DNA of 64,000 bases from Mesotaenium endlicherianum (taxonomy: Eukaryota): the NCBI GenBank assembly GCA_009602735.1, contig WELA01001462.1:238895-302894 (forward strand). Direction: 5' to 3'. Positions 1 to 64,000 of this stretch are shown piece after piece. The translations under genes were made by a program, and so were the position numbers. Each line of letters starts with the position of its first letter. Positions within the stretch are counted from its first letter, which is position 1. The notes under the pieces were generated by a model. The model did no database searches. It worked only from the letters and a program-made list of their open reading frames with translations, and was not told the DNA's origin.

Positions 1-45
1 CCCCCCCCAAGTGCTTGACTTCGCCAGTCCTCGGTTCGCGCACGC

Positions 46-2487
46 CTACTGTAATCTCTCCCAGCCTTCAGCTAAGACTTCGACGATGCTCACCAATTCG
101 CGGGGAGCATTCTGATTGTCGGCCTCCACCGCGCCTCCAGAGATGCGGCGCCCTCGCATGGTCCACGCGCTCAGCAGCTCTTCGTCCTCCTTGCCCAGAC
201 TGCTGCTGCTTCCCCCGGGGGTTGGTGTTGCAAGCGTGGTCGTCGTCAGCATGGAGTGTTGTGCTTCGTGCAAAAGGCGCAGTATCTGCCCCTCAGCCAC
301 CGGCAGCGCCACTGCCGCGGCCACTGCCGCCTGGCCAGATGGCAGCACCATGTCAAGCAGCCCCCCAGCATCAGCAGACCCCGCCACGTGGCAGAAGTGC
401 AGGGCCTCGAAGAAGGATCCCATCGACTTGGAAGCCCTGCGGAGGCGCAAATGCCTGCTCTTGTAGGGCAGCGCTCGGAGCGCCCCCACCGCCACCAGGA
501 GCTCTTTGAGTGCGCCCGCCAGCTCTCTTCCCTGCCCTCCTCCCTCCCCTCCTCCTCCTGCGGCTCTTCCTGTGGCCGTGGCAGTGGCAGTGGCAGAGGC
601 CAGGTAGTCCCCGAGAGCGCGCAGCACTGTGGCCACGTGCTCGTCCCGCGCTGGGGCTCCGCCAGAGGCACCAGAAGAAGCTGGGGCTGGGGTTCCAGGT
701 GCAGGCGCAGGTGCAGCAGTAGCAGCAGGGCCAGTCTCTCCCCGCGCTTGCCTCCACTCCACGGACCCTGTCTGCCGGCCAGGAAGGGTCATGTCTTTGG
801 AAGGGCCGCTGCTGCCGCTGCTGCTGCTGCTGTTGTGCGGGGGGGCATCACCATTCAGGAGCTCCTCGGCATCCGCGCGGTCTCTGAGCTCCAGCTGTGC
901 GCGGGCGGGCGCGGCCAGGTGGGCGCGCAGGCGCTGCGTGAGATCGTCCGTCAGCCGCCGCAGCGACTCCTCTGGCAAGATGATCCTCCTCTGCTTCACC
1001 TGCGGGGGCAGAGGGCAGGGGGCAGGGGGCAGGGGCAGAGGGGTGAGGCACATGAGGGCATTGTGCATGTTCTCTGAGATGGATGCCAGGTGACACCTCA
1101 GGTGCTGGGCGCCAAATGGGCGTGGAGGAGGGGGAGAGACAGTGGGGGCGGCCTCACCTCGTCCCAGTGGCGGGTGTAGCGGCGAGTGACGTCGGCGACG
1201 CCGTCGCGCGAGAGCGCCACCGCATAGGTCAGCCTCTTGCCCCACCTGCACACCCACGCCTGCCCCCATCCTTCCTCAGAAGAGCGAGCTTGGCTGTGGG
1301 CCCGGTCTGGCCTGGCTGGGCCCCCACGTAACCCCCCTCAAGCACATCCTGGTTAGCATAAGGAGAGACAGGCAGCAGCAGCTCATGATAATGATGATGC
1401 TTCCCGAGCCGCCCATGTGCTCCCATGCCACTGCAGCAGCAGCAGCAGCCGTAGCAGTTTTGAAGGTATTGCAAATCACGTACAGCACCAGCCAGCAGGA
1501 AGGACAAACGCCTGCAGAAGAAAACCCCACTTAGACAGGAAGAAATTGAGGGAGGGGGGNNNNNNNNNNNNNNNNNNNNNNNNNNNNNNNNNNNNNNNNN
1601 NNNNNNNNNNNNNNNNNNNNNNNNNNNNNNNNNNNNNNNNNNNNNNNNNNNNNNNNNNNNNNNNNNNNNNNGGGGGGGGGAGGGACGTACCCCGACTCAT
1701 AGAGAAGAGGCGTGTCGAAGGCGGCCTCGCAAGGGTCCAGGTGCACCCACCTGTGCGGCCCCTCACGTTGCCCCCCTCCCCCGCGGTCACGACTGACCCT
1801 CTCACTCACTTACTGCCGACATGCTTCTGGACAAGCTCTGTACACATGCATGCCTGCCCTCTTGGCAGAAACGTGTGATGGGGCCACTATGCACGCGGTG
1901 TGTGCTTCCAAACGTAGAGGTCCAACAGAGAGAGGAGCCCGTACGAGTCCCTCCTGCTTCGCATGCACATGTCTGGCAGGTGCACAGGAATGGCCCATGC
2001 CTTTCAAACATAGCTGCTTTTCTGACTGGGCCAGCTCACCATGCCCAGCGTCAACGCAGTCTGATTGGGCACAATGCTGTCCATTTTGGGAACAAGAACA
2101 TACACTCACACACACAAAGACACACTCACACACTTACACATATATACACAAGGGGAAAGAGAGGAGAGATAGCGTCATCCACCCTCGGGCACTGCAGGCA
2201 CACAGGAGGAGGAAGTGTGGAGGGCACCTGTTGCGACGTAAAGAGAAGCACTCAGTCCACACGTGGTCCGTCCAATCGTCCACCTGCACTTGCACATGCA
2301 CACGCGCCCACGGCCGTCGTGGCCCCGTGCACCGTCAAACAGAAGCACGCTGCTGGAGGAGCACCGGCTCCCACGCAGTCCCCTGCACTCTGGGCGGGCG
2401 CCCCAGTCCCCGAAGGCAGGAGGAGGATGCTGACAGAGACTGGTGTGCTGCAGGCAGCAGCCCTCCTGCCGACTTCTTTGGAAGACA

Positions 2488-2557
<70 letters not shown>

Positions 2558-4855
2558 TGAGCCGCCTCCTGCTCAAGGGGGTCCTAGAGAGCTTGGGGGG
2601 GAGGGCGGGAGGGGAGGGGGTGCATGCATCAGCAGAGAGTGGGCATCCAAATGCCCCCTCCAATACAGCTCCCTCCCAACCTTAGCTGCGGAAGTGACAG
2701 GTGGCAGTTGATGTCGGTCGGTCTGTCAGTCAGTCGGTCAGTCATGTCAGGCAGTCGGCCAGTCCGTTGGCTGGAGTGGAGTGGAGGAGAGTGGAGGGGG
2801 GGAGCGCGCGCGCCTTGCGGGTGGTAAAGCCCAGGGCGCGGCAGCACAGCGAGAAGCAGTTGGCCCACTCGCCGCACCGCCCCTGCCGCATCTCCAGAAG
2901 CTGCCGCCAGCCCGCCCAAATCAAGAAGGATCGTATCACCAGCTCGACAATTGGGTCAGTCCATGACTCTGCCAGCAGCCTGCTGTGTTTTGTTCGGCTA
3001 AAGAGAGAGGGTGGGGAGAAAGGTCGGGCACTGGGGGAGCAGGGGGCAGAGTGCCAAGTGCAGGCAGCAGGCAGCACCGCTTCCAGTGCCCAGTTGCATC
3101 ACTATCTGCTTGCTGGACACTCATGTATTCATCCACAATGAGACTGGTGTCGCAGCAGCGAGAGAGCGGGGACAGCCATGATGGTGCAGCTGCCAGTGCA
3201 CGAGGCCATGCGGGTTGTCTGTCTGTCCATGGGTAACATGAAGGGACGCATTTGGTGGGACAGATTGACAAGGCATGTGCAAGAGCCCTCCCCCACAAGG
3301 CAGGGCCCTCCTCACCTTGCCAGGATGGTTGTAGCGCACGAATCTGGCCAGGGCTCCACAAACGCCACACCTGATGTCGTCGTAGCAATGTACATGCCAT
3401 CAAGATCATCCCGGGCGTTACAGCAGAGAGTGGACTGACGCCGGTTGCATGCTGCTTGCAGGCAGGCAGGCGGACAGGCAAGCTCAGAGGGAGGGCGCAC
3501 ACACACAAACGGTAGGAAAGTGCAGCCCCTCACTTCCCCAGAAAACTCACAATCATACCCCTCGCATTTGGTGAGTGTGTCCAACCTTACAGCTAAAAGC
3601 AGTATGGATGCACACACACCAACACACGCATGCACGTACGCACACATACACATGCACACATGCGCGCGCGATTACACACAACACACACATATGGACGTGT
3701 GTGGCACGTACCTGTGCAGCTCGACTCGATGGCCGCCCCACATAAGGTCCTCAGATGTCGGCTGTCCGTGTCCAGCGTATGACGTCTTGGAATTGCACAT
3801 CTCGCACGCGGGCGAGTCTACCCACCTGCCAAAGGCAAAGGCAAGTGCAGAAGGGAGTGAGCAGACGGAGGGCGAGGAGAGGGAGAGGGAGAGGGAACAG
3901 AGAGGCGCCAAAAGAACACGTGGTGACCCTAATGTTCATAACTTGCAAAAAGCGTATGCCTTCTTGATTGGTGAAAACTGAGAACCATGCGTCCAAGAGT
4001 CAGCAGAACAAATGATGTCTCTAAGTTAACTATGGCCATCACCATGGGCCACAGCAGTAGACAGATAGAGAGAGACAAATTGGCGCGGCAGCTGCTGCTG
4101 CTGCTGCTGCTCCGGCTGCTGCAGACAGAAGGGAGGAGTAGCACAGCTCTCTGTGACAGCCCCAAAGCATGGCACCCTGTCCTTGTCTTGTGAGAGAGAG
4201 CCGGGGGCTGTTTTGAGAGACATCATCGTCATCATTGCATGCAGCACTTTGGAAAAGCACTCGCATCAGACCGAGGATGGTGTCAATCTGTTTCGTTGAA
4301 GACATGCAGAGGCTGCTCGCTCGACAGAATGTCAACCCTTTCCTAGAAGAAATTGCGCATAGAGCCTGCCAAAAATAGCATGCAGGCACGTTCGCGCATG
4401 TGTGTGTGGGGGGTGGTGTGTGTGTGTCTGAAGGAAGGGAGGGGTTGTGGCAGGGCCTGTGCTAGGAGGGGCAGGGTAGGGTAGCGTAGCGTGGCGTGGG
4501 AGAGTGGAGCATACGTGAACCAGGACTTGAACCAGACGAGCAGCTGCTGCAGAAGGGCGTCTTGCAAGGCCACCTCGCCCATGTGCTCCTCTCCTGCCTG
4601 CCGCACTCACTCACTCAACACAAACATACGCCCATCAGATGTGGGGTGGTATTGGCAGGGTGAGATCATGTCCCATTCATTTGGTGAAGCAGCAACTCAG
4701 CGAGAGAGAGGAATCCCTCGACATCTCCCACGCACCTGCTGCAACCCCAAGCAGACTGAGCCAGCACTGTTACCAAGAAGTCCCACCGCCCACACCTGGG
4801 CACCCAAAGCGGGCGCGCACGCAGAGGCGCGCAGACACACACTTGCGCGCGCGCG

Positions 4856-4913
<58 letters not shown>

Positions 4914-5222
4914 CGCATACACACACAGCAAGCTTGGATGCAACAGCTGTGCTTGCGGCCGCCGCTTGTGAGAAATCGCAAGCAAGGGGCGTGGTGCTTC
5001 TCCAATTGCTCGTTGGCAGACACCCGGCAGGCTACTCCCCCTCCTCCTCCTGGCCCGCAACTGAAAGCCCGCCCCGAGGCAGGCAGGATGTGCACGCGCA
5101 CGCGCACGCGCACCTTGAAGAGCGCCACCACAGCCTTTTCCTCCAGCTGGTCCAGGGGGATGAGCGCGCGCGCCTTGGCTTGCAGCGCCGCGTCCTCGTA
5201 CTGCCCGTTGCCCCAGCAGCAT

Positions 5223-5257
<35 letters not shown>

Positions 5258-7482
5258 AACAAGTCCCCTCCTCTTCCTTCAGCAGAGATCCGCAGAGGAA
5301 GCCGCTGCAGTGCACTCAGTTGCTAAAATAGCGGCCCCCCGACACGACACGCAGTCGCTGCAACGTCCTTGTAAGGGAACCTCGTGTGCACATCGCAAAC
5401 AGACTTTGTTGCTATCAAATCCGTTCAGCGGTGCGGTGGGGAGGACAACACAAACGGAGGACCTCATGGCCACGTGATCGTCGAGCCCGAGGGTAAAAAG
5501 CTTCTACGGCACCACGTGGTCAATAGAGAAAAAGAATGCGACAGAGGCGCAGCTAAATTGCTGCGGCAGGGTGACCAGAAGCCAGGCCTGCTGCAGGAGT
5601 TTGTGTGCTCACTACTTACCAGCTGCTACTTGCCAGTGGGTGGGTGCCGGGACGGCTGCATACTACACAAGGCTGACAGCTTGGATCGCACACGCGCGCA
5701 CGCGCGCACACACACACACACACACACAGGCGCGAAGAGGAGAACAAGGAGCACCCGTCCAGCTCGGAGTAAGTGGAAGACGAGACACCAAGCGAAGACA
5801 GTGCCTCCCAGGGAGAGAGAGAGGGAGAGCAGCGGAGGTGGTGGGCGACGTACCTGCAACACCACTCTGAGGGACCCCTCCAGCCGGCTTCTGAACTCAG
5901 CCTCTTCCCCCGGCCTGTGTTGAGCCTGAGCAGCAGCCAGCTGTGCCTTCTCCTGCTGCATCAGGGCTGCTGCAAGAGCCGCGTCCTCCTCTTCCTGCCG
6001 TCGCACATCCCCCGCGACAGTAAGAGAGGACGCTGGCACACACAACTCAGTTCTCCTCAGCACCGAAGTGTGAACGACTCACAAGCACTCTGAGCACTAC
6101 TCTCCGTAAGCAGTGAACTCCCCGACGGCAAGCAAGCATGGGGCAGCGGCAGCGCAGGAAGCTCCCTCGTACCCCCTCAGTGAGCTACGCATTGCTCCAC
6201 TCTCGAGGAGAATCCTCACGCTCGATTAACGCCAGTGACGAGTGCCTGACGCTCAGTGACTGATAGGGTGTGCCCACCTGCAGCTGGCGGGCAAACGCCT
6301 CGTCCGCATCTGCCTGGCCAGGTGCGCCTGCGTCAGGGACAGCCCCTGCCCGGCTGCTCGCATTCGGAAGCTCCGACATGCAGGCTGCCGAGGAGGACTC
6401 TTCTTCTTCTGCAGCTGTGGCGGCCTCTCGTTGGCCCACCAGCACCAGCTTGTGGCCGTCAGTCAGCGCCAGCCTGGACAAGTCCGTAGCCTCCAACAGC
6501 GGGCCTTCTGAGAGACCCATGATCTACCAAGAGCCAGCAGAGTGAGAATGCATCAGGAGGGCAGAGGCAAGGAACGCCCGCCCATGCGTTTGCTCACAGG
6601 CTCGATGCTCATTGCTACAGCGTAGCAACGAGCAAGAGGAGTTGGAAGAGTTTAGCGAGTCCCCTGTTTATAGCCACTGCTCCCCAGCAACCTGAGCGCT
6701 CTCTGGCTACCTCCCTCCCGCCCTCAGAGCCCTCCTTGTTTTTTCCGTTCTACAGCTTCCATGTCTTGTTCATTTTTCAGAAAACGTCTAACGCGTGACA
6801 ACCACTTACGAGCATAACGAGGATGCCTGTTTGAGTGTAGCCTTAACGTCTTACGGTCAACTTTGGCAAAAGTAGCTGATGTTTTCCAGTCAAGTGGAAG
6901 TCATGGTCGATCTGAGTCCAAAAGACGAAAATCGAGGATTGAGTCAGATGGGGCCGCTCACTTTCTGATTCTCAGGAGGCACCAGGGTCAGCGAGTAGAG
7001 CTGAATTCGCAGCACCTGCTCAACAGCTCCCCGGACAAGCATGAAGTCAGCATAAATGGAAAATGCCGTAAGGCCCTCTATTCATCTCAGTGTCCACAGG
7101 TAAAGGACTCGGGCACCATTCCACTCTATGGTGGCACGTCAAAGCTCTCAAACGGCAGATGATCTGTTCTGATCTGTTCTAAATTGGGAACTCCAAGCCC
7201 TGCATGCCTTGATCCCAAGAGTAGACTCTATTGACACTATAACGTTGTCCTCTCATGCCTAGTAGCAGCAAATTACACAGCATCCTTAAAGCGTATCCTG
7301 GATTGTTTGAGAGGATTAGAAAGTGTAGAAACGTTACTATTTCGCTGCAACGTCTGATTTGAGTTCACATGGAACACACACAAAAAGAGGTGAAAGTTTT
7401 TGACCTCAAGACCGTTATCCATGTCAACTTCCAGGTCATACTGGGAGCCCTCATGGTGCACCTCGATGCGCTTCGCCACCAT
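46..7482 (-). CDS. PNG1: Peptide:N-glycanase (PNGase), multi-exon; 3' end probably continues beyond window start
   Basis: Exons read on - strand: 7482-7405 [26 protein letters not shown]; 7015-6962 [18 protein letters not shown] (plant PNG1 N-terminus); ~5200 [15 protein letters not shown]; ~3820 [10 protein letters not shown]; ~3320 RYNHPGK; ~2880 [12 protein letters not shown]; ~2283-2228 [10 protein letters not shown]; ~1740 WVHLDPCE (Cys-His-Asp triad); ~780 [17 protein letters not shown]. One or more exons may lie in the N gap 1560-1671. Confidence 0.93.
2484..2553. repeat. Compound (AC)n(AG)n intronic microsatellite
   Basis: Seen directly. Confidence 0.95.
4858..4911. repeat. (AC)n intronic microsatellite
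   Basis: Seen directly. Confidence 0.95.
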
Positions 7483-8250
7483 GTTAGAATTCTCTATTGG
7501 TAGTTCTCTGGCTTTGGACCCGTCTTAGAAGCTTCTGCAAGGACAATTTGCGCGTTGACACGATGAAATTGAAGATACTTAAGCATGGTCCCAGCTCAAC
7601 CCTCCATCAGAGAGCACTATGCAACAGCGCCATAGTCCGCTCGTGGAGGAGGACGGCCGGCATTCACGCATTCACTGCGGGGCAGAGAAAGAACGTTCAC
7701 AGATCATAACATCAGCTCCTCAAAGATCGTTGGAATTCAGTCTCAGAATTGCTCCAAGTTGCTTCGTCCTGTTGCTGTTTTTACGAGTCTTATCATTGCC
7801 TCCTTTCTTTGCACGGAGTGCGCGACTTTTCAGTGACGAGCAGCAGTTACAAGAACCAATAAGGACTTCGCACGAACATTAGTAGACCAAAGCGTTGACT
7901 TTCTACGTAGTTCGAAGTCGAAGTCACTTATCGTAGTAAAGAATGGTAAAGAACCGGAAAGTAGCGCAATCACGGATTCAAGGGACTAAAGCTAGTGGGT
8001 CAATTATATATCAAGAATCAAAATGACATTTTGGCACCCAGAAAGTTTTCAAGCTCAGAGGTTGCATGCAGCGAGCGGCACTGAGGAGCTCTGATATGCC
8101 TCGTGCGTTTCCTTCCGAGTGCCGCAGTTCGTGACGAAGTGGGCTAAGAGCAGCTAAAGACAGTCTTCTGAGTTTGGGACGAGGTAATAACTCGCGTAAG
8201 AACCATCAGACGATCATCAACGCTACCAGCATATAAGCTGAATCCTCTAC

Positions 8251-11200
8251 ATGGCGGGTGGCACGAGGAAAAGATTGAATAATGGGGAAGGAGGAGATGT
8301 TAGAGGGGATCAACGGGGAGCCAGGAAGAAACCAAAGATGGTAGAGACCGTGTCAGCGGGGAAGATGGAAGATGCTGACCAGGACATGATTCGAAAAGCT
8401 TTTGAAAACGCAAGGAAGATTCTGATGCAAACTGCTGCTCTTGATGGCGATCAGCATGGGGGATCAAACGCAAACCAGGGGAACGACTTAGAGGGCTTGC
8501 GACCAGATAATGCTCCTAGAGAGAATGCAACGGAAAATAAAACAAATACACCTGCTCCTTCGAAAAAGAGGCAACGTACTGGACAAGATGCTTCTAGCCA
8601 CGAAGGTCTTCCCAGCCAAAAACAGCCCAAGAAGCTTCTATCAAAAACCCGTCAGGCAGTGGGAAAAGGGATTATCCGAACAGACGGTCAGAGAGTATCA
8701 AAACCAGGCAAGTCAAAGAGCGCTCCACCCTTAGCATCAAAGAAGGACGTTCTGGGTGAGAGTGAGGATGAAGGTAAAGAGCCAGTCAAAGCAGTCAAGA
8801 AGTCACCAGGTGGCAAGAAGAAGAAAGCCCCTGGTGGTCCCAACCGTCTGCTGCGTGTGCCTCCTCTACCAGCAGATGGTGCAAGTGCAGCTGAGCTGGC
8901 AGCCTGGTTCTGGGAAGCCTACTCATCAAACTTCAAGAATTCTATATCCCCCCTTGAAGATCAACCTATTCCAGGTGTGAGCTTCTCTCCATCCTGTCGT
9001 TCTTCAGCTCCTGCTGTTTCATTGTAAACTAGTCACCAACTGATAGTGTACGTCACCGCTCTTAGCGCCAGCTATGTGTACCTAAAGGAGGATGAAGTGG
9101 GTTAGCGGGGTGCATGCATGCTTAACGAGTTACTGCAGGATCTCTCAGTGTGAAGGGTGGCGTGGGCTGCGCTTGTTTGCCAAGGGAGGGCGCATGGGTG
9201 GTGGGCGAGCAGCCATGCTCGCCTTTGAACGGTCGCGCATTGGCAGAAGCATCACAGCTGTTTATTATTCATTAACAGCTTCCGCAGGACACACATTCCA
9301 CTATGGCAGCCCAAGAGCCAGCTGCTTGTCGTGAAGGGACCTGGCTTGCCCCCCCCCTTCTCGCCACGCTGGGCAGTCCCATATCTTGAACCAAGGATCT
9401 GTGCCAACTCTGTCACAGAAAGAGCAGCTGTCGCTGACTAGAGGCAGTGTGTGGGAGCATCCATGGTGGCAGAGAGCAGCATGGCGGTGCTGCAGAGGGC
9501 GGCCGGCGAGGACCCTGTGGCCACTCTCGCGACGCATGTCAAAGCGCTGTTTGGTCCCGACTGGAGGAGCTCCTTGTGTGGCGGGAGTGCTCCCTCGGTG
9601 CCCGGCGGCCACGGCCATAAGCAGCAGGCGGAGGGGCAAGCAACAGACGATGCAGAGGGCCCTGCTCTGCTCATCATCTGCTCGTCAGCCAAGAGATGCA
9701 CCGACATGCTGAGGTACGCACGCGGGCACGGTGCGGGAATAGCGACGCTGCGCCCTTGTGAGGGGTGCTTCGCGCTGCGGGGGAGACGCTGCCTGTGTGC
9801 GTGACCGCCGGCTTCTCCATGCAGAATGCAGGGGGCTTGCAGCACACCCTGCTGAACGAGGGGGAGCGTCAAGTGTGTGGCGGAGGCGGAGTGGGTGGGG
9901 TGCTCTGCCTCTGTGTCAGGATATACATGCGCCCTGGCAGGCACATCCGGAGGAGCAGGACTCGCTTAGCCTGGGGTAGGCTCTGGGCCAGCCTAGAACA
10001 GTGGGTTGGGCTAGCATTACCCTGAACGATGTCTGTCGGATGTCTGGCAGGCTTGGAAGTGACCATAATGTGGGGGGGATGGGGGGGACGCGGTGCCCTC
10101 TCATTGTGGCACGTGGCCTTTCACTCACGTGGGGCTGGTGAGCCAGGGGTGAGGCCTCTCGGGCGCTTGTGTAGAGCCAGCCAGCACGTACACTCACTTG
10201 TGGCGCTGGGCGTATGCGTTCGTGTGGAGTGTGCAGAGGAGTGCGGCCCCTGGGGAGGGGCTGCCGCACCGCCAAGCTGTTTGCCAAGCACATAAAGGTC
10301 CAGGAGCAGATGAGCGCACTGCAGGCGTCCCCCGTGCACGTGGCAGCTGGGACCCCCAACAGGTGACTTGCTAAGAGGCGACACCACCTCTCTGGCAAAA
10401 GTGGAGCAGCACCTCCTTCCTCCCCCCCGTCCCACACCCCTAGCGCTCCCTCCCTCCTCTGAGGCCCTAACGAAGCAGTGGAAGGAAGTTGCATGTGCCC
10501 GATCAGCCGTTTCCTTTTTTGCCGTATTCCTGTGACTGGATCTATGTAGTGAATCCGTGTGCAAAGGTTTAGGGTTGCCTCTGCTGCAGCCTGCGTAGCA
10601 TCTAGCACGAGGATGTGCTCATAGAGTTGGCCTTGCTGCCGATGATGCTGTCTGTGCGGAGGGGAGTCAGGCTGAACCAGCTGGTAGGCGCAGGCGCGCT
10701 AAGCGTGAGCGGCCTGCAGGTGCTGCTGCTGGACTTGCAGCGCATGGCCAAGGGCCTCACGCTGCTTGACGTCCCGGAGCTCAGGTATGCATCTGCCCGC
10801 CCGCCTGCCCACCTGTCTCCCTGCCTGTCCCCGCCTGCCTGCCTGCCTGCCCCCCTCTGACTGTCGGCCTGCCTGCATGGCTGATGCACGCTGCGGTTAT
10901 CGAGGTCTGTAGCTGCACCCGATCCCTCCTGCAACCTCTTTTTCGGTTTCCTGCCACTTCTTGTAGCATCCATCATGTCCAGCAGTCGCAAAAGGTGTCC
11001 CTCCCCCCTCCCCCCCCCCCACTCTCTCTCGGTCTCTCTCTCCTTCCTTCTTCCGTCCCCCACCCCCCTCACTCCCTCCCTTTACATCTTGGCATGTTGG
11101 ACTGTGCCACTCAGTTCTTTCACTCGTGGGAAGACAAAGTGGACCTCTTTCTTGCTGCCAGCAACTTAAGCACTTAGCTTATTTGCTTCTTGACCTATGT

Positions 11201-11602
11201 GGTGTAGCACGCTTGTCAATTTGCACAAAGTATTTGAAGCTTGTTGCACTGCATGTGAGTTGATCTTTATAGATAACCATACGGCGGGCTTCCTCAACAC
11301 ATGAGCATGCATTCAAGCGCTATCCACAGCACCGTAGGGATTTTCAACATCACACAAGCACTCAAGCATCCCCGTGTACGTCAAAGCCTGCCACTGAAAG
11401 GCTGGCGGGCTGTGCCGAGTTCTATGATCTTGTGGACCGCATATTGGCTTGAGTGCTGGTGCTGTATTGACTAAATATTTGAACGCTCGTTGTAGTCTGG
11501 TTTTTTTTCTTTTTTTTGTGCAGAGTGGACTTCTGGGAGTTCTATCGTAAGCACCTCCATCAGAGAGTGCTTGAGGGAAATTGTCGTATCTGCATCTATT
11601 GA
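8251..11602 (+). CDS. CMSS1: CMSS1/Cms1-like 90S pre-ribosome factor (degenerate DEAD-box-like fold), multi-exon
   Basis: Lys-rich exon 8251-8974, then exons encoding LLIICSSAKRCTDMLR (~9670), AKLFAKHIKVQEQ..VAAGTPNR (~10270-10360), LLLDLQRMAKGLTLLDVPE (~10670-10783), and last exon 11524-11602 VDFWEFYRKHL..ICIY*. Confidence 0.85.
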
Positions 11603-13754
11603 GCAGATTCACCTCACAGTAAAGAACTGATGAGTGTGCAAGGGCCGAGAAGCTTAGGGTGAATAGCAAGAGTTGCTGTAGGTTTTCAGAGTTTTGTAAG
11701 CTTGTACTTGAACTAAGAGTCAAGCAAAAGCCTGAGGAGGCAACATTATCCAAACTCAAGTGTCCCTGCTTGCAAATTATTTGTGCAAAATAGTATTTTT
11801 GTGACCCGCTCGAGATGGGCAAAAGACCCACATAGAAGTAACTTTTGCAATAGTAAAAGAAGTTGAAGGCACCAAACTAATTGCAAATTAAGGCTTTGAA
11901 AGAACTCTAACAATAGATGGAAGCCATAAAATGGAGCTTGAGTGTGAAAACACTAAGGCTGCTGACTGAAAGAACTTGGTCAAAAATTCTAGACAGGTCA
12001 ATGGAGTGCAGAGTCTATAGTCAATTGGAGCTGACCATACAGGTGCGAAGTCAGCGGTCAACGATTAACAGGTCCCTTAACACATATGAAGGAGGCAACC
12101 GACATGGATAGGCACGACAATACCCGAGAATTGTGGTGAATACAGGTGAAAGCTGGGTGAAACTCAGTGAACCTGGGTGAAACAGTCGTCGAGGCTGGTC
12201 CAGGCTGTCAACACTGACGCGTATGCTGGGATGCACCGGATGTGCTTAGCCCAGCTTAGCCACATCCTCTTCCTCGTGTCGACGTCAAGTATCGAACAAT
12301 TGACTCGTCGTCGACACTTCCGAGCACTTCGGGCGCTTTTTTCTCTTCTTTCGTTCTTCTCATCAGCAAATTTGCACCCATTACTCTGACGGCCATAAAC
12401 CCGCCTAGACAGTTGGACCCTCCCGGGCCCCGGCTGCTCTCGGCGATCTTCCAACCGCGGAAGTGATCTCTAACCGCGGGCATAACCTGGCTTTGAGACC
12501 TGAAGGCTGAAGCCTGACAGTATCTGACAGGAATTTTCCTACTTCGTGCAATCTCGGTCATCAATTACCGGTGATTACCGGTCTCTGTTTCCAGGTTACG
12601 TACATCGTCATCGACAGCAGATCAACAGTCATCGGCAGAGCAAAGAGATGACCATGGAGATGACTGGAGATTGCTGGAGATGGCTGGAGATCGGCTGGAG
12701 CAGAGCTGGAGACCAGCTGGAGACAACCATCGCGGCTTTCGCAGTCACATGTGGTCATATGTGGTCAACTACAGTCCAATCATGGTACTTCGCTCTCGTT
12801 GGTTCTGCTGTTGCTCGTATCAGGTCTCATCCAGTCTCATCGCTTCTCGCTGGAGTTCGTTGTGGCTAGTTGTCACCTTTCACCACCTTTCCCTCAGCAG
12901 CACTCAGCAGTGATCAGCAGTGCTCAGCAGTGCCTTCCAATCAGCTTTCAATCTCGAAGGGCAGCGTACGTTGATGTACGACAGATTTGAGTATTTATTC
13001 CACATGGTATGTTGTGACCAATCAATTCAGTTTGATATCTAGGCCACCAAAGAGCTGCCCCTAGGCTTCCCATGTGGTTTGCAGAAGCGTGACGGTTCGT
13101 TATTGTCAGACTTGAGACTGCTGAAGACCGTCAGTTGGTGTCATTTGTCGTCAATCTTTGAAAAAGGAGTGTCAACCGTCCAATCTATATTACAAGTTGT
13201 TCAAACTTCAACTGACCAGCCCCGCTTTGCAGCTCAAATCCACCGCCAAATTCCTGAGCCCAACAACTTGCATATCTTCCTGTTCGACGTTGCGGGCGGG
13301 AATGTTACAAATGCAAACCGGTTTTCATCCCTTGGATCGTCCACCATGCCCGATCGAGTTTCAAATAGAAGCTCGATTGCATTTTCCTATGACGCGCGCG
13401 CCAGCCATGTCAGTCAGCCCCTGTTCTAATTGGCTCTCAAGTTCCACTACTCTATTTTCCACGTCGTACAGGTACAACCCTCATGCTAATTAATGGAGGT
13501 GTGGATGTCTTTCAGCTTCTGCTCTATGCCCTTTTCAGACCGAGAGAGCCACAGATTTCTACGTCATTTTAAGACGGGTTCCACCTTTACTTTCCCGGTA
13601 TCGTTTTGGGAAGAGGGAGCCTCAAGTCCTTACGGAACTCAATTGATATTAATATTGTAGACTGTTTGCGATCCTTACGTTTTTGGTGTGGCGAAGGCGC
13701 TTCTGCAAGCTGCTGTAATCTTTGTAAGATATATAGTCATCTCTAGGCGGAGAA

Positions 13755-15787
13755 ATGGTTGCATCCCTTCATTTAGTGCTACATTCCACCTCCGGACTAT
13801 TCGTGGCCAATACTTTGCGCATACTTCCTTCTTCCGTTGGTGATCCACAGCCAAAGCAGATATTGAGTACCTCCCAACTTACCAAGTCCAGTACGGTTCC
13901 GCTCTCGGTCCGTTCATGGAAATTAAGCGCCGCCAACTGCAGGGCCAATTCGAGTCTTGGCAAAGAGAGGGGATCCAGATCACAGCCATCCAAAAAGTCG
14001 GCCTTCTATTCAAAACAAGGGGCCAGCACCATTGTTTCCACAGAAGTCAAGGCTGAGAAGTCACCGGCTAACGATCGGTGGCTGCTGAGGAGCGCCAAGG
14101 GAGTGGGCGCATGTCTCTGTGCCGTTGCCCTTGCACTGCAGTTGTGTGGGCCCATTGAAGCGAGGGAGGCAGTGCAGCCTAGTGAGAGCCAGGAGCAAGT
14201 GGCTGCTCAGAAGAAGGACCAAGAGGCCCTCACGATTACCTTCCCCGGCGCCGTTAACCACAAGGTACGTGGGGACGGGCTACTGTTGAAACTTAGTTTG
14301 TATCAAATTTAGCGACTTTTATTCTGAAAGAGGCAAGTGTGCTTGGGCAAGGTCTGAAACGGCCAGAAGAGGGAGGACAGTCAATTGGAGACGAGTGGTG
14401 CGGCGTAAGGTGGCCTCGTGTCAGATTGACATGAATGTGCTCTCTCACTGCATATAATTGCGTGGTGGTGGCGTGTCTTTGGTCTGTGAGCGGCCGTCCT
14501 ATTTCTGACAATGAGCGTCGGCAATTTGGAACGATCTCTGAGTGTGGGCAGACCGTAGTGCCAATCACAATCCAGCCTGCTTGTGTCGTGTATAATTCTG
14601 TCCCGGCTGTGGGCAGCTTTCTAGTCATTGATTCAGGTCCTGCCTGACGCGCGTGTCATAATCTTGTGGGTGTTCTCTTCCCACGAGATCTGCCTGCAGC
14701 GAGGCCTCAGAGCCAGAAGATGCAGAGGTGCTTCCTCCCTCCTGGCTCTTACGGCCCACTCTCTGCCGGTTGCTCTCTCTGCATGCTGGCTGAGCAGGTG
14801 CAGGATGCGCAGCGGACGCTCGTGGAGGCCTGGGGCATCGTCCGGGAGGCGTACGTGGACGGCACCTTCAACCATCAGAGTGAGTTGACCCCACTCAAGT
14901 CACGTCACCCCCCTCTCTTCTCCGGCCTCCCTTTTGTCCTGTGCCGCCTTTTTCTGCTTTTGGCGAAAGTCTTGAGTCAGAAAACGACGCAGGACAGAAT
15001 TTGTAGTTGCCTAGCACTTCCCTCTCTGCTGGCTGCTTTGTCCAGGTGTGCTTCTGTGAGTACCTGCTCTTGTCCTTCAAATGATAGGGCTGCAGTGGGG
15101 GAGGGCCTGGAGGTGGGGTGTGGGCACCGAGACTGCACTCCCCGGAGGAGTGGGTGGTGAAGCCTTCTGACACAAAAGGGCATGCGTTTGCTTGCGACTG
15201 CCTGCAGACTGGGACACGCAGGTGGAGCAGAATCTGGTGGCGACATACGACAGCCAGGGCGAGGACGCGGTGTACGAGCGCATCCGCTCCATGCTGGCCA
15301 CTCTGGGGGACCCCTTCACTCGCATCGTCTCTCCCAAAGTTAGCTCCGCCCCCCTTCTGATCCCCTCCCCCCCCNNNNNNNNNNNNNNNNNNNNNNNNNN
15401 NNNNNNNNNNNNNNNCCCCCCCCCCCCACTTTCCGCCCAGGGGGGGGGTGTAGTTCAGTTTAATAGTGTCCCCCACATCTGCCGATTGATTCTCCCATCT
15501 GCTGTTTGTCGAGTCCAGAATATATAGTAGAGCTGTACGATGTGTTATGACTCTTGTCACACAGTTGCTTGTGGTTCTCCGTAGGTGGTCTGGTGGCACA
15601 GGTGCCAAGTGAGTCTTTGTTATGCTCATATTCACCGGCAGTTGTGCTCTTTCATGTTCCGATGCAGGACTACGAGTCGTTCAAGATTGGCAATGATGGG
15701 GCGGTGGAGGGGGTGGGCCTCGTGGTCGGCCCTGACCCCAAAACGGGCCACCTGGTATGCGACCCTCTCCACTTCTTCGCTTCTTTA

Positions 15788-15830
<43 letters not shown>

Positions 15831-15831
15831 N

Positions 15832-15907
<76 letters not shown>

Positions 15908-17736
15908 CACGATCTCTTGGGGTACCGGCACCTGCTATTTGCTTCTGGCAACTCAGTCTCTCTCAGCCCTATTCTATCCACTGTAGAGGAATTTTGCCCT
16001 CAATTGGCTTGCACGCCGCGAAAACGCTGCAGATCCTCATCTCCACCTCTGACTGAGCAAGAGGGACGTTGCTTCGCATGCTGACAGGTGGTGATGTCCC
16101 CCATAGAAGGCAGCCCCGCAGAGAGAGCTGGCATTCTGGCCGGCGATGAGATTCTTCAGATTGATGGTACGCCCGACTGTGCCTCTCATAACGTGTCTTC
16201 CATCTCATCTCAGGCCATGCAACAGCTCGAGGGCGTAGCTCTCCAGCCATCCGTACCCGTGAATTGGCCTTCTGTGTGATGACACTTGCGACTCCTGCTG
16301 CATGCCCAAGTTGCAGGGAGTTGACTCCACTGAAACCATCTCCGATTTCACCACTCACGTGTTGCGGTGCAATATTCCAGCCAGTAGGTGGGCTCCGCGT
16401 CGTGAAAGGCCTTGGCCGGGAGGAGGCTCTTCTCGTCATATCAACTTTGAGTTTGCAAAGGTCACAGCCAGCGTGTGTGATCACTGCATGCGCGTGCCTC
16501 TGTGTGACCAAACTGCAGCAGTTGTCCCCGAGGCCCGACATGCCACAAGCATGTCTGTTTCAACTCCCACTCGTCTGCGTCTCCTGTGGCGTGTGTACCA
16601 CAGACTACAAGCTGAAGGGGGTGAGCGGAGACCAGGCCGCCAGCAGGCTGAGAGGCAGAGCCGGGACATCAGTGACTCTCACCATCCAGCGCTCCTCTGT
16701 GAGTCCCCACTCCCTTCTCCCGCCAGCCTCCGACTGCAGGCGACTCTGCTCGCCGCACTCGAGTCTGTGAGAGTGCATTGGAAGGAGCTTGCCATTGCTC
16801 ATTGTGGCGGGCTCCTCACCGCATGTGTGCTCTGCTGAGCTGTCCGAGGCTATGGGATTGGCCAATCAGGTTTGCGCTGCAAGGAGAACTGCTTCTGTTC
16901 CGTCAAATGTCACTCATGGCGTTGCTCTACTGCTCATGTAGCGTACCCCCCTCTTGTGTGAAGTATGGCAGGGGAAGGCACTCACCCAGGGCCATTTGAA
17001 CGCGAGCGGCGCTCCTGTGTGCAGGTGTCAGAAGAGGCCAACACCGCACCCCTCCAGGAGCAGGTGCTACTTCCTTCCTCGTCACTGCTGCTCTCAATCT
17101 CACTTCAAACGGGTTATGCTTGCCAACCTGGATGCTCTGACTAGCCCCTTTCCTCTCCAATTATCCTGCGAGATTCCATAAGATGCAAGTGTCTGGCGAA
17201 TGTGGGCCGGGAAAGTGTTGTGCCATAGGAGGTTCCGGATTTCTCATGGTTCTCGTCAGAGTCAAGAGTAATCCTAAGCTTGCTATCTGCTGCACCGCAG
17301 GTGGTGCTGCAAAGGGAGTCCATCAGCATATCCCCCGTTTTCTCCACGCTGCTGCCACATGCCACTGCCGACGGCCAGCCAGCTGTCGCAGGCTACATCC
17401 GGCTGGCCTCCTTCTCGCAGGTAAGCTCCGTCTCATCTTGCTACTGTTCCCTGCCCAGGGTGACCACGATGCATACGTGGCTGGTGTCTCTGGCTGCCAT
17501 GTGGCAACGTCTGGAAGTGGGAGTGAAGATGCAGTGACAGGTAGTCATGTGAGCAGGCTCTATGTCGTCAGCTTACGGGCTGGTGCATGGGGTGAGCAGA
17601 ACGCGGAGCACGACATGCAGAGGGCCATTCGACGGCTGGAGAGCGAGGGCGCCAGCAGCTTCATCCTGGACCTCCGCAACAACCCGGTACGGCTGAGGGC
17701 AGCACAGGCAGGGGGGCAGAGTGGCCCGTGCGTTGT

Positions 17737-17785
<49 letters not shown>

Positions 17786-17795
17786 NNNNNNNNNN

Positions 17796-17868
<73 letters not shown>

Positions 17869-18665
17869 CATGCATGCGTGCCGGTTGGGTGCACCGTTTC
17901 GTGGGCAGTCAGCTGACAGGTCAACGCGGCGCAATGGTGGCAGGGGGGGCTCGTGAGGGCAGGGCTGGACGTGGCGCAGATGTGGCTGGACGGCAGCAAG
18001 ACCCTGGTCAACACGCTGGACAGGGCCGGCAACATGCAGGCCATCCGCCTCTCCAGCAGCACTGCGCTGACGCATCATCCCCTCGCTGTCCTGGTATGCC
18101 ATCCTTCAGACCCTAATCTGCTGAGGCGGGCGAGCAGGGCGTGCTTTGCTGCAGTGTGGGTCTTGCTCACCAGCTGGCAGCTTCATGCGGCTGGCACACA
18201 CATGGCACTTGCTCTCTGGAGCGTGGGGGTGCACCTTTCTTTAACTTGAGTTGAGGGGTCTGCGTGCACCCAGAGTTCTAGGGGGGGGGCTAACAGGGGC
18301 TCAAGAGGCTCTCAGCAGCTGGCTTAAGAGAAAGACCTGCAATGGTGGCGCAGGTGAATGGCGGGAGCGCAAGTGCGAGTGAGATTCTGGCGGGAGCTCT
18401 GCACGACCACGGCAGGGCTCAGCTCATCGGCGACCGCACCTATGGGAAGGGCAGGATCCAGGTAGGACACACGCGTGCACTACACCTTCTTGCGTGGCAC
18501 AAACACCATCAAGCGTTGCTCCTGTCATGTGCCTGCTGCCTACCTGCCCTCCTCGCCCATGCTTTCCGAGAGGCACTTGCCAGCTACTCCATCTCTAAAA
18601 CTTTTCTTTACTCTTCATAAGTGTGGACGTGGTTGAGTACTGGTGTGTATGTACATGTGGTCAAG

Positions 18666-18712
<47 letters not shown>

Positions 18713-19139
18713 CCCTGTTGAAGGCACATAGTCATGAACACATTATCTGAGAACATCATGCTTGGCGGTGCACCGTGAGCGAAGGCCCTGCTTGACACGC
18801 GCAGTGAGAGATGTTGATTCCCGTGCATGGGGGGCGGATGGTGCGCAGAGCGTGTATGAGATGGAGGACGGGTCTGCACTCTTTGTGACGGTGGCCAAGT
18901 ACCTCTCCCCCGCACTCCACGAGATTGACCACGTGGGGATCGCGCCAGACGTGCGCTGCCTGCTCATGCCAGCTGGCGAGCAGCCGCTGGCCACGGCCGT
19001 GGAGCCGTCCGACCTAACGCTTCCCCGGGCGGGCGCAAGGCAGCTTCATAATCAGGCCATCGATCACCAGGTGGCGGCTGAGCTCCAAAAGGACGCATGT
19101 GTCCTCACGGCAGAGCGCCAGCTGGACCGCAGCCTGTGA
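13755..19139 (+). CDS. CTPA3: Plastid C-terminal processing protease (peptidase S41, CtpA3-like), multi-exon
   Basis: Ser-rich transit peptide and hydrophobic segment in exon 1; TLVEAWGIVREAYVDGTFNHQ; MLATLGDPFTRIVSPK; PDZ motif GSPAERAGI; LDLRNNP|GGLV; catalytic VNGGSASASEILAGALHD..TYGKGRIQ; stop at 19137-19139. Confidence 0.92.
15791..15903. repeat. (TC)n intronic microsatellite
   Basis: Seen directly; contains one N. Confidence 0.95.
17740..17868. repeat. (TC)n(TG)n intronic microsatellite with gap
   Basis: Seen directly. Confidence 0.95.
18669..18709. repeat. (AT)n intronic microsatellite
   Basis: Seen directly. Confidence 0.95.
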
Positions 19140-21358
19140 GGCGGTCCCAGGCGGTGCTTGGCTCTCGGCGCATGTCGAATTTGCGTCCGAATCGGTGCCT
19201 GCAAGCGACTTAATTGTGCGTGTGTGTGTGCCCACGCCAGGTGGCAGCCACCGATCCCCAGCGCTGCGCTGGGAGGAGGGCAGATGTGTACATATGGCAG
19301 AAGCTGCACGGTTGTGCTGGGAATTATCTCTACCGGCATGGTTTGCTGCATGCTTTTGCCGCAACTCTTTGGGTAGGAAGGAGTAGGTACTTTGGGTATG
19401 CAGGTGGCAATGGGCAGGCATGTCACCAACGCCCGTCACACCCATGCACATACTGAGAGCATGGGATGAGAGGTTTGGATATTGTAGGTAGCGCGCCATG
19501 TTAGCGCCACACTTTAGGACATGGTCACGATTCGCCGCATCATTCGGTCAGGCGTGGGGTTGTTTTGCATGGGCACTGGATTGCGTTCCAGTTCAAGGGG
19601 GAGTGTTGTTCAGAACATGCACTTACTGCCAGAGTGGTGCTTGTACAGGTGGGGCTTTGATTGGGGTAGTGCTGTTTGTAGATGTATCGAAGCGCTTATT
19701 CTTTGAGTAAATAAACCAGGCTCGGTGTGTGAGTGCACGGTGTAAAGCTTGGCCGTGCACGGACTGCCAGAAAGCCTCTAGGGTTAGGCAGTGTTTGATA
19801 CATATGGCTATGTGAGTGGATCTCATACTAGATTCTCGTAAGGAAGGCCACATTGGTCGGTTAGCTATTGGTTAGTGCGATGATACTACGATTCTGGGGT
19901 TTTATTCATGACTGTTATTTTCAGCTGCAATTACTTGGGCCCCCGAGTTTCTGCCATTCAGGCATGATGGCAGTCGAGACATGCATGCATGTCTAGCTGG
20001 TTTGAAAGTTGCAATGGCTGCTGTTTAGCAACTCGAATTGCTTATCTTGATCCATCTCCTTCAGCATATATCACATCTTGCACCTATGTATGGCATTTTG
20101 GAAGTACGACCAACAGCTCAAAGAAATGGGAAGAGAGTGCACCGACAACACCGGAACAAAATGAGCAACTCACCGACTATGAAGGCCATACAGTGCTGGT
20201 ACTTGTCAACGGAGGCTGGTAGTATTGACACTTGGACATAAGCTGCTCAGTCCTCCAGCGAAATCACACCTGATACCTTAATATCACGATTAGTTTTACC
20301 ATGTACTAAGAGGGACGCGACTGGAACTACGAGAGAAGACTGCCTTGAGCTGGAGAGTGTCAAAAGATCAGGGTTGAGGGACGGGCTGAACAATTGCTGG
20401 CTAGTACCGACATGGACAGCCAGATGGCAGCAAATGTGACATCCTCTCCGAATCTTTGATGGAGACTAATAGCCGCTTGCAGATGCTTGCAGAGGTGAAT
20501 CTGTAAATGGATTGAAGGTGACGGGCATATGATGGGACCAGCTGGCTGAGCCTGCATGAGAGTTTATATAGCGCATCAGAGCCAAAGCAGATTTAGTCTG
20601 CGTGAGGACTGACGTTGACATACATGGGTAAAAAGGGCAAAATTGGGCAAAGTGAGGCAGGAGTGGGCTCAAGTCGGTGGTATCTCGCGAAAATAAGATG
20701 TAAATGGAACTAGTCAACTTTTTCGTGTCTTCTTGAAATAAATCTGAAACGATCGACATTTAACGTGTTCACTAGCATTAGATCCAATTAGATCGACTGA
20801 AATCGTTAGCGACAATTTGACTAGTTCTTCAAGTGGACGCAATTGCACCGGAGTGTGCCGGAGTCGGCTTAGTGCGCCAGAGTGGCCGTTCGAGCCTTTG
20901 ACTCCCTTTCTTAGCTTTTGACCATATTGTACTAGCAGATTCAAACTCAGCGAGCCAGCAGCGAGCCAGTAAACCTCACCTGTTCAAATGTCTGCACGCT
21001 TCTTCTGAATCTACGGCTTTTTTTTGAATATTAAAGCTGTGATTGAATCGGGAACCTTAGGCCTGACGTTGCGAACGGTCTCCCAATGCCGTCGAAGGCG
21101 TGCAAACATTTGACATCCCTTCATTACGGATAAAGACTCTGCAGCTCTTCATCCACCTCGTCTTTCTGAGTAGGAGCAGACAAACTTGTAGCTAAAATAG
21201 TAACATTCCTCGTATCAGCGAACGTTTCTACTGTTGGTAACATAGCACAGAAGATTGGATCTGTGCTGTTGGGAAAAGCATTTCGGTAGGATCTTGGACA
21301 AGTTGGTCCTTTGTAGTCTTAAGCTCCTCTTTGCCACATTTTAGCTCATACTGCAGCC

Positions 21359-24300
21359 ATGGAACAGTTCTTTTATGCTTTGTTTGGCATCCTAGTGATA
21401 GTCTGTGTTGCTCTTGAAGTGACTAAGGGTGCCAAGGACAAGCTAACTACAACTCCAATCTTCAATGCTTTCAAGAACAACTACCTTGTTGTTTACTCGC
21501 TCATGATGGGTGCGTTTCTTGATCCCTCAATCTCTTTGCAAACAACAGCATGACATCATGAACGTGCAGCATGTTGCCGTACGTTAGTATGCGAAAGATA
21601 CTTACATGTCCAATGGCGTCAAGAGCATATCAAAGGATTCTGCCATCTGTTTGAAAACTTGTCCCACTCTGAGCTTCAAAGGTTTGGCTACTTTTCGATC
21701 CTCTGCGGTCGATTGTGTGTAGCTGAGATACATATTATGATGGATGGCCGATGGTGGCTTGCCTAGGCTCTGAGCTTGCTAATTTTCACCTATGGACATT
21801 GGGAGCCTGATCCTTGTCATACGTATGCACAATGCAGCTGGAGATTGGTTGCAAGGACCTTATGTGTATGCGTTGTATCAGCATTATGGCTATGAAAGAG
21901 GTGACATTGGCCGCCTTTTCATTGCTGGATTTGGTTCTTCTATGGTTTTTGGTACCATAGTAGGGTCTCTCGCGGACAAATAGTAAGTATGCTCCCCTCC
22001 AGTATTATGTACAGCTCCAAGCTACTAGGCTGTCTTCTTCTGGTGCACAAAAATGTAAGTTGAGGTCCTTTGTATGAAGACAGTGTTTCTCAAAGCGCAG
22101 CCCTATGTTTCAGGAGTCAAGAGATTGCTTCAGAAAGAGGAGGTTCGCTTTTGCATCAGACCATGGGTTTGCCCACAATCCACCATGTCAAAAGTAGGGG
22201 GTCTAAGCACACGGTACACGAGTTTGATCAAGCAAGGCAGACCTCACTATATTTGGTTCATAAGCATGGCAGCAGGTGATGGCATAAATATACATTGAGG
22301 TTCAGCCACATGAGAAAAACTATGAGCTGATGCTACCATGCTACACCTTAGTCCTAACCGCTTTTGTGAAAATCCTTGTGGTTTTTAATCTACGTTCTCT
22401 GCATCTAACTGATACATGGGTATTGAGGATCAAGCGTTTCCCTTAATGAGGTCTTTGTGTGTTATATAAGTGTAGCACTTGTGTGATATATATCTTAGGC
22501 TTCATTCAATCAGTGTAGATCTGCCTTGTGAAAGAGGGATCTATCAGATGAACTTCTTGCAAATAGTTCCTAGTTGCTGCATATAGGGTTTCGCCTGCTT
22601 CAATTGAGTTCATTGGCCTAGTCTCGTGCACAAGTACCATATATCATATGCACAGCACTCTAAAGTTGTTGTGGTCTTGAACAGCGTAAATTTGCTATGA
22701 AGTTTCTTTAATATGCTTTTGATAATTTAAGGTCAGGGCAATTCCAGGCTTGTGGAATGTTTGATACTTCTGATGGTTTGGGACTTTAACCATTTGACGG
22801 TGTTTGTGTGGATTGCAGTGGAAGGAGAAATGCCAGTATAACATACTGTATCACGTATATCCTCAGCTGCTTCACGAAGCACTCTCCACTCTATGGAGTT
22901 CTTATGCTGGGACGAATCTTGGGTGGAGTCTCAACATCCCTTCTCTTTTCAGCGTTTGAGTCATGGCTGGTTGCTGAGCACTTCAAGGTGAACAACTCTG
23001 GTTTGTCCATATTAGCAAGTGTGTAAGTGTTGCGGTAATCGACATCATGAGGAGCATTGTTGTAACTTCGCTGTTGTACATCGTGCTAAGAATGCAGATA
23101 AGCCGTGTATTGATGCTGGCAGATAGTGTTGTGGTCTCTAAATGTAGAGCTTTGCATTGACGCTGTATGGTACAATGTAACCACTTGGCACTTGAGGGGC
23201 CTACGTAGGTGTTCTCTGTGGCTGGTGCTTGTGTTGCTGTAAGTTTTTTTGTTGAGGGCAGTTAGTGTGAGGGGATGCCTTGGCAGTGTGGCTGTTGAGT
23301 CACGTGCATACTTGTTGCGGGAGTTGTGTAGCTGCAAAGATCGGACTAATTACCCAGAGATGAAAGTTTTGAAGGTCAGGAAGTGGTTACAGTGTAACCA
23401 CCCTGCCAAATGGCACGAGAAGCCTTCCCAGCTTGGAAGCAAAATCATGGGGGCAAGAGGGGTTTATTGATGTGAACCATTTTTTCTATTCATGGATGCA
23501 GAGAGGTTTCGAGGCCCAATGGCTGTCGATGACATTCTCTAAGGCCATCTTCCTGGGGAATGGACTCATAGCAATCATGGCTGGCCTGATTGCCAACACG
23601 CTAGTCACTAGTCTTTCTTTGGGACCCGTTGCACCTTTCGATGCTGCTGCAGTCTTGCTGGCCGTTGGATTGGGTATTATAATGTACACGTGGTCGGAGA
23701 ATTATGGAGATCCATCCGAAAATAAGTCCCTCTGGCAGCAGTTCCAGCAAGCTGGCTCTGCCATCGCTTCAGGTATGCAGTGTCCTGCTGGACCGTTGAC
23801 TCGTTTGCAATGGGAACTTGGATTGCAGCCAGCCTTTGAAAGACTCATTCTTTGTGCTGCTGTCTGCTGTGCACACCAATCTCTGCCTGGCTTCCACCTA
23901 ACATTGCTTTTCCATCTCAGCTCTGTGTGCTGAGTTAGTATTGTACTAGAATAGAGTGTTCAATATATCAGTCAGTCATTATTAAGAAGATCCACTCCCT
24001 CAAGAAAAGTCTGCCGGATCAAGGGCCTTTGGGAACGTTGCTGTTGCTGATACTACTTTCCGCTCCTCTTTTCAGTTGTGTAGAAGGAGCTACACTGTAC
24101 ACGAAGAAGTCGGAAATTCAAGTCGTGAGTTTCGTGTGCGATTTTTAAGATGTGGCGATACTTGTGTTGCTGTTGACTATGTGCTGAGCAGATGAGAAGA
24201 TTGCCCTCCTGGGAGCCATCCAGTCTCTTTTTGAGGGCTCCATGTACACTTTTGTGTTCCTCTGGACTCCGGCTCTGAGCCCCAGCAACCAGGATATCCC

Positions 24301-25416
24301 CCATGGTTTCATCTTTGCCACTTTCATGCTGGCATCCATGATCGGATCCTCCATAGCCTCCAGATTGATGGCGCGCGTCACCCTACGAGTGGAGCTGTAC
24401 ATGCAACTTGTGTTTGTTGTCTCTGCATTCGCTCTCCTCTTCCCTGTATACAACGCCGTAAGTTCACTTACAACCTGCTCTGCTGATGGGCAATGCCTCA
24501 GTTGTGTCCAAGGCTAAGCTCCAGCGTATAGGGCATGTCGTATGGTGCTCTGCAATCATATCTTTTTCAGTTTCCGGATGTTGAGTGGGAGTCGCGCCTC
24601 TTCCGCTCCCTAATTTATAGCAAGGGTACATTGTATGCCTTTTTAGGTGGAACAGTTGGGGTCCCTGTGATTGTGAACTTGCTCGCTTGTAGTCCTTACG
24701 CAGGCTTCCATGTGGTTGCTGCGCAGTACTTTTACGAAATTGACGTCCCGGAGGGTGGTGGCATCACCGCGGGTGGCCAGCTCCAGCTCTTTGGTTTCTG
24801 CATCTTTGAGGCCTGCGTTGGCATCTTCTGGCCATCAATCATGAAGATGAGGTCGCAGTACATTCCGGAGGAGGCGCGAAGCACCATCATGAATTTCTTC
24901 CGCATTCCTCTGAACATCTTCGTGTGCGTCGTCCTTTATAACGTGAGTGTCATTCAAGCTGGCCCACACAAACCCTTAACCGCATCAGCCCAGTTATGCC
25001 AGATCTAATTTTTTGTCTGAAGATGGACTTAAGTGCTCGTTGGCGGTTCTTACTCCTGTCAGTATGGTATTTCTTGCAGCCATGCCCTTCCTGCCCGATA
25101 CATATTTGGCTCATTCTGTGGCATCGTTGGTATGGTTCTGCTATATGTCTATCTGACCCTTCACCATGCATGACATTAGAATAAGAGTACGCGGCCTTGA
25201 ACGAGGATAATGGAGATGGGCAATAAACGCTTGACACTAATACTGTGTTGTCATCTAAAAGTTTGTTACTTCCTTGGCTGCCTGATCCTGTTGCATTGAG
25301 CAGGTGAGCGCGTTTCCTATCACAGCAATGTTTGGAATGTGCTCCATCTTCCTTATGATGGCGGCCGTTCTTCAGAGGCGTCTCATGTTTGTGTCTGAGA
25401 AGGCCCGCATCAGCAG
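21359..25416 (+). CDS. MFS molybdate-anion transporter (MFSD5/MOT2, DUF791 family); terminal exon(s) after 25416 unresolved
   Basis: Exons encode FKNNYLVVYSLMM|AGDWLQGPYVYALYQHYG, LGGVSTSLLFSAFESWLVAEH, GPVAPFDAA, QSLFEGSMYTFVFLWTP, IPHGFIFATFM, YIPEEARSTIMNFFRIPLN. Confidence 0.92.
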
Positions 25417-26816
25417 TAAGAATATCTCACAACCTACCCCCCGTGGTTTCAATCTATCTGCCGCTTTCTTCATCTATCATAATGGAAGGAGACTTGAGTG
25501 GCTGCTTAAGAATGTGTCAGGATGGCGCATGCATGCACATGAAGCATGCTGCAGCTGACTACTGTTTGCTGCGGGGTTTAGTGATGCATGTCCTTATGAT
25601 GCCGCTACTACACTCGGTATCTGTTGATGCTGCGATTGTCTGCTCTGTTATGCATAATGTGCATGTTTATTTATGTATACCTTTAAATGGTCATCAATCA
25701 GGCTTGTGATGGCTGTCTTTTGGTTTGTAGAGCCCTTCCCTTGCGACTGCTTGTCGGCAGCTCCTTCAGCTCTTGCGGCTGTCTGTGGTGTGTATTACTA
25801 ATGGCTTGATCCACGTGCATATCCAGGACCTGACACTTATGAGGCCGAGACTGAGCCTCTGACTGCGTGACTCCACTCTGGGGCCACCACCCCATCCCCG
25901 TGACGACATGCATTTGAGCAGACGCACATGCAGTCCATTCCAGGCTCACGACTGAATGAAGATGGGAAGAGCTGCAAGCACGTGGAGGCACTCAGAACAG
26001 GCCTCCTTGTGGTCGTGCGGGGAGGGGGAGAACACGACTGGGATTGCTTAGGTGTTTCCACTGTAGACTCTCATTTAATATGGTCAAAGGCTGGGGCAGG
26101 TAATTCTGTCGTATGAAGTGGTTTAGGAATCTGTGGTTTCAGTTAAACCAAGGCATGGTCACGATGAAGAACCCTGTCTTTATTTATGTATCATACTTTA
26201 TTTGAAGGTGTTCATACTAGCTTTTGATGTCCGTTCCAGTAGCCAAAGCAGGTTCAGAAATAGGTGCTGATATTTGTGCTATGATTTTTTCATTGCTATA
26301 TGCATGCAACCTTGCAATGCAGCAGCCTTCAGAGCCTGGGACAACTTGTGTCCACGAGTCCAACTTGTAATATCACTTCAACTGCACAAATTTGAAGATT
26401 TCACTATTTATCACACTGCTTCTTTTAGGTCGTCCTTTAGGATATAGTGCCGAGTCTGTCTACATGATATGTGCTTACACCTGCAATACTGTCTTTGCAC
26501 TTTCCTCTGAGACTGCGACTGGGTCTTCTCATGCAGTGCAGTCGAAACCGGTTCTTTGGATGCAAGCACAAGCACCAGCGAGATTGTTGCACAGGAGGGT
26601 GGACCTTCCATCCCAGGCTTGTCCGTCACCCGACTTGGATTGGCACTTGATCTATCCTTATCTTTTATGTATGTTCTTTTGGGGGTAATGTAGATGCCTA
26701 ACATCTCAATTGTATCCTAGCCTAGAGCCCTGAAGGTTTCTAAGCTGAATGAGAACCTAAAGCAGGACAAGCTGTAGATTTCATCAGCACCATTTAGTGT
26801 ATTTGGCAAGCTCCAG

Positions 26817-28521
26817 TTAAGCATTCCGAAATGTAGCGGCCCCTGGTGCATCTAAAATCCCGAAACGAGTGCCAGAGGCAGCTTGAAGTGCAATCAAAGA
26901 TAGGAACTCATATGCAACTTGTGCTCCGGCCTGCGCTGTGATATGGCCATGATCCATAGCAGGTAACACCTCCACAACATCTGCCCCTATCCAGGTAATG
27001 CCGGTGCAGGCCCTTAAGTAAGAAAGTCCTTGAAACGTACTGGGCCCCCCTATTTCAGGCGTACCTGTACCTGCAAAATGGAAAATGGAACGAAGGTGTG
27101 AAGCAGCACTCTTCAGAGAGAACAGATGAAGCATCCAGCCCATGCAAGTTGGTCTTTCCAAGCTAGGCGTCAACTATGCGCAGGACCCCACATAAGCTAC
27201 TCTTGATGATGGGCAAGGATACTTCGAAACTCAGATAAGTTGTAGCCATACCGAATCTAAGCGGGGCAACAGCCTGTGGTGCCTTTATATAAATTTTCTG
27301 TGATTCACACGCTGACCACATCTGAAGGTCTTCGAAATCAGAATGTACACTGGTTTCAACTTGAAAAACAGATCTTGGGTCAAAACAGACAAACGAGACA
27401 TACGGATCCAACTCTTCTGTGCAGCCAGCCTTGAAGGCATTCGAATATTGAAAAAGTTACTCCTGAAGCAGTGTGCGCGTCTGTAAGATTACAAGAAGCA
27501 AACAACATGCACACCTTAGAAGAGAGCTGGTACCTGGAGCAAATGCAGGGTCGAAGAAGTCCACATCGAAGGATAGAAAGGCCTTTGACTTTCCCACCCT
27601 CCTCCTGACAAGGTCCCCTATCTCGGCTGGTGTCTTTGCAAGCAGTTGCTGGGTAGTAAGAACCTCAAATCCAAAGTTTACAGCCATTTGGATGTCATCC
27701 GCAGAGTACACAGGTCCCCTCATACCCAGCTGGACGGACTTTTTAGGATCAATGAGTCCCTCTTCCAGCGCACGTCTGAATGGGGTTCCGTGAGTATACT
27801 TATGGCCAAAGTAAGAGTCCCACAGGTCGCCATGAGAATCGAAATGAACCAGGGCAAGAGGCCCGTGCACAAACGCCAGCGCACGAAGCTCCGCAAGCAC
27901 GACAGAATGGTCCCCCCCTATGCCGAGAGTGATGATGCCCTGCTCCGCAATGCTCCTCACAACATCTGTCATATTCTTATGACTATGCTCAATAAATCCC
28001 GGAGCCACGTCAGAATCACCATAGTCTATACAGGATAAGACTTCCAGTGTAGTGATCCCCAGCTCGTGATTGTGAGGGCGTAGTAGAGAAGAGGCACTCC
28101 GCACAGCTTCTGGCCCAAACCGTGCGCCAACTTTGTAGGTTGCCCCAGTGTCAAAGGGGAGCCCGACTATTGCGACGTCCACATCAGGTAGAGCTGGGCC
28201 TGGTAAGTACGGTAGGCGGGCGAAAGTCCGCACTCCAGCAAAGCGTGGGGACTTGAGAGCATCTACTGGTTTATAGCGTCCAGTGGGCGGCCTTCCTGCC
28301 ATGTACGCTCTTATCCTAATGGGCGTGACAGGAGCTGTTGGCGGAGATACCTTCTTGATGGTATCTTCTTTTTCATCTACCTTTGACTGGACGTTTGACA
28401 CCATGCGAGATAGCCTAGGATACGCCACTCCTTCATCAGGTTCATCCGCCAGCAAGCATGTAGGTAAGACGACGAGAAAGTGCAGCAGCAGGAGCGGAAC
28501 AAGCCCGTACTTGGACGCCAT
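26817..28521 (-). CDS. Agmatinase-family ureohydrolase with N-terminal signal peptide; exons 28521-27534 and 27070-26817 (413 aa)
   Basis: Motifs SPRFAGVRTFARLP, GARFGP, GGDHS, DSHGD (DxHxD), HGTPF, SFDVDFFDPAFAP|GTGTPE, GADVVEV. One GT-AG intron 27533-27071 restores the frame. Hydrophobic N-terminus LVPLLLLHFLVVLPTCLLA. Confidence 0.93.
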
Positions 28522-29957
28522 ATCCTCCTAACACCAATGGAGGCAATTCAAGAGAGCCAACGGTACATTTCGTAGGCTGTATAAGCTTACTGCATGAAAA
28601 GTCAAATTCACGAGAATAATACCAAATTTGTGCAGACACTATCCGTCTTCTACAAGTGCATTTTACCGCCTATATGTTGTGCTCCTCATTTTAGCTGCAA
28701 AGGCTAGCATACAGGCCCTGCAATTCTTGTCTACCACTAGAACAATTTGTATAGGAGACTTCCCACAGGGTTCGAAGGCCACAATGCTATAATTCCCGAA
28801 AAATTATAGGATTGTGATACGATAAATGCTTGTTTGTTAGCCTTAAGCATACATACCATGCACGCTCTTCCGAATATTAACCATCTCATTTACAGTCGGG
28901 AAAGCCTACTACTGACAACCTTCAAGAACGAATTCAGAGGAAGTGCACTGCAACACTGGCATCTTCATTGCACTAAAGTCAACTAGCTTTGTCGATTCCC
29001 TGTCCTCAAACAATGGCCTGTTGTGAGTTTCCACGTATGAATCTGAATCATGGAGGCAGGCTGGGGCAGGTTGTGGAAGGCAGTCGGAAGCGGTGGGAAG
29101 GTCATGACGTGACCTGTCGTGACTCGTGACATGTGGTGGGAATGGGTCGAACCTTGTAGGACCAGGTAGACCTGCTTTTGTCATAATGTACCCACTTTGT
29201 TCGATACAATTGGATCAGTCAAACAAAGTCAACTTAAATCACCTCAACTCGACCGCACAAACTAGACGTTTGTCAATGCATGTCAACCCTCCTCTTATTC
29301 AGGTTTGTCTTCTCGACGTCAAAGTATTACCATTCGAGGCCATTGTAATTGGAGGAAAGTGATGATGACTGCTTGTATTTCTCGGGAACTCAGAATGTCT
29401 GTACAATTCTTTGAGGCGACTTTTGTAGTCGTCACAGGAAGCTTCAATGAGCTTTATGGCCTAAAAGTAGGTTTGCTTGTTAGCGTGTTCTATGCGACAT
29501 GAGTCGCTTAAGATAAGATCTACTCCTAAGGTTAATGTTTATTATTTAGATTCTTAGTGGACGTTTAGTGTCGGCTCTATCGGACTAGTGGTGCGCGAAA
29601 ATCTGGTCAATCACTCGTGTGGATGGTGTAATAAAGATCATGCAGCCACCACATACCAACTTTTAGTGATATGCGCAACTTTTAGTTTCACACTATTCTA
29701 CGGCCCATTTTTTGGTTGTCATTAAAACGCCCCTCATGCAATATGTGACGAGAAAATCAGTAAAGGTCTTCGCTTGTGTGAGCTTTGGCTCGTAGTTACG
29801 TTCAGAAATTCATGTGTGTTTCGCGTCTAAATCGACGCGAAAGCGTTTAACCATGATCGCGCTTTTTTTCTGCAGCCCGCCCTTTGGCGTCCGCCAAAAA
29901 GTAGGATTTCGCAACAAATTGGGCCTCTTCTTTGCTTAGACTGAGCGCCCTTGGGGC

Positions 29958-31632
29958 CCTAGTTTGAAAATCCGCCGTATACGGCGTACACGCGTCAATG
30001 TACAGCACGTACGTGCGGTACGTGTAGTTGGAAATTATACGCCTTAATACGGGCGAATATGCCTCTGTCGGTCAATTAAACCGGACAGCGTTATAACCGC
30101 ATGCGGAAACGTGTGAGTCTGACACCGAAGACGGGGAAGAAAATAGTTTTTGTTTTTTGAAAACGATTGGTCTAGTCACCTACTTGCACGTAGCTTATGT
30201 GACGACTTTGTGTCGTGGCAAACTACATAATTGTAGTGACCTGGTTCAACAGTATTGGTTACGATGGGCTCACGCTCAACAACTCTGTACTATGGCAGGT
30301 GTGCTACCCGACACAAGTCGTAAGCCAAGGGACAAACGCAAAAGGGACGCGGCCAAATAATTGCTCTTTTCCATCACTGTTCGATGCAATCGCCCTTCGC
30401 TCGAACTGTGTTTAACGCTCGCTACGGGCAAGTATTAACACAGAATACGTAAAAGACAATGCTTAACGCGGACGTTAAGTTCTTTTTAAGGGGGGAGGAG
30501 TGTAACGATCTGAGCTTTTTAGGCGTATTTAGACGGTATTTCTAATCACCTAAAAGACGTTATACTTTTGTATTGTACAAGATTGCATGTTTATTGAATT
30601 ATTTCGACACACACGTGTGCCGACTAATTTCCGGTCAATTGGCGAAACGACCCGAATGCTATTGCAAAAAGAATCGTGAAGTAATTCGATTACTTCGCAA
30701 AAGGATAACGTAATTAATCACAAAGTTACTTTGATTAATTATGATGGAATCAATTAAGGATTGATTACCTTATTTTGACTGTCACTATTTGGAATATTAA
30801 GAGTCATTGTTTTCGGTTAACGACGCATCGTTAACTCGAAAGAAAACACAAAATTGTGGCCCAAGGGAGCCACCGGTCAGAATCGAACCCGCGACCTCCC
30901 GGTCGTCAAGTCGCAATCCAAAAATTGTTGTAAAGTCGAACGAAACATAATATGCAAAGTTACTTTGCATTTCGGCGGATTCAAACCCGCGACCTTTCGT
31001 TTGATTCGTTCACACCTAACCGACTTGGCCAAAAGTAGTTATTATAACTGCCGGTTCATGTCCGATAAATCTGTACGCGACCTCGCGAACGGTCGCGACT
31101 TTGCGAAAAGTCGCGTGAACGCGGAAACGCCCGTTTGGCGTGAAACGGTTTTTTGGAAACTGTCGAAAAGTCTCCAAACGGCCAAACGGCGCGTTACGAG
31201 CATTCAGCCGAACAGGTTATACCCCTTCGCCTGTTTTTGTTAACATGAACCAGTGCCCTAGGTGGTGACTCGAAGCACTCCAGTGCCTCATGTTGTGCGA
31301 GTATATATGCGTGCAAGAGTCATTGTGAGTGCAACTCTCACAAGCAAAAATTCTACTTTAGTTTTCATTTTCGCTTTCACAAGGAGTGTCTATTTTCTCA
31401 AAGTTATCGCTATTTCATTTTCGCTAATATTAAATTATCCTTGAATACCGAGCGAAGATCCTTGTGAGAAGCAGAAACGCTACAAGCTAAAACAAATAAA
31501 ACATGTGCTATACAATGATAACAATTATATCGATTTTGCTCTATATGCGAATATTGACGTACGGGAATACGGCGTATCGCGATACGTACTGTACGCCCAA
31601 TTTGGCCTGTACGGACAAATTTTCAAAGTAGG
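29958..31632. mobile_element. Non-autonomous hAT-type DNA transposon
   Basis: 14-bp terminal inverted repeats CCTAGTTTGAAAAT / ATTTTCAAAGTAGG (1 mismatch); perfect 8-bp TSD CTTGGGGC at 29950-29957 and 31633-31640; subterminal TACGGCGTA motifs at both ends. Confidence 0.85.
30501..31381. mobile_element. Solo LTR (family E) nested in the hAT element
   Basis: Begins TGTAAC, ends TTTCACA, flanked by 5-bp direct repeat AGGAG (30496-30500 and 31382-31386). Confidence 0.7.
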
Positions 31633-33565
31633 CTTGGGGCTTTTTGTGAGCGGCCATGGCGAAGAGGAGCGAGGCAAATTTGTGCCTGGGTTGCTAGGTA
31701 ACTCGTGATAGGGGCATGGGAGTGGGCGCTCACGCTCGTTTGATAGGTTTGTGGGTGCAAAGATTGAGAGCGCATGAAAGAAGTCAGCCATGGCCGCTCG
31801 TTGTGGTAGGCAGCCATGGCCGCCTGCTTGTTATGAGGGTGTTGAGAGAGAGAGAGGCCAGTATCGCCTTCTTCAGGTTGTGGAGGCGCTGTGGGTAGTG
31901 GCCATCCTGTCGCATCCACTCTGGCTGGGTTGATGCCCTTGGTCCATCTCCATTTTTTAACCATTTTTAGATTTTTCGCGGTAACTCCAATTGGCTCTCT
32001 TATTGGTGGCGCACCTCGACACAGCGTTGTTGTTGCAATTCAGTGAGTTAGGCACGCAAAGCAAAGTCTTCAGTCATAAGCTTCAGGACCTCCTTCATAT
32101 TGCGCATATCCTTCTTGCAACTGACTTTGACACTGCAGGTGTCGGTGTTGCCTTTCCTCTTCTTCAGAGCTTGATGCCGCACTTGTGATTGGTAGATATC
32201 CATCTCAGCAATCTTTAGCTGCAAGCCTTTTTCACCTTCAATTTCCATGATTTATTTGGATAAATCGGGTGCAATGCCCAAAGTTCCTTGTAGAGCTCCT
32301 CATCTTTTGATCTGGCCTCAAGACGACTTTAGTTAAAGCTTGTAAGTGAAATCTCCTTCCGTGTATCAAAATGTAACGATCCGCCGCGTGGCCGGATGCG
32401 GCGCGTGCAACACGTCGCGGATGCCACCGCAAGTGTCGGGTGGGTAAGAACCCCCCTATTGCTAAGTGGGGAAAAAGCCCACATGCCTTCTTGGAATGAG
32501 CAAAAAAAATACTTATAACAGGACTAAACTAACACCTAGAGAGAGAGTCTGTAATAGAGCACCAGTAGTGAGCATGAATTATGAAACATATGTGACGAGT
32601 CTATGGTCTGAGTCGACTAAGATAGCGAGTAGACTTCATTGTTATGTGAAATGAATCGACTTACCAAATAGGAAATTAACAGTTCATGAAGATCTGTATA
32701 TTAGCAAGTAATCTTTATGGTATTTTGTGTTAATTGAGTCAATAGCAAAAGACAACACACTAGCAGTGTACAATACTCGCAAGTCAAATGGAAGTAAACT
32801 AGCACCAATAATGCAATCAGTAAACTCGTACATAAGCAAGGCTAGAAGACAGTGCATATCAATGGCTTCTCGCCTTGGATTCAGATCTCTCTTCGTAAGT
32901 AGGACAAGAGAGTTGGCCTCGTTTCCAAATGCCGAACTCGAGAGCAATACCTAGCATATGTACATGGAATGAGTTTACTGTTCAACGGCCAGTGCGATGG
33001 CACCGCCTTCCCGGGAGTTAACCACGTTGGAAGGACCTCAGTTAACCAAATCCACCACCATCTCCCATCATCCGAATCGCCATCCATCCTAAGGATGTCA
33101 TTTGGCCATTCATCTAGCACACCACACTTAGATGCCTATCTAGGCAGTTCGCTCTACCGAGTACGGAAGTCAGCTGGCTGTCAAAGCATGTGTCAGCAAG
33201 CCGACCTAAGTTGACTTCAGCCGGCTGCTCCCGGCTGAGTCATTAAACCGATTATCTTATAAGGTCCAGCAGACTCAATATTAACTAAAGTTCAGCAGGC
33301 TGAACTTATTTAACTATTATATTCAAATAAATATTTTATCTACCAATATACTGATTCATTACAATCCCTCCAATTTAACAGGTTATCGCCTCGACAACAC
33401 TAACACTGGGTACATGATTTTCCCAAACTGAAAGTACTGATCTCCCTCCCACCGCCTCTTGCTCCAACACTGATGCCTAACTGTGGGGATCACTAGTAAC
33501 AGTGTGCTGTCCCTCCGCCCTCCGCCTACTGCCCTTATGAGGGAGATGTTATTGGGGCTCTACTG

Positions 33566-35200
33566 TCAAGGGAGCAAGATCGGGAGCCAGACCTGCGTTG
33601 GGGTCTCCTGAAGCCTGGGGCTCCGAGCAGGGAGAACCAAGGAGGAACGCATTAACTGGGCTGTTTCCTCCTGCACAGTCTGAAAATGAAAGGAGGCAGC
33701 CTTCTCCTGGGCATCCCTCAAACTGACAGGCACATATCCCGACATCCCAGAAGGATGTTGCAAGACATGAGCCAAAAGCACATGTCCTCTTTGTGAGGAA
33801 AATACTGGCAAGCCACTGGCAATTTCTCTAGCAGCCCTCCTGTCTGCCCTCTCTGGCTTGGTCTCTGCGCCTGCAGATGGGCTCTGTCCTCTGGCAGTTC
33901 CCAGCCACGAGATATCTTCCTCTTCAGCGAGCTGGTGCAGGGCTACGTCTGCCCTGGCCAACCCAATCTTCTCCATTACAGGGGATGTGGCAGGTGTCTG
34001 GGTCACAGCGGGGCTAGTGTCCTCTTCCTCGCCTTCCTCCTCTTTTTCCTCTGACTCCTCCTCTTCTCCCCCTGGCTCCTCTGAGACTGCTGGGTTCTCC
34101 TCTGTCAGCTGCTCCAGCTCTTCCCGAGAAAAAAAACACCCCACTGACCTTCCCCTTTTGGGTGCTGGTGGGGGCTGTTGAGTCCTGACCGCATACAGAT
34201 CTTTCTCTCCCTGCTTGCTTGCCCATATGGCATAAGCGTGCTTCCCTTTAGAGAATGACTCTCGGGCCCTGCTCCTGTCCTCCTGCATTTCTTGACTCAT
34301 GCAGTCTCTTACTCCATCCAATCTTGGGTCCCAAGCTGCAATGTGAGGGGGCAACACTATGTTCCCCTTTATGTCTGTTAGGAAATCTTCCTCCCCTGCC
34401 CTTTCATGTTGCTGATCCCTCATGTTGATGGTCATCCACCGCCAATCGGTGGGCTTTTGGAAGAAAACAGGGTCTGTCCTTTCCAGCGTCCAACGGTACC
34501 AATACCCTGCAAAGTCTAGCTGACTGGTTTCCCTGGCCAAGAATTCCCAGCTCCTTCTCTCCACCTCATTATACATGGCCTTGGACCTGTTATGGGATGT
34601 AGAGTCCTTAAAGCTGCCGCGTCCATAGGGATCATTATGATGACCCTATCTTTCCCCCAGATCCCCGAAATCGATACAGCTCCTTCCTCATCCACTTGGG
34701 CCATTGCCTTGGCCTCTCTGACCGTATATCCTATCATCCTTGCATAATCGTGGTAGAGGAGGAGTCCTGTGCTGACCTCTATATACTTGTCAAAGTTTTC
34801 GAATGTTTCCCCTTCCCTTTGCAGGATGTCCTTCTGTGACGCGCTGCAACTTCTCTAGGCATACTTGAAGGCCTCCTCCAGTAGATCAAAGCCCTTGCCC
34901 AGCACTGTGTAGCGGTAGCTGCTGATTCTCCTCTGTTCTTCTTCTTCAGCCTGCTGCTTCCGCCTCTCTTCAGCTTGCCTCTCCTCCTCTGCTTTCTTGG
35001 CCTCCTCTGCAACTTTTCTGTCCAGTTCTTCCTGCCTCAGTCTGGCCTGTTCCTCCTCCTCCTTCTTCTTCTGTGCCTCCCGCTATTGTTGGAGTCGTTG
35101 TGATTCCCGAGCGGAGATGGAGGATGATTTGATGTCGCCACGGAATTGCAAGTATTATGCATGTGCCTCTTCCGCTCTTCTCTTCCTCTTAAGTTTCGAC
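33566..35200 (-). pseudogene. Extra ORF between pol and the 3' LTR of chromovirus A, unknown function
   Basis: 336-aa ORF 34576-33566 (Trp-rich part, acidic tract), preceded by a broken charged coiled-coil-like frame (KKKEEEEQARLRQEELDRK) at ~35080-34860. The 5' boundary is approximate. Confidence 0.55.
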
Positions 35201-35585
35201 TTCTGAGTCATCCTGCTCAATCATAAACATAATGCAGTCAGTGAAGTCATGGTACTTTGCCGCTACTGAGTACTTTTGGTGGAGAAGAACGTGGTAGGGA
35301 GAATTCCAAGTGTGTAATACCTTGTGTGAGTGAGTAGAAGAGGAGAATTGAGTCAGAGAGAAAAAGTGAGTGTGAGCGCACGTTGAGTGTGTAAAATGAC
35401 TACACAAGAATTTGCCTGGCTGATTTCGAGGCGGAACACACTCCCTCCAACTTAATATTAAGGTGGGCTGCCTGTCACAACTGTCACTATCTGTCACTTA
35501 CTGTCACGTTTAACTGTCACGTTCCTCTCCAACTTATTTGGAGACAGGACCTCCTGTCACCTGTCCATGGCGACTGAAATGACTG

Positions 35586-38500
35586 TTAGGGAGAAGTGCC
35601 AGCCCCCCGAAGGTGGAACCGCTTCAACGCCCCTTTAGCAGTGATCAGCTGGTCTTTAAATTCCCAAGTGTCCCCAGAGGCATCGTACCCCTTCCATCTG
35701 ACTAGGTACTTCATGACATAATTAGATGATTGACGGACAAAGCGAGCGTCTAAATTCTCCTCGACCTCATATTCCTCAGGGTCACCATCGCGCACAGCGG
35801 GGACCGGTCCCGGTTGGACAGGTAATTGACCTGTGAACAATGTGTCACCTTTGATGTACGGTTCAAGGAAGGAGACATTAAAGACGGGATGACCCTTGTA
35901 TTCTGCTGACATGTTCAGTTTGTAAGTATTTTGACCAACACGGCGCACCACCGAATATGGACCGACCCAGACCGGACCAAGCTTTTTCTTGACCACACCA
36001 GGAAGGTACAGGTAATGAGAATGCAGTTTGACCAAATCGCCCTTAGAGAATGTCAGCTCTCGACGGTGCTCATTAGCGTATTTTTGTTGATTTTCTTGGG
36101 CTTTCTGCAGGTTCTGTTGGACTTCTGACAGGGTGTCAGCAAAACTCCTGGGTTAAATGTAGGGAGACCGAATGGTCAATCCCTTCAGGGTGAGTTAAAG
36201 ACTCCCCCAGTACATCTAAAGGAGACTTAGGGACTCTACCCAGGCTCAATTCAAAAGGAGTCTTGCCCGTTGACGCGTGCACCGCACTGTTGACCGCAAA
36301 CTGGATTTGAGGCAACAGGTCGTCCCAATTGTCTTATTTTTGGTTAATATATGCTCTCAACACCTCTTGCAGAACTCGGTTAGTTCTTTCAGTCAACCCA
36401 TCAGTCTGAGGGTGGTTTGCCGTGCTGAGCAGCTGTTTGACTCCCATTAACCCCATTAAAGCTCTCCAGAACTTAGAGGTAAATTTTGAGTCTCTGTCTG
36501 AGATGATATTAGAGGGTAGCCCATGTTGGCATACTACATGGTTGTAGAACTGTCTCGCTGTTTCGAGTGCAGTGACTTTGACAGTTGTGGGGATAACAAT
36601 GACCATTTTTGTCAATTTATCCACCACTACCAGTATAGAATCATGCCCATTGGCAGTTCGTGGTAGTGTTACCACCCAGTCCATGGATATTGTTTTCCTG
36701 CGTCCAACTGGGATGGGCAATGGTTGTAAGAGACCCCCCCGTGGTGTGTGCCTAGACTTATTTCTCAGACACTGATCACAGGACTTAACATATTTCAAGA
36801 CCTCCCGAGGCAACCCATCCCAATGATAATGTTTTGCCAGTTTGCCAACAATTTTGGCCTGCCCCAAATGCCCAGCCTGTAATTTGTCATGCGCTTGACT
36901 TAGTAAGAGGGACCTTATTTCCAAGTTATTGGGAATGACCAGCTTCAGCCTGCCTGAAGTGGTTTCAGTCACCCAAACCCCTCCCTTAAGCCTATATCGG
37001 AGTGCAGTAGCAGGACACACACCATCAGTGGGGCTGGGCTCAAATGTTGAGTCAGAAAGGTAGGCTTTTCTAAGTTGTTCAAGGAAGGACTTCTTCACCT
37101 TTAGTGAAGTGAGGGCTCACAGGACTTTATCTACAGCATGCTGACTAAAGTTCCTTTCTTGCAAGTCAGGTCTTCTAGAGAGTACATCAGCAGGATTTAA
37201 CTTTCCTGGTTTGTAGTCAATCTGGACTTGGAACTGCTCCAGCATCTGGCTCCAGCGGTTCTCCCTCCTCGACAGCTGGACTTCTTCTGAAAGTGAGTCA
37301 GAGCTTGATGATCTGTAATCACCTTAAAAGCTTTACCATGTCAGTATGCTCTCCCCTGTTTTAGCACATGAATGATAGCAAGCAGCTCTTTATCATGCAT
37401 GAAATAGTTAATTTCATCTGGGTTGTATTTCATAGACTCATACAGCACAGGGTGCCACTCCTGCCGTACCTTACCATCCTTTGCAATTTTGTGAGCAGGC
37501 TGCTACAAAATAACTCCCATGGCAAAGTCAGAAGCATCAGGAAGCACCTGCACAAATTTGCTGGGGTCATACACGACTAGCTCTGGGGCAGAACAAAGAG
37601 CATCTTTAAGGGTCTGGAAGGCAGCCTGTTGCTCTTCCCTCCACACATACCCTACATCTTTCTTAGGAAGGTCAGTCAATTTACTGGCCTTTGTAGAATA
37701 ATTCTCATTAAATTTCTTATAGTAGTTAGCCAACCCAAAGAAGGATCTAACTTTGGAGACAGATTGTGGTACAGGCCAGTCCCTTGTGGTGTGGACTTTC
37801 TTAGGATCCACCCTGACGCCTTCTTTACTGACAACGTGGCCTAAGAAATCAATACTTTCCTTGAAGAAATCACACTTGCTCATTTTAGCGTATAATTGAT
37901 TTCTTCTCGGAGTGTCCATGACTGTCCTTAAGTGTTCAACATGTTGAGCTTCATCTTAAAAGAAAATCAAAATATCATCCAAGAAGACTTGCACAAATTT
38001 ATCCAAATAAGGTCAAAAAATGTCATTCATGGCACCCATGAAGGTTGCAGGAGCATTAGTCAGTCCAAATGGCATCACGTTGAACTCATAGTGTCCATAA
38101 CGTGTGCAGAAGGCAGTCTTGTCTTCATCTCCCTCAGTAATTCTGATACAATGATAACCACTCTTGAGATCTATCTTACTGAACACTTTAGCACCAGACA
38201 GGGTATCAAGCAAGTCCTCGATTCTGGGTAAAGCATACTTGTTCTTTACGGTAATTCTGTTAAGAGCTCGGTGATCGACACTCATCCGCATACTCCCATC
38301 CTTTTTCTTAACAAATAGGATGGGTGCCCCATACGGTGAGGGGGAAAAATAACCATTTTCCTCAAGCTCTGCAATCTGTATTTTCAACTCTTCGCTCTCC
38401 ACATAAGACAAGCCATAAGTGCGTTGCCAGGTTGGCTGACTCCCCGGTAATAAATCAATCTTGTGATCTACATCCCTCTTAGGGGGTAGTCCTGGAGGCA

Positions 38501-38888
38501 TATTAAAACATCATAGTACGGAGCAACGATTTTTGCAGCAGTAGGGTGCTCCGGAGGGCTTACCTTTTTCTCAACCACTTTTTCAGGATAAGGAGGTACC
38601 TCTCGTAGCAGCAGACAGAACATTCTGTCTTCCTTCTGCTCCCAGCTTTCGATGAATTCCATTGCATTCAGCAATTTGCATCCTCCTGGAAGCCTATTCT
38701 TTTCCTTCATTTGCCATCCATACAGGACAAGAGGAAGAGCACTGGTGGGTGCCAAGTTAGTCTGCACATCACTGGCTCCTCTCACTTTAACTGTACCTCT
38801 GCTCCAATACACTTCAGCTTGATGTCTAGTGAGCCTAGCACGAGACCATAAAAGCCAGTGTTGAGTACCTCAAATGTAAGCGTTTCAG
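35586..38888 (-). pseudogene. pol of chromovirus A: protease C-terminal half, RT, RNase H, integrase, chromodomain (frameshifted)
   Basis: [44 protein letters not shown] (~37975), DASDFA, HHCC (HDKLQAGH..CDQC), ISMDWV / ISDRD / GLTER, WVGPY, and chromodomain YEVEENLD..KYLVRWKGY..DTWE. Confidence 0.95.
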
Positions 38889-40585
38889 TTAGAATCGCAG
38901 TCGCCGAATCTGCGCTGGCCGTGCCGGACTGCGTGCACGCGCCACGTGGAAGGACGTGTGCGCCGCTGGCGTGCGCAGCTGCTGCTGTGGCTGCCGAGCT
39001 GCGATCTTGTAGCTGGCTACTCGGCAAGCCTCGCGCCGCCGTGCGAGGTGTGAGCGGACGCGTGAGCGCGCGAATGTGCGCGTGGCTGCTGGCAAGAGCG
39101 GCTTGGCCTGCCGAACACGTGGCAAGGGTCGGCGCCTGCTGGACCCTGCTGCTTGCAGCAGCCAGCAGGGTGAGACCCTCCTGGCGTTGCCGGCTGGTGC
39201 GCAAATCTGCGCACGGAATGGCGACGCGTACGGCGAGGGCCGCAGCAGCCGTGTGTGCTGCAGACGTGTCACTCAGCTGGCGAGCAAGCCCTGTCGCGAC
39301 AGCTGACGATACGCAGACTGCTGGCAGCACTGCTGGCGTCAGCAGGACGGCACAGACAAGAGGGGCTGCCAAAGCCTGCGGCTGTGTTGGGGTGTGTGCC
39401 GGATCGTTAGGGGCGCGTTGGGAGCTGCAACGCCTGTGACGTCGGGTAGCGGGACCGAGTGCGCCTGCAGCCTGCCATCTGGCAGCCCGACCGGACGAGT
39501 GCAACGGCTGCTGACGGACATCAGCGCAGAGTGCGCAGGTCTGGCAGAAGCGTCTGCGCAGACGTATGCGGCGCTGGTCGCCGTAGCTCTGTCGTGGGGC
39601 GGGCGCGTGCAAGGCTGCAGCGCTGCTATAGCGCCAGGTGCCAGCCTCTGGGGCTGCCACGTGTAGGCGTCATGAAAGTGCGCAGGAGCTGCGCAAACGC
39701 CAGCTGTCGGAGCCGAGGCGTCGAACTGCGGGACGCGTGCGAAGAGGGCTCCGCACGCGTCGTAACTGTCGGTAGCGACGAGGCCACGGAGTCTGGCGAT
39801 CTCTGCGTTGGCCTCTACGAGGGCGTCGCTGACGTTGTTGAAACTGTAGTAATCGGCTCCGGAGGTCAGCGCGGCGTCCATCGTAGCTGGGGTTGCAATC
39901 ATCGAGGGACGTCCACCCGTGCGAGGGGTATGCATGCCCCGAAGTCCTGCTGTTGGCGCAGGACAGTCACGAGCCCGTCCGTTCTTGGCGTCGCGCTTCT
40001 TCTGCAGGCATACAATTCGCAGGTAGCCGGCCTTGCCACAGTAGGTGCAGTCACCGGGCTTGCCATTCTGCGCAATAGTGCAGTTCTGGCGAGAGTGGCC
40101 CGTCTTCCCGCAAGACCAACAGGGGTCACTCGTCGTGGCGGCCATGGAAATGCGGCCACGCGGAGCCCCGCGCTGCTGGGTCTGCTGGGACAGCTGAGAG
40201 CGCTGAGGCTGCTGCTGCTGTTGGGGCTGGCGAGCCGAAACTGGGCGCATTGTCGTGGATGGCAGCACCGAAGACTCCTGGCGTACTCCCGTGGATGCGA
40301 GGCCTACACGATCGCTAATGTTGCTCCGTGCGGCGGCCAAGCTCTGCTTCTCGACTGAGAGGTAAGCGTCCTCCAGCGAGTACTCGGAGCCAATGTGGTG
40401 GATGAGAGGAGCCATGGCTCGCTCCCTCAAACGTGGCTCTACGGCGCGCAAGAAGATCTCCGCTGCCTCCCGGTCAGTGACGGTGCCAACGTCTCGGCGA
40501 AGGTGCGTCAAGCGGCGGTACATCATGCGGATTGTCTCATTCTTGCGGCGGAAGAAGTGGTGCAGCTGACTTTCGCATTGTTCTC
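38889..40585 (-). mobile_element. GC-rich foreign gag fragment with two zinc knuckles inserted in chromovirus A
   Basis: Abrupt rise in GC and CpG; encodes CWSCGKTGHSRQNC and CTYCGKAGYLRIVC; family A protease-like sequence resumes at ~38888 (ETLTFEVLNTGFYGLVLG). Boundaries approximate. Confidence 0.75.
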
Positions 40586-40812
40586 CTGACTTAGCAAGGA
40601 AATGTTGGACATCAAGTGGAACAAGATCATCCAGAGTGTGTACTCTGTGGAGGTCTATTTTGCTGATGGTCTCCTTTATCTGTTTGTCAGGCATGCATAG
40701 TGAATCCAGTTCAGCAGGACCCGTAATATCTGCTACGAGGGCAGCTAGTGACGACTCACTATCTCTACCATCCTCACAGTCAGTAGACTGGATTACTGAC
40801 AGTTGCTATCTT

Positions 40813-42269
40813 TTAAGGCTGGTCTTTTCTCTCAACCTTTGGGAGGTGCTTGACTGGACACTGCTCTCTGAAGTGACCCAACTGCTGGCAATGGAAGCAA
40901 ACAGATTTTGCAGAGGCTGGTCTCGGCTTAGTCCTACCACCACCTCTTCCATAGCCACCTCCAGAGTAACCACCTCTCCCTCTAGACTGTATAGCATTAT
41001 ACTCATACTCGTACTCATCACCCGGATCATCCTCAGCCTGGTCTCCTTCAATTGCATTGTAGGACTCGTGGAGCTTTTTGACAATCTTAGACACCAAAGC
41101 ATTACTCTGGCGCTTGTGATTGAACTGCTACTGATCCCAGGCATCAGCATCCTGGATCAAGTCAGCCAATTTTTCTTACTTCTTCTCAGCAAAATGACCC
41201 GAGACTTCGGATTTCAAGCCATACTTGAAGTATGCTATCCTATATCGCTCTGGCAAGTCTGGCTGCTTCATCATGTTCTCCTAGAACTTTTGAGAAACTC
41301 AGCAACTGAAGTAGTTTGCTTCAGTGTCAAGGAGATCATTGCATAGATAGCTTTCTCCTGCTGGTTGATGACTTCAAACTTCTCATGCAGTTTCTCGACA
41401 AACTCTACTCAAGTAGGGTCACCGAGTTGCTGAGCCTTACGCTCTCCTTTCCAATACAGCCACCAGTCTTCTGCACTGCCTTTCAGTAGGGCATTAGTGT
41501 GCCTGACCTTCTCGTAATCTTGCAATCCTGGGTAGTTCTCCAGCCACTGCTCAACATCAGCGAGAAACTTGATCAGGTAATACTGTTTGTCTCCCTCAGG
41601 ATCATAATCCTGGGGAGGTTTCGGCTTAGGCATACTAGGCCCTCTGCCACCACCACCAGTGATTTGAGAACCCAGTTGGTCTCTGTCCTGCAGCAGTGAC
41701 ATTCTGATTCTTTTGTCAACCTGTTGGGACTGATTCATGCTCGTCATTTGCGATTGCATTTGCACAAATAATGCTTCCAAATCCACACTCTGAGGTGGGA
41801 GTCTAACAAATGCAGCAGTAGCAGTGGCATCCACTCGCTGAGTAGTGTCCTCAACAGTCCCTCTCGCTCTTGCAGCAACAACTCTTGCCGCATTCAGCCG
41901 GTCACGAACTTGACCTAGAGGCACATTGAGTTGTACAGCAAGAGGTGGGTTCAGAACATTGGCCCTTGCTGCCATAAGTTCTTCGACAGTGCGCTTGTCC
42001 GTTGGCTGTCCTTCCCTCCATTCTGTATCTTCAGCAGCCTTTGCTAATCGTTCAACTTCTAATCTGGCTCTCTCCTCCTCAGCCTGCTGTGTTGCGACTG
42101 CGGCAATAGCAGCTGCCTCATCTGTTGCCTCTCTAGCTGTAACATCTGCCACTGCTTCAGAATAGGTACGGGTTCCCGCTATATGACTTTCAGCCTGATT
42201 TTCGACATTCTCGTTATCCTGGTTCTCCATGTCTCGGAAGTTGCTAGTTTGAGACCTTGTCCTTACCAT
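40813..42269 (-). pseudogene. gag of chromovirus A (interrupted by stops)
   Basis: Starts MVRTRSQ just after the PBS; retrotransposon-gag-like LLKGSAEDWW; zinc knuckle CFHCQQLGHFREQC at ~40900. Confidence 0.85.
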
Positions 42270-43840
42270 ACAAAGAAGAGTGTGATAACTGCTCCGATAC
42301 CACTGAAATGAATCGACTTACCAAATAGGCGATTAACAATTAATGAAGATCTTTATATCACCAAGTAATCTTTCTGGTATTTTTTGTTAATTGATTCATC
42401 AGCAAAAGACAAACTAGCGTGTACAATACTCGCAAGTCAAATGGAAGTAAACTAGCATCAATAATGCAATCAGTAAACTCGTACATAAGCAAGGCTAGAA
42501 GACAATACATATCAATGGCTTCTCACCTTAGATTCATATATCTCTCCGTAAGCTTTACAAGTGAGTTGGCCTCGTTTCCAAATGCCGAACTCGAGAGCAA
42601 TACCTAGCATATGTACATGGAATGAGTCTACTGTTCAACGGCCAGTGCAATGGCACCGCCTACCCAGGAGTTAACCACGTCGGGAGGACCTCGATTCACC
42701 AAATCCACCGCCATCTCCCATCATCCCAAATCGCCATCCATCCTAAGGATGTCATCTGGCCACTCATCTAGCACACCACATTTAGATGCATATCTAGGCA
42801 GTTTGCTGCTACCGAGTACGGAAGTCAGTTGGCTGTCAAAGCATGTGTCAGCAAGCTGACCTAAGTTTACTTCAGCCTGCTGCTCCCGGCTGAGTCATTA
42901 AATTGATTATTTTACAAGGTCCAGCAGACTCAATATTAACTAAAGTTCAGCAGGCTGAACTTATTTAACTATAATATTTAAATGAATCTTATATCTACCA
43001 ATATATTGATTCATTACATGATGGCTGCTATGTTCCTCATTAGTTGGAGATAGAGAGAGAACATAAGCGGTGGAGCATTAGGAAGAGAATTGTCCCGGTT
43101 TAGACTTGGGAGCATGAGAGAATGAGGGCAAAGCGTTGATAGAAATCGGGAAGTGTGATCCTTAGTGTAACTTCAGACATATAAAGCTAAGTGCTGGAAT
43201 CAGCACTGTCAGAAAGTATAAGTACTAGCAAATATAAGACTTGGGCGGTTGGCTGCTCTTACTCTCTCTCATACACTGGCTCTCTCTAGGCTAAGCTGAA
43301 AGCATATTGGCAAAAGCGCGTGAAATGGAAAGCGTGTGCAAAAGAAGATAAAAGTAAGCGGCATCGCAGAAAATGAGTTGTCAGCCACGAGAAGGTGTGG
43401 CGCGAACTCGTGCTACACACCCTATCTTTGGGACGAATCCACCAAGCATTGTGGTCGGTCCCCTATCCCACCCACTAACTAATGACCCGATCAATCGGTG
43501 GAATCTGGGATGAGTCGGTGAGCCCATATTGCCCCACGACTTGCGGTGGCGAGGCGCGTGTGTGGGTCGGTGGGCACCATTAGTTCAGAGGGCTCCTCAC
43601 GGCAGCTCAAAAGCGACCTCATGAGGGGACTAGGGACTCAACACAACTCAGACCCAGACTCTCCTAGGTGCCTGGTTCTCACCTACCAACTCACCCCCCC
43701 AAGGATGCAAGTTCTAATAGGCTCCTCGACAAGAAGCAGCAGGCGACAAGCAACCATTTGACAGCTATTATGCTTGAAGCTGTCTGGAACTAACCATGTC
43801 GGTGATCCTAGAGAATGAACACAATTATGTTGAACGGCAG

Positions 43841-43986
43841 TGGGCAAACCCCCCTACTGCTAAGTGGGGGAAAAGCCCACATGCCTTCTTGGAATGAGCA
43901 AACAAAATAATTATTTCAACACTAAACTAATACTTAGAGAGAGAGTCTGTAATAGAGCACCAGCACTGAGCATGAACTATGAAACA
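43841..43986 (-). repeat. LTR end (family D) adjoining a PPT; duplicated at ~32441-32588
   Basis: On - strand reads GGGAGGGG|TGTTTCAT at 43994-43979; ~145-bp near-identical copy at 32441-32588. Confidence 0.7.
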
Positions 43987-44418
43987 CCCCTCCCAGTTGA
44001 GGTGGAGGGACCAAAAGGGAGAACCGACAAGGAAGCTGTAGACGGCGTAGGGTTGGTGAGATTAGAGACCAAGGCCTCAGGCGAAGAGCTGGAGAAGAAA
44101 TCGGGCGAGATGTACTTGTGCGAGAATGTCTGGAGCGTAGTAACAGGATAAACATCCAGAATGGAGTAGAGGTCGGGGTTGACAACGGAGCGGCGACCGT
44201 CAGCGAAAGGAGTAGAATGGCAGTCGGGGCAAAGGAGAAGAAGTCGTTGGTCAGCGTCTAGCGCATGCTAGGCGTAAGTAGGGGCGGCGGTTGAGAAGCG
44301 TCGGAGAGCAGCGACTGCTCCCACCAGGATGAGGGTACAAACGCGTCCACACCTGCGCGAAGAAAGAGCAGAGCGGCGAAACAGGGTACGCACAGGTGGG
44401 AGTGCTATCCTAAGCAGG

Positions 44419-44555
44419 ACAGAGGGGACAGTGTTAGGTGCCCGCGGGGACACGAGCAAGGGGGGGACTAAGGCAAGAGAGATGCCAACCTTGGTTACCA
44501 ACATTGCAGAGGAGCATGAATGCAGGACGGTTAGCAGAACCACAGTGTGTGCAAG
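44419..44555 (-). pseudogene. PHD finger at the C-terminus of the family B integrase
   Basis: CTHC..MLLCNVGNQGWHLSCLSPPLARVPAGT*HCPLC matches the C4HC3 pattern, with one Cys lost and the conserved Trp replaced by a stop. Confidence 0.85.
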
Positions 44556-47500
44556 GGCGATTAGCGGGGACAGTAGCAAGCAAAGGGTCAATTTTGTGGC
44601 GGATATTTGGAAGATGGCAAGGTGCGCAGTTGGGAGTATGCTCACAAAGTGTGCGCCTACCGGATCCCTCAATCGTGAGAACCCCATTAGGTGAGACAGT
44701 GCGGACGCGTAAGATCACGAGACCAGCCTGGACGTCTAAAGTGTCCTTGGTTTTGCGTTGCAGATAGACATAGTCCTCAGGTTCAAACTTAACCAGGCGC
44801 GATTTATAAACTCCGCTGCGCAGGCGGGCATAGCGGCGTGTGTCCCGGTGTTGTGCAATTAACAGGTTATGGAAACACGACGTTGGAAGAGGAGGGTGCG
44901 CTCTCAAAGGTGGGAGAGAAGAAAATCAGGATTTTCTAAGTCCAGAGATATAGTGAGGCAACGGCGGAGAGTAGAGGGGAGCAGGGGCTCACGTCCATAG
45001 AGGAGTAAGTAAGGGGAGTAGGTGCGGAGGGAAGCCTGGTTGCTAAAGTTATAACCCATGGCCAGCCTGGGTATGTGGAGGTCCTAATCGCTAACATCAT
45101 GAGCCAGACCGTACTTGCGCAAGCCCCGTTTCACAATCTAAACCACCCGCTCGGCCAGACTATCAGCCTGGGGGTGATCACGGGACGTGGTTCAATGGTC
45201 AATGAATGCGCGTTCCAGGAGGGTAGATAACTCACCTTCAAACTCCGACCCTTGATCCGTCAGGTCTTCAGCACAGGTCCCAAAGCGACACAATACGCGC
45301 TCTATGAAGGCGACAGCCACATACCCACTGGACTTGTCAACCAAGTTAACGAGCTCAATCCATTTGGTGAAATGCTCGATCACAACGAGCACATAACGAT
45401 GCACGCGCCGGGACACGGGCAGGGGCCTGCTAGATTCAAAGACCACCGGTACAACATCCCACGAATGAGCAACGGCTGAAGCGTGGATGGAGTAGCATTG
45501 AAACTAGTGCGCACCTAATTGCAGATCGTGCAAGATCGGAGAACAACAGCGCCTTTAGTGACCATCCCTACCCACCAGTTGTCAGCTCGGAGCAGGGCAG
45601 CCGTACGACGGGCCCCAAAGTGTCCTAATTCTAAGTGGACGCGATAAATGAGAGCACTACGTTCTGCGACCTACGGTACCACCTTCTAGACACCCCAAAG
45701 GACCCGAAAAAGAGACCCGTCTTGCCAGCGGTAGCGCAGATTGCATTGCAAGATTTTATCGCGCTCACCGAGCGCCACGCCGACAGGCATTAGCTGACTA
45801 CGTAGGTAGGTGAGAACAGGGGTGTCATTCCAGACATCAGTAGAGAGAGGAGAGGTGTTAGGTTCGTCCAGATTCAAGACAGGGACTGAAGAAGACAATC
45901 CGAGAAAGTAAGACGCATGCCAAGCTGGCAATAGGTGCTCTTGCAGCTGGGAGGCGTCACGAGCACTCGTGGAATCGGCTTCAGAGGGATCAGGGTTGCG
46001 GCTGAGACCGTCGGCATCCTGATGCGCAAGTCCGGCCTTGTGTTCAAGCGTAAACTTGTACTCTTGTAGTATTAATGCCCAACGCGCATGCTTCCCGATG
46101 AGACGTTGGTTTGTCACGAGCCAGCGCAATGGTTGGTGAACAGTGTTCAACGTGAAGTGAATTCTGTAGAGGTAAGGTCGGAAGTGCACTACCCCCCAGA
46201 CTGCTGCCAGACATTCTCCTTCGTAGGAGCTGTAGTTCTTTTTGGCGGAGTTATTACTACGATTCGCATAGGCCACTACGTACTCGTGACTCTCGTGGTC
46301 GGGTTGAGCTAAAACAACGCCCAATCCCAGGTGGCTCCAGTCTGTATGAAGCACAAACAAACGCTTGTAATCAGGGCAATTTAAAATAGGCGCGGAAGCT
46401 AGCAGGACTTTCAGATGCTCGAACGCTGTCTGACACGCTAGAGTCCATTCCCACATGACCTCTTTCTTGAGCAAGGCGTTCAAGGATGCAGCTACGGTGC
46501 TAAACTTGGAACAAAAGGGGCGGTAGTAACCTGTGATTCCCATAAACGCACGTAAACGCGAGACATTGGTAGGTAATGGCAGACGCTGAATAGCGCCAAC
46601 TTTAACCTGCAACGGCGTGAGACCCTCGGGTACTATGTAGTGACCCAAATATGCTACTGACAGCGTGGTGATCTTGCACTTGCTCGGATGGCAGCGTAGT
46701 CCAGCTTGACGCAAACGTTGTAAAACAATCTATACGTGCGTGAGATGCTCTGAAACTGAGCGGCTGAAAATAAGGACGTCATTTATGTAGCATCTGGCGA
46801 ACGCAACTTCCGCTAGCACCCGATCCATGACTCGCTGAAAACGGGCGGGCGCGTTCTTAAGCCCAAAGGGCATCATGCCCCACTGGTACAGACAGTTGCT
46901 GAGCCCCCCAAAACGTTAACTTATACTTATCCTTTAGGTCTATAAGGATTTGGTTGAAGCCCTGTCGGAGATCTAACACGCAGAACACACAAACGTCCTC
47001 TATTGTATAGAAGATATCCTCAGCTAGCGGCATAGGGTAGCGATGGAGTTTGGTAACACTGTTTAACTCGCGGTAATCGCTGCACATGCGTTTTTCGGTG
47101 TAATTTCCCTCTAGATCTTTTTTTGCGGGCGTGACAGTCGAGGCTACGAAGTCAGACACGGAGTCCTCAATTAGGCCTGTCTTCAACAGTTCTGCACACT
47201 TTTCTTCGATAATATCCCTCTCTACCTTGCTGTGACGGTATGGTCTTCTAAAAACGGGTTCGGAGGTGGTTAACTCAACATTCATGTGCGAGATTGTGCA
47301 AACGCCTAAGTCCATGATCGTGCGTGCGAAGCAATCCTCATTGCTGGCTAGCAGGGCTAAGAATTGGGTGGCCTCATCCTCCGTTAATTGTGCTCCGAGA
47401 TCCCATGCTAACGGCGCAAGTGTCGGAACTAAGGTGCTCAAAGATGAAACCGTTAACTGCTATGCGCACGTGGGAAGACTAGCGCGGAGTCTAGGCAAAG

Positions 47501-47589
47501 CGAGAAGTGAGGTGAAAGGGAGAAGGGTGCGGGGAGTGCGCCCACACGCACTCACGCACCCTCACGCGCGAGTAGAAGCGTGCACGAGG

Positions 47590-48227
47590 ACCTTTCCTAG
47601 TTGCATACACAAGGTGGAGTGGCCTGGTGGTGTGCCACCCTTGCAAGAGTAAGAGAGCTACATGAGAGAGGAGTGGAAAAAGACCTCACTTGATGAAGAA
47701 AAGTCGTGTACAAGATAAGAAGCTTAATCTGGACTAGACAAGACCCCCTCTCCTTCCTTGTGCTTTCTATTTATGCTTCAACTCTTAGTGTCCTCTCTAG
47801 CAAAGTACTCTAGAACCTTCTACTATGGCTCCTTCCATGTAGGTGACCTTGCCTAGTTGGACAAGCTAGCACACTCACACGCACACATTTACGCTCTAGA
47901 ATATTCTACTACACAATCCACTAACTCCTCACGGAGTTTCTAGAAATTCCACAATCACTTTGGCACTCTACGTAATCGTACGTAGTTTCTGGAACCCTCA
48001 TGATTCAATGTCCTACTTTCTGGACTCCAACCAAAATTTTTGTCACTAAACCTGTCCTTGTCACTAAATTAAATCTGTGACACTAAAAGCTCACTAAAAA
48101 CTCCCAAAACTCATGTTTCCTAATACTTGTCCAAATGACTTGAACTAAAGGTCAAAGTTCTTCTAAACTCACACTCTATGCATATAAAATGCTAGTAAAA
48201 TACAAACCACACTTTCATAACCTTACA
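47590..48227. mobile_element. AT-rich LTR-like insertion between the methyltransferase and RT of family B
   Basis: Composition shift, no ORF, ends CCTTACA; possible TSD CGAGG/TGAGG. The left terminus is not a canonical TG. Confidence 0.5.
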
Positions 48228-48324
48228 TGAGGAGAAACCCCCCCCTTGGCCGAAAGAGGAGAGATGGTAGAGCGAAACAGCGTGCTAGGGAGTGTGTGTG
48301 CATGTGTTAAGAACAGGAAGAATT

Positions 48325-49275
48325 GAGAAGAGCCACGTGAGGACGTGAACGTCCATGACACGGCCCAGCAGCTGGCAGCGTTGGGAATCAGAGAGGGACG
48401 AGGAGATAGTAGCAGAGGGGAAAAATCCGAGAGCGACTTCACGTTTGAGGGCATTAGGTTCGACGTATTGGGAAAGTGTGGGTCAAAGTGCATGCCCGGC
48501 CCGAAGTTGCGGAAAGCGTAAAACGACGGACGACTGACCAGGGTAGGGAAGGCGGCACGAGGGTGACCGGGTCGGTTAATGCCACAAGAAGACGAGTGGT
48601 CCACAGTCTAGACCTCTATGGGACAGCGGTGGGACGAGAGGATGGAGGAGAGGAGGAGGGAGGGAGGAGAAGCATGGAGTGTGGAGACTAAGAAGCGGAA
48701 GTGAGAGGGACTGAGGAAATTTTGTCAAAATGCGCGAGAACGGTGCGCGTAGGAACCGATCGCGACAGCGTCGCGAACGACTGCAGGACCAAGAATAGAG
48801 GTGACTGTGAGAAAGTCGTGACGAACAGTGGAACGAGCGTCGTCGGCAAAATAGACATTCTCTACGAGGTAAGCGAGCGGGTGACTTTGGTGGGACAGGA
48901 GGTGACTGAGGATCCAAACGAGTTCAAAGAACAGATGAGAACGAGGATCAGACAGACTCAACCCTTTCCCTGCACGGGAGTGACCTTGGCATTCCCACCC
49001 GCCGACTACCAGATCAACGGGACCAAGGGCGGACAAATGGCTGGGTTGTATGAGACAGACGTCTTGTGGCAGGGTAGAATATGCTGTTGTGTGAGATGAA
49101 GGAGGAAGCTGACGAGGGAAGAGGCAACTGAGACGGGAGAGGCGTACAGCGCTGGCCTGACGGGCGAGGAGGTCAATATCACAATAAACATTTTGTGAAA
49201 TAGTATAACTGCTTAACAGAAGGCCTGCGACTAGGGAAGACACTCCAGCAAAGAGGTCGAGGACTACGAGTCCAT
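48325..49275 (-). pseudogene. C5 cytosine DNA methyltransferase domain within retrotransposon pol
   Basis: Motif I VLDLFAG (~49265-49245); II YCDID; III QDV; IV DLVVGGWECQGHSRAG followed by DPRSHLF; VI LVENV (~48860); VIII AHRSRAF*; IX-X EPNALKREVALGF..RCQLLGRVMD (~48460-48350). Confidence 0.9.
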
Positions 49276-52200
49276 TCGGATGGGAAGACCAAGAGACTGG
49301 TGCAGTGTGGAGATGGGGAATGCCCACAAGTGGCGGAAGGTTGGGAACTGATGGGGGTGGACAGAAATTGGAGGAGGAGCGTAAGGCTAATTGAACTCGG
49401 GTCTGTGTGGCAGCTGACATGGTGTAAGTGGAGGCGGTGGAAGGAGTCAGCGTCGACGCGGGCGGGATATCAGTGGTAGCGTCGTGAGAGATGAGGTAGG
49501 AGGAAGACCCCAGGTCAGATGGACACACGTCATCAATGGATACGGCAAACGCGGAATTCACAACGCTGACAGAGAAGCGCACGGGATGAGTGAATACTAC
49601 GGGAAGGTAGCCTATGTGAGCCCCGTTAGACTGGTAGTTGACTCGGTAAGTAGCATTGCCACACTAGGAGTCTATAGCCATCCCCATTAGAAAGTTAAAT
49701 TCTTGACCTGTGAGAACATCGTAGGATGTGGATTCGGTAACCATGCATTGGGCGTAGAGGGTGAGATCTGCTGAGGTGTCGGCATTGAGGGTGATGGGTA
49801 GGCGGCGACGTGTTTGAAATGAGGTGTGAGTGTGCGCGGACATGGTTGTGGAGACTAGGTTTGGACAGAGTTCCAGATCTGCGGACGTAATGCCTAGATT
49901 CTGACACATGACCACCCCAAGAAGGACCAGCTGGGCACCAGTGTCCAAAATAACGACGCGTGGAGCAAGGTACTTAATTAAGAAACACGATTAGCGGTTG
50001 TCCAACATCACATTGCGAGGGAAGGATTGCTGACGAGCCTCTGGAGTAAGAGAAGAGGGTAAAGAATCATACCTGAGGTGGCCCTGCGAGACAAAAGCAG
50101 GCGTGGAAGCGGGAGCGATTGAAGAAGGCTTACCAGGTTTGATGTCGACAGGCGGTAGGCGCGCAGCACCATCGGTGGATGACGTTGGAGGGCTTGCCTC
50201 CTCAGGCTCGATCGTGGCTTGGAAGGCGGCGTCAACGCTGTCGACTGTGGAGGGTATGGTATTGGTACATATGAGGTCTATCATAGAAGGACGGGTGCTG
50301 GTGGTGTCACCGCAGCGGTGGGCGAGCTCCTGCGTGATGCGCCCCTGGGCCAGCACCAACTGGGCAACAGAAAGAACGGGGAGCAAGGTGAAAAACGGCT
50401 GTAGGATTAAGAGGCGGCGGAATGAAGCGGACCACTGGGACCACCGCAGATAGTGAGGAAGAGGGGACAAACGAGGGGGATGAGGGTGAGAGCTTCTTGG
50501 GAAGTTTGGCTGCAAGCTCATCCAGTGCAGAGTCAGTTGCTAACGCTAAAGGCATTACGGGAGTAGACGGCTGAGAAAAGGACGGCTGAGGCGCGGGCAA
50601 AGTGTATGTGACGGTACCAAAAGCGGACATAGTAGTATCAGGGAGAGTTTGCGAGGAAGATGGGGAGCGGCAAGCAGGTTCCAAATCCACGTAGCAGGCA
50701 AGCGTGGCATCGTGGGTAGCTGAAGGAGTCGACATTGGGAGATCGGCCACCACCTGGGCGTAGGACGGTGGTAAGAGGAGGTCCCTTTTGACTGTAGCAG
50801 CAGCGGCCCTGAGGTTGTCACAAATAGCTTGGGTGTAAAATTGTGCCTCCTGAAAGTCTGCTGCCATAATGCATAAGGTGCCTGCAGGCACTCCCCCAAC
50901 CTTCGAGAACCGGAACAGTAGGAGCTGTCCCAAAAGTAGCGAAATGTTCCGAAAAATCCAAAGATCGAGGAATCTGAGCGATAGAGTGTTCGAGGTTGCG
51001 GTTGTGATCAGGCCCACCGGCAAGGGGTGGAGGCGCGGTAACTTCCGTGCATGCAACACGACGAGTGTGCACTGCGTGAATATGGACTGAATCACTGAGC
51101 ACTTCATGCACGCAATAAGCGGAATCAGGTGGGCGGAGAAACGAAAATGGCCTATCCGGCATTTGAGGTTGACGTGGATGAAGACCCACGTAGCTGGCAG
51201 AATCGGGTTGGGACCTGACGCGTCGGTGCATGTCTTGCAAACTGGCCTGGAGAGCTGCCAGTTGTTGTCGCACAACGAACTCGTCGGCTGCTGGCAGAGG
51301 GTAGTGAGTCTGCGGAGAAGGCAGCAGCGGAGGTAGGTGGACCACTGCCCCCGTAGCTGTGGATGGCGGTCGATGTACCCAACTGGGCGGAGCCTTGTGC
51401 GGGTATAGGGTGTAGCAGTCGGCGATGACGTGACCCCTCCTCTTGCAGTGATTGCAGGTGGCGCGTTTAGGAGCCACAGCAGGTTGAGCTCCCATCCTAG
51501 AGATGGCAGGCGTGGACACCTGCACAGCATGTGCACCCGCAGTTGGTTGCTTAGCATGGCGTCAATCAGAGGCTACGACAGCTGCAACCATTTCCAATTG
51601 TTTTACCCAAGCACAAATCTGCTTCAAATTGCGTTTGGCTGGATTGGAAAGAGCGTATTGCTGCTGCAACCTGTCCCACAAAGAAGGCATGGCACGCATA
51701 TATTGAAAGCAAGCGTCATTAGCACCCAAGAAGAGCCCAATATCCTAAATGAGTATACTAATGCGGTGCCGCAACATCAGGGGTGTTTCTCCTGCTCGTC
51801 GCTCCAAACCCCTAATCTCATCCTGGCGAGCCACAGAATCAAGCGAATATGCTTTTCGTAGCTGTTCTAGGAACACAACAACTCGATCCACAGGCGCGTC
51901 TGGGTGTGGGTTGTGGAAGGGAACGTGGACTCTCATTAGTGCTTGGCGCTGCCGCTGCTGCAAGTCTCGTTGTTGTAGATCCAGGGAACGTGCTGCCGCA
52001 ATTTGAATTAGCATTGCATATGCGATTAGGCTTCTCTCCTCCGGATCGGGTTCCTCTATTGCAACCACAGCGAGAGGGTCGGGCAGGGCAGCTCCCCCTC
52101 TCGCTCCTGGAATCAATATTCCTCCCACGAGCACACCACCTCCTCTCGGGCCTCCACCTTCTCCCCCTTCTTTCTCCACCTTCTTGGGCGGCACCCTCAT

Positions 52201-52761
52201 CGGCAGGGCCAGCTGCTGGTATAGAAACGACAGTTGGGACAGCTACATTGCCCGCAGGTGGAGTAGTACGAATCAGGAACGGTTTGCTATCCTCATATTG
52301 TGTCAGGGCGTCTTCACTCAGGTAGTTGGGTAGCATAAGAAACAAGTCATCACTAGTGACTATCGTTACGGGACCGCAATATTGCATAGGATGCTTTCAG
52401 CCTGGAACACAACGTGTGCAAAGTCATCCCAGATGGTCTCCCAGAGAGGAGCTGGTGAAACACTCCTCCCATGTCTGACGTCATTTCGTCTTTTACAGAA
52501 TGGGGATCGGTATTCTCTCCAAGTGCTTCTCCTTTGGTGCTACATTCGGTGTCGTAAGGGCTGAGAAGGGCAGGATCATGGATTTTTACTTCGGTTACTG
52601 TTTCAACAGCAAGCTGTAGGGGCCTGAACACTACCCCACTCCGTGTGCGACTGGGTTCGAAAAGCATACAACTTAGAGAGTAGCCCGTGGCACCTCCTTA
52701 GGACGGCCAAACTTGTAGAAGAGTGCTATGGTTAGCAGACCAACCCACAGTCCATTCACAC

Positions 52762-53482
52762 TGAAATGAATCGACTTACCAAATAGACGATTAACAATTA
52801 ATAAAGATCTTTATATCAACAAGTAATCTTTATGGTATTTTCCGTTAACTGGTTAAACGGCAAAGGACAACACACTAGCAGTGAATAATACTTGTAAGTC
52901 AAATGCGAGTAAACTAGCATCAATAATGCAAATCAGTAAACTCATACATAAGCAAGGTTAGAAGACAGTGCGTATCAATGGCTTCTCGCCTTGGATTCAG
53001 ATCTCTCTCAGTAAGCTGTACAAGAGAGTTGGCCTCGTTTCCGAATGCCGAACTCGAGAGCAATGCCTAGCATATGTACAAGGAATGAGTTTACTGTTCA
53101 ACGGCCAGTGCGATGGCACCGCCTACCCGGGACTTAACCACGTTGGTAGGACCTCGGTTTACCAAATCCACCGCCATCTCACATCATCCCGAATAGCCAT
53201 CCACCATAGGGATGTCATCTGGCCATTCATCTAGCATATCGCACTTAGATGCATATCAAGGCAGTTCGCTGCTACCGAGTACGGAAGTCAGCTGGCTGTC
53301 AAAGAATGTGTCAGCAAGCTGACTTAAATGGACTTCAGCCTCCTGCTTCCGGCTGAGTCATTAAACTGGTATTAAATATCAAATCCAGCAGAGTGATTAA
53401 TAACTAGTGTTCAGCAGGCTGAACTAAATTAACTATTATATTTAAATGAATATTATATCTACTAATATACTCATTCATTACA
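52762..53482 (-). mobile_element. Solo LTR of family A
   Basis: TGAAATGAATCGAC..TTCATTACA homologous to the A LTRs; 5-bp TSD CACAC on both sides. Confidence 0.92.
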
Positions 53483-53505
53483 CACACACTGAGGACTTAG
53501 CTTTG

Positions 53506-54307
53506 TATGAGACGAGTCTGTGGTCTGGGTCGACTAGGTTAGCGAGTAGACTAGATTGTTATGGCTGCTATGTTACTCGTTAGTTGGAGATAGGGAGAGA
53601 ACGTAAGCGGTAGAGGATCAGGAAGAGAATTGTCCTGATTCAGACACGGGAGCATGAGAGATTCAGGGCAAAGCGTGGATAAAAATCGGAAAGTGTGATC
53701 CTTAGAGTAACTTCAGACATACAAAGTTGAGTGCTAGAATCAGCATTGCCAAATAGTATAAGTACTAGCGAATATAAGACCCAGGCGGCTGGTTGCTCTT
53801 ACTCTCTCTCACACACTGCCTCGATCTCTCTAGGCTAAGCTGAAAGCATATTGGCGAAAGCGCGTGAAATGGAAAGCGTGTGCAGTAGAAGATAAAAGTA
53901 AGCGGCGTTGCAGGAAATGAGTTGTCAGCCACGAGAAGGTGTGGCGCGGACTCGTGCTATACTCCTTATCTTTGGGACGAACCTCCCAAGCATTATGATC
54001 GGTCCCCTATCCCACCCGCTAACTAATGACCAGGTCAGCCGGTGGAATCTGGGATGAGACGGTGAGCCCATGTTGCCCCACGACTCGCGGTGGCGAGGCG
54101 CGTGTGTGGGCCGGTGGGCACCATTAGTTCAGAGGGCTCCTCATGGCAACTCAAAAGCGACCTCATGAGGGGACTAGGGACTCAACACAACTCAGACCCA
54201 GACTCTCCTAGCTGCCCGGTCCTCACCTACCAACCCACCCCCCCAAGGATGCAAGTACTGATAGGTTCCTCGACAAGAAGCAGCAAGCGACAAGCAACCA
54301 CCTGACA
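53506..54307. repeat. LTR-like repeat family C, right copy
   Basis: Direct repeat of the split left copy; the near-identical 71-aa ORFs at 43546 and 54090 reflect this. Confidence 0.85.
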
Positions 54308-55972
54308 AACTCAACCACAACACATAAGCTCATACACGACACTGAGGAGCACTTTCTTACTCACGGCTCAACTCTTTTCTCTTATTCTCAAGTGTACCCT
54401 TACATCGCCTCTGCGCCTCCCTATCTACACTCACAATGGCGGCTGCCTACCTACCTTAAACACATCGACAATCTTAGTCACCCAAACCCTACATTTCGAT
54501 ACACACTTACTCCAACGTCTGACTAGAATTGACCGACCACACACAGACACATCGATTGTCACACATGTGTACACAAGTGTTAAGAAGATGGAGCTAGAAT
54601 TGCTTATTTTGTATACCCCTTCTCAGTTCCTACTCTATTTATATATTTTCTCTTTAAATTCAACCATGTCTGTACATCATTGGCGCTTTACTTTAAGGAC
54701 TGTCTTTGTTTAGGCATCAGCCACCATCTTATCAAATCTCACGTACTTAAACTCCACACTGGCCAATGGACCATGGCTGAGATGGCCTACCCTCTCAGCA
54801 TTGGCTGACTTGGCATCAGCAGAGATGGCTCTCGCGTCAACTCTTGCCTGACTCAGTAGCTGCTGACATGGTCCCCACTTTAGCTCTGCCTAACTTGGCA
54901 GCTGCTAGCGTGGACCTTGCGGGTTTTTGGTGGGGTCAACCTTATAGCTGACATTCTGTCAATCCCCACCCATCGTTGGATTTCGGGTTTGATGGTCGCA
55001 GTAAGAACTCACGTGTGGCTGACTCGTTGTTTTTCAACACTAAATTGTAACAACAGGTCTGGTCGGTGAGTCAGCGAGGACCGTCTGGACATGAGTCTGC
55101 CGCGACTTCCGCCACGCTTGTCGCACCACCCATTAGGGAGCAGTCGCGACAATGGGTCAGTCACCTTGAGTCAAATTCGAGTGAAATCGGCAGGAAATCG
55201 GTAGAAATCGGGGCAGCCTGGGCCAACCCAACCTGAGCCCAACTACTCTGGTTCACTTTGGTTTGCTTTGGTTGGTCGAGGAGTGTGCCTTTTGGTCGTT
55301 TAAGAGACAACTACAAGTTGATTGGATCTAATTCCTTTGTGATGGTCAACGGGCAGCAACTAACTTGCTGCAACTGGCAGCTTTTATTATTCATGTTGCA
55401 TGATGTTGCAACCCTGTTGCAACCCATGCTCCTAGATTAACGTTCCTGTGGTATCATGTCATAAAAGCCGTGGTGACGTGGGTGTCAACAGCTCTTTGAA
55501 AGTGTTTGAAGCGCACCAATTAATTCGTTTACCATTAAAGACTAATTGAACCTTCGAAAGACGGGAAATGTTTAAAAGCTTGTCTGAGAGCGTGCATGGG
55601 CCAGCGCTGACCATGTCCTCTGACGTCCACAATCGTCCGTATATTCCGTATGTTATGATAAAGCGGTAAATGCATGTAAATGCCCGCTTTTGAGACAAGC
55701 GTGAGCAAGCGCGAAGACTCGCAAGAAACCACAAGAAGCGAAGAGTATCCACAACCATCAAGAACTAGTATATATCAACGCTAGTTGATGCGTGCGTGGG
55801 TGGAGTACGGTATTCGTACACAAGTTTTACACCTGGTTGGCAAATTTGGAGCTGTGGATAAGAGCAGCAGCTAGTTGTGTTTTTGGTTTGCTCTCAACTG
55901 CCTCATAGCAACTATGATGAGCAAAGTAGCGTTGCGTGTTCCTCGAGAAACTCGGCAAGCTTCATAGCGGAT

Positions 55973-58900
55973 ATGAAAAGAGGGTCTGACCGTGCACCCC
56001 AGGTGCTCTCTCAAGCGACTAGGAATGCAAGCGAAGTAAATGTGCTGCAGGATGACATCACATCGGCTCTGACAGGCATAGAATTACTTCCGCCAGAGGT
56101 TATCAGTCTCATATTGCTGAAGCTTGATAATCTGCCCAGTGTAGATAGACTTCAAGCTCTGCGTGTTTGCAAGAGATGGAGAGCAGCAGCTTTATCTGAG
56201 CCCAGGCTGTGGAAATTCTTAGACTTCAGCAGATTTTCCAAAGTAAAGGCAAGTATCTGCATGATCCAATATGCCCATGTACGTTGATTGCTGAAGTGGC
56301 CTCGTGAAGGACTGTCGCCCGTACTATTGCCGCATGTATCTTCTAGCCTGATCGTGACCACTTATTATGTGAGAAATAAATCTTGAACTTTGAAGGTGAA
56401 TGTACTGGCATTGCCATGTGTGGTTTCACCGGCATCTTATCCATCAGACGTGGAGCATTGTATAAAATCTTCATGCAATATGAAGCACATTGAAGCTCCT
56501 CTCACAGAGGCTCTGCTCTCCGCTCGTGTTGTTGCACAAGTTAAGTTCACGGGCCAGGCTGAGGCTGGACACCTTCAGTCTACTTTGGTCTCTCCTGTAA
56601 GCAGTCATGAAGCAAGCAGCTGCACGTTCTTAGTCTTGCTTCGCTCCATGCAATAAGAGGGCTCTTTTGCCAGATTCAAGCCTTCAATTGTGGTCAGATC
56701 CTGATGTATGTTAAGATGGCTTTACCCCCTCAAACTCTGCGAGTTTTCTACTCTTGTTTGAATGCATTGCTTCAATGATGACAGAATTTTGTGGGTAGCA
56801 CGTACTTGAGAGGGGAGATTACCCGAGGTTGAAGGCACAACTGTACCTACTTGCACTCAAACACAGCGAGTTCTGTCCTGCAGGATGCAGACGTTCTGCG
56901 GATTCTACCTCGTGCAAGAGGTGAGGCCTCTTGTCCTTCCAAATACTTCTGGCGTCCTGCCTGAAGTTGTGGCACTGCTTGGAGATGTTCCTGGAGCACG
57001 ATCCGTGTGTGGAATATACTCCTCAAGGACTGAGTTCTCTGGATCTGATGGTTATGCGGATCAAGAAATCGCTGTCTGCGTGTGGTGCGAGTACATGAGC
57101 TGGAGCTGAACAGGTGAGGTGCAGAAGAGTGGTCACCTGACCGAGTGTGAATGCGTGTCACGAAGGGTGTCCGCAGCTCTTCCTGTCATGTAGTTAGTGC
57201 CCATGGTTGCCCCGCACCGCCAAGAGACGTGCCTGCTCATCCTTCCCGCTCCTTTCATTTCGTATAGATGCCTTCCCTGGACTCCTGCTAGCGCTGGTCA
57301 GTTCAACCTCAGCCAGCAGAATGTGAGCTAACGTTCGAGTCACGTATGCTTAAAAGTCAGTTGAGGGTACTGCAAGGTGGATACGTTTACGGTCTGAATC
57401 TGTTCTTTTCGCGTTCGCATTGCTCTGGACTTGTGCTTCTTGGGGTCTTGAGCCAGTGGGTGTCTGCCACTTGCAGTGTATGGAGGAGATCCACCCCTTA
57501 ATTAGCAAACTCCCTTCATGTCTTCAGCAGCTCATATTTCCAACCGCTAGCATGCAAGCGACAGCTCACTAACCCATGAGAATGTAGCACCTAGTCTCTT
57601 TCCAACTCTTCACAAGCATCTCGAAGCTGCGCATATGTGCTTGTGTGTGTGTGTGTGTGTGCACGCGGCGGGCGCTGAGTGAGTGCGCGAGTGCAGGGGG
57701 CGTGCGGTTGTGCTCCTTCCAGGGCTGCAGTCTGCTCACAGACGCCGCGCTGCACGGCCTGCACGCCTCGGCGCTGCTGGAGTACCTGCACGCAGGCGCC
57801 GCAGGCTTCTCAGGGAGGGCCCTGGTGACGCTGCTGGCGCAGCTCAAGGTTGCGAAAGCGCAGCCCCAGCCAGCAGCGGCGACTGCCTCCTTGTTGTCGT
57901 CGTCGTCGGAGCTCCTGGCGATGGCGGCGCTGGAGAGGGAGTTTCTGCGAGTGCAGTGCAGGAGCCTGTACAGCGAGGAAGGGGCCCTGGTGGCGGAGGA
58001 GAGGGCGCCCAGCCAGGCGCGCTCCAGCCTGGGCCACGACCGCTTCCGCTCGCGCCGCCGCGGGAGGGTGTTTGGCAGCCGCCACCTGGAGGGGGCGGGG
58101 GGGCACAATTGGCGCGCGCAGGCCAGCCAAGACGGCGCCGGTCAGGCACGCCCGGGCCTCCAGCCGGAAGGGGGTGAAGCTCAAAGAGCAGCAGCAGCAG
58201 CAGCGGCAGCTGCGTCAGGCGAGCATGATGAGCCTGTCAGCCCGGCGCAGGGATCTGACCCACACCGCCCGAGAGGGGGAGGAGGAGGAGGGGGTCCCGT
58301 TGGGGAGGCTGGAGAGGTTAGAGGAGGAGGAGGAGAGAGAGGAGAGGGCGCGGGGGCTGACGTGCTAAGAGTAGTGGTGGGAGCCCTTGGAGGCTCATTC
58401 CGGGGGGTGGGAGTGGGGCTGGCGTCCCCGTCCTCTCTGGCGGCGCTGTCTGCCTCTCTCCGCTTCGAGGCAGGGGATCCTCAGGTGGGCTGTCTGTCTG
58501 TCTGGCTGTGACAATGCTCTCTTGTTGGTCTCTGTAGCCAGTCGAGTTCCTCATCCTCCCGCCCTTGCCAGCAGACATGTCAAAGACGAGCAGCAAGCCG
58601 CTCAAGGAGGCATCGTGAAATACAGTATGAGGCGTAGAGTCTCCATCATAGGGGCAGCGATGCAACCAACTGCCAGCATGTTGCTTGAAGCCGAGAGCGG
58701 AGTCTTGTTGTATCTGCGGCGTCTCCCCAGCGCTGCCCTGTCCGTCTCTGCCTCCCTCCCTCCGTCCCTCCCTCCCTGCCTCCCTCATTGCTGCCAAGAC
58801 ATGTGGGGGGGCAGACGCACTCATTAGCAGGGAGGGCTGGCCGTGGTGGCCGTTCCTTTTTTCTGCGAGGGTTGTGCAGCCGGCGGGTGGTGGTGCTCTG

Positions 58901-60498
58901 AGCCGCCAGAAGGCCAAGGGCTCCAGGTGGTCCATCCGAGGCTTGCTGCTATCTGCCAAGGATGACGCCGACGACGATAACCCCCACCGGCGGCAGATGG
59001 ACCTTCTCCAGCAGCAGCTGGAGCTGGGTGCCCGGGTGCAGACTGACGAGGAGGACACCTCCTACATGTTTGCCTCGGACGGGGAGGAAGAGCTGGGCGA
59101 GGACAGGGCCGGCGAGAGCGAGGCTGACGGAGAAGGAGAGGGGGAGGAGGAGGAGGAGGCCGAGGGGGCAGGGGTTAGTGGCAGGACACGAGCGGCGAGC
59201 GAGGGTGGCAGGCCTGCTGTTAGCGGGACTGGCGGGGACGAGCAGCCAGACAGCGGGGGAAGCAGGCCTCCTTTGGCGGTGGACGAGGGGACCGTTGACC
59301 TGGGCTGCAGCGCAGGAGCGGATCACAAGGAGGAGGAGCAAGCCCGCAGCAGGTACCATTTGAAGGGCAAGGCCGCCTCACAGGAGGCATCTCCTTCGGG
59401 TGATGCATCCGATAGCAACAAGCAGGAGGGGCCAATAGATGCAGAGGCAGCGCATAGCTCGCCGCAACTCCCCTCCCATCACCACCTTGATCGTCGTTGG
59501 CAGCGGGCAGGTGTCGCCGGTCCCAGCCGTTGCGGCTGCAGTGGGAGCTCCTCCCGGCCCCCCCCTGCCCGGGCAGCTGCTTGGAATGAGGGCACGGTAG
59601 ATGCGCATGCAGAGGAGGAGGAGGAGGAGGAAGATACCTTCAGAGGCTCATCTCTGTATGAGGCGATCCTGGTGCAGCAGCAACAAGAAGCAGCCACCTC
59701 ACTAAGGTACGCCGGGAAGGAGGAAAGGCAGTGCCCGCCTGTCAGCTGCTGCTGTGAGACCACACCATTCAAATGACGCGGCTAAGCACCCGTCTTGCTG
59801 AGCAACCTGCTGAGGGAATGAGCCAGTGAGACAGAGTCCAGCAGTGAGTGGAGGTGACGCGGAGGGTTTCGGAGTGCAGGTGCATGCTGTTGCTGCTGCA
59901 GCAATGGTTGCACGTGGTGCTTGTGAGTTGTTGTCTTTGAGTTCTACTCTTCTTTGCTACACAGGCAGGGCAACAGAGATGATTGTATTGCAAGCAATTC
60001 AAGAGCTTCAGTTCAGGTGTAGAACCCCACCCCCCCCCCCCATCTCCCTTGGCAGCAGCGGCACATGCACCAATGAGCTCGCAAGCTGCTCGTGGGAGGA
60101 GCGCAGGCTGTGACTCTGCAACCAGCGACTCTGGGAAGTTGTTCCCCTGAGAGTGAGGGTGGATGTGTACGTGCATGCATGCGCACAGGAGGGTGTTTGC
60201 ATGTGCGGAGGATCTCGCGTGCACTGCGCTGCAGTCATGATGTATTCGGGAACAAGCTCGAGGGGAGAGAGGGGGAGGGAGGTAGGAGGAGATTGTTGGC
60301 CTCAGGAGCAGTGTCCGTCAAGGGACTCCGCCGCAGCAGAAGCCGGGCAGGCTCTCCCGTCCTGGCAGGGGGCCTGCCCCGTTGCAGGACGAGGGAGAAG
60401 TACGCATATGTGCCTGTGCACGAATGTCTGCGTGTGTGCACGTGTTCATGTATCTGTGTGTGCGTGTACTTTTGTGTGCGTGTGTTTGCGTGTGCTCA

Positions 60499-60532
<34 letters not shown>

Positions 60533-61863
60533 CGTGTGCATTTGTGTGTGTGAGTGCGTATGTGCATGAGTGTGGGCGTGTAACGCAGGAAGGGGAAGCC
60601 CACGGTGGTGCACGCAATGCAGCGCCTGTGGCTGGAGGGCAGCAAGCACGTGGACGCACACGCCCTGGAGCTCATGTGGCCCCTGGTGGCGTGGCTGGAC
60701 TCGGGCGTGTGCCAGGACTGCCACCAAGTGCGCATCGTGCATCAGTGCCTGGAGTGTGACGGCGCCTTCTGCTCCAGCTGCCGGGAGTCGGCTCAGGTTG
60801 CTCATTCACGCGCGCATGCACTCACGCTCCATCGCATGGCCACCCCCGGATTAAGAAGTGGTCTTGAGCTACTGCGCCTGCGGTGCTCCAGTATGGTGCT
60901 CAATGAAGATTCTCATGTGTATTTGCCAGTGGCGTACTGCCGTACACACGCACTCACGCATGCACATATACACGCACGCACAAACAAGTGTAAGTGTAGC
61001 TACTGTGTAGATGTGTGTGAGTGTGCTTGAGTGCCTCGTTATGTGCAGCAAAGGAGCGGCTTGATAAGTAACTTTCCGCACTATCTAGAGCGTCAGGCAC
61101 GGTGACTTTGGCCCTCTAATGAGTGGGTGTGACTTTGTGGAAGATCTGGTCCAACGTTGTACCTCTTGGTGTGCGGACCACGAATTTGACTGTGGCGGTT
61201 GACGTATGGGGGCCACCCTTGCGCAGTGCACGGAGTGCAAGACCATCTCGTGCCGCAGGACGCCTTGCTCTCAGCCTGCCAGCTGTGCCACGTGTGAGAA
61301 GCACTACTGCAACAACTGCCGCCCCGTCTGGTGAGGTCCTGCCTTCCTTGCTGGCCTCTGCTGCAGCAGGCTTGGCATGTTTCCCGGGTCATGGACACCG
61401 ACACACGAGTAGAACCTACCACAACGCACGCCACATACAGGACAGTCTCTGGAGCTGACGTGGGATCCCTTCTGCCGCGCAAGACGTCGTGGCTTATGCT
61501 GCCCTTTGCATAATATCTTCCTTTGCGCTGGGCTTTGGTTGGTTGAAGCCTGCTCGCCTTTCCTTGGACGTCATTCCAACTGGGTGCGTGCGTACTCTGC
61601 TGTTCCCCGGGGGGCCTGTTAACGGGCCCCTCTTCGGAGGAGGCAGCGCCATTGTTCGCTGCTGATGATCCGCTAACAGCGTAGGGCTTGAGCTGTGGGT
61701 CGCGGGTGCGGGTGGCAGGGAGTGCGAGAAGTGCTGCACGTCCTACTGCGAGGAACACCTGCAGCTCACGCAGTTCTGTGGCTTCGGGCTCTTCTACTGC
61801 GAAAAGTGTGCTGCGGGCATCCGAAGGAAGAGCCCCATCTGGTCCTGCATCGGCTGCGCTTAG
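55973..61863 (+). CDS. F-box protein with LRR-like middle and Cys-rich C-terminus (SKIP14/SKIP28-like), multi-exon; start codon uncertain
   Basis: F-box LLPPEVISLILLKL..ALRVCKRWRAAA..LW (56080-56220); GCSLLTDAAL (57723); RLWLEGSKHV..CQDC..CLECDGAFCSSC; exons 61227-61330 CTEC..CATCEKHYCNNC and 61719-61863 CEKC..CEKC..CIGCA*. Confidence 0.75.
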
Positions 61864-63197
61864 CGCTCCGTATGTTGCCGGCGCACACGATGTGTAAGAC
61901 ACGCAAGGATGGCCCACGGGTCCTGTGGACGTAGTCGAGCTTTGTTCTGCGCATCTTCTTGACTTAGGCGTGGGCATGTGACGTTACCTTGCTCGATGTC
62001 TGACACCTGCTCCCACATGCCTCCATATTAGGACTCGATAAGGTCCAAAAGAACTGATCGACAGCCTTACTGATTCCATCAAACTTTGTGCTCGGTAGTC
62101 TTTGAAAGGCACATGCAAATGACGGGAGATTTATTGCATTGGCGCAGTTATAAATGCCATCTCCCGCTACTTATCTGTTTTATAGTCACAGTTGTGGATG
62201 CTTCACAATGTACACAACACACACACAAAAACCAGATGGCCTTTTGAGGACATTGAGGTAGTTTTCAGCGCCGCGTGCGGCGGGTTTATTGATGAGATTT
62301 GAGGCACCTTCTCCTGACCTAACATCAAGGACCAAGCAAGAAAAAATATGACAAATGCTCCGTAAGTTCCACACGTGCTGAAGTCGCCATGTATACTTCT
62401 TTCTCACGCCTGAAGCAGGCCACTCCACAACTTCCGGAGCTTTCTGAAGCATCCCATCACTTTTTCTCTCGGGTCTACGGTTCCTCTTCAGGGGGGTTCC
62501 TGGTTGAAGTTTTCAGAGCCATCTGAGCTCTTTGGCCACTTTCCATTGAAAGCCATACTGAACTATCTTCTCTTGTTTCTCCCTCGTTCTTGTCTAAGCA
62601 CACAATGATCTCAAATATGCACAGAACTAAATGGCCATGTTGGAGACAGGAAATTACAGCTAAAACTTATTGACACGTGGTTCAACCTGAAAGATGATTC
62701 TTAGAAACGTCGTGCTTTACTCCCTCAGACGCAAACTGGCTCAGCAATACAACTATTCTTTCCCGCCAGTTTCTCCGATCCTCAGAGCCCCCCGGCGCAT
62801 AGCAAGCGTGAAAACCGTTTCTTTCTTTGAGATGGGGTTGTCACAGAGGACATGGAACCAATGTACTCATATTTAGAACAATTTATTTCAGCCCTCCAAG
62901 TGCTTCGTCGAAGGAATGTACGAGAACCAGCAGCCCTAATGCCTGCACTGCCAGTAAACTTCCACGACTTACAAGCGAGTGCAAGGAAGCTTTGTATGCC
63001 GCAGGCACGTGGCCGTCGCTGACCCTGTGAACCTACTTACTACAGCAATGGTGCACAAGAGCCGCTGCATTCAATTCATTTAATGCCCTTACCAGAACGG
63101 AAGCGGGAGCCAACGTCTCCAGGTGCCTGTGAGCAGCCTTTGAGCCAAGTAGCGGATGTGGGGCAGGAGGACAAGAGTCCCAAGAACGATACGACTG

Positions 63198-64000
63198 TCA
63201 GCAGTAGTGCTTCAGACGAGCGGCGTCAGACTCCAAGGCCTTCATCACCCGCCTCAGCACAGCCCCCACCCGTTCCTCCGAGAGAGTAACGTTCTGGTTG
63301 CTGAGGTAGATGGCCCCCATGACATCCCAGCCCTTGGCCCAGATGGAGTCGGGGTCCGTGAGCACGGGGTCATCGGCCGCGTAGATTTTACTCAGGGTGC
63401 TCTCCTGGACTGTGATGTTGTAAGCCACGTAGTGGAGGCCGAGCTTCATGGCGGGGTTGCCATAGGCGTCCTTTGCTATTCGCTCCACGCCGAGGGGAAT
63501 CACCTGCACGCGTACAGATGAGGAAATGAGCACATGAAATGAGCACCAGCCAATTGTCAGGCCCTGAGTCTGCAGGTTGATAAGCAAGAAACAGAGGTAG
63601 AGAGGGGGCAGAAGGTAAGTAAATGATCGAGCGTGGACAGGCCAAGAGGGTCAGCAGCGGAAGCAGCACGCGAGCACGTGCCACCTGTCTGGCACAAGGC
63701 ATCATCCAGACGCGCACCTCTGCATCTCGTGAGGCCCACGTGGCACCAAGCTGGCACTGCTGGCACTTTGTTGTGCAGGAATGGCATGAGATTGTGTGCA
63801 GCAGAAGCGCAACGAACACCACAGGCAGAAAGGATAGCAGCGCGCACGCAGGGGGTGCTGCACGGTCAGGCGCAGCACTCAAACAGAGGAGCCCAGAGTC
63901 CACCAATCATAAGCAAGCATGCAGGAACTGGAGGGCCCAGCATGCGGACAAGACCCACCTGGATGAAGAAGGAGCCAGGGCGCATGAAGAGCAGGTGGGT
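63198..64000 (-). CDS. Glycosyltransferase family 61, last two exons (64000-63959, 63503-63198); gene extends past window end
   Basis: THLLFMRPGSFFIQ|VIPLG..YGNPAMKLGLHYVAYNITVQESTL..DPVLTDPDSI..GW..IYLSNQNV matches the plant GT61 C-terminus. Confidence 0.85.

What the first reader, a model, noticed from the sequence alone, without database searches (positions are those of the whole stretch)
43987..52713. Ty3/gypsy retrotransposon carrying its own cytosine DNA methyltransferase inside pol
Seen: a C5-MTase motif series (I, II, III, IV, VI, VIII, IX, X) on the same strand as pol, between the aspartic protease (~49945) and RT (~47400), with no obvious introns. Known: canonical gypsy pol is PR-RT-RH-IN. 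DNMT-bearing retrotransposons are rare, reported in dinoflagellates and Klebsormidium (de Mendoza et al. 2018). Inference: the enzyme would be released by the protease and packaged in the particle, where it could methylate new cDNA or insertion sites. This copy is decayed.
Basis: partly seen in the sequence, partly recalled or inferred. Interest (0 to 1): 0.92.

Follow-up and report, generated by a model that had tools for sequence, protein, structure and literature searches.

The report
Algal retrotransposon with built-in DNA methyltransferase
A dead jumping gene, likely in a green alga, carries a DNMT3-type DNA methyltransferase inside its polyprotein and has split end repeats, like an element described in 2018 from another alga; its relatives keep their two insertion ends head to head in a short internal palindrome, so intact copies likely insert from a circular DNA copy, which the enzyme might methylate.

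Summary
Confirmed. A C5-methyltransferase domain (PF00145 above cut-off; catalytic Cys, ENV, motif VIII Arg kept; family fold closest to DNMT3) lies between protease and RT of a decayed gypsy pol (PR-DNMT-RT-RH-IN-PHD). It is no one-off: 87 of the 150 best homologues sit in retrotransposon polyproteins, 10 in this position, including Klebsormidium nitens, Closterium and intact single-frame polyproteins. So this is a new member of KnitGypsy-Dnmt3 (de Mendoza 2018), in a likely zygnematophyte host.

The apparent LTR pair is partly a nested chromovirus LTR. The true layout is A-coding-B-A-B (54307 to about 32434). In 10 of 11 related metagenome loci that reach far enough, a palindrome GACAGCTGTC lies 3' of pol; the window element starts with its right half and probably ends with its left half. 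I infer integrase cutting inside one LTR of a two-LTR circle (about 50%). Methylation of the element's own cDNA is untested; the Klebsormidium enzyme was inactive in yeast (inconclusive). No target-site duplication is seen here. The scan noted such DNMT elements, split repeats and abutted ends before, on other DNA (moss/plant).

The parts
53506..54307 (-). Repeat A1, the 5' end of the element; starts TGTCA
   Evidence: 90.6% over 743 columns and 87.9% over 58 columns to the two pieces of A2
52762..53482 (-). Nested solo LTR of the chromovirus family (W), 5-bp duplication CACAC; not part of the DNMT element
   Evidence: 89% to both LTRs of the nested chromovirus; summed contig depth above 1e5 against about 60
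50300..52400 (-). Broken gag region with CCHC zinc knuckle at 51456-51415 (outer limits approximate)
   Evidence: zf-CCHC E 0.09; tblastn of P0283 at 51888-51415
49685..49987 (-). Aspartic protease, ILDTGA at 49951
   Evidence: Pfam E 0.024, below cut-off; tblastn of P0001 E 2e-8
48330..49290 (-). DNMT3-type C5 cytosine methyltransferase domain, motifs I-X in normal order; two stops and one frameshift
   Evidence: fold of intact homologue P0010 closest to DNMT3A/3B
47435..48227 (-). High-copy 793-bp insert, likely a solo LTR of an unrelated family (TG...CA, duplication CCTCA/CCTTA)
   Evidence: summed depth about 9e4 against about 60
45990..47432 (-). Reverse transcriptase and RNase H; frameshift near 46900; YIND at 46789 where homologues have YIDD
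   Evidence: RVT_1, RT_RNaseH E 4e-30
44880..45844 (-). DDE integrase (HHCC and core), broken
   Evidence: tblastn of P0002 E 1e-79
44419..44556 (-). PHD finger at the end of pol
   Evidence: PF00628 E 8.3e-5, 23 bits against cut-off 24; 42% to P0002 672-821
43987..43994 (-). Short polypurine tract GGGAGGGG directly before B1
   Evidence: sequence; G-tracts lie between pol end and junction in 8 of 10 relatives examined
43766..43986 (-). Repeat B1 (end uncertain: CGACA near 43797 or decayed TAATA near 43766)
   Evidence: 90.5% over 147 columns to B2
43759..43804 (-). B1|A2 junction: decayed or interrupted form of the family palindrome GACAGCTGTC
43021..43763 (-). Repeat A2, first piece
32647..43018 (-). 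Nested full-length chromovirus (two W LTRs, Met-type primer site, RT, RH, IN, chromodomain; duplication TTATG/TGATG) inserted in A2; not part of the DNMT element
32589..32646 (-). Repeat A2, last 58 bp, abutting B2 (CA-TA-TG)
32434..32588 (-). Repeat B2, probable 3' end of the element (ends CCCGACA)

Best explanation
This is an old, dead copy of a gypsy retrotransposon of the KnitGypsy-Dnmt3 kind, with a DNMT3-type methyltransferase between protease and RT and with split repeats (A-coding-B-A-B); intact members likely make an ordinary linear cDNA with B|A at both ends, likely join it into a two-LTR circle that the integrase would cut at the palindrome inside one repeat, and the methyltransferase would likely methylate that unintegrated DNA. 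Shown: domain, order, former single frame, repeat layout, family-wide position, purifying selection in relatives, conserved palindrome in relatives, element start at the palindrome's right half. Inferred: release of the DNMT by the protease and its presence in the particle; CG methylation of the new cDNA (about 50%); the circle-cut route (about 50%). The circle-cut route accounts for the purine tract directly before B1, for B2 starting at the same base as B1 and abutting the end of A2, and for the ends falling on the two halves of CA-GC-TG, which a two-base staggered cut turns into two processed integrase ends at once.
For: PF00145 above cut-off. 87 of 150 best homologues carry another retroelement domain; 11 have the DNMT ahead of RT, of which 10 after gag/protease and one (P0106) ahead of protease; 76 have it between RNase H and integrase. 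K. nitens GAQ93235.1 is gag-knuckle-PR-DNMT; Closterium and Mesostigma proteins show the same order; P0281 and P0283 are unbroken knuckle-PR-DNMT-RT-RH-IN polyproteins. RT/RH tree: window with 5 DNMT-before-RT rows (SH-aLRT 87), sister to 73 DNMT-after-RH rows (94), joined at 99. dN 0.085-0.39 with saturated dS for the DNMT in 3 of 3 pairs of relatives. A1/A2 and B1/B2 both differ by K2P 0.10. GACAGCTGTC: 11 exact hits in 47 loci (316 kb), 0-2 in 20 Markov controls, 0 in 1.1 Mb of viral loci, always 295-1873 nt after pol in the 10 measured. L084 has A1 starting exactly at TGTCA behind unrelated DNA and an identical A2 behind GACAGC. Foamy-virus integrase cuts a palindromic circle junction with loss of two bases (PMC1180852, abstract and section 9).
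Against: No target-site duplication of 4 or 5 bp at the window's presumed ends (AGTT vs CTTG), and the 3' end is uncertain. The window's own palindrome is decayed or interrupted by 31 nt, and B1 and B2 differ by an indel near their ends. All loci with the exact palindrome have the DNMT between RNase H and integrase or lack RT; none has the window's order, and L098 lacks it despite 3.3 kb of sequence. They form only about 8-9 independent families. No primer site was found after A1. Motif IV is ECQ, not PCQ (as in 73 of 141 homologues); no ECQ enzyme is shown active here, and KnitGypsy-Dnmt3 did not methylate yeast DNA (PMC5890265). The window's DNMT is unresolved in the DNMT tree. No circle, transcript or methylation was observed.
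Confidence: 0.6

Rival explanations
1. DIRS/PAT-like copying: the RNA runs from within A1 to within B2, both ends are rebuilt from the internal B1|A2 junction, and the integrase acts on that product; the DNMT acts as in SymbioDIRS-Dnmt3.
For: The layout is that of PAT/Ngaro/VIPER elements (PMC6681497 passages; PMC5890265 Fig. 1e and 4c legends). No tRNA primer site after A1. No duplication at the ends.
Against: A purine tract sits exactly before B1, which points to LTR-type plus-strand priming. No tyrosine recombinase family was hit in the window ORFs or 11 homologues scanned. The junction is CA-NN-TG, a DDE-integrase signature.
Confidence: 0.2
2. The domain is kept for a non-catalytic or non-cDNA role (binding of DNA or RNA, or damping of the element's own activity), not for methylating cDNA.
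For: No activity of the K. nitens enzyme in yeast (PMC5890265). Pro of the PC motif is replaced by Glu in 73 of 141 homologues.
Against: Cys, Gln, ENV and motif VIII residues are kept in at least 80% of 141 homologues; the fold matches DNMT3A/3B at TM about 0.7-0.8; related SymbioDIRS enzymes methylate CG (PMC5890265).
Confidence: 0.25
3. An ordinary LTR element (LTR = B|A, TG...CA) whose two-LTR circle was inserted once by accident or was rearranged later; the split layout is no family trait.
For: B starts with TG after a purine tract and A ends CA-TA; no duplication at the window's ends.
Against: The same layout is reported for K. nitens (PMC5890265); the palindrome is conserved in distant relatives; L084 starts at the same half-site.
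Confidence: 0.08
4. One-off capture of a host or bacterial methyltransferase gene, or an assembly chimera.
For: The element body is near single-copy depth in the DNA runs.
Against: One 4711-nt contig spans gag to DNMT without difference (that run may be the source). Homologues have the same order. At least 4 other contigs of the run match motif X at about 80-84%.
Confidence: 0.02

Closest known systems
KnitGypsy-Dnmt3 of Klebsormidium nitens (de Mendoza et al. 2018, PMC5890265; I read parts 1 and 3 of 7 of the text, the Discussion, found passages and searched 3 supplement files; figures not held)
   Same: Gypsy pol with an intronless, unrearranged DNMT3-type domain; split repeats like DIRS with gypsy domains; a K. 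nitens protein among the hits has the same gag-PR-DNMT order (32% and 47% identity).
   Different: Other host (likely zygnematophyte); dead copy. The text I could read names no domain order, PHD, purine tract, palindrome or integration route; Fig. 4c may show the order and a PHD.
SymbioDIRS-Dnmt3 of Symbiodinium (same paper)
   Same: DNMT3 in Pol, A-coding-B-A-B repeats, two domain orders coexisting; cDNA methylation proposed.
   Different: Tyrosine recombinase, not DDE integrase; shown active on CG; independent capture.
EpiLTRs of Euglena and Cymbomonas (bioRxiv 10.64898/2026.05.21.726589; passages read)
   Same: LTR elements with a C5 methyltransferase and a chromatin reader.
   Different: DNMT4-sister enzyme plus DAM and chromodomain; here DNMT3-like plus PHD. 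The preprint treats streptophyte Gypsy-DNMT3 as a separate capture.
Foamy-virus integrase cleavage of two-LTR circle junctions (PMC1180852, abstract and section 9); IS3-family circles with abutted ends (recalled, no call)
   Same: DDE enzyme acting on abutted ends in a palindrome with two bases between the CA dinucleotides.
   Different: There the palindrome is the LTR-LTR junction; here it lies inside the repeat, so the inserted copy is permuted.

Membership tests
KnitGypsy-Dnmt3 | Gypsy pol order with DDE integrase | tested here: met
   PR, RT, RH, IN in order
KnitGypsy-Dnmt3 | Intronless DNMT inside the Pol frame | tested here: met
   same frame as PR; same frame as RT across the 798-bp insert; unbroken in P0281, P0283
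KnitGypsy-Dnmt3 | DNMT3-type, motifs not rearranged as in DRM | tested here: met
   motifs I to X in order; best PDB sequence and fold matches DNMT3A/B/C
KnitGypsy-Dnmt3 | Split repeats A-coding-B-A-B | tested here: met
KnitGypsy-Dnmt3 | Key catalytic residues kept | tested here: met
   Cys, Gln, ENV, motif VIII Arg present; Pro replaced by Glu as in 73 of 141 homologues
KnitGypsy-Dnmt3 | DNMT groups with the K. nitens retro-DNMTs | tested here: inconclusive
   GAQ93235.1 (P0080) is among the 150 best hits (E 6e-28) but sits in an open fork; no host DNMT3 rows in the tree
KnitGypsy-Dnmt3 | Purifying selection on the DNMT | tested here: inconclusive
   met in 3 of 3 pairs of relatives with the other domain order; no sister sequence for the window copy
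KnitGypsy-Dnmt3 | Methyltransferase activity | not testable with these tools
   not shown for the K. nitens enzyme either (PMC5890265)
Canonical Ty3/gypsy LTR element | Two full direct LTRs at the ends | tested here: not met
Canonical Ty3/gypsy LTR element | tRNA primer site after the 5' repeat | tested here: not met
   no TGG start and no self-priming match of 8 nt or more in the first 60 nt after A1; decay cannot be excluded
Canonical Ty3/gypsy LTR element | 4-6 bp target-site duplication | tested here: inconclusive
   none seen, but the 3' end is uncertain and the copy is 10% decayed
DIRS/PAT/Ngaro | Tyrosine recombinase | tested here: not met
   DDE integrase present; no recombinase family hit in the ORFs scanned
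Chromovirus / EpiLTR | Chromodomain and DAM domain | tested here: not met
   PHD at the pol end; the chromodomain belongs to the nested element; no second methyltransferase-like tail in the window

The most novel reading that the evidence does not exclude
A widespread green-lineage gypsy clade has moved its integrase sites into the middle of its LTR and inserts only from a two-LTR circle cut at GACA^GCTGTC, and it carries a DNMT3 (relocated once within pol) to methylate that circle before insertion: a retrotransposon with an obligatory, self-methylated circular intermediate and a DDE integrase.
Probability: 0.3. Interest if true: 0.85.

Novelty: new member of a known kind. Interest (0 to 1): 0.52.

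Why it matters
The DNMT itself is in print, but from one alga. Here the same lineage shows up in Mesostigma, Closterium and this host, with the enzyme in two positions that follow the RT tree, so it looks old and selected, not a local oddity. The conserved head-to-head ends give the unexplained split repeats of KnitGypsy-Dnmt3 a testable cause. Two-LTR circles are usually taken as dead ends (established knowledge); a clade that must insert from them would make that old question testable with one oligonucleotide assay and one circle-sequencing run. It would also say what substrate the captured methyltransferase meets.

Tried and rejected
Reading 42301-43763 and 52759-54307 as one LTR pair: rejected, half of each is the W LTR of a nested chromovirus with its own duplications and primer site.

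No whole genome is held, so sister copies could not be read; only contig pieces were seen.

No RNA holder listed. Laying X5, X8, X11 (6, 13 and 24% of each run) on 48205-50300 gave 0 reads; no test, since the organism was not shown in these runs on another stretch.

Viral contigs gave only distant methyltransferases (25-44% over short pieces); used as outgroup and control.

C-to-T differences between repeats by context: A1/A2 CG 12/79, CHG 19/75, CHH 26/283; nested W LTRs CG 11/46, CHG 9/61, CHH 13/208. Fits host methylation; no sign of extra CG methylation by the element; too small to test.

A first scan for att pairs with a TGG primer site in the spacer gave only chance hits; the palindrome was noticed in its output. 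A PBS after B1 (CA-TGG at 43794) was considered and dropped: relatives have two bases there.

The protein atlas did not answer. ARAGORN found no tRNA. The agmatinase search did not place the host.

Paper searches: only PMC5890265 holds 'KnitGypsy' or all of retrotransposon, cytosine methyltransferase, Klebsormidium, gypsy; 0 papers for Zygnematophyceae+Mesotaenium+retrotransposon+DNA methyltransferase and DNMT3+Mesostigma+retrotransposon+Klebsormidium; (listings) showed no paper on a circle-cut gypsy element. Subscription papers, figures and the preprint's supplements were not visible and may bear on novelty.

Full report
Observation. The minus strand of 43987-52713 holds a broken gag (zinc knuckle 51456), protease (49951), a C5 methyltransferase (about 49290-48330), RT, RNase H, integrase and a PHD finger. 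The methyltransferase passes the Pfam cut-off, has motifs I-X in normal order, and keeps the catalytic Cys, ENV and motif VIII Arg. Its best PDB sequence matches are DNMT3C/A/B and one bacterial enzyme (E 5e-4 to 2e-3). An intact homologue folded at pLDDT 96 and matched DNMT3A/3B best (E 4e-20, TM 0.68-0.80); the window's own domain was not folded. The copy is dead: stops, frameshifts, changed RT and integrase aspartates, and three nested insertions.

One former reading frame. Protease and motifs I-VIII share a frame with one stop between. The DNMT C-terminus and RT share a frame across a 793-bp high-copy insert with a 5-bp duplication, 798 bp in all. Unbroken knuckle-PR-DNMT-RT-RH-IN polyproteins exist (P0281, P0283).

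Family. The representative search gave 1285 clusters at E<=0.001, 377 at 1e-10. Of the best 150, 63 show only the DNMT, 76 have it between RNase H and integrase, 11 ahead of RT; one of the 11 (P0106) is a different Dam-DNMT-PR element. I looked up 30 of the 150: six carry algal names (Closterium 5 with P0013, P0020, P0096, P0144, P0154; K. nitens P0080) plus Mesostigma P0009; the rest are unnamed metagenome proteins. The K. nitens protein has the window's order; I infer that it is a KnitGypsy-Dnmt3 copy. In a quick RT/RH tree of 82 rows the window joins five DNMT-before-RT rows (SH-aLRT 87), sister to 73 DNMT-after-RH rows (94), with 99 for both. In the DNMT tree, rooted on six viral enzymes, most 'after' rows form a clade (95) inside an open grade of 'before' rows, and the window is unresolved. 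One capture and one move within pol fits both trees, but no AU test was run and the root is distant. The three complete relatives with the window's order (P0281, P0283, P0096) show no PHD, so PR-DNMT-RT-RH-IN-PHD was seen only here. The DNMT is under purifying selection in 3 of 3 pairs of relatives.

Host. A neighbouring seven-exon transporter gene matches a Mesotaenium protein at 78-99% per exon, so the host is likely a zygnematophyte alga. In four DNA runs of one sample the element body lies near single-copy depth; at least four other contigs match motif X at about 80-84%, two also near motif IV, so diverged DNMT-bearing relatives exist in the genome, context unseen.

Ends. The long direct repeats split into a 717-bp LTR of a nested chromovirus (full element 32647-43018 and a solo copy 52762-53482, each with its own duplication) and the element's own repeats: A1 54307-53506, B1 from 43986, A2 43763-43021 plus 32646-32589, B2 32588 to about 32434. 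Both pairs differ by K2P 0.10, the nested LTRs by 0.08. This is the A-coding-B-A-B layout that PMC5890265 gives for KnitGypsy-Dnmt3 without explaining it in the text I read.

The palindrome. In 47 metagenome loci of the family, GACAGCTGTC occurs 11 times, once per locus, after pol; controls gave 0-2. Of 21 loci with a defined pol end, 11 reach 700 nt beyond it and 10 of these carry it; L127 is the eleventh hit. L084 shows A1 beginning exactly at TGTCA behind unrelated DNA and an identical A2 behind GACAGC. The window has TGTCA at both A starts, GC before A2, and CCCGACA at the B2 end, but its junction is decayed or interrupted, and no target-site duplication is visible. The loci with the exact palindrome all belong to the other domain order.

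Mechanism. A purine tract directly before B1 suggests that RT makes B|A at both ends of a linear cDNA. Cutting that linear DNA at both palindromes would give A-coding-B only. Joining the ends first gives the precise A2-B2 abutment, and one cut at CA^GC on both strands inside the upstream repeat gives A-coding-B|A-B with two processed ends. Foamy-virus integrase does this chemistry at its circle junction (PMC1180852). I put this route at about 50%, the DIRS-like route at 20%. The DNMT most likely methylates the unintegrated cDNA, as proposed in PMC5890265 for DIRS elements, where CG activity was shown; for the gypsy enzyme it was not. About 50%.

Earlier notes of the scan. I recorded the split repeats and the palindrome before seeing notes on them. 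Notes report a gag-PR-DNMT element in peat moss, permuted LTRs, and ends abutted two bases apart in moss. The permuted-LTR note moved me to read B|A as the RT-defined LTR. These are unchecked leads, not support.

Verdict. Real, a new member of a known kind. Identity about 0.9; full mechanism about 0.3. Interest 0.52, carried mostly by the ends and by the width of the family.

Noticed in passing
window 27460-28527 (-): Agmatinase-family ORF with a hydrophobic, signal-like N-terminus; the 120 best homologues listed are 59-75% identical and every named one is a bacterial agmatinase. Likely a gene taken from bacteria into the algal genome.
   Followed up: partly
L104:5616-6341 and similar tails in L082, L086, L088, L092, L100, L107, L109, L116; P0002 930-1164: Many relatives with RH-DNMT-IN-PHD end in a further 230-aa domain, unknown to Pfam, that folds (pLDDT 85) weakly like class I SAM methyltransferases (best E 4e-3; M.TaqI among the hits). 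They may carry a second, adenine-type or dead methyltransferase. The window element lacks it.
   Followed up: partly
L084:1975-9320: Element with identical A repeats and one 1798-codon frame DNMT-IN-PHD-tail but no RT or RNase H detected: a young non-autonomous copy that kept the DNMT and integrase.
   Followed up: partly
P0106 (unnamed metagenome protein): Dam-like, DNMT, protease, RT, RH, IN, SH3 in one protein, with a DNMT related to this family: EpiLTR-like layout.
   Followed up: no
window 32647-43018, 52762-53482, 47435-48227: Three later insertions (a full chromovirus, its solo LTR, an unrelated solo LTR) all landed inside this one element, none of these families elsewhere in the 64 kb by self-BLAST; fits targeting of silenced DNA.
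   Followed up: no
window 17500-19140 (+), 21359-25432 (+), 55862-56284 (+): Host genes: S41 peptidase exons, a molybdate-transporter-like gene, an F-box piece; introns rich in (CT)n and (GT)n.
   Followed up: no
P0053, P0116: Extra readers in relatives: a G-patch between DNMT and integrase (P0053); a PHD ahead of the integrase (P0116).
   Followed up: no

Follow-up and report, generated by a model that had tools for sequence, protein, structure and literature searches.

The described systems closest to the element analysed here are KnitGypsy-Dnmt3 of Klebsormidium nitens, which has a DNMT3 domain in pol and DIRS-like repeats, and the streptophyte Gypsy-DNMT3 elements (PMC5890265). KnitGypsy-Dnmt3 gave no DNA methylation in yeast, a result that its authors call inconclusive (PMC5890265). 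In the available parts of that article, the text mentions neither 'PHD' nor a chromodomain and 'PHD' is absent from three supplementary files; Fig. 4c may show one. The EpiLTRs/DAM-LTRs combine a chromodomain and a cytosine DNA methyltransferase (DNMT) in one LTR retrotransposon, and the authors call these elements distinct from Gypsy-DNMT3 (bioRxiv 10.64898/2026.05.21.726589). In Gypsy-7a_cRei of Chlamydomonas, a PHD finger is the accessory domain, proposed to limit harmful insertions, and insertion between genes is 2.6 times over chance (PMC9940879). Many retrotransposons encode a PHD (PMC6673714), Chlamys elements with a PHD are on record (PMC8557442) and PHD-transposon fusions are common (bioRxiv 10.1101/2021.11.30.470311), while a further account mentions DNMT3 in retrotransposons and, in its available parts, no PHD (PMC12344493). 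All these sources were available in part, and statements about them apply to those parts. The pairing of a PHD with a DNMT3 was not found stated in the literature searched, outside which most subscription journals lie.

The window, the whole 64,000-nucleotide stretch of Mesotaenium endlicherianum DNA analysed here, contains an element that spans positions 54307 to 32434 approximately, on the minus strand (Table 1). Its parts follow each other as gag, protease, DNMT, reverse transcriptase (RT), RNase H (RH), integrase (INT) and PHD, and thus include the Ty3/Gypsy order PR-RT-RH-INT with a DDE integrase. With later insertions set aside, the repeats are arranged as A1-coding-B1-A2-B2. Three such insertions, two solo LTRs and one chromovirus, interrupt the element, each with a 5-bp target duplication. 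The element ends read TGTCA...GACA, and the internal repeat junction is a palindrome, GACA-GC-TGTC. No target duplication is readable at the ends of the window element (GTTT vs CTTG); in a relative, locus L028, it is 4 bp long. The A-coding-B-A-B arrangement is complete in the relatives L028, L062 and L070, and B...B pairs are present in at least ten more loci. The gag-like region has no Pfam match, and a search of the gag/PR overlap gave no shared slippery heptamer. The primer site of the nested chromovirus is presumably of the tRNA-Met type; unlike chromoviruses, the element has no site of this type after A1.

Table 1. Features of the element and of the insertions it contains, in window coordinates.
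Feature	Position	Strand	Basis or remark
Repeat A1, left end of element	53506..54307	minus	begins TGTCA
Solo LTR of the nested-chromovirus family	52762..53482	minus	target duplication GTGTG
Decayed gag-like region	50310..52396	minus	CCHC-type knuckle; named gag from its position
Aspartic protease	49682..50008	minus	domain comparison
DNMT3-like C5 cytosine methyltransferase domain	48318..49297	minus	motifs I, IV (G-W-E-C-Q), VI (E-N-V), VIII
Solo LTR of another high-copy family, between DNMT and RT	47513..48227	minus	5-bp target duplication CCTCA
In-frame TAG CAG TTA between DNMT and RT	47454..47462	minus	candidate read-through signal; position conserved in two other subfamilies
Reverse transcriptase region	46634..47459	minus	one frameshift near 46890
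RNase H	46058..46447	minus	domain match
Integrase HHCC zinc finger and catalytic core	44991..45667	minus	one frameshift near 45420, and stops
Frameshift between integrase core and tail	44865..44880	minus	sequence comparison; seen in the window copy
Integrase C-terminal beta-rich (SH3-like) tail	44581..44865	minus	same frame as PHD; conserved P-C-H motif at its end
PHD finger, broken	44419..44553	minus	PF00628, solved-structure match, ligand reading
Repeat B1	43766..43986	minus	directly after G-rich polypurine tract; GC linker (43765-43764) to A2
Repeat A2, first part	43021..43763	minus	split by nested chromovirus
Nested chromovirus	32647..43018	minus	LTRs 43018-42297 and 33363-32647; RT, RH, INT, Chromo; target duplication CATCA/CATAA
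Repeat A2, last part	32589..32646	minus	repeat alignment
Repeat B2, right end of element	32434..32588	minus	aligned to B1 down to 32449; end near 32434 uncertain

By its architecture, the element is filed with KnitGypsy-Dnmt3 and Gypsy-DNMT3, in a comparison that includes no K. nitens sequence. It shares with them a Gypsy pol with a DNMT3-like domain, A-coding-B-A-B repeats and the key DNMT residues; the two DNMT positions, the chlorophyte members and the stop before RT reported below are not described in the available account (PMC5890265). In having both a histone reader and a cytosine DNMT within a single LTR retrotransposon, the element resembles the EpiLTRs. The reader of the EpiLTRs/DAM-LTRs, however, is a chromodomain; their DNMT is sister to DNMT4 and occupies the 3' end of pol, and they also encode an adenine methyltransferase. 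Like the chromoviruses (PMC6317226), the nested element among them, it has a Ty3/Gypsy pol with a chromatin reader at the integrase C-terminus; unlike them, it has a PHD where they have the chromodomain, its repeats are split rather than forming two full LTRs, and it carries a DNMT. For Gypsy-7a_cRei, which has the accessory PHD in common with it, no DNMT is listed in the available parts and the legend places the PHD before INT (PMC9940879). Troyka was rejected as a relative, its ends being CG...CG, its target duplication 3 bp and its known hosts animals only (PMC12440569). Phygy and Selgy were compared by description only, and no PHD or methyltransferase is mentioned for them in the available text (PMC6317226).

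The initial annotation described a C4HC3 PHD finger at the end of pol, and the finger itself is real. Across all six frames of the window, a loose PHD pattern is seen a single time, against no occurrence in 30 shuffles, and the best solved-structure match is the PHD of ATXR5 (E 4.7e-07). The scan with PF00628 that the annotation had proposed matches the open frame with the PHD at E 8.3e-05 and 23 bits, slightly below the Pfam cut-off of 24 bits because this frame stops inside the finger; all 22 relatives scanned score above the cut-off. The pattern is nevertheless incomplete in the window copy. Seven of the eight zinc ligands are left (Cys at 44553, 44544, 44508, 44475, 44430 and 44421, His at 44484), so that no full Cys4-His-Cys3 set is present in one frame, as it is in intact relatives. 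The fourth ligand slot contains Gly (44499), a TAA at 44436-44434 occupies the slot of a conserved Trp ahead of the last CxxC, and the slot of the H3R2-binding Asp contains Asn. The preceding tail of the integrase, labelled SH3-like from predicted strands and position, is out of frame with the integrase core, together with the PHD, owing to the frameshift near 44865-44880. The rest of pol is as decayed as the finger, with at least 13 internal stops relative to an intact relative, and the DNMT domain is broken by two stops and one frameshift. Contigs of run X1, perhaps the source of the window DNA, are identical to it over 43871-46019 and 45990-47500, so the breaks are not assembly errors.

The nested chromovirus has its chromodomain after its own SH3 tail, and the position of the PHD matches this slot. 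PF00385, the chromodomain model, has no match in the element, and among the 22 relatives it has a single weak one (P0019), below the cut-off and behind the PHD.

Relatives of the element were collected from both ends of pol. The tail query led to 33 longer proteins; for 30 of them PF00628 is recorded, and the other three end early. A profile was used for the DNMT searches, as a single-sequence query gave one match, and at least 120 of 128 long proteins and the best 150 of 522 representatives (E up to 1e-30) were examined. Among the matches listed are 232 DNMT-selected proteins; 85 have no integrase and 30 stop before the PHD slot, which leaves 117. A PHD is present in 111 of these 117, again among the matches listed, and conversely a DNMT is present in 27 of the 28 tail-selected loci with enough upstream DNA, so the claim that the reader is paired with a DNMT in the same element holds for the family. 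Three of the six proteins without a PHD are apparently frameshifted, and the other three (P0088, P0169 and P0193) have lost it in frame and kept the DNMT. In Pleodorina P0016, the PHD is kept and the catalytic motifs of the DNMT are altered; in most DNMT domains of the relatives listed, these motifs are retained.

The position of the PHD on the integrase, also claimed initially, is broken by a frameshift in the window copy but stands in the family. In the 80 metagenome loci, many of them near-copies and probably from few hosts, INT and PHD share one frame in 68 of 71 cases, 12 of them without a stop in between, and 43 of 67 complete PHD matches have all ligands. REM1 of Chlamydomonas reportedly has its PHD in a separate antisense ORF. 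Loci L012 and L015 each contain an intact RT-RH-INT-PHD ORF of 1,047 amino acids, and their comparison gives dN/dS values of 0.04 (PHD), 0.02 (INT) and 0.12 (DNMT). Judged from the sequences of this one well-diverged intact pair, the PHD is under purifying selection in relatives; in decayed pairs the ratio comes close to 1, and pairs at large distance are saturated. The named hosts, all of the green lineage, include Marchantia, Volvox, Pleodorina, Haematococcus, Chromochloris and Cymbomonas, and the PHD is kept from chlorophytes to Marchantia. No relative of the element was found in the viral contigs searched.

The DNMT domain upstream of the PHD matches PF00145, the C5 DNA methylase family (E 1.7e-06), and its motifs are in the unpermuted order I-IV-VI-VIII. 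DNMT3A, DNMT3B and DNMT3C make up the top 29 of its 51 solved-structure matches (E 4.9e-17), and by sequence it is DNMT3-like. The closest solved structures, those of DNMT3A/B, differ in layout: their ADD domain directly precedes the catalytic domain, whereas in the element a canonical PHD follows the integrase, and the DNMT lies 500 to 1,300 residues upstream of it. The ADD of DNMT3A/B reads unmethylated H3K4.

Two positions of the DNMT within pol can be distinguished. In the window type, with the order PR-DNMT-RT-RH-INT-PHD, roughly 1,100 codons (1,044-1,323 in four loci) separate DNMT and PHD, and RT, RNase H and integrase are located in between. In the second type, the DNMT lies between RNase H and integrase. 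This is the commonest protein arrangement and includes the named chlorophyte proteins; RH-DNMT-INT-tail-PHD is present in 85 of 262 proteins among the matches listed, and the same one-ORF arrangement is found in L052, L054 and L064. Median distances from the DNMT in the second type are 134 residues to the integrase and 514 to the PHD (121 proteins, among the matches listed), and because of the former a direct coupling of DNMT and integrase is possible there. In a quick RT/RH tree of 36 randomly drawn second-type rows and all other rows, the second type forms one side of a branch with a support of 100; the nested chromovirus, the only chromovirus in this tree, has a long branch and an unsure place. 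A quick DNMT tree separates the two types with three changes. Between the types, the DNMT moved within pol and the PHD remained on the integrase.

An in-frame TAG-CAR precedes RT by 121-128 codons. It is present in the window and in 14 of 24 loci of the same type, in three subfamilies including L012/L015. Of the other loci, seven have no stop, one has TAA-CAA and two are unreadable. In the intact L012 and L015, TAG-CAR is the sole stop between DNMT and RT. UAG-CAR-YYA is a read-through signal. The window and L015 have TAG CAG TTA in common, while 12 of the 14 loci, all of one family, read TAG CAA CCC and not the full CAR-YYA. Three database proteins of the window-type subclade terminate 128-166 amino acids past the DNMT, and P0136, P0143 and P0261 are continuous DNMT-RT fusions. 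The TAG-CAR stop is likely to be read through, and in that case the DNMT would be made mostly without RT, integrase and PHD. A mostly separate DNMT would suit an enzyme required in high number on the cDNA, with the PHD serving the integrase, and does not fit an ADD-like module in the window type.

The closest solved PHDs of the family are those of CHD4, KDM5A/B (PHD1), PHF21A, ATXR5, DPF3, UHRF1 and AIRE. PHDs of the H3K4me0 class lack an aromatic cage, bind H3R2 through an Asp and take up H3A1 in a Trp pocket, as far as the available account goes (bioRxiv 10.1101/715474). Residues were tallied in 140 family PHDs from proteins among the matches listed, 129 of which fit the search pattern. The Asp after the third Cys, which binds H3R2 in KDM5A PHD1, is present in 119 of the 129, the Trp of the H3A1 pocket in 123, and a Gly two residues before the His in 115. 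In K4me3 readers, the cage Trp is found two residues before the His; a separate tally of 90 family PHDs contains one Trp at this position. At the level of the family, the residues of an H3K4me0 reader (A1 pocket Trp, R2 Asp, no aromatic cage) are therefore present, and the earlier assignment of the finger to the H3-tail-reader type agrees with most family PHDs. In KDM5A PHD1, an acidic patch makes the contact to K4; 11 of the 14 window-type PHDs have no such patch and may therefore discriminate K4 only weakly. From these residues, intact PHDs are likely to bind the free N-terminus of H3; that they prefer unmethylated K4 is plausible, with less certainty. In the predicted model of P0003, the integrase core is followed by a long helix, a beta-rich tail, a low-confidence linker and a terminal domain (pLDDT 87-93), a modelled layout as would be expected of a tether.

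The reading that we favour, with modest confidence, is that the window contains a decayed Gypsy-DNMT3 element, in whose intact relatives the integrase PHD tethers to H3 and the DNMT acts separately. The PHD would dock the integration complex on nucleosomes via the free N-terminus of histone H3, preferring unmethylated K4, and insertions would be steered away from promoters marked with H3K4me3. Low-rate read-through of the stop would give an excess of DNMT over RT-integrase-PHD, and the target of this excess would be the cDNA inside the particle or the newly inserted copy, which it would methylate. The protease would separate the products and leave the finger on the integrase, with which it would thus travel. 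Reader and writer would serve one strategy, landing in quiet chromatin and marking the arrival, without one ADD-like module. The initial annotation had gone further and proposed a self-contained, DNMT3-like module of reader and writer, which in that form finds no support, given the distance between DNMT and PHD in the window type and the TAG-CAR stop before RT. A direct coupling, with the DNMT joined or bound to the integrase-PHD and targeted or activated by it at K4-unmethylated nucleosomes, as by the ADD in DNMT3A, would draw on the near-obligate pairing of PHD and DNMT (111/117 proteins, 27/28 loci), on the commonest proteins, where the DNMT directly precedes INT-PHD in one ORF, on a PHD type that fits the K4me0 preference of the ADD, and on the catalytic motifs kept by most DNMT domains. 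However, the window type carries the DNMT at one end of pol and the PHD at the other, and in three subfamilies a stop codon separates the two; the DNMT has shifted within pol while the PHD is fixed on the integrase; P0088, P0169 and P0193 have a DNMT without a PHD, and P0016 has a PHD with altered DNMT motifs. Pol polyproteins are, moreover, normally cut into separate enzymes. We regard direct coupling as unlikely, and a single reader-writer module in the window type as doubtful.

It is less probable still that the job of the PHD lies outside histones, in binding a host factor or another protein of the element, or in aiding the integrase at the internal repeat junction. The PHD is tied to a clade with A-B-A-B repeats and the palindromic junction, the P-C-H motif that precedes the linker has a Cys common to all 56 aligned proteins, and the acidic patch is mostly missing in window-type PHDs, all of which would suit such a job, but the H3 A1- and R2-binding residues are among the best conserved non-ligand positions of the family PHDs, and the close solved matches are nearly all chromatin proteins. 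The broken finger of the window copy, and the complete ligand sets in only 43 of 67 complete PHD matches of the loci, might be taken to mean that the PHD, as a passenger or a chance pattern, has no role at present. This is very improbable: the whole pol of the window copy is equally decayed, the PHD is kept from chlorophytes to Marchantia, the pattern is absent from the 30 shuffles, and the dN/dS of 0.04 in the intact pair largely refutes it. A wider scheme, to which we give low credence, would see Gypsy-DNMT3 as a large and old green-lineage clade with a programmed cycle of writing and then reading, in which read-through gives the particle an excess of DNMT3 that pre-methylates the cDNA, the PHD-integrase places the methylated copy on H3K4-unmethylated nucleosomes with the palindromic junction as end signal, and in the chlorophyte type the DNMT3 remains fused to the integrase-PHD, a transposon-made equivalent of the ADD and catalytic domain of DNMT3A.

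The window copy itself provides traces of its history. Divergence between A1 and A2 and between B1 and B2 is 0.10 substitutions per site, and 0.08 between the LTRs of the nested chromovirus. Transitions between A1 and A2 are commoner at CHG (18/113) and CG (12/126) than at CHH (24/511), an excess in the sequence which suggests that the copy was methylated in place. The observed/expected ratio of CpG in pol is 0.89 in the element vs 0.41 in the nested chromovirus, with 0.39-0.73 in six relatives, and this absence of CpG depletion counts weakly against steady CG self-methylation. The searched contigs suggest that no close sibling of the window copy exists. In two other studies, the contigs contain almost none of the stretch (X5, two records; X15, one), and the strains of these studies may lack the insertion. 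Runs X6, X9 and X12, of which 6-24% each was read, have no reads on the coding parts, and run X10 has two partial ones. As strains may lack the insertion, a blank in this search is no evidence on expression.

The locus itself is modest: its ingredients are known and the window copy is dead. Gypsy-DNMT3, PHD-bearing Gypsy elements, elements with chromodomain plus DNMT and the general idea of a reader plus a writer are already in print, as the available parts of the accounts show (PMC5890265; bioRxiv 10.64898/2026.05.21.726589). What is newest is that a stop is conserved ahead of RT, that the DNMT occurs at two places in pol, and that there are chlorophyte members, which extend the range of Gypsy-DNMT3 from streptophytes to chlorophytes. 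The clade offers two natural arrangements, with the DNMT adjoining the integrase or upstream behind a putatively leaky stop, and has intact members in culturable algae. If the readings given above hold, it would make for a case in which one can test what retrotransposons gain from encoding a cytosine methyltransferase, which the available account of KnitGypsy-Dnmt3 leaves unanswered (PMC5890265).

The DNMT3-like cytosine methyltransferase (DNMT) domain occupies one of two sites in pol: the interval between protease and reverse transcriptase (RT), as in the window element, or the interval between RNase H and integrase, as in database proteins of the P0013 type, whose named hosts are Haematococcus, Chromochloris and Pleodorina. 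In the RT/RNase H tree, the P0013-type proteins form one side of a branch with a support of 100; in the DNMT tree, three changes of the position label are required. Upstream of RT, at a distance of 121–128 codons, an in-frame TAG-CAR stop is conserved in three subfamilies, including the window copy and the intact relatives L012 and L015. The sequence TAG CAG TTA is common to the window and L015; the tobamovirus-type read-through signal is UAG-CAR-YYA.

At the junction of the B and A repeats, B ends in CACGACA and, after a two-base linker, A starts with TGTCA. An internal palindrome, GACA-GC-TGTC, is thus formed by the junction (in the related loci L002, L020, L047, L059, L068, L069 and others), and its two halves are the outer ends of the element. 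In the window, the palindrome is present in decayed form. The junction looks like a stored circle-junction or an integrase end signal.

Coordinates of the features discussed (window coordinates unless a locus is named)
Feature	Position	Strand
TAG-CAR stop, window copy	47462-47454	(-)
TAG-CAR stop, L012	4661-4669	
TAG-CAR stop, L015	5083-5091	
Decayed B/A junction palindrome	43772-43759	
Chromovirus-family insertion	52762-53482	
Chromovirus-family insertion (nested chromovirus)	32647-43018	(-)
Third high-copy solo LTR	47513-48227	
Gag-like fragment	39342-40805	(-)
359-codon open frame	33569-34645	(-)
Arginase/agmatinase-family ORF	27460-28527	(-)

A single high-copy chromovirus family accounts for two insertions in or beside the A repeats of the element, each with a separate target duplication. 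The nested chromovirus encloses a gag-like fragment that is rich in GC, contains a CCHC knuckle and resembles the gag of the window element's DNMT clade (protein P0133, E 1e-09; L068, E 3e-08); this fragment is part of a second member of the DNMT element family. No Pfam domain matches the 359-codon open frame that the nested chromovirus carries in its 3' region. Elsewhere, the window contains a long, exon-like arginase/agmatinase-family ORF with a hydrophobic N-terminus, for which a bacterial guanidinopropionase is the nearest solved structure (E 6.8e-59).

The Marchantia polymorpha proteins P0004 and P0007, annotated as hypothetical, are fragments of the window element's family, and in P0007 a DNMT remnant, an integrase piece and the PHD finger are joined. 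Many P0013-type proteins extend 250–370 residues beyond the PHD finger, with weak matches in these tails to the Tudor-like PF21743 (P0033 and P0064) and to Chromo (P0019). The tail is possibly a second reader.
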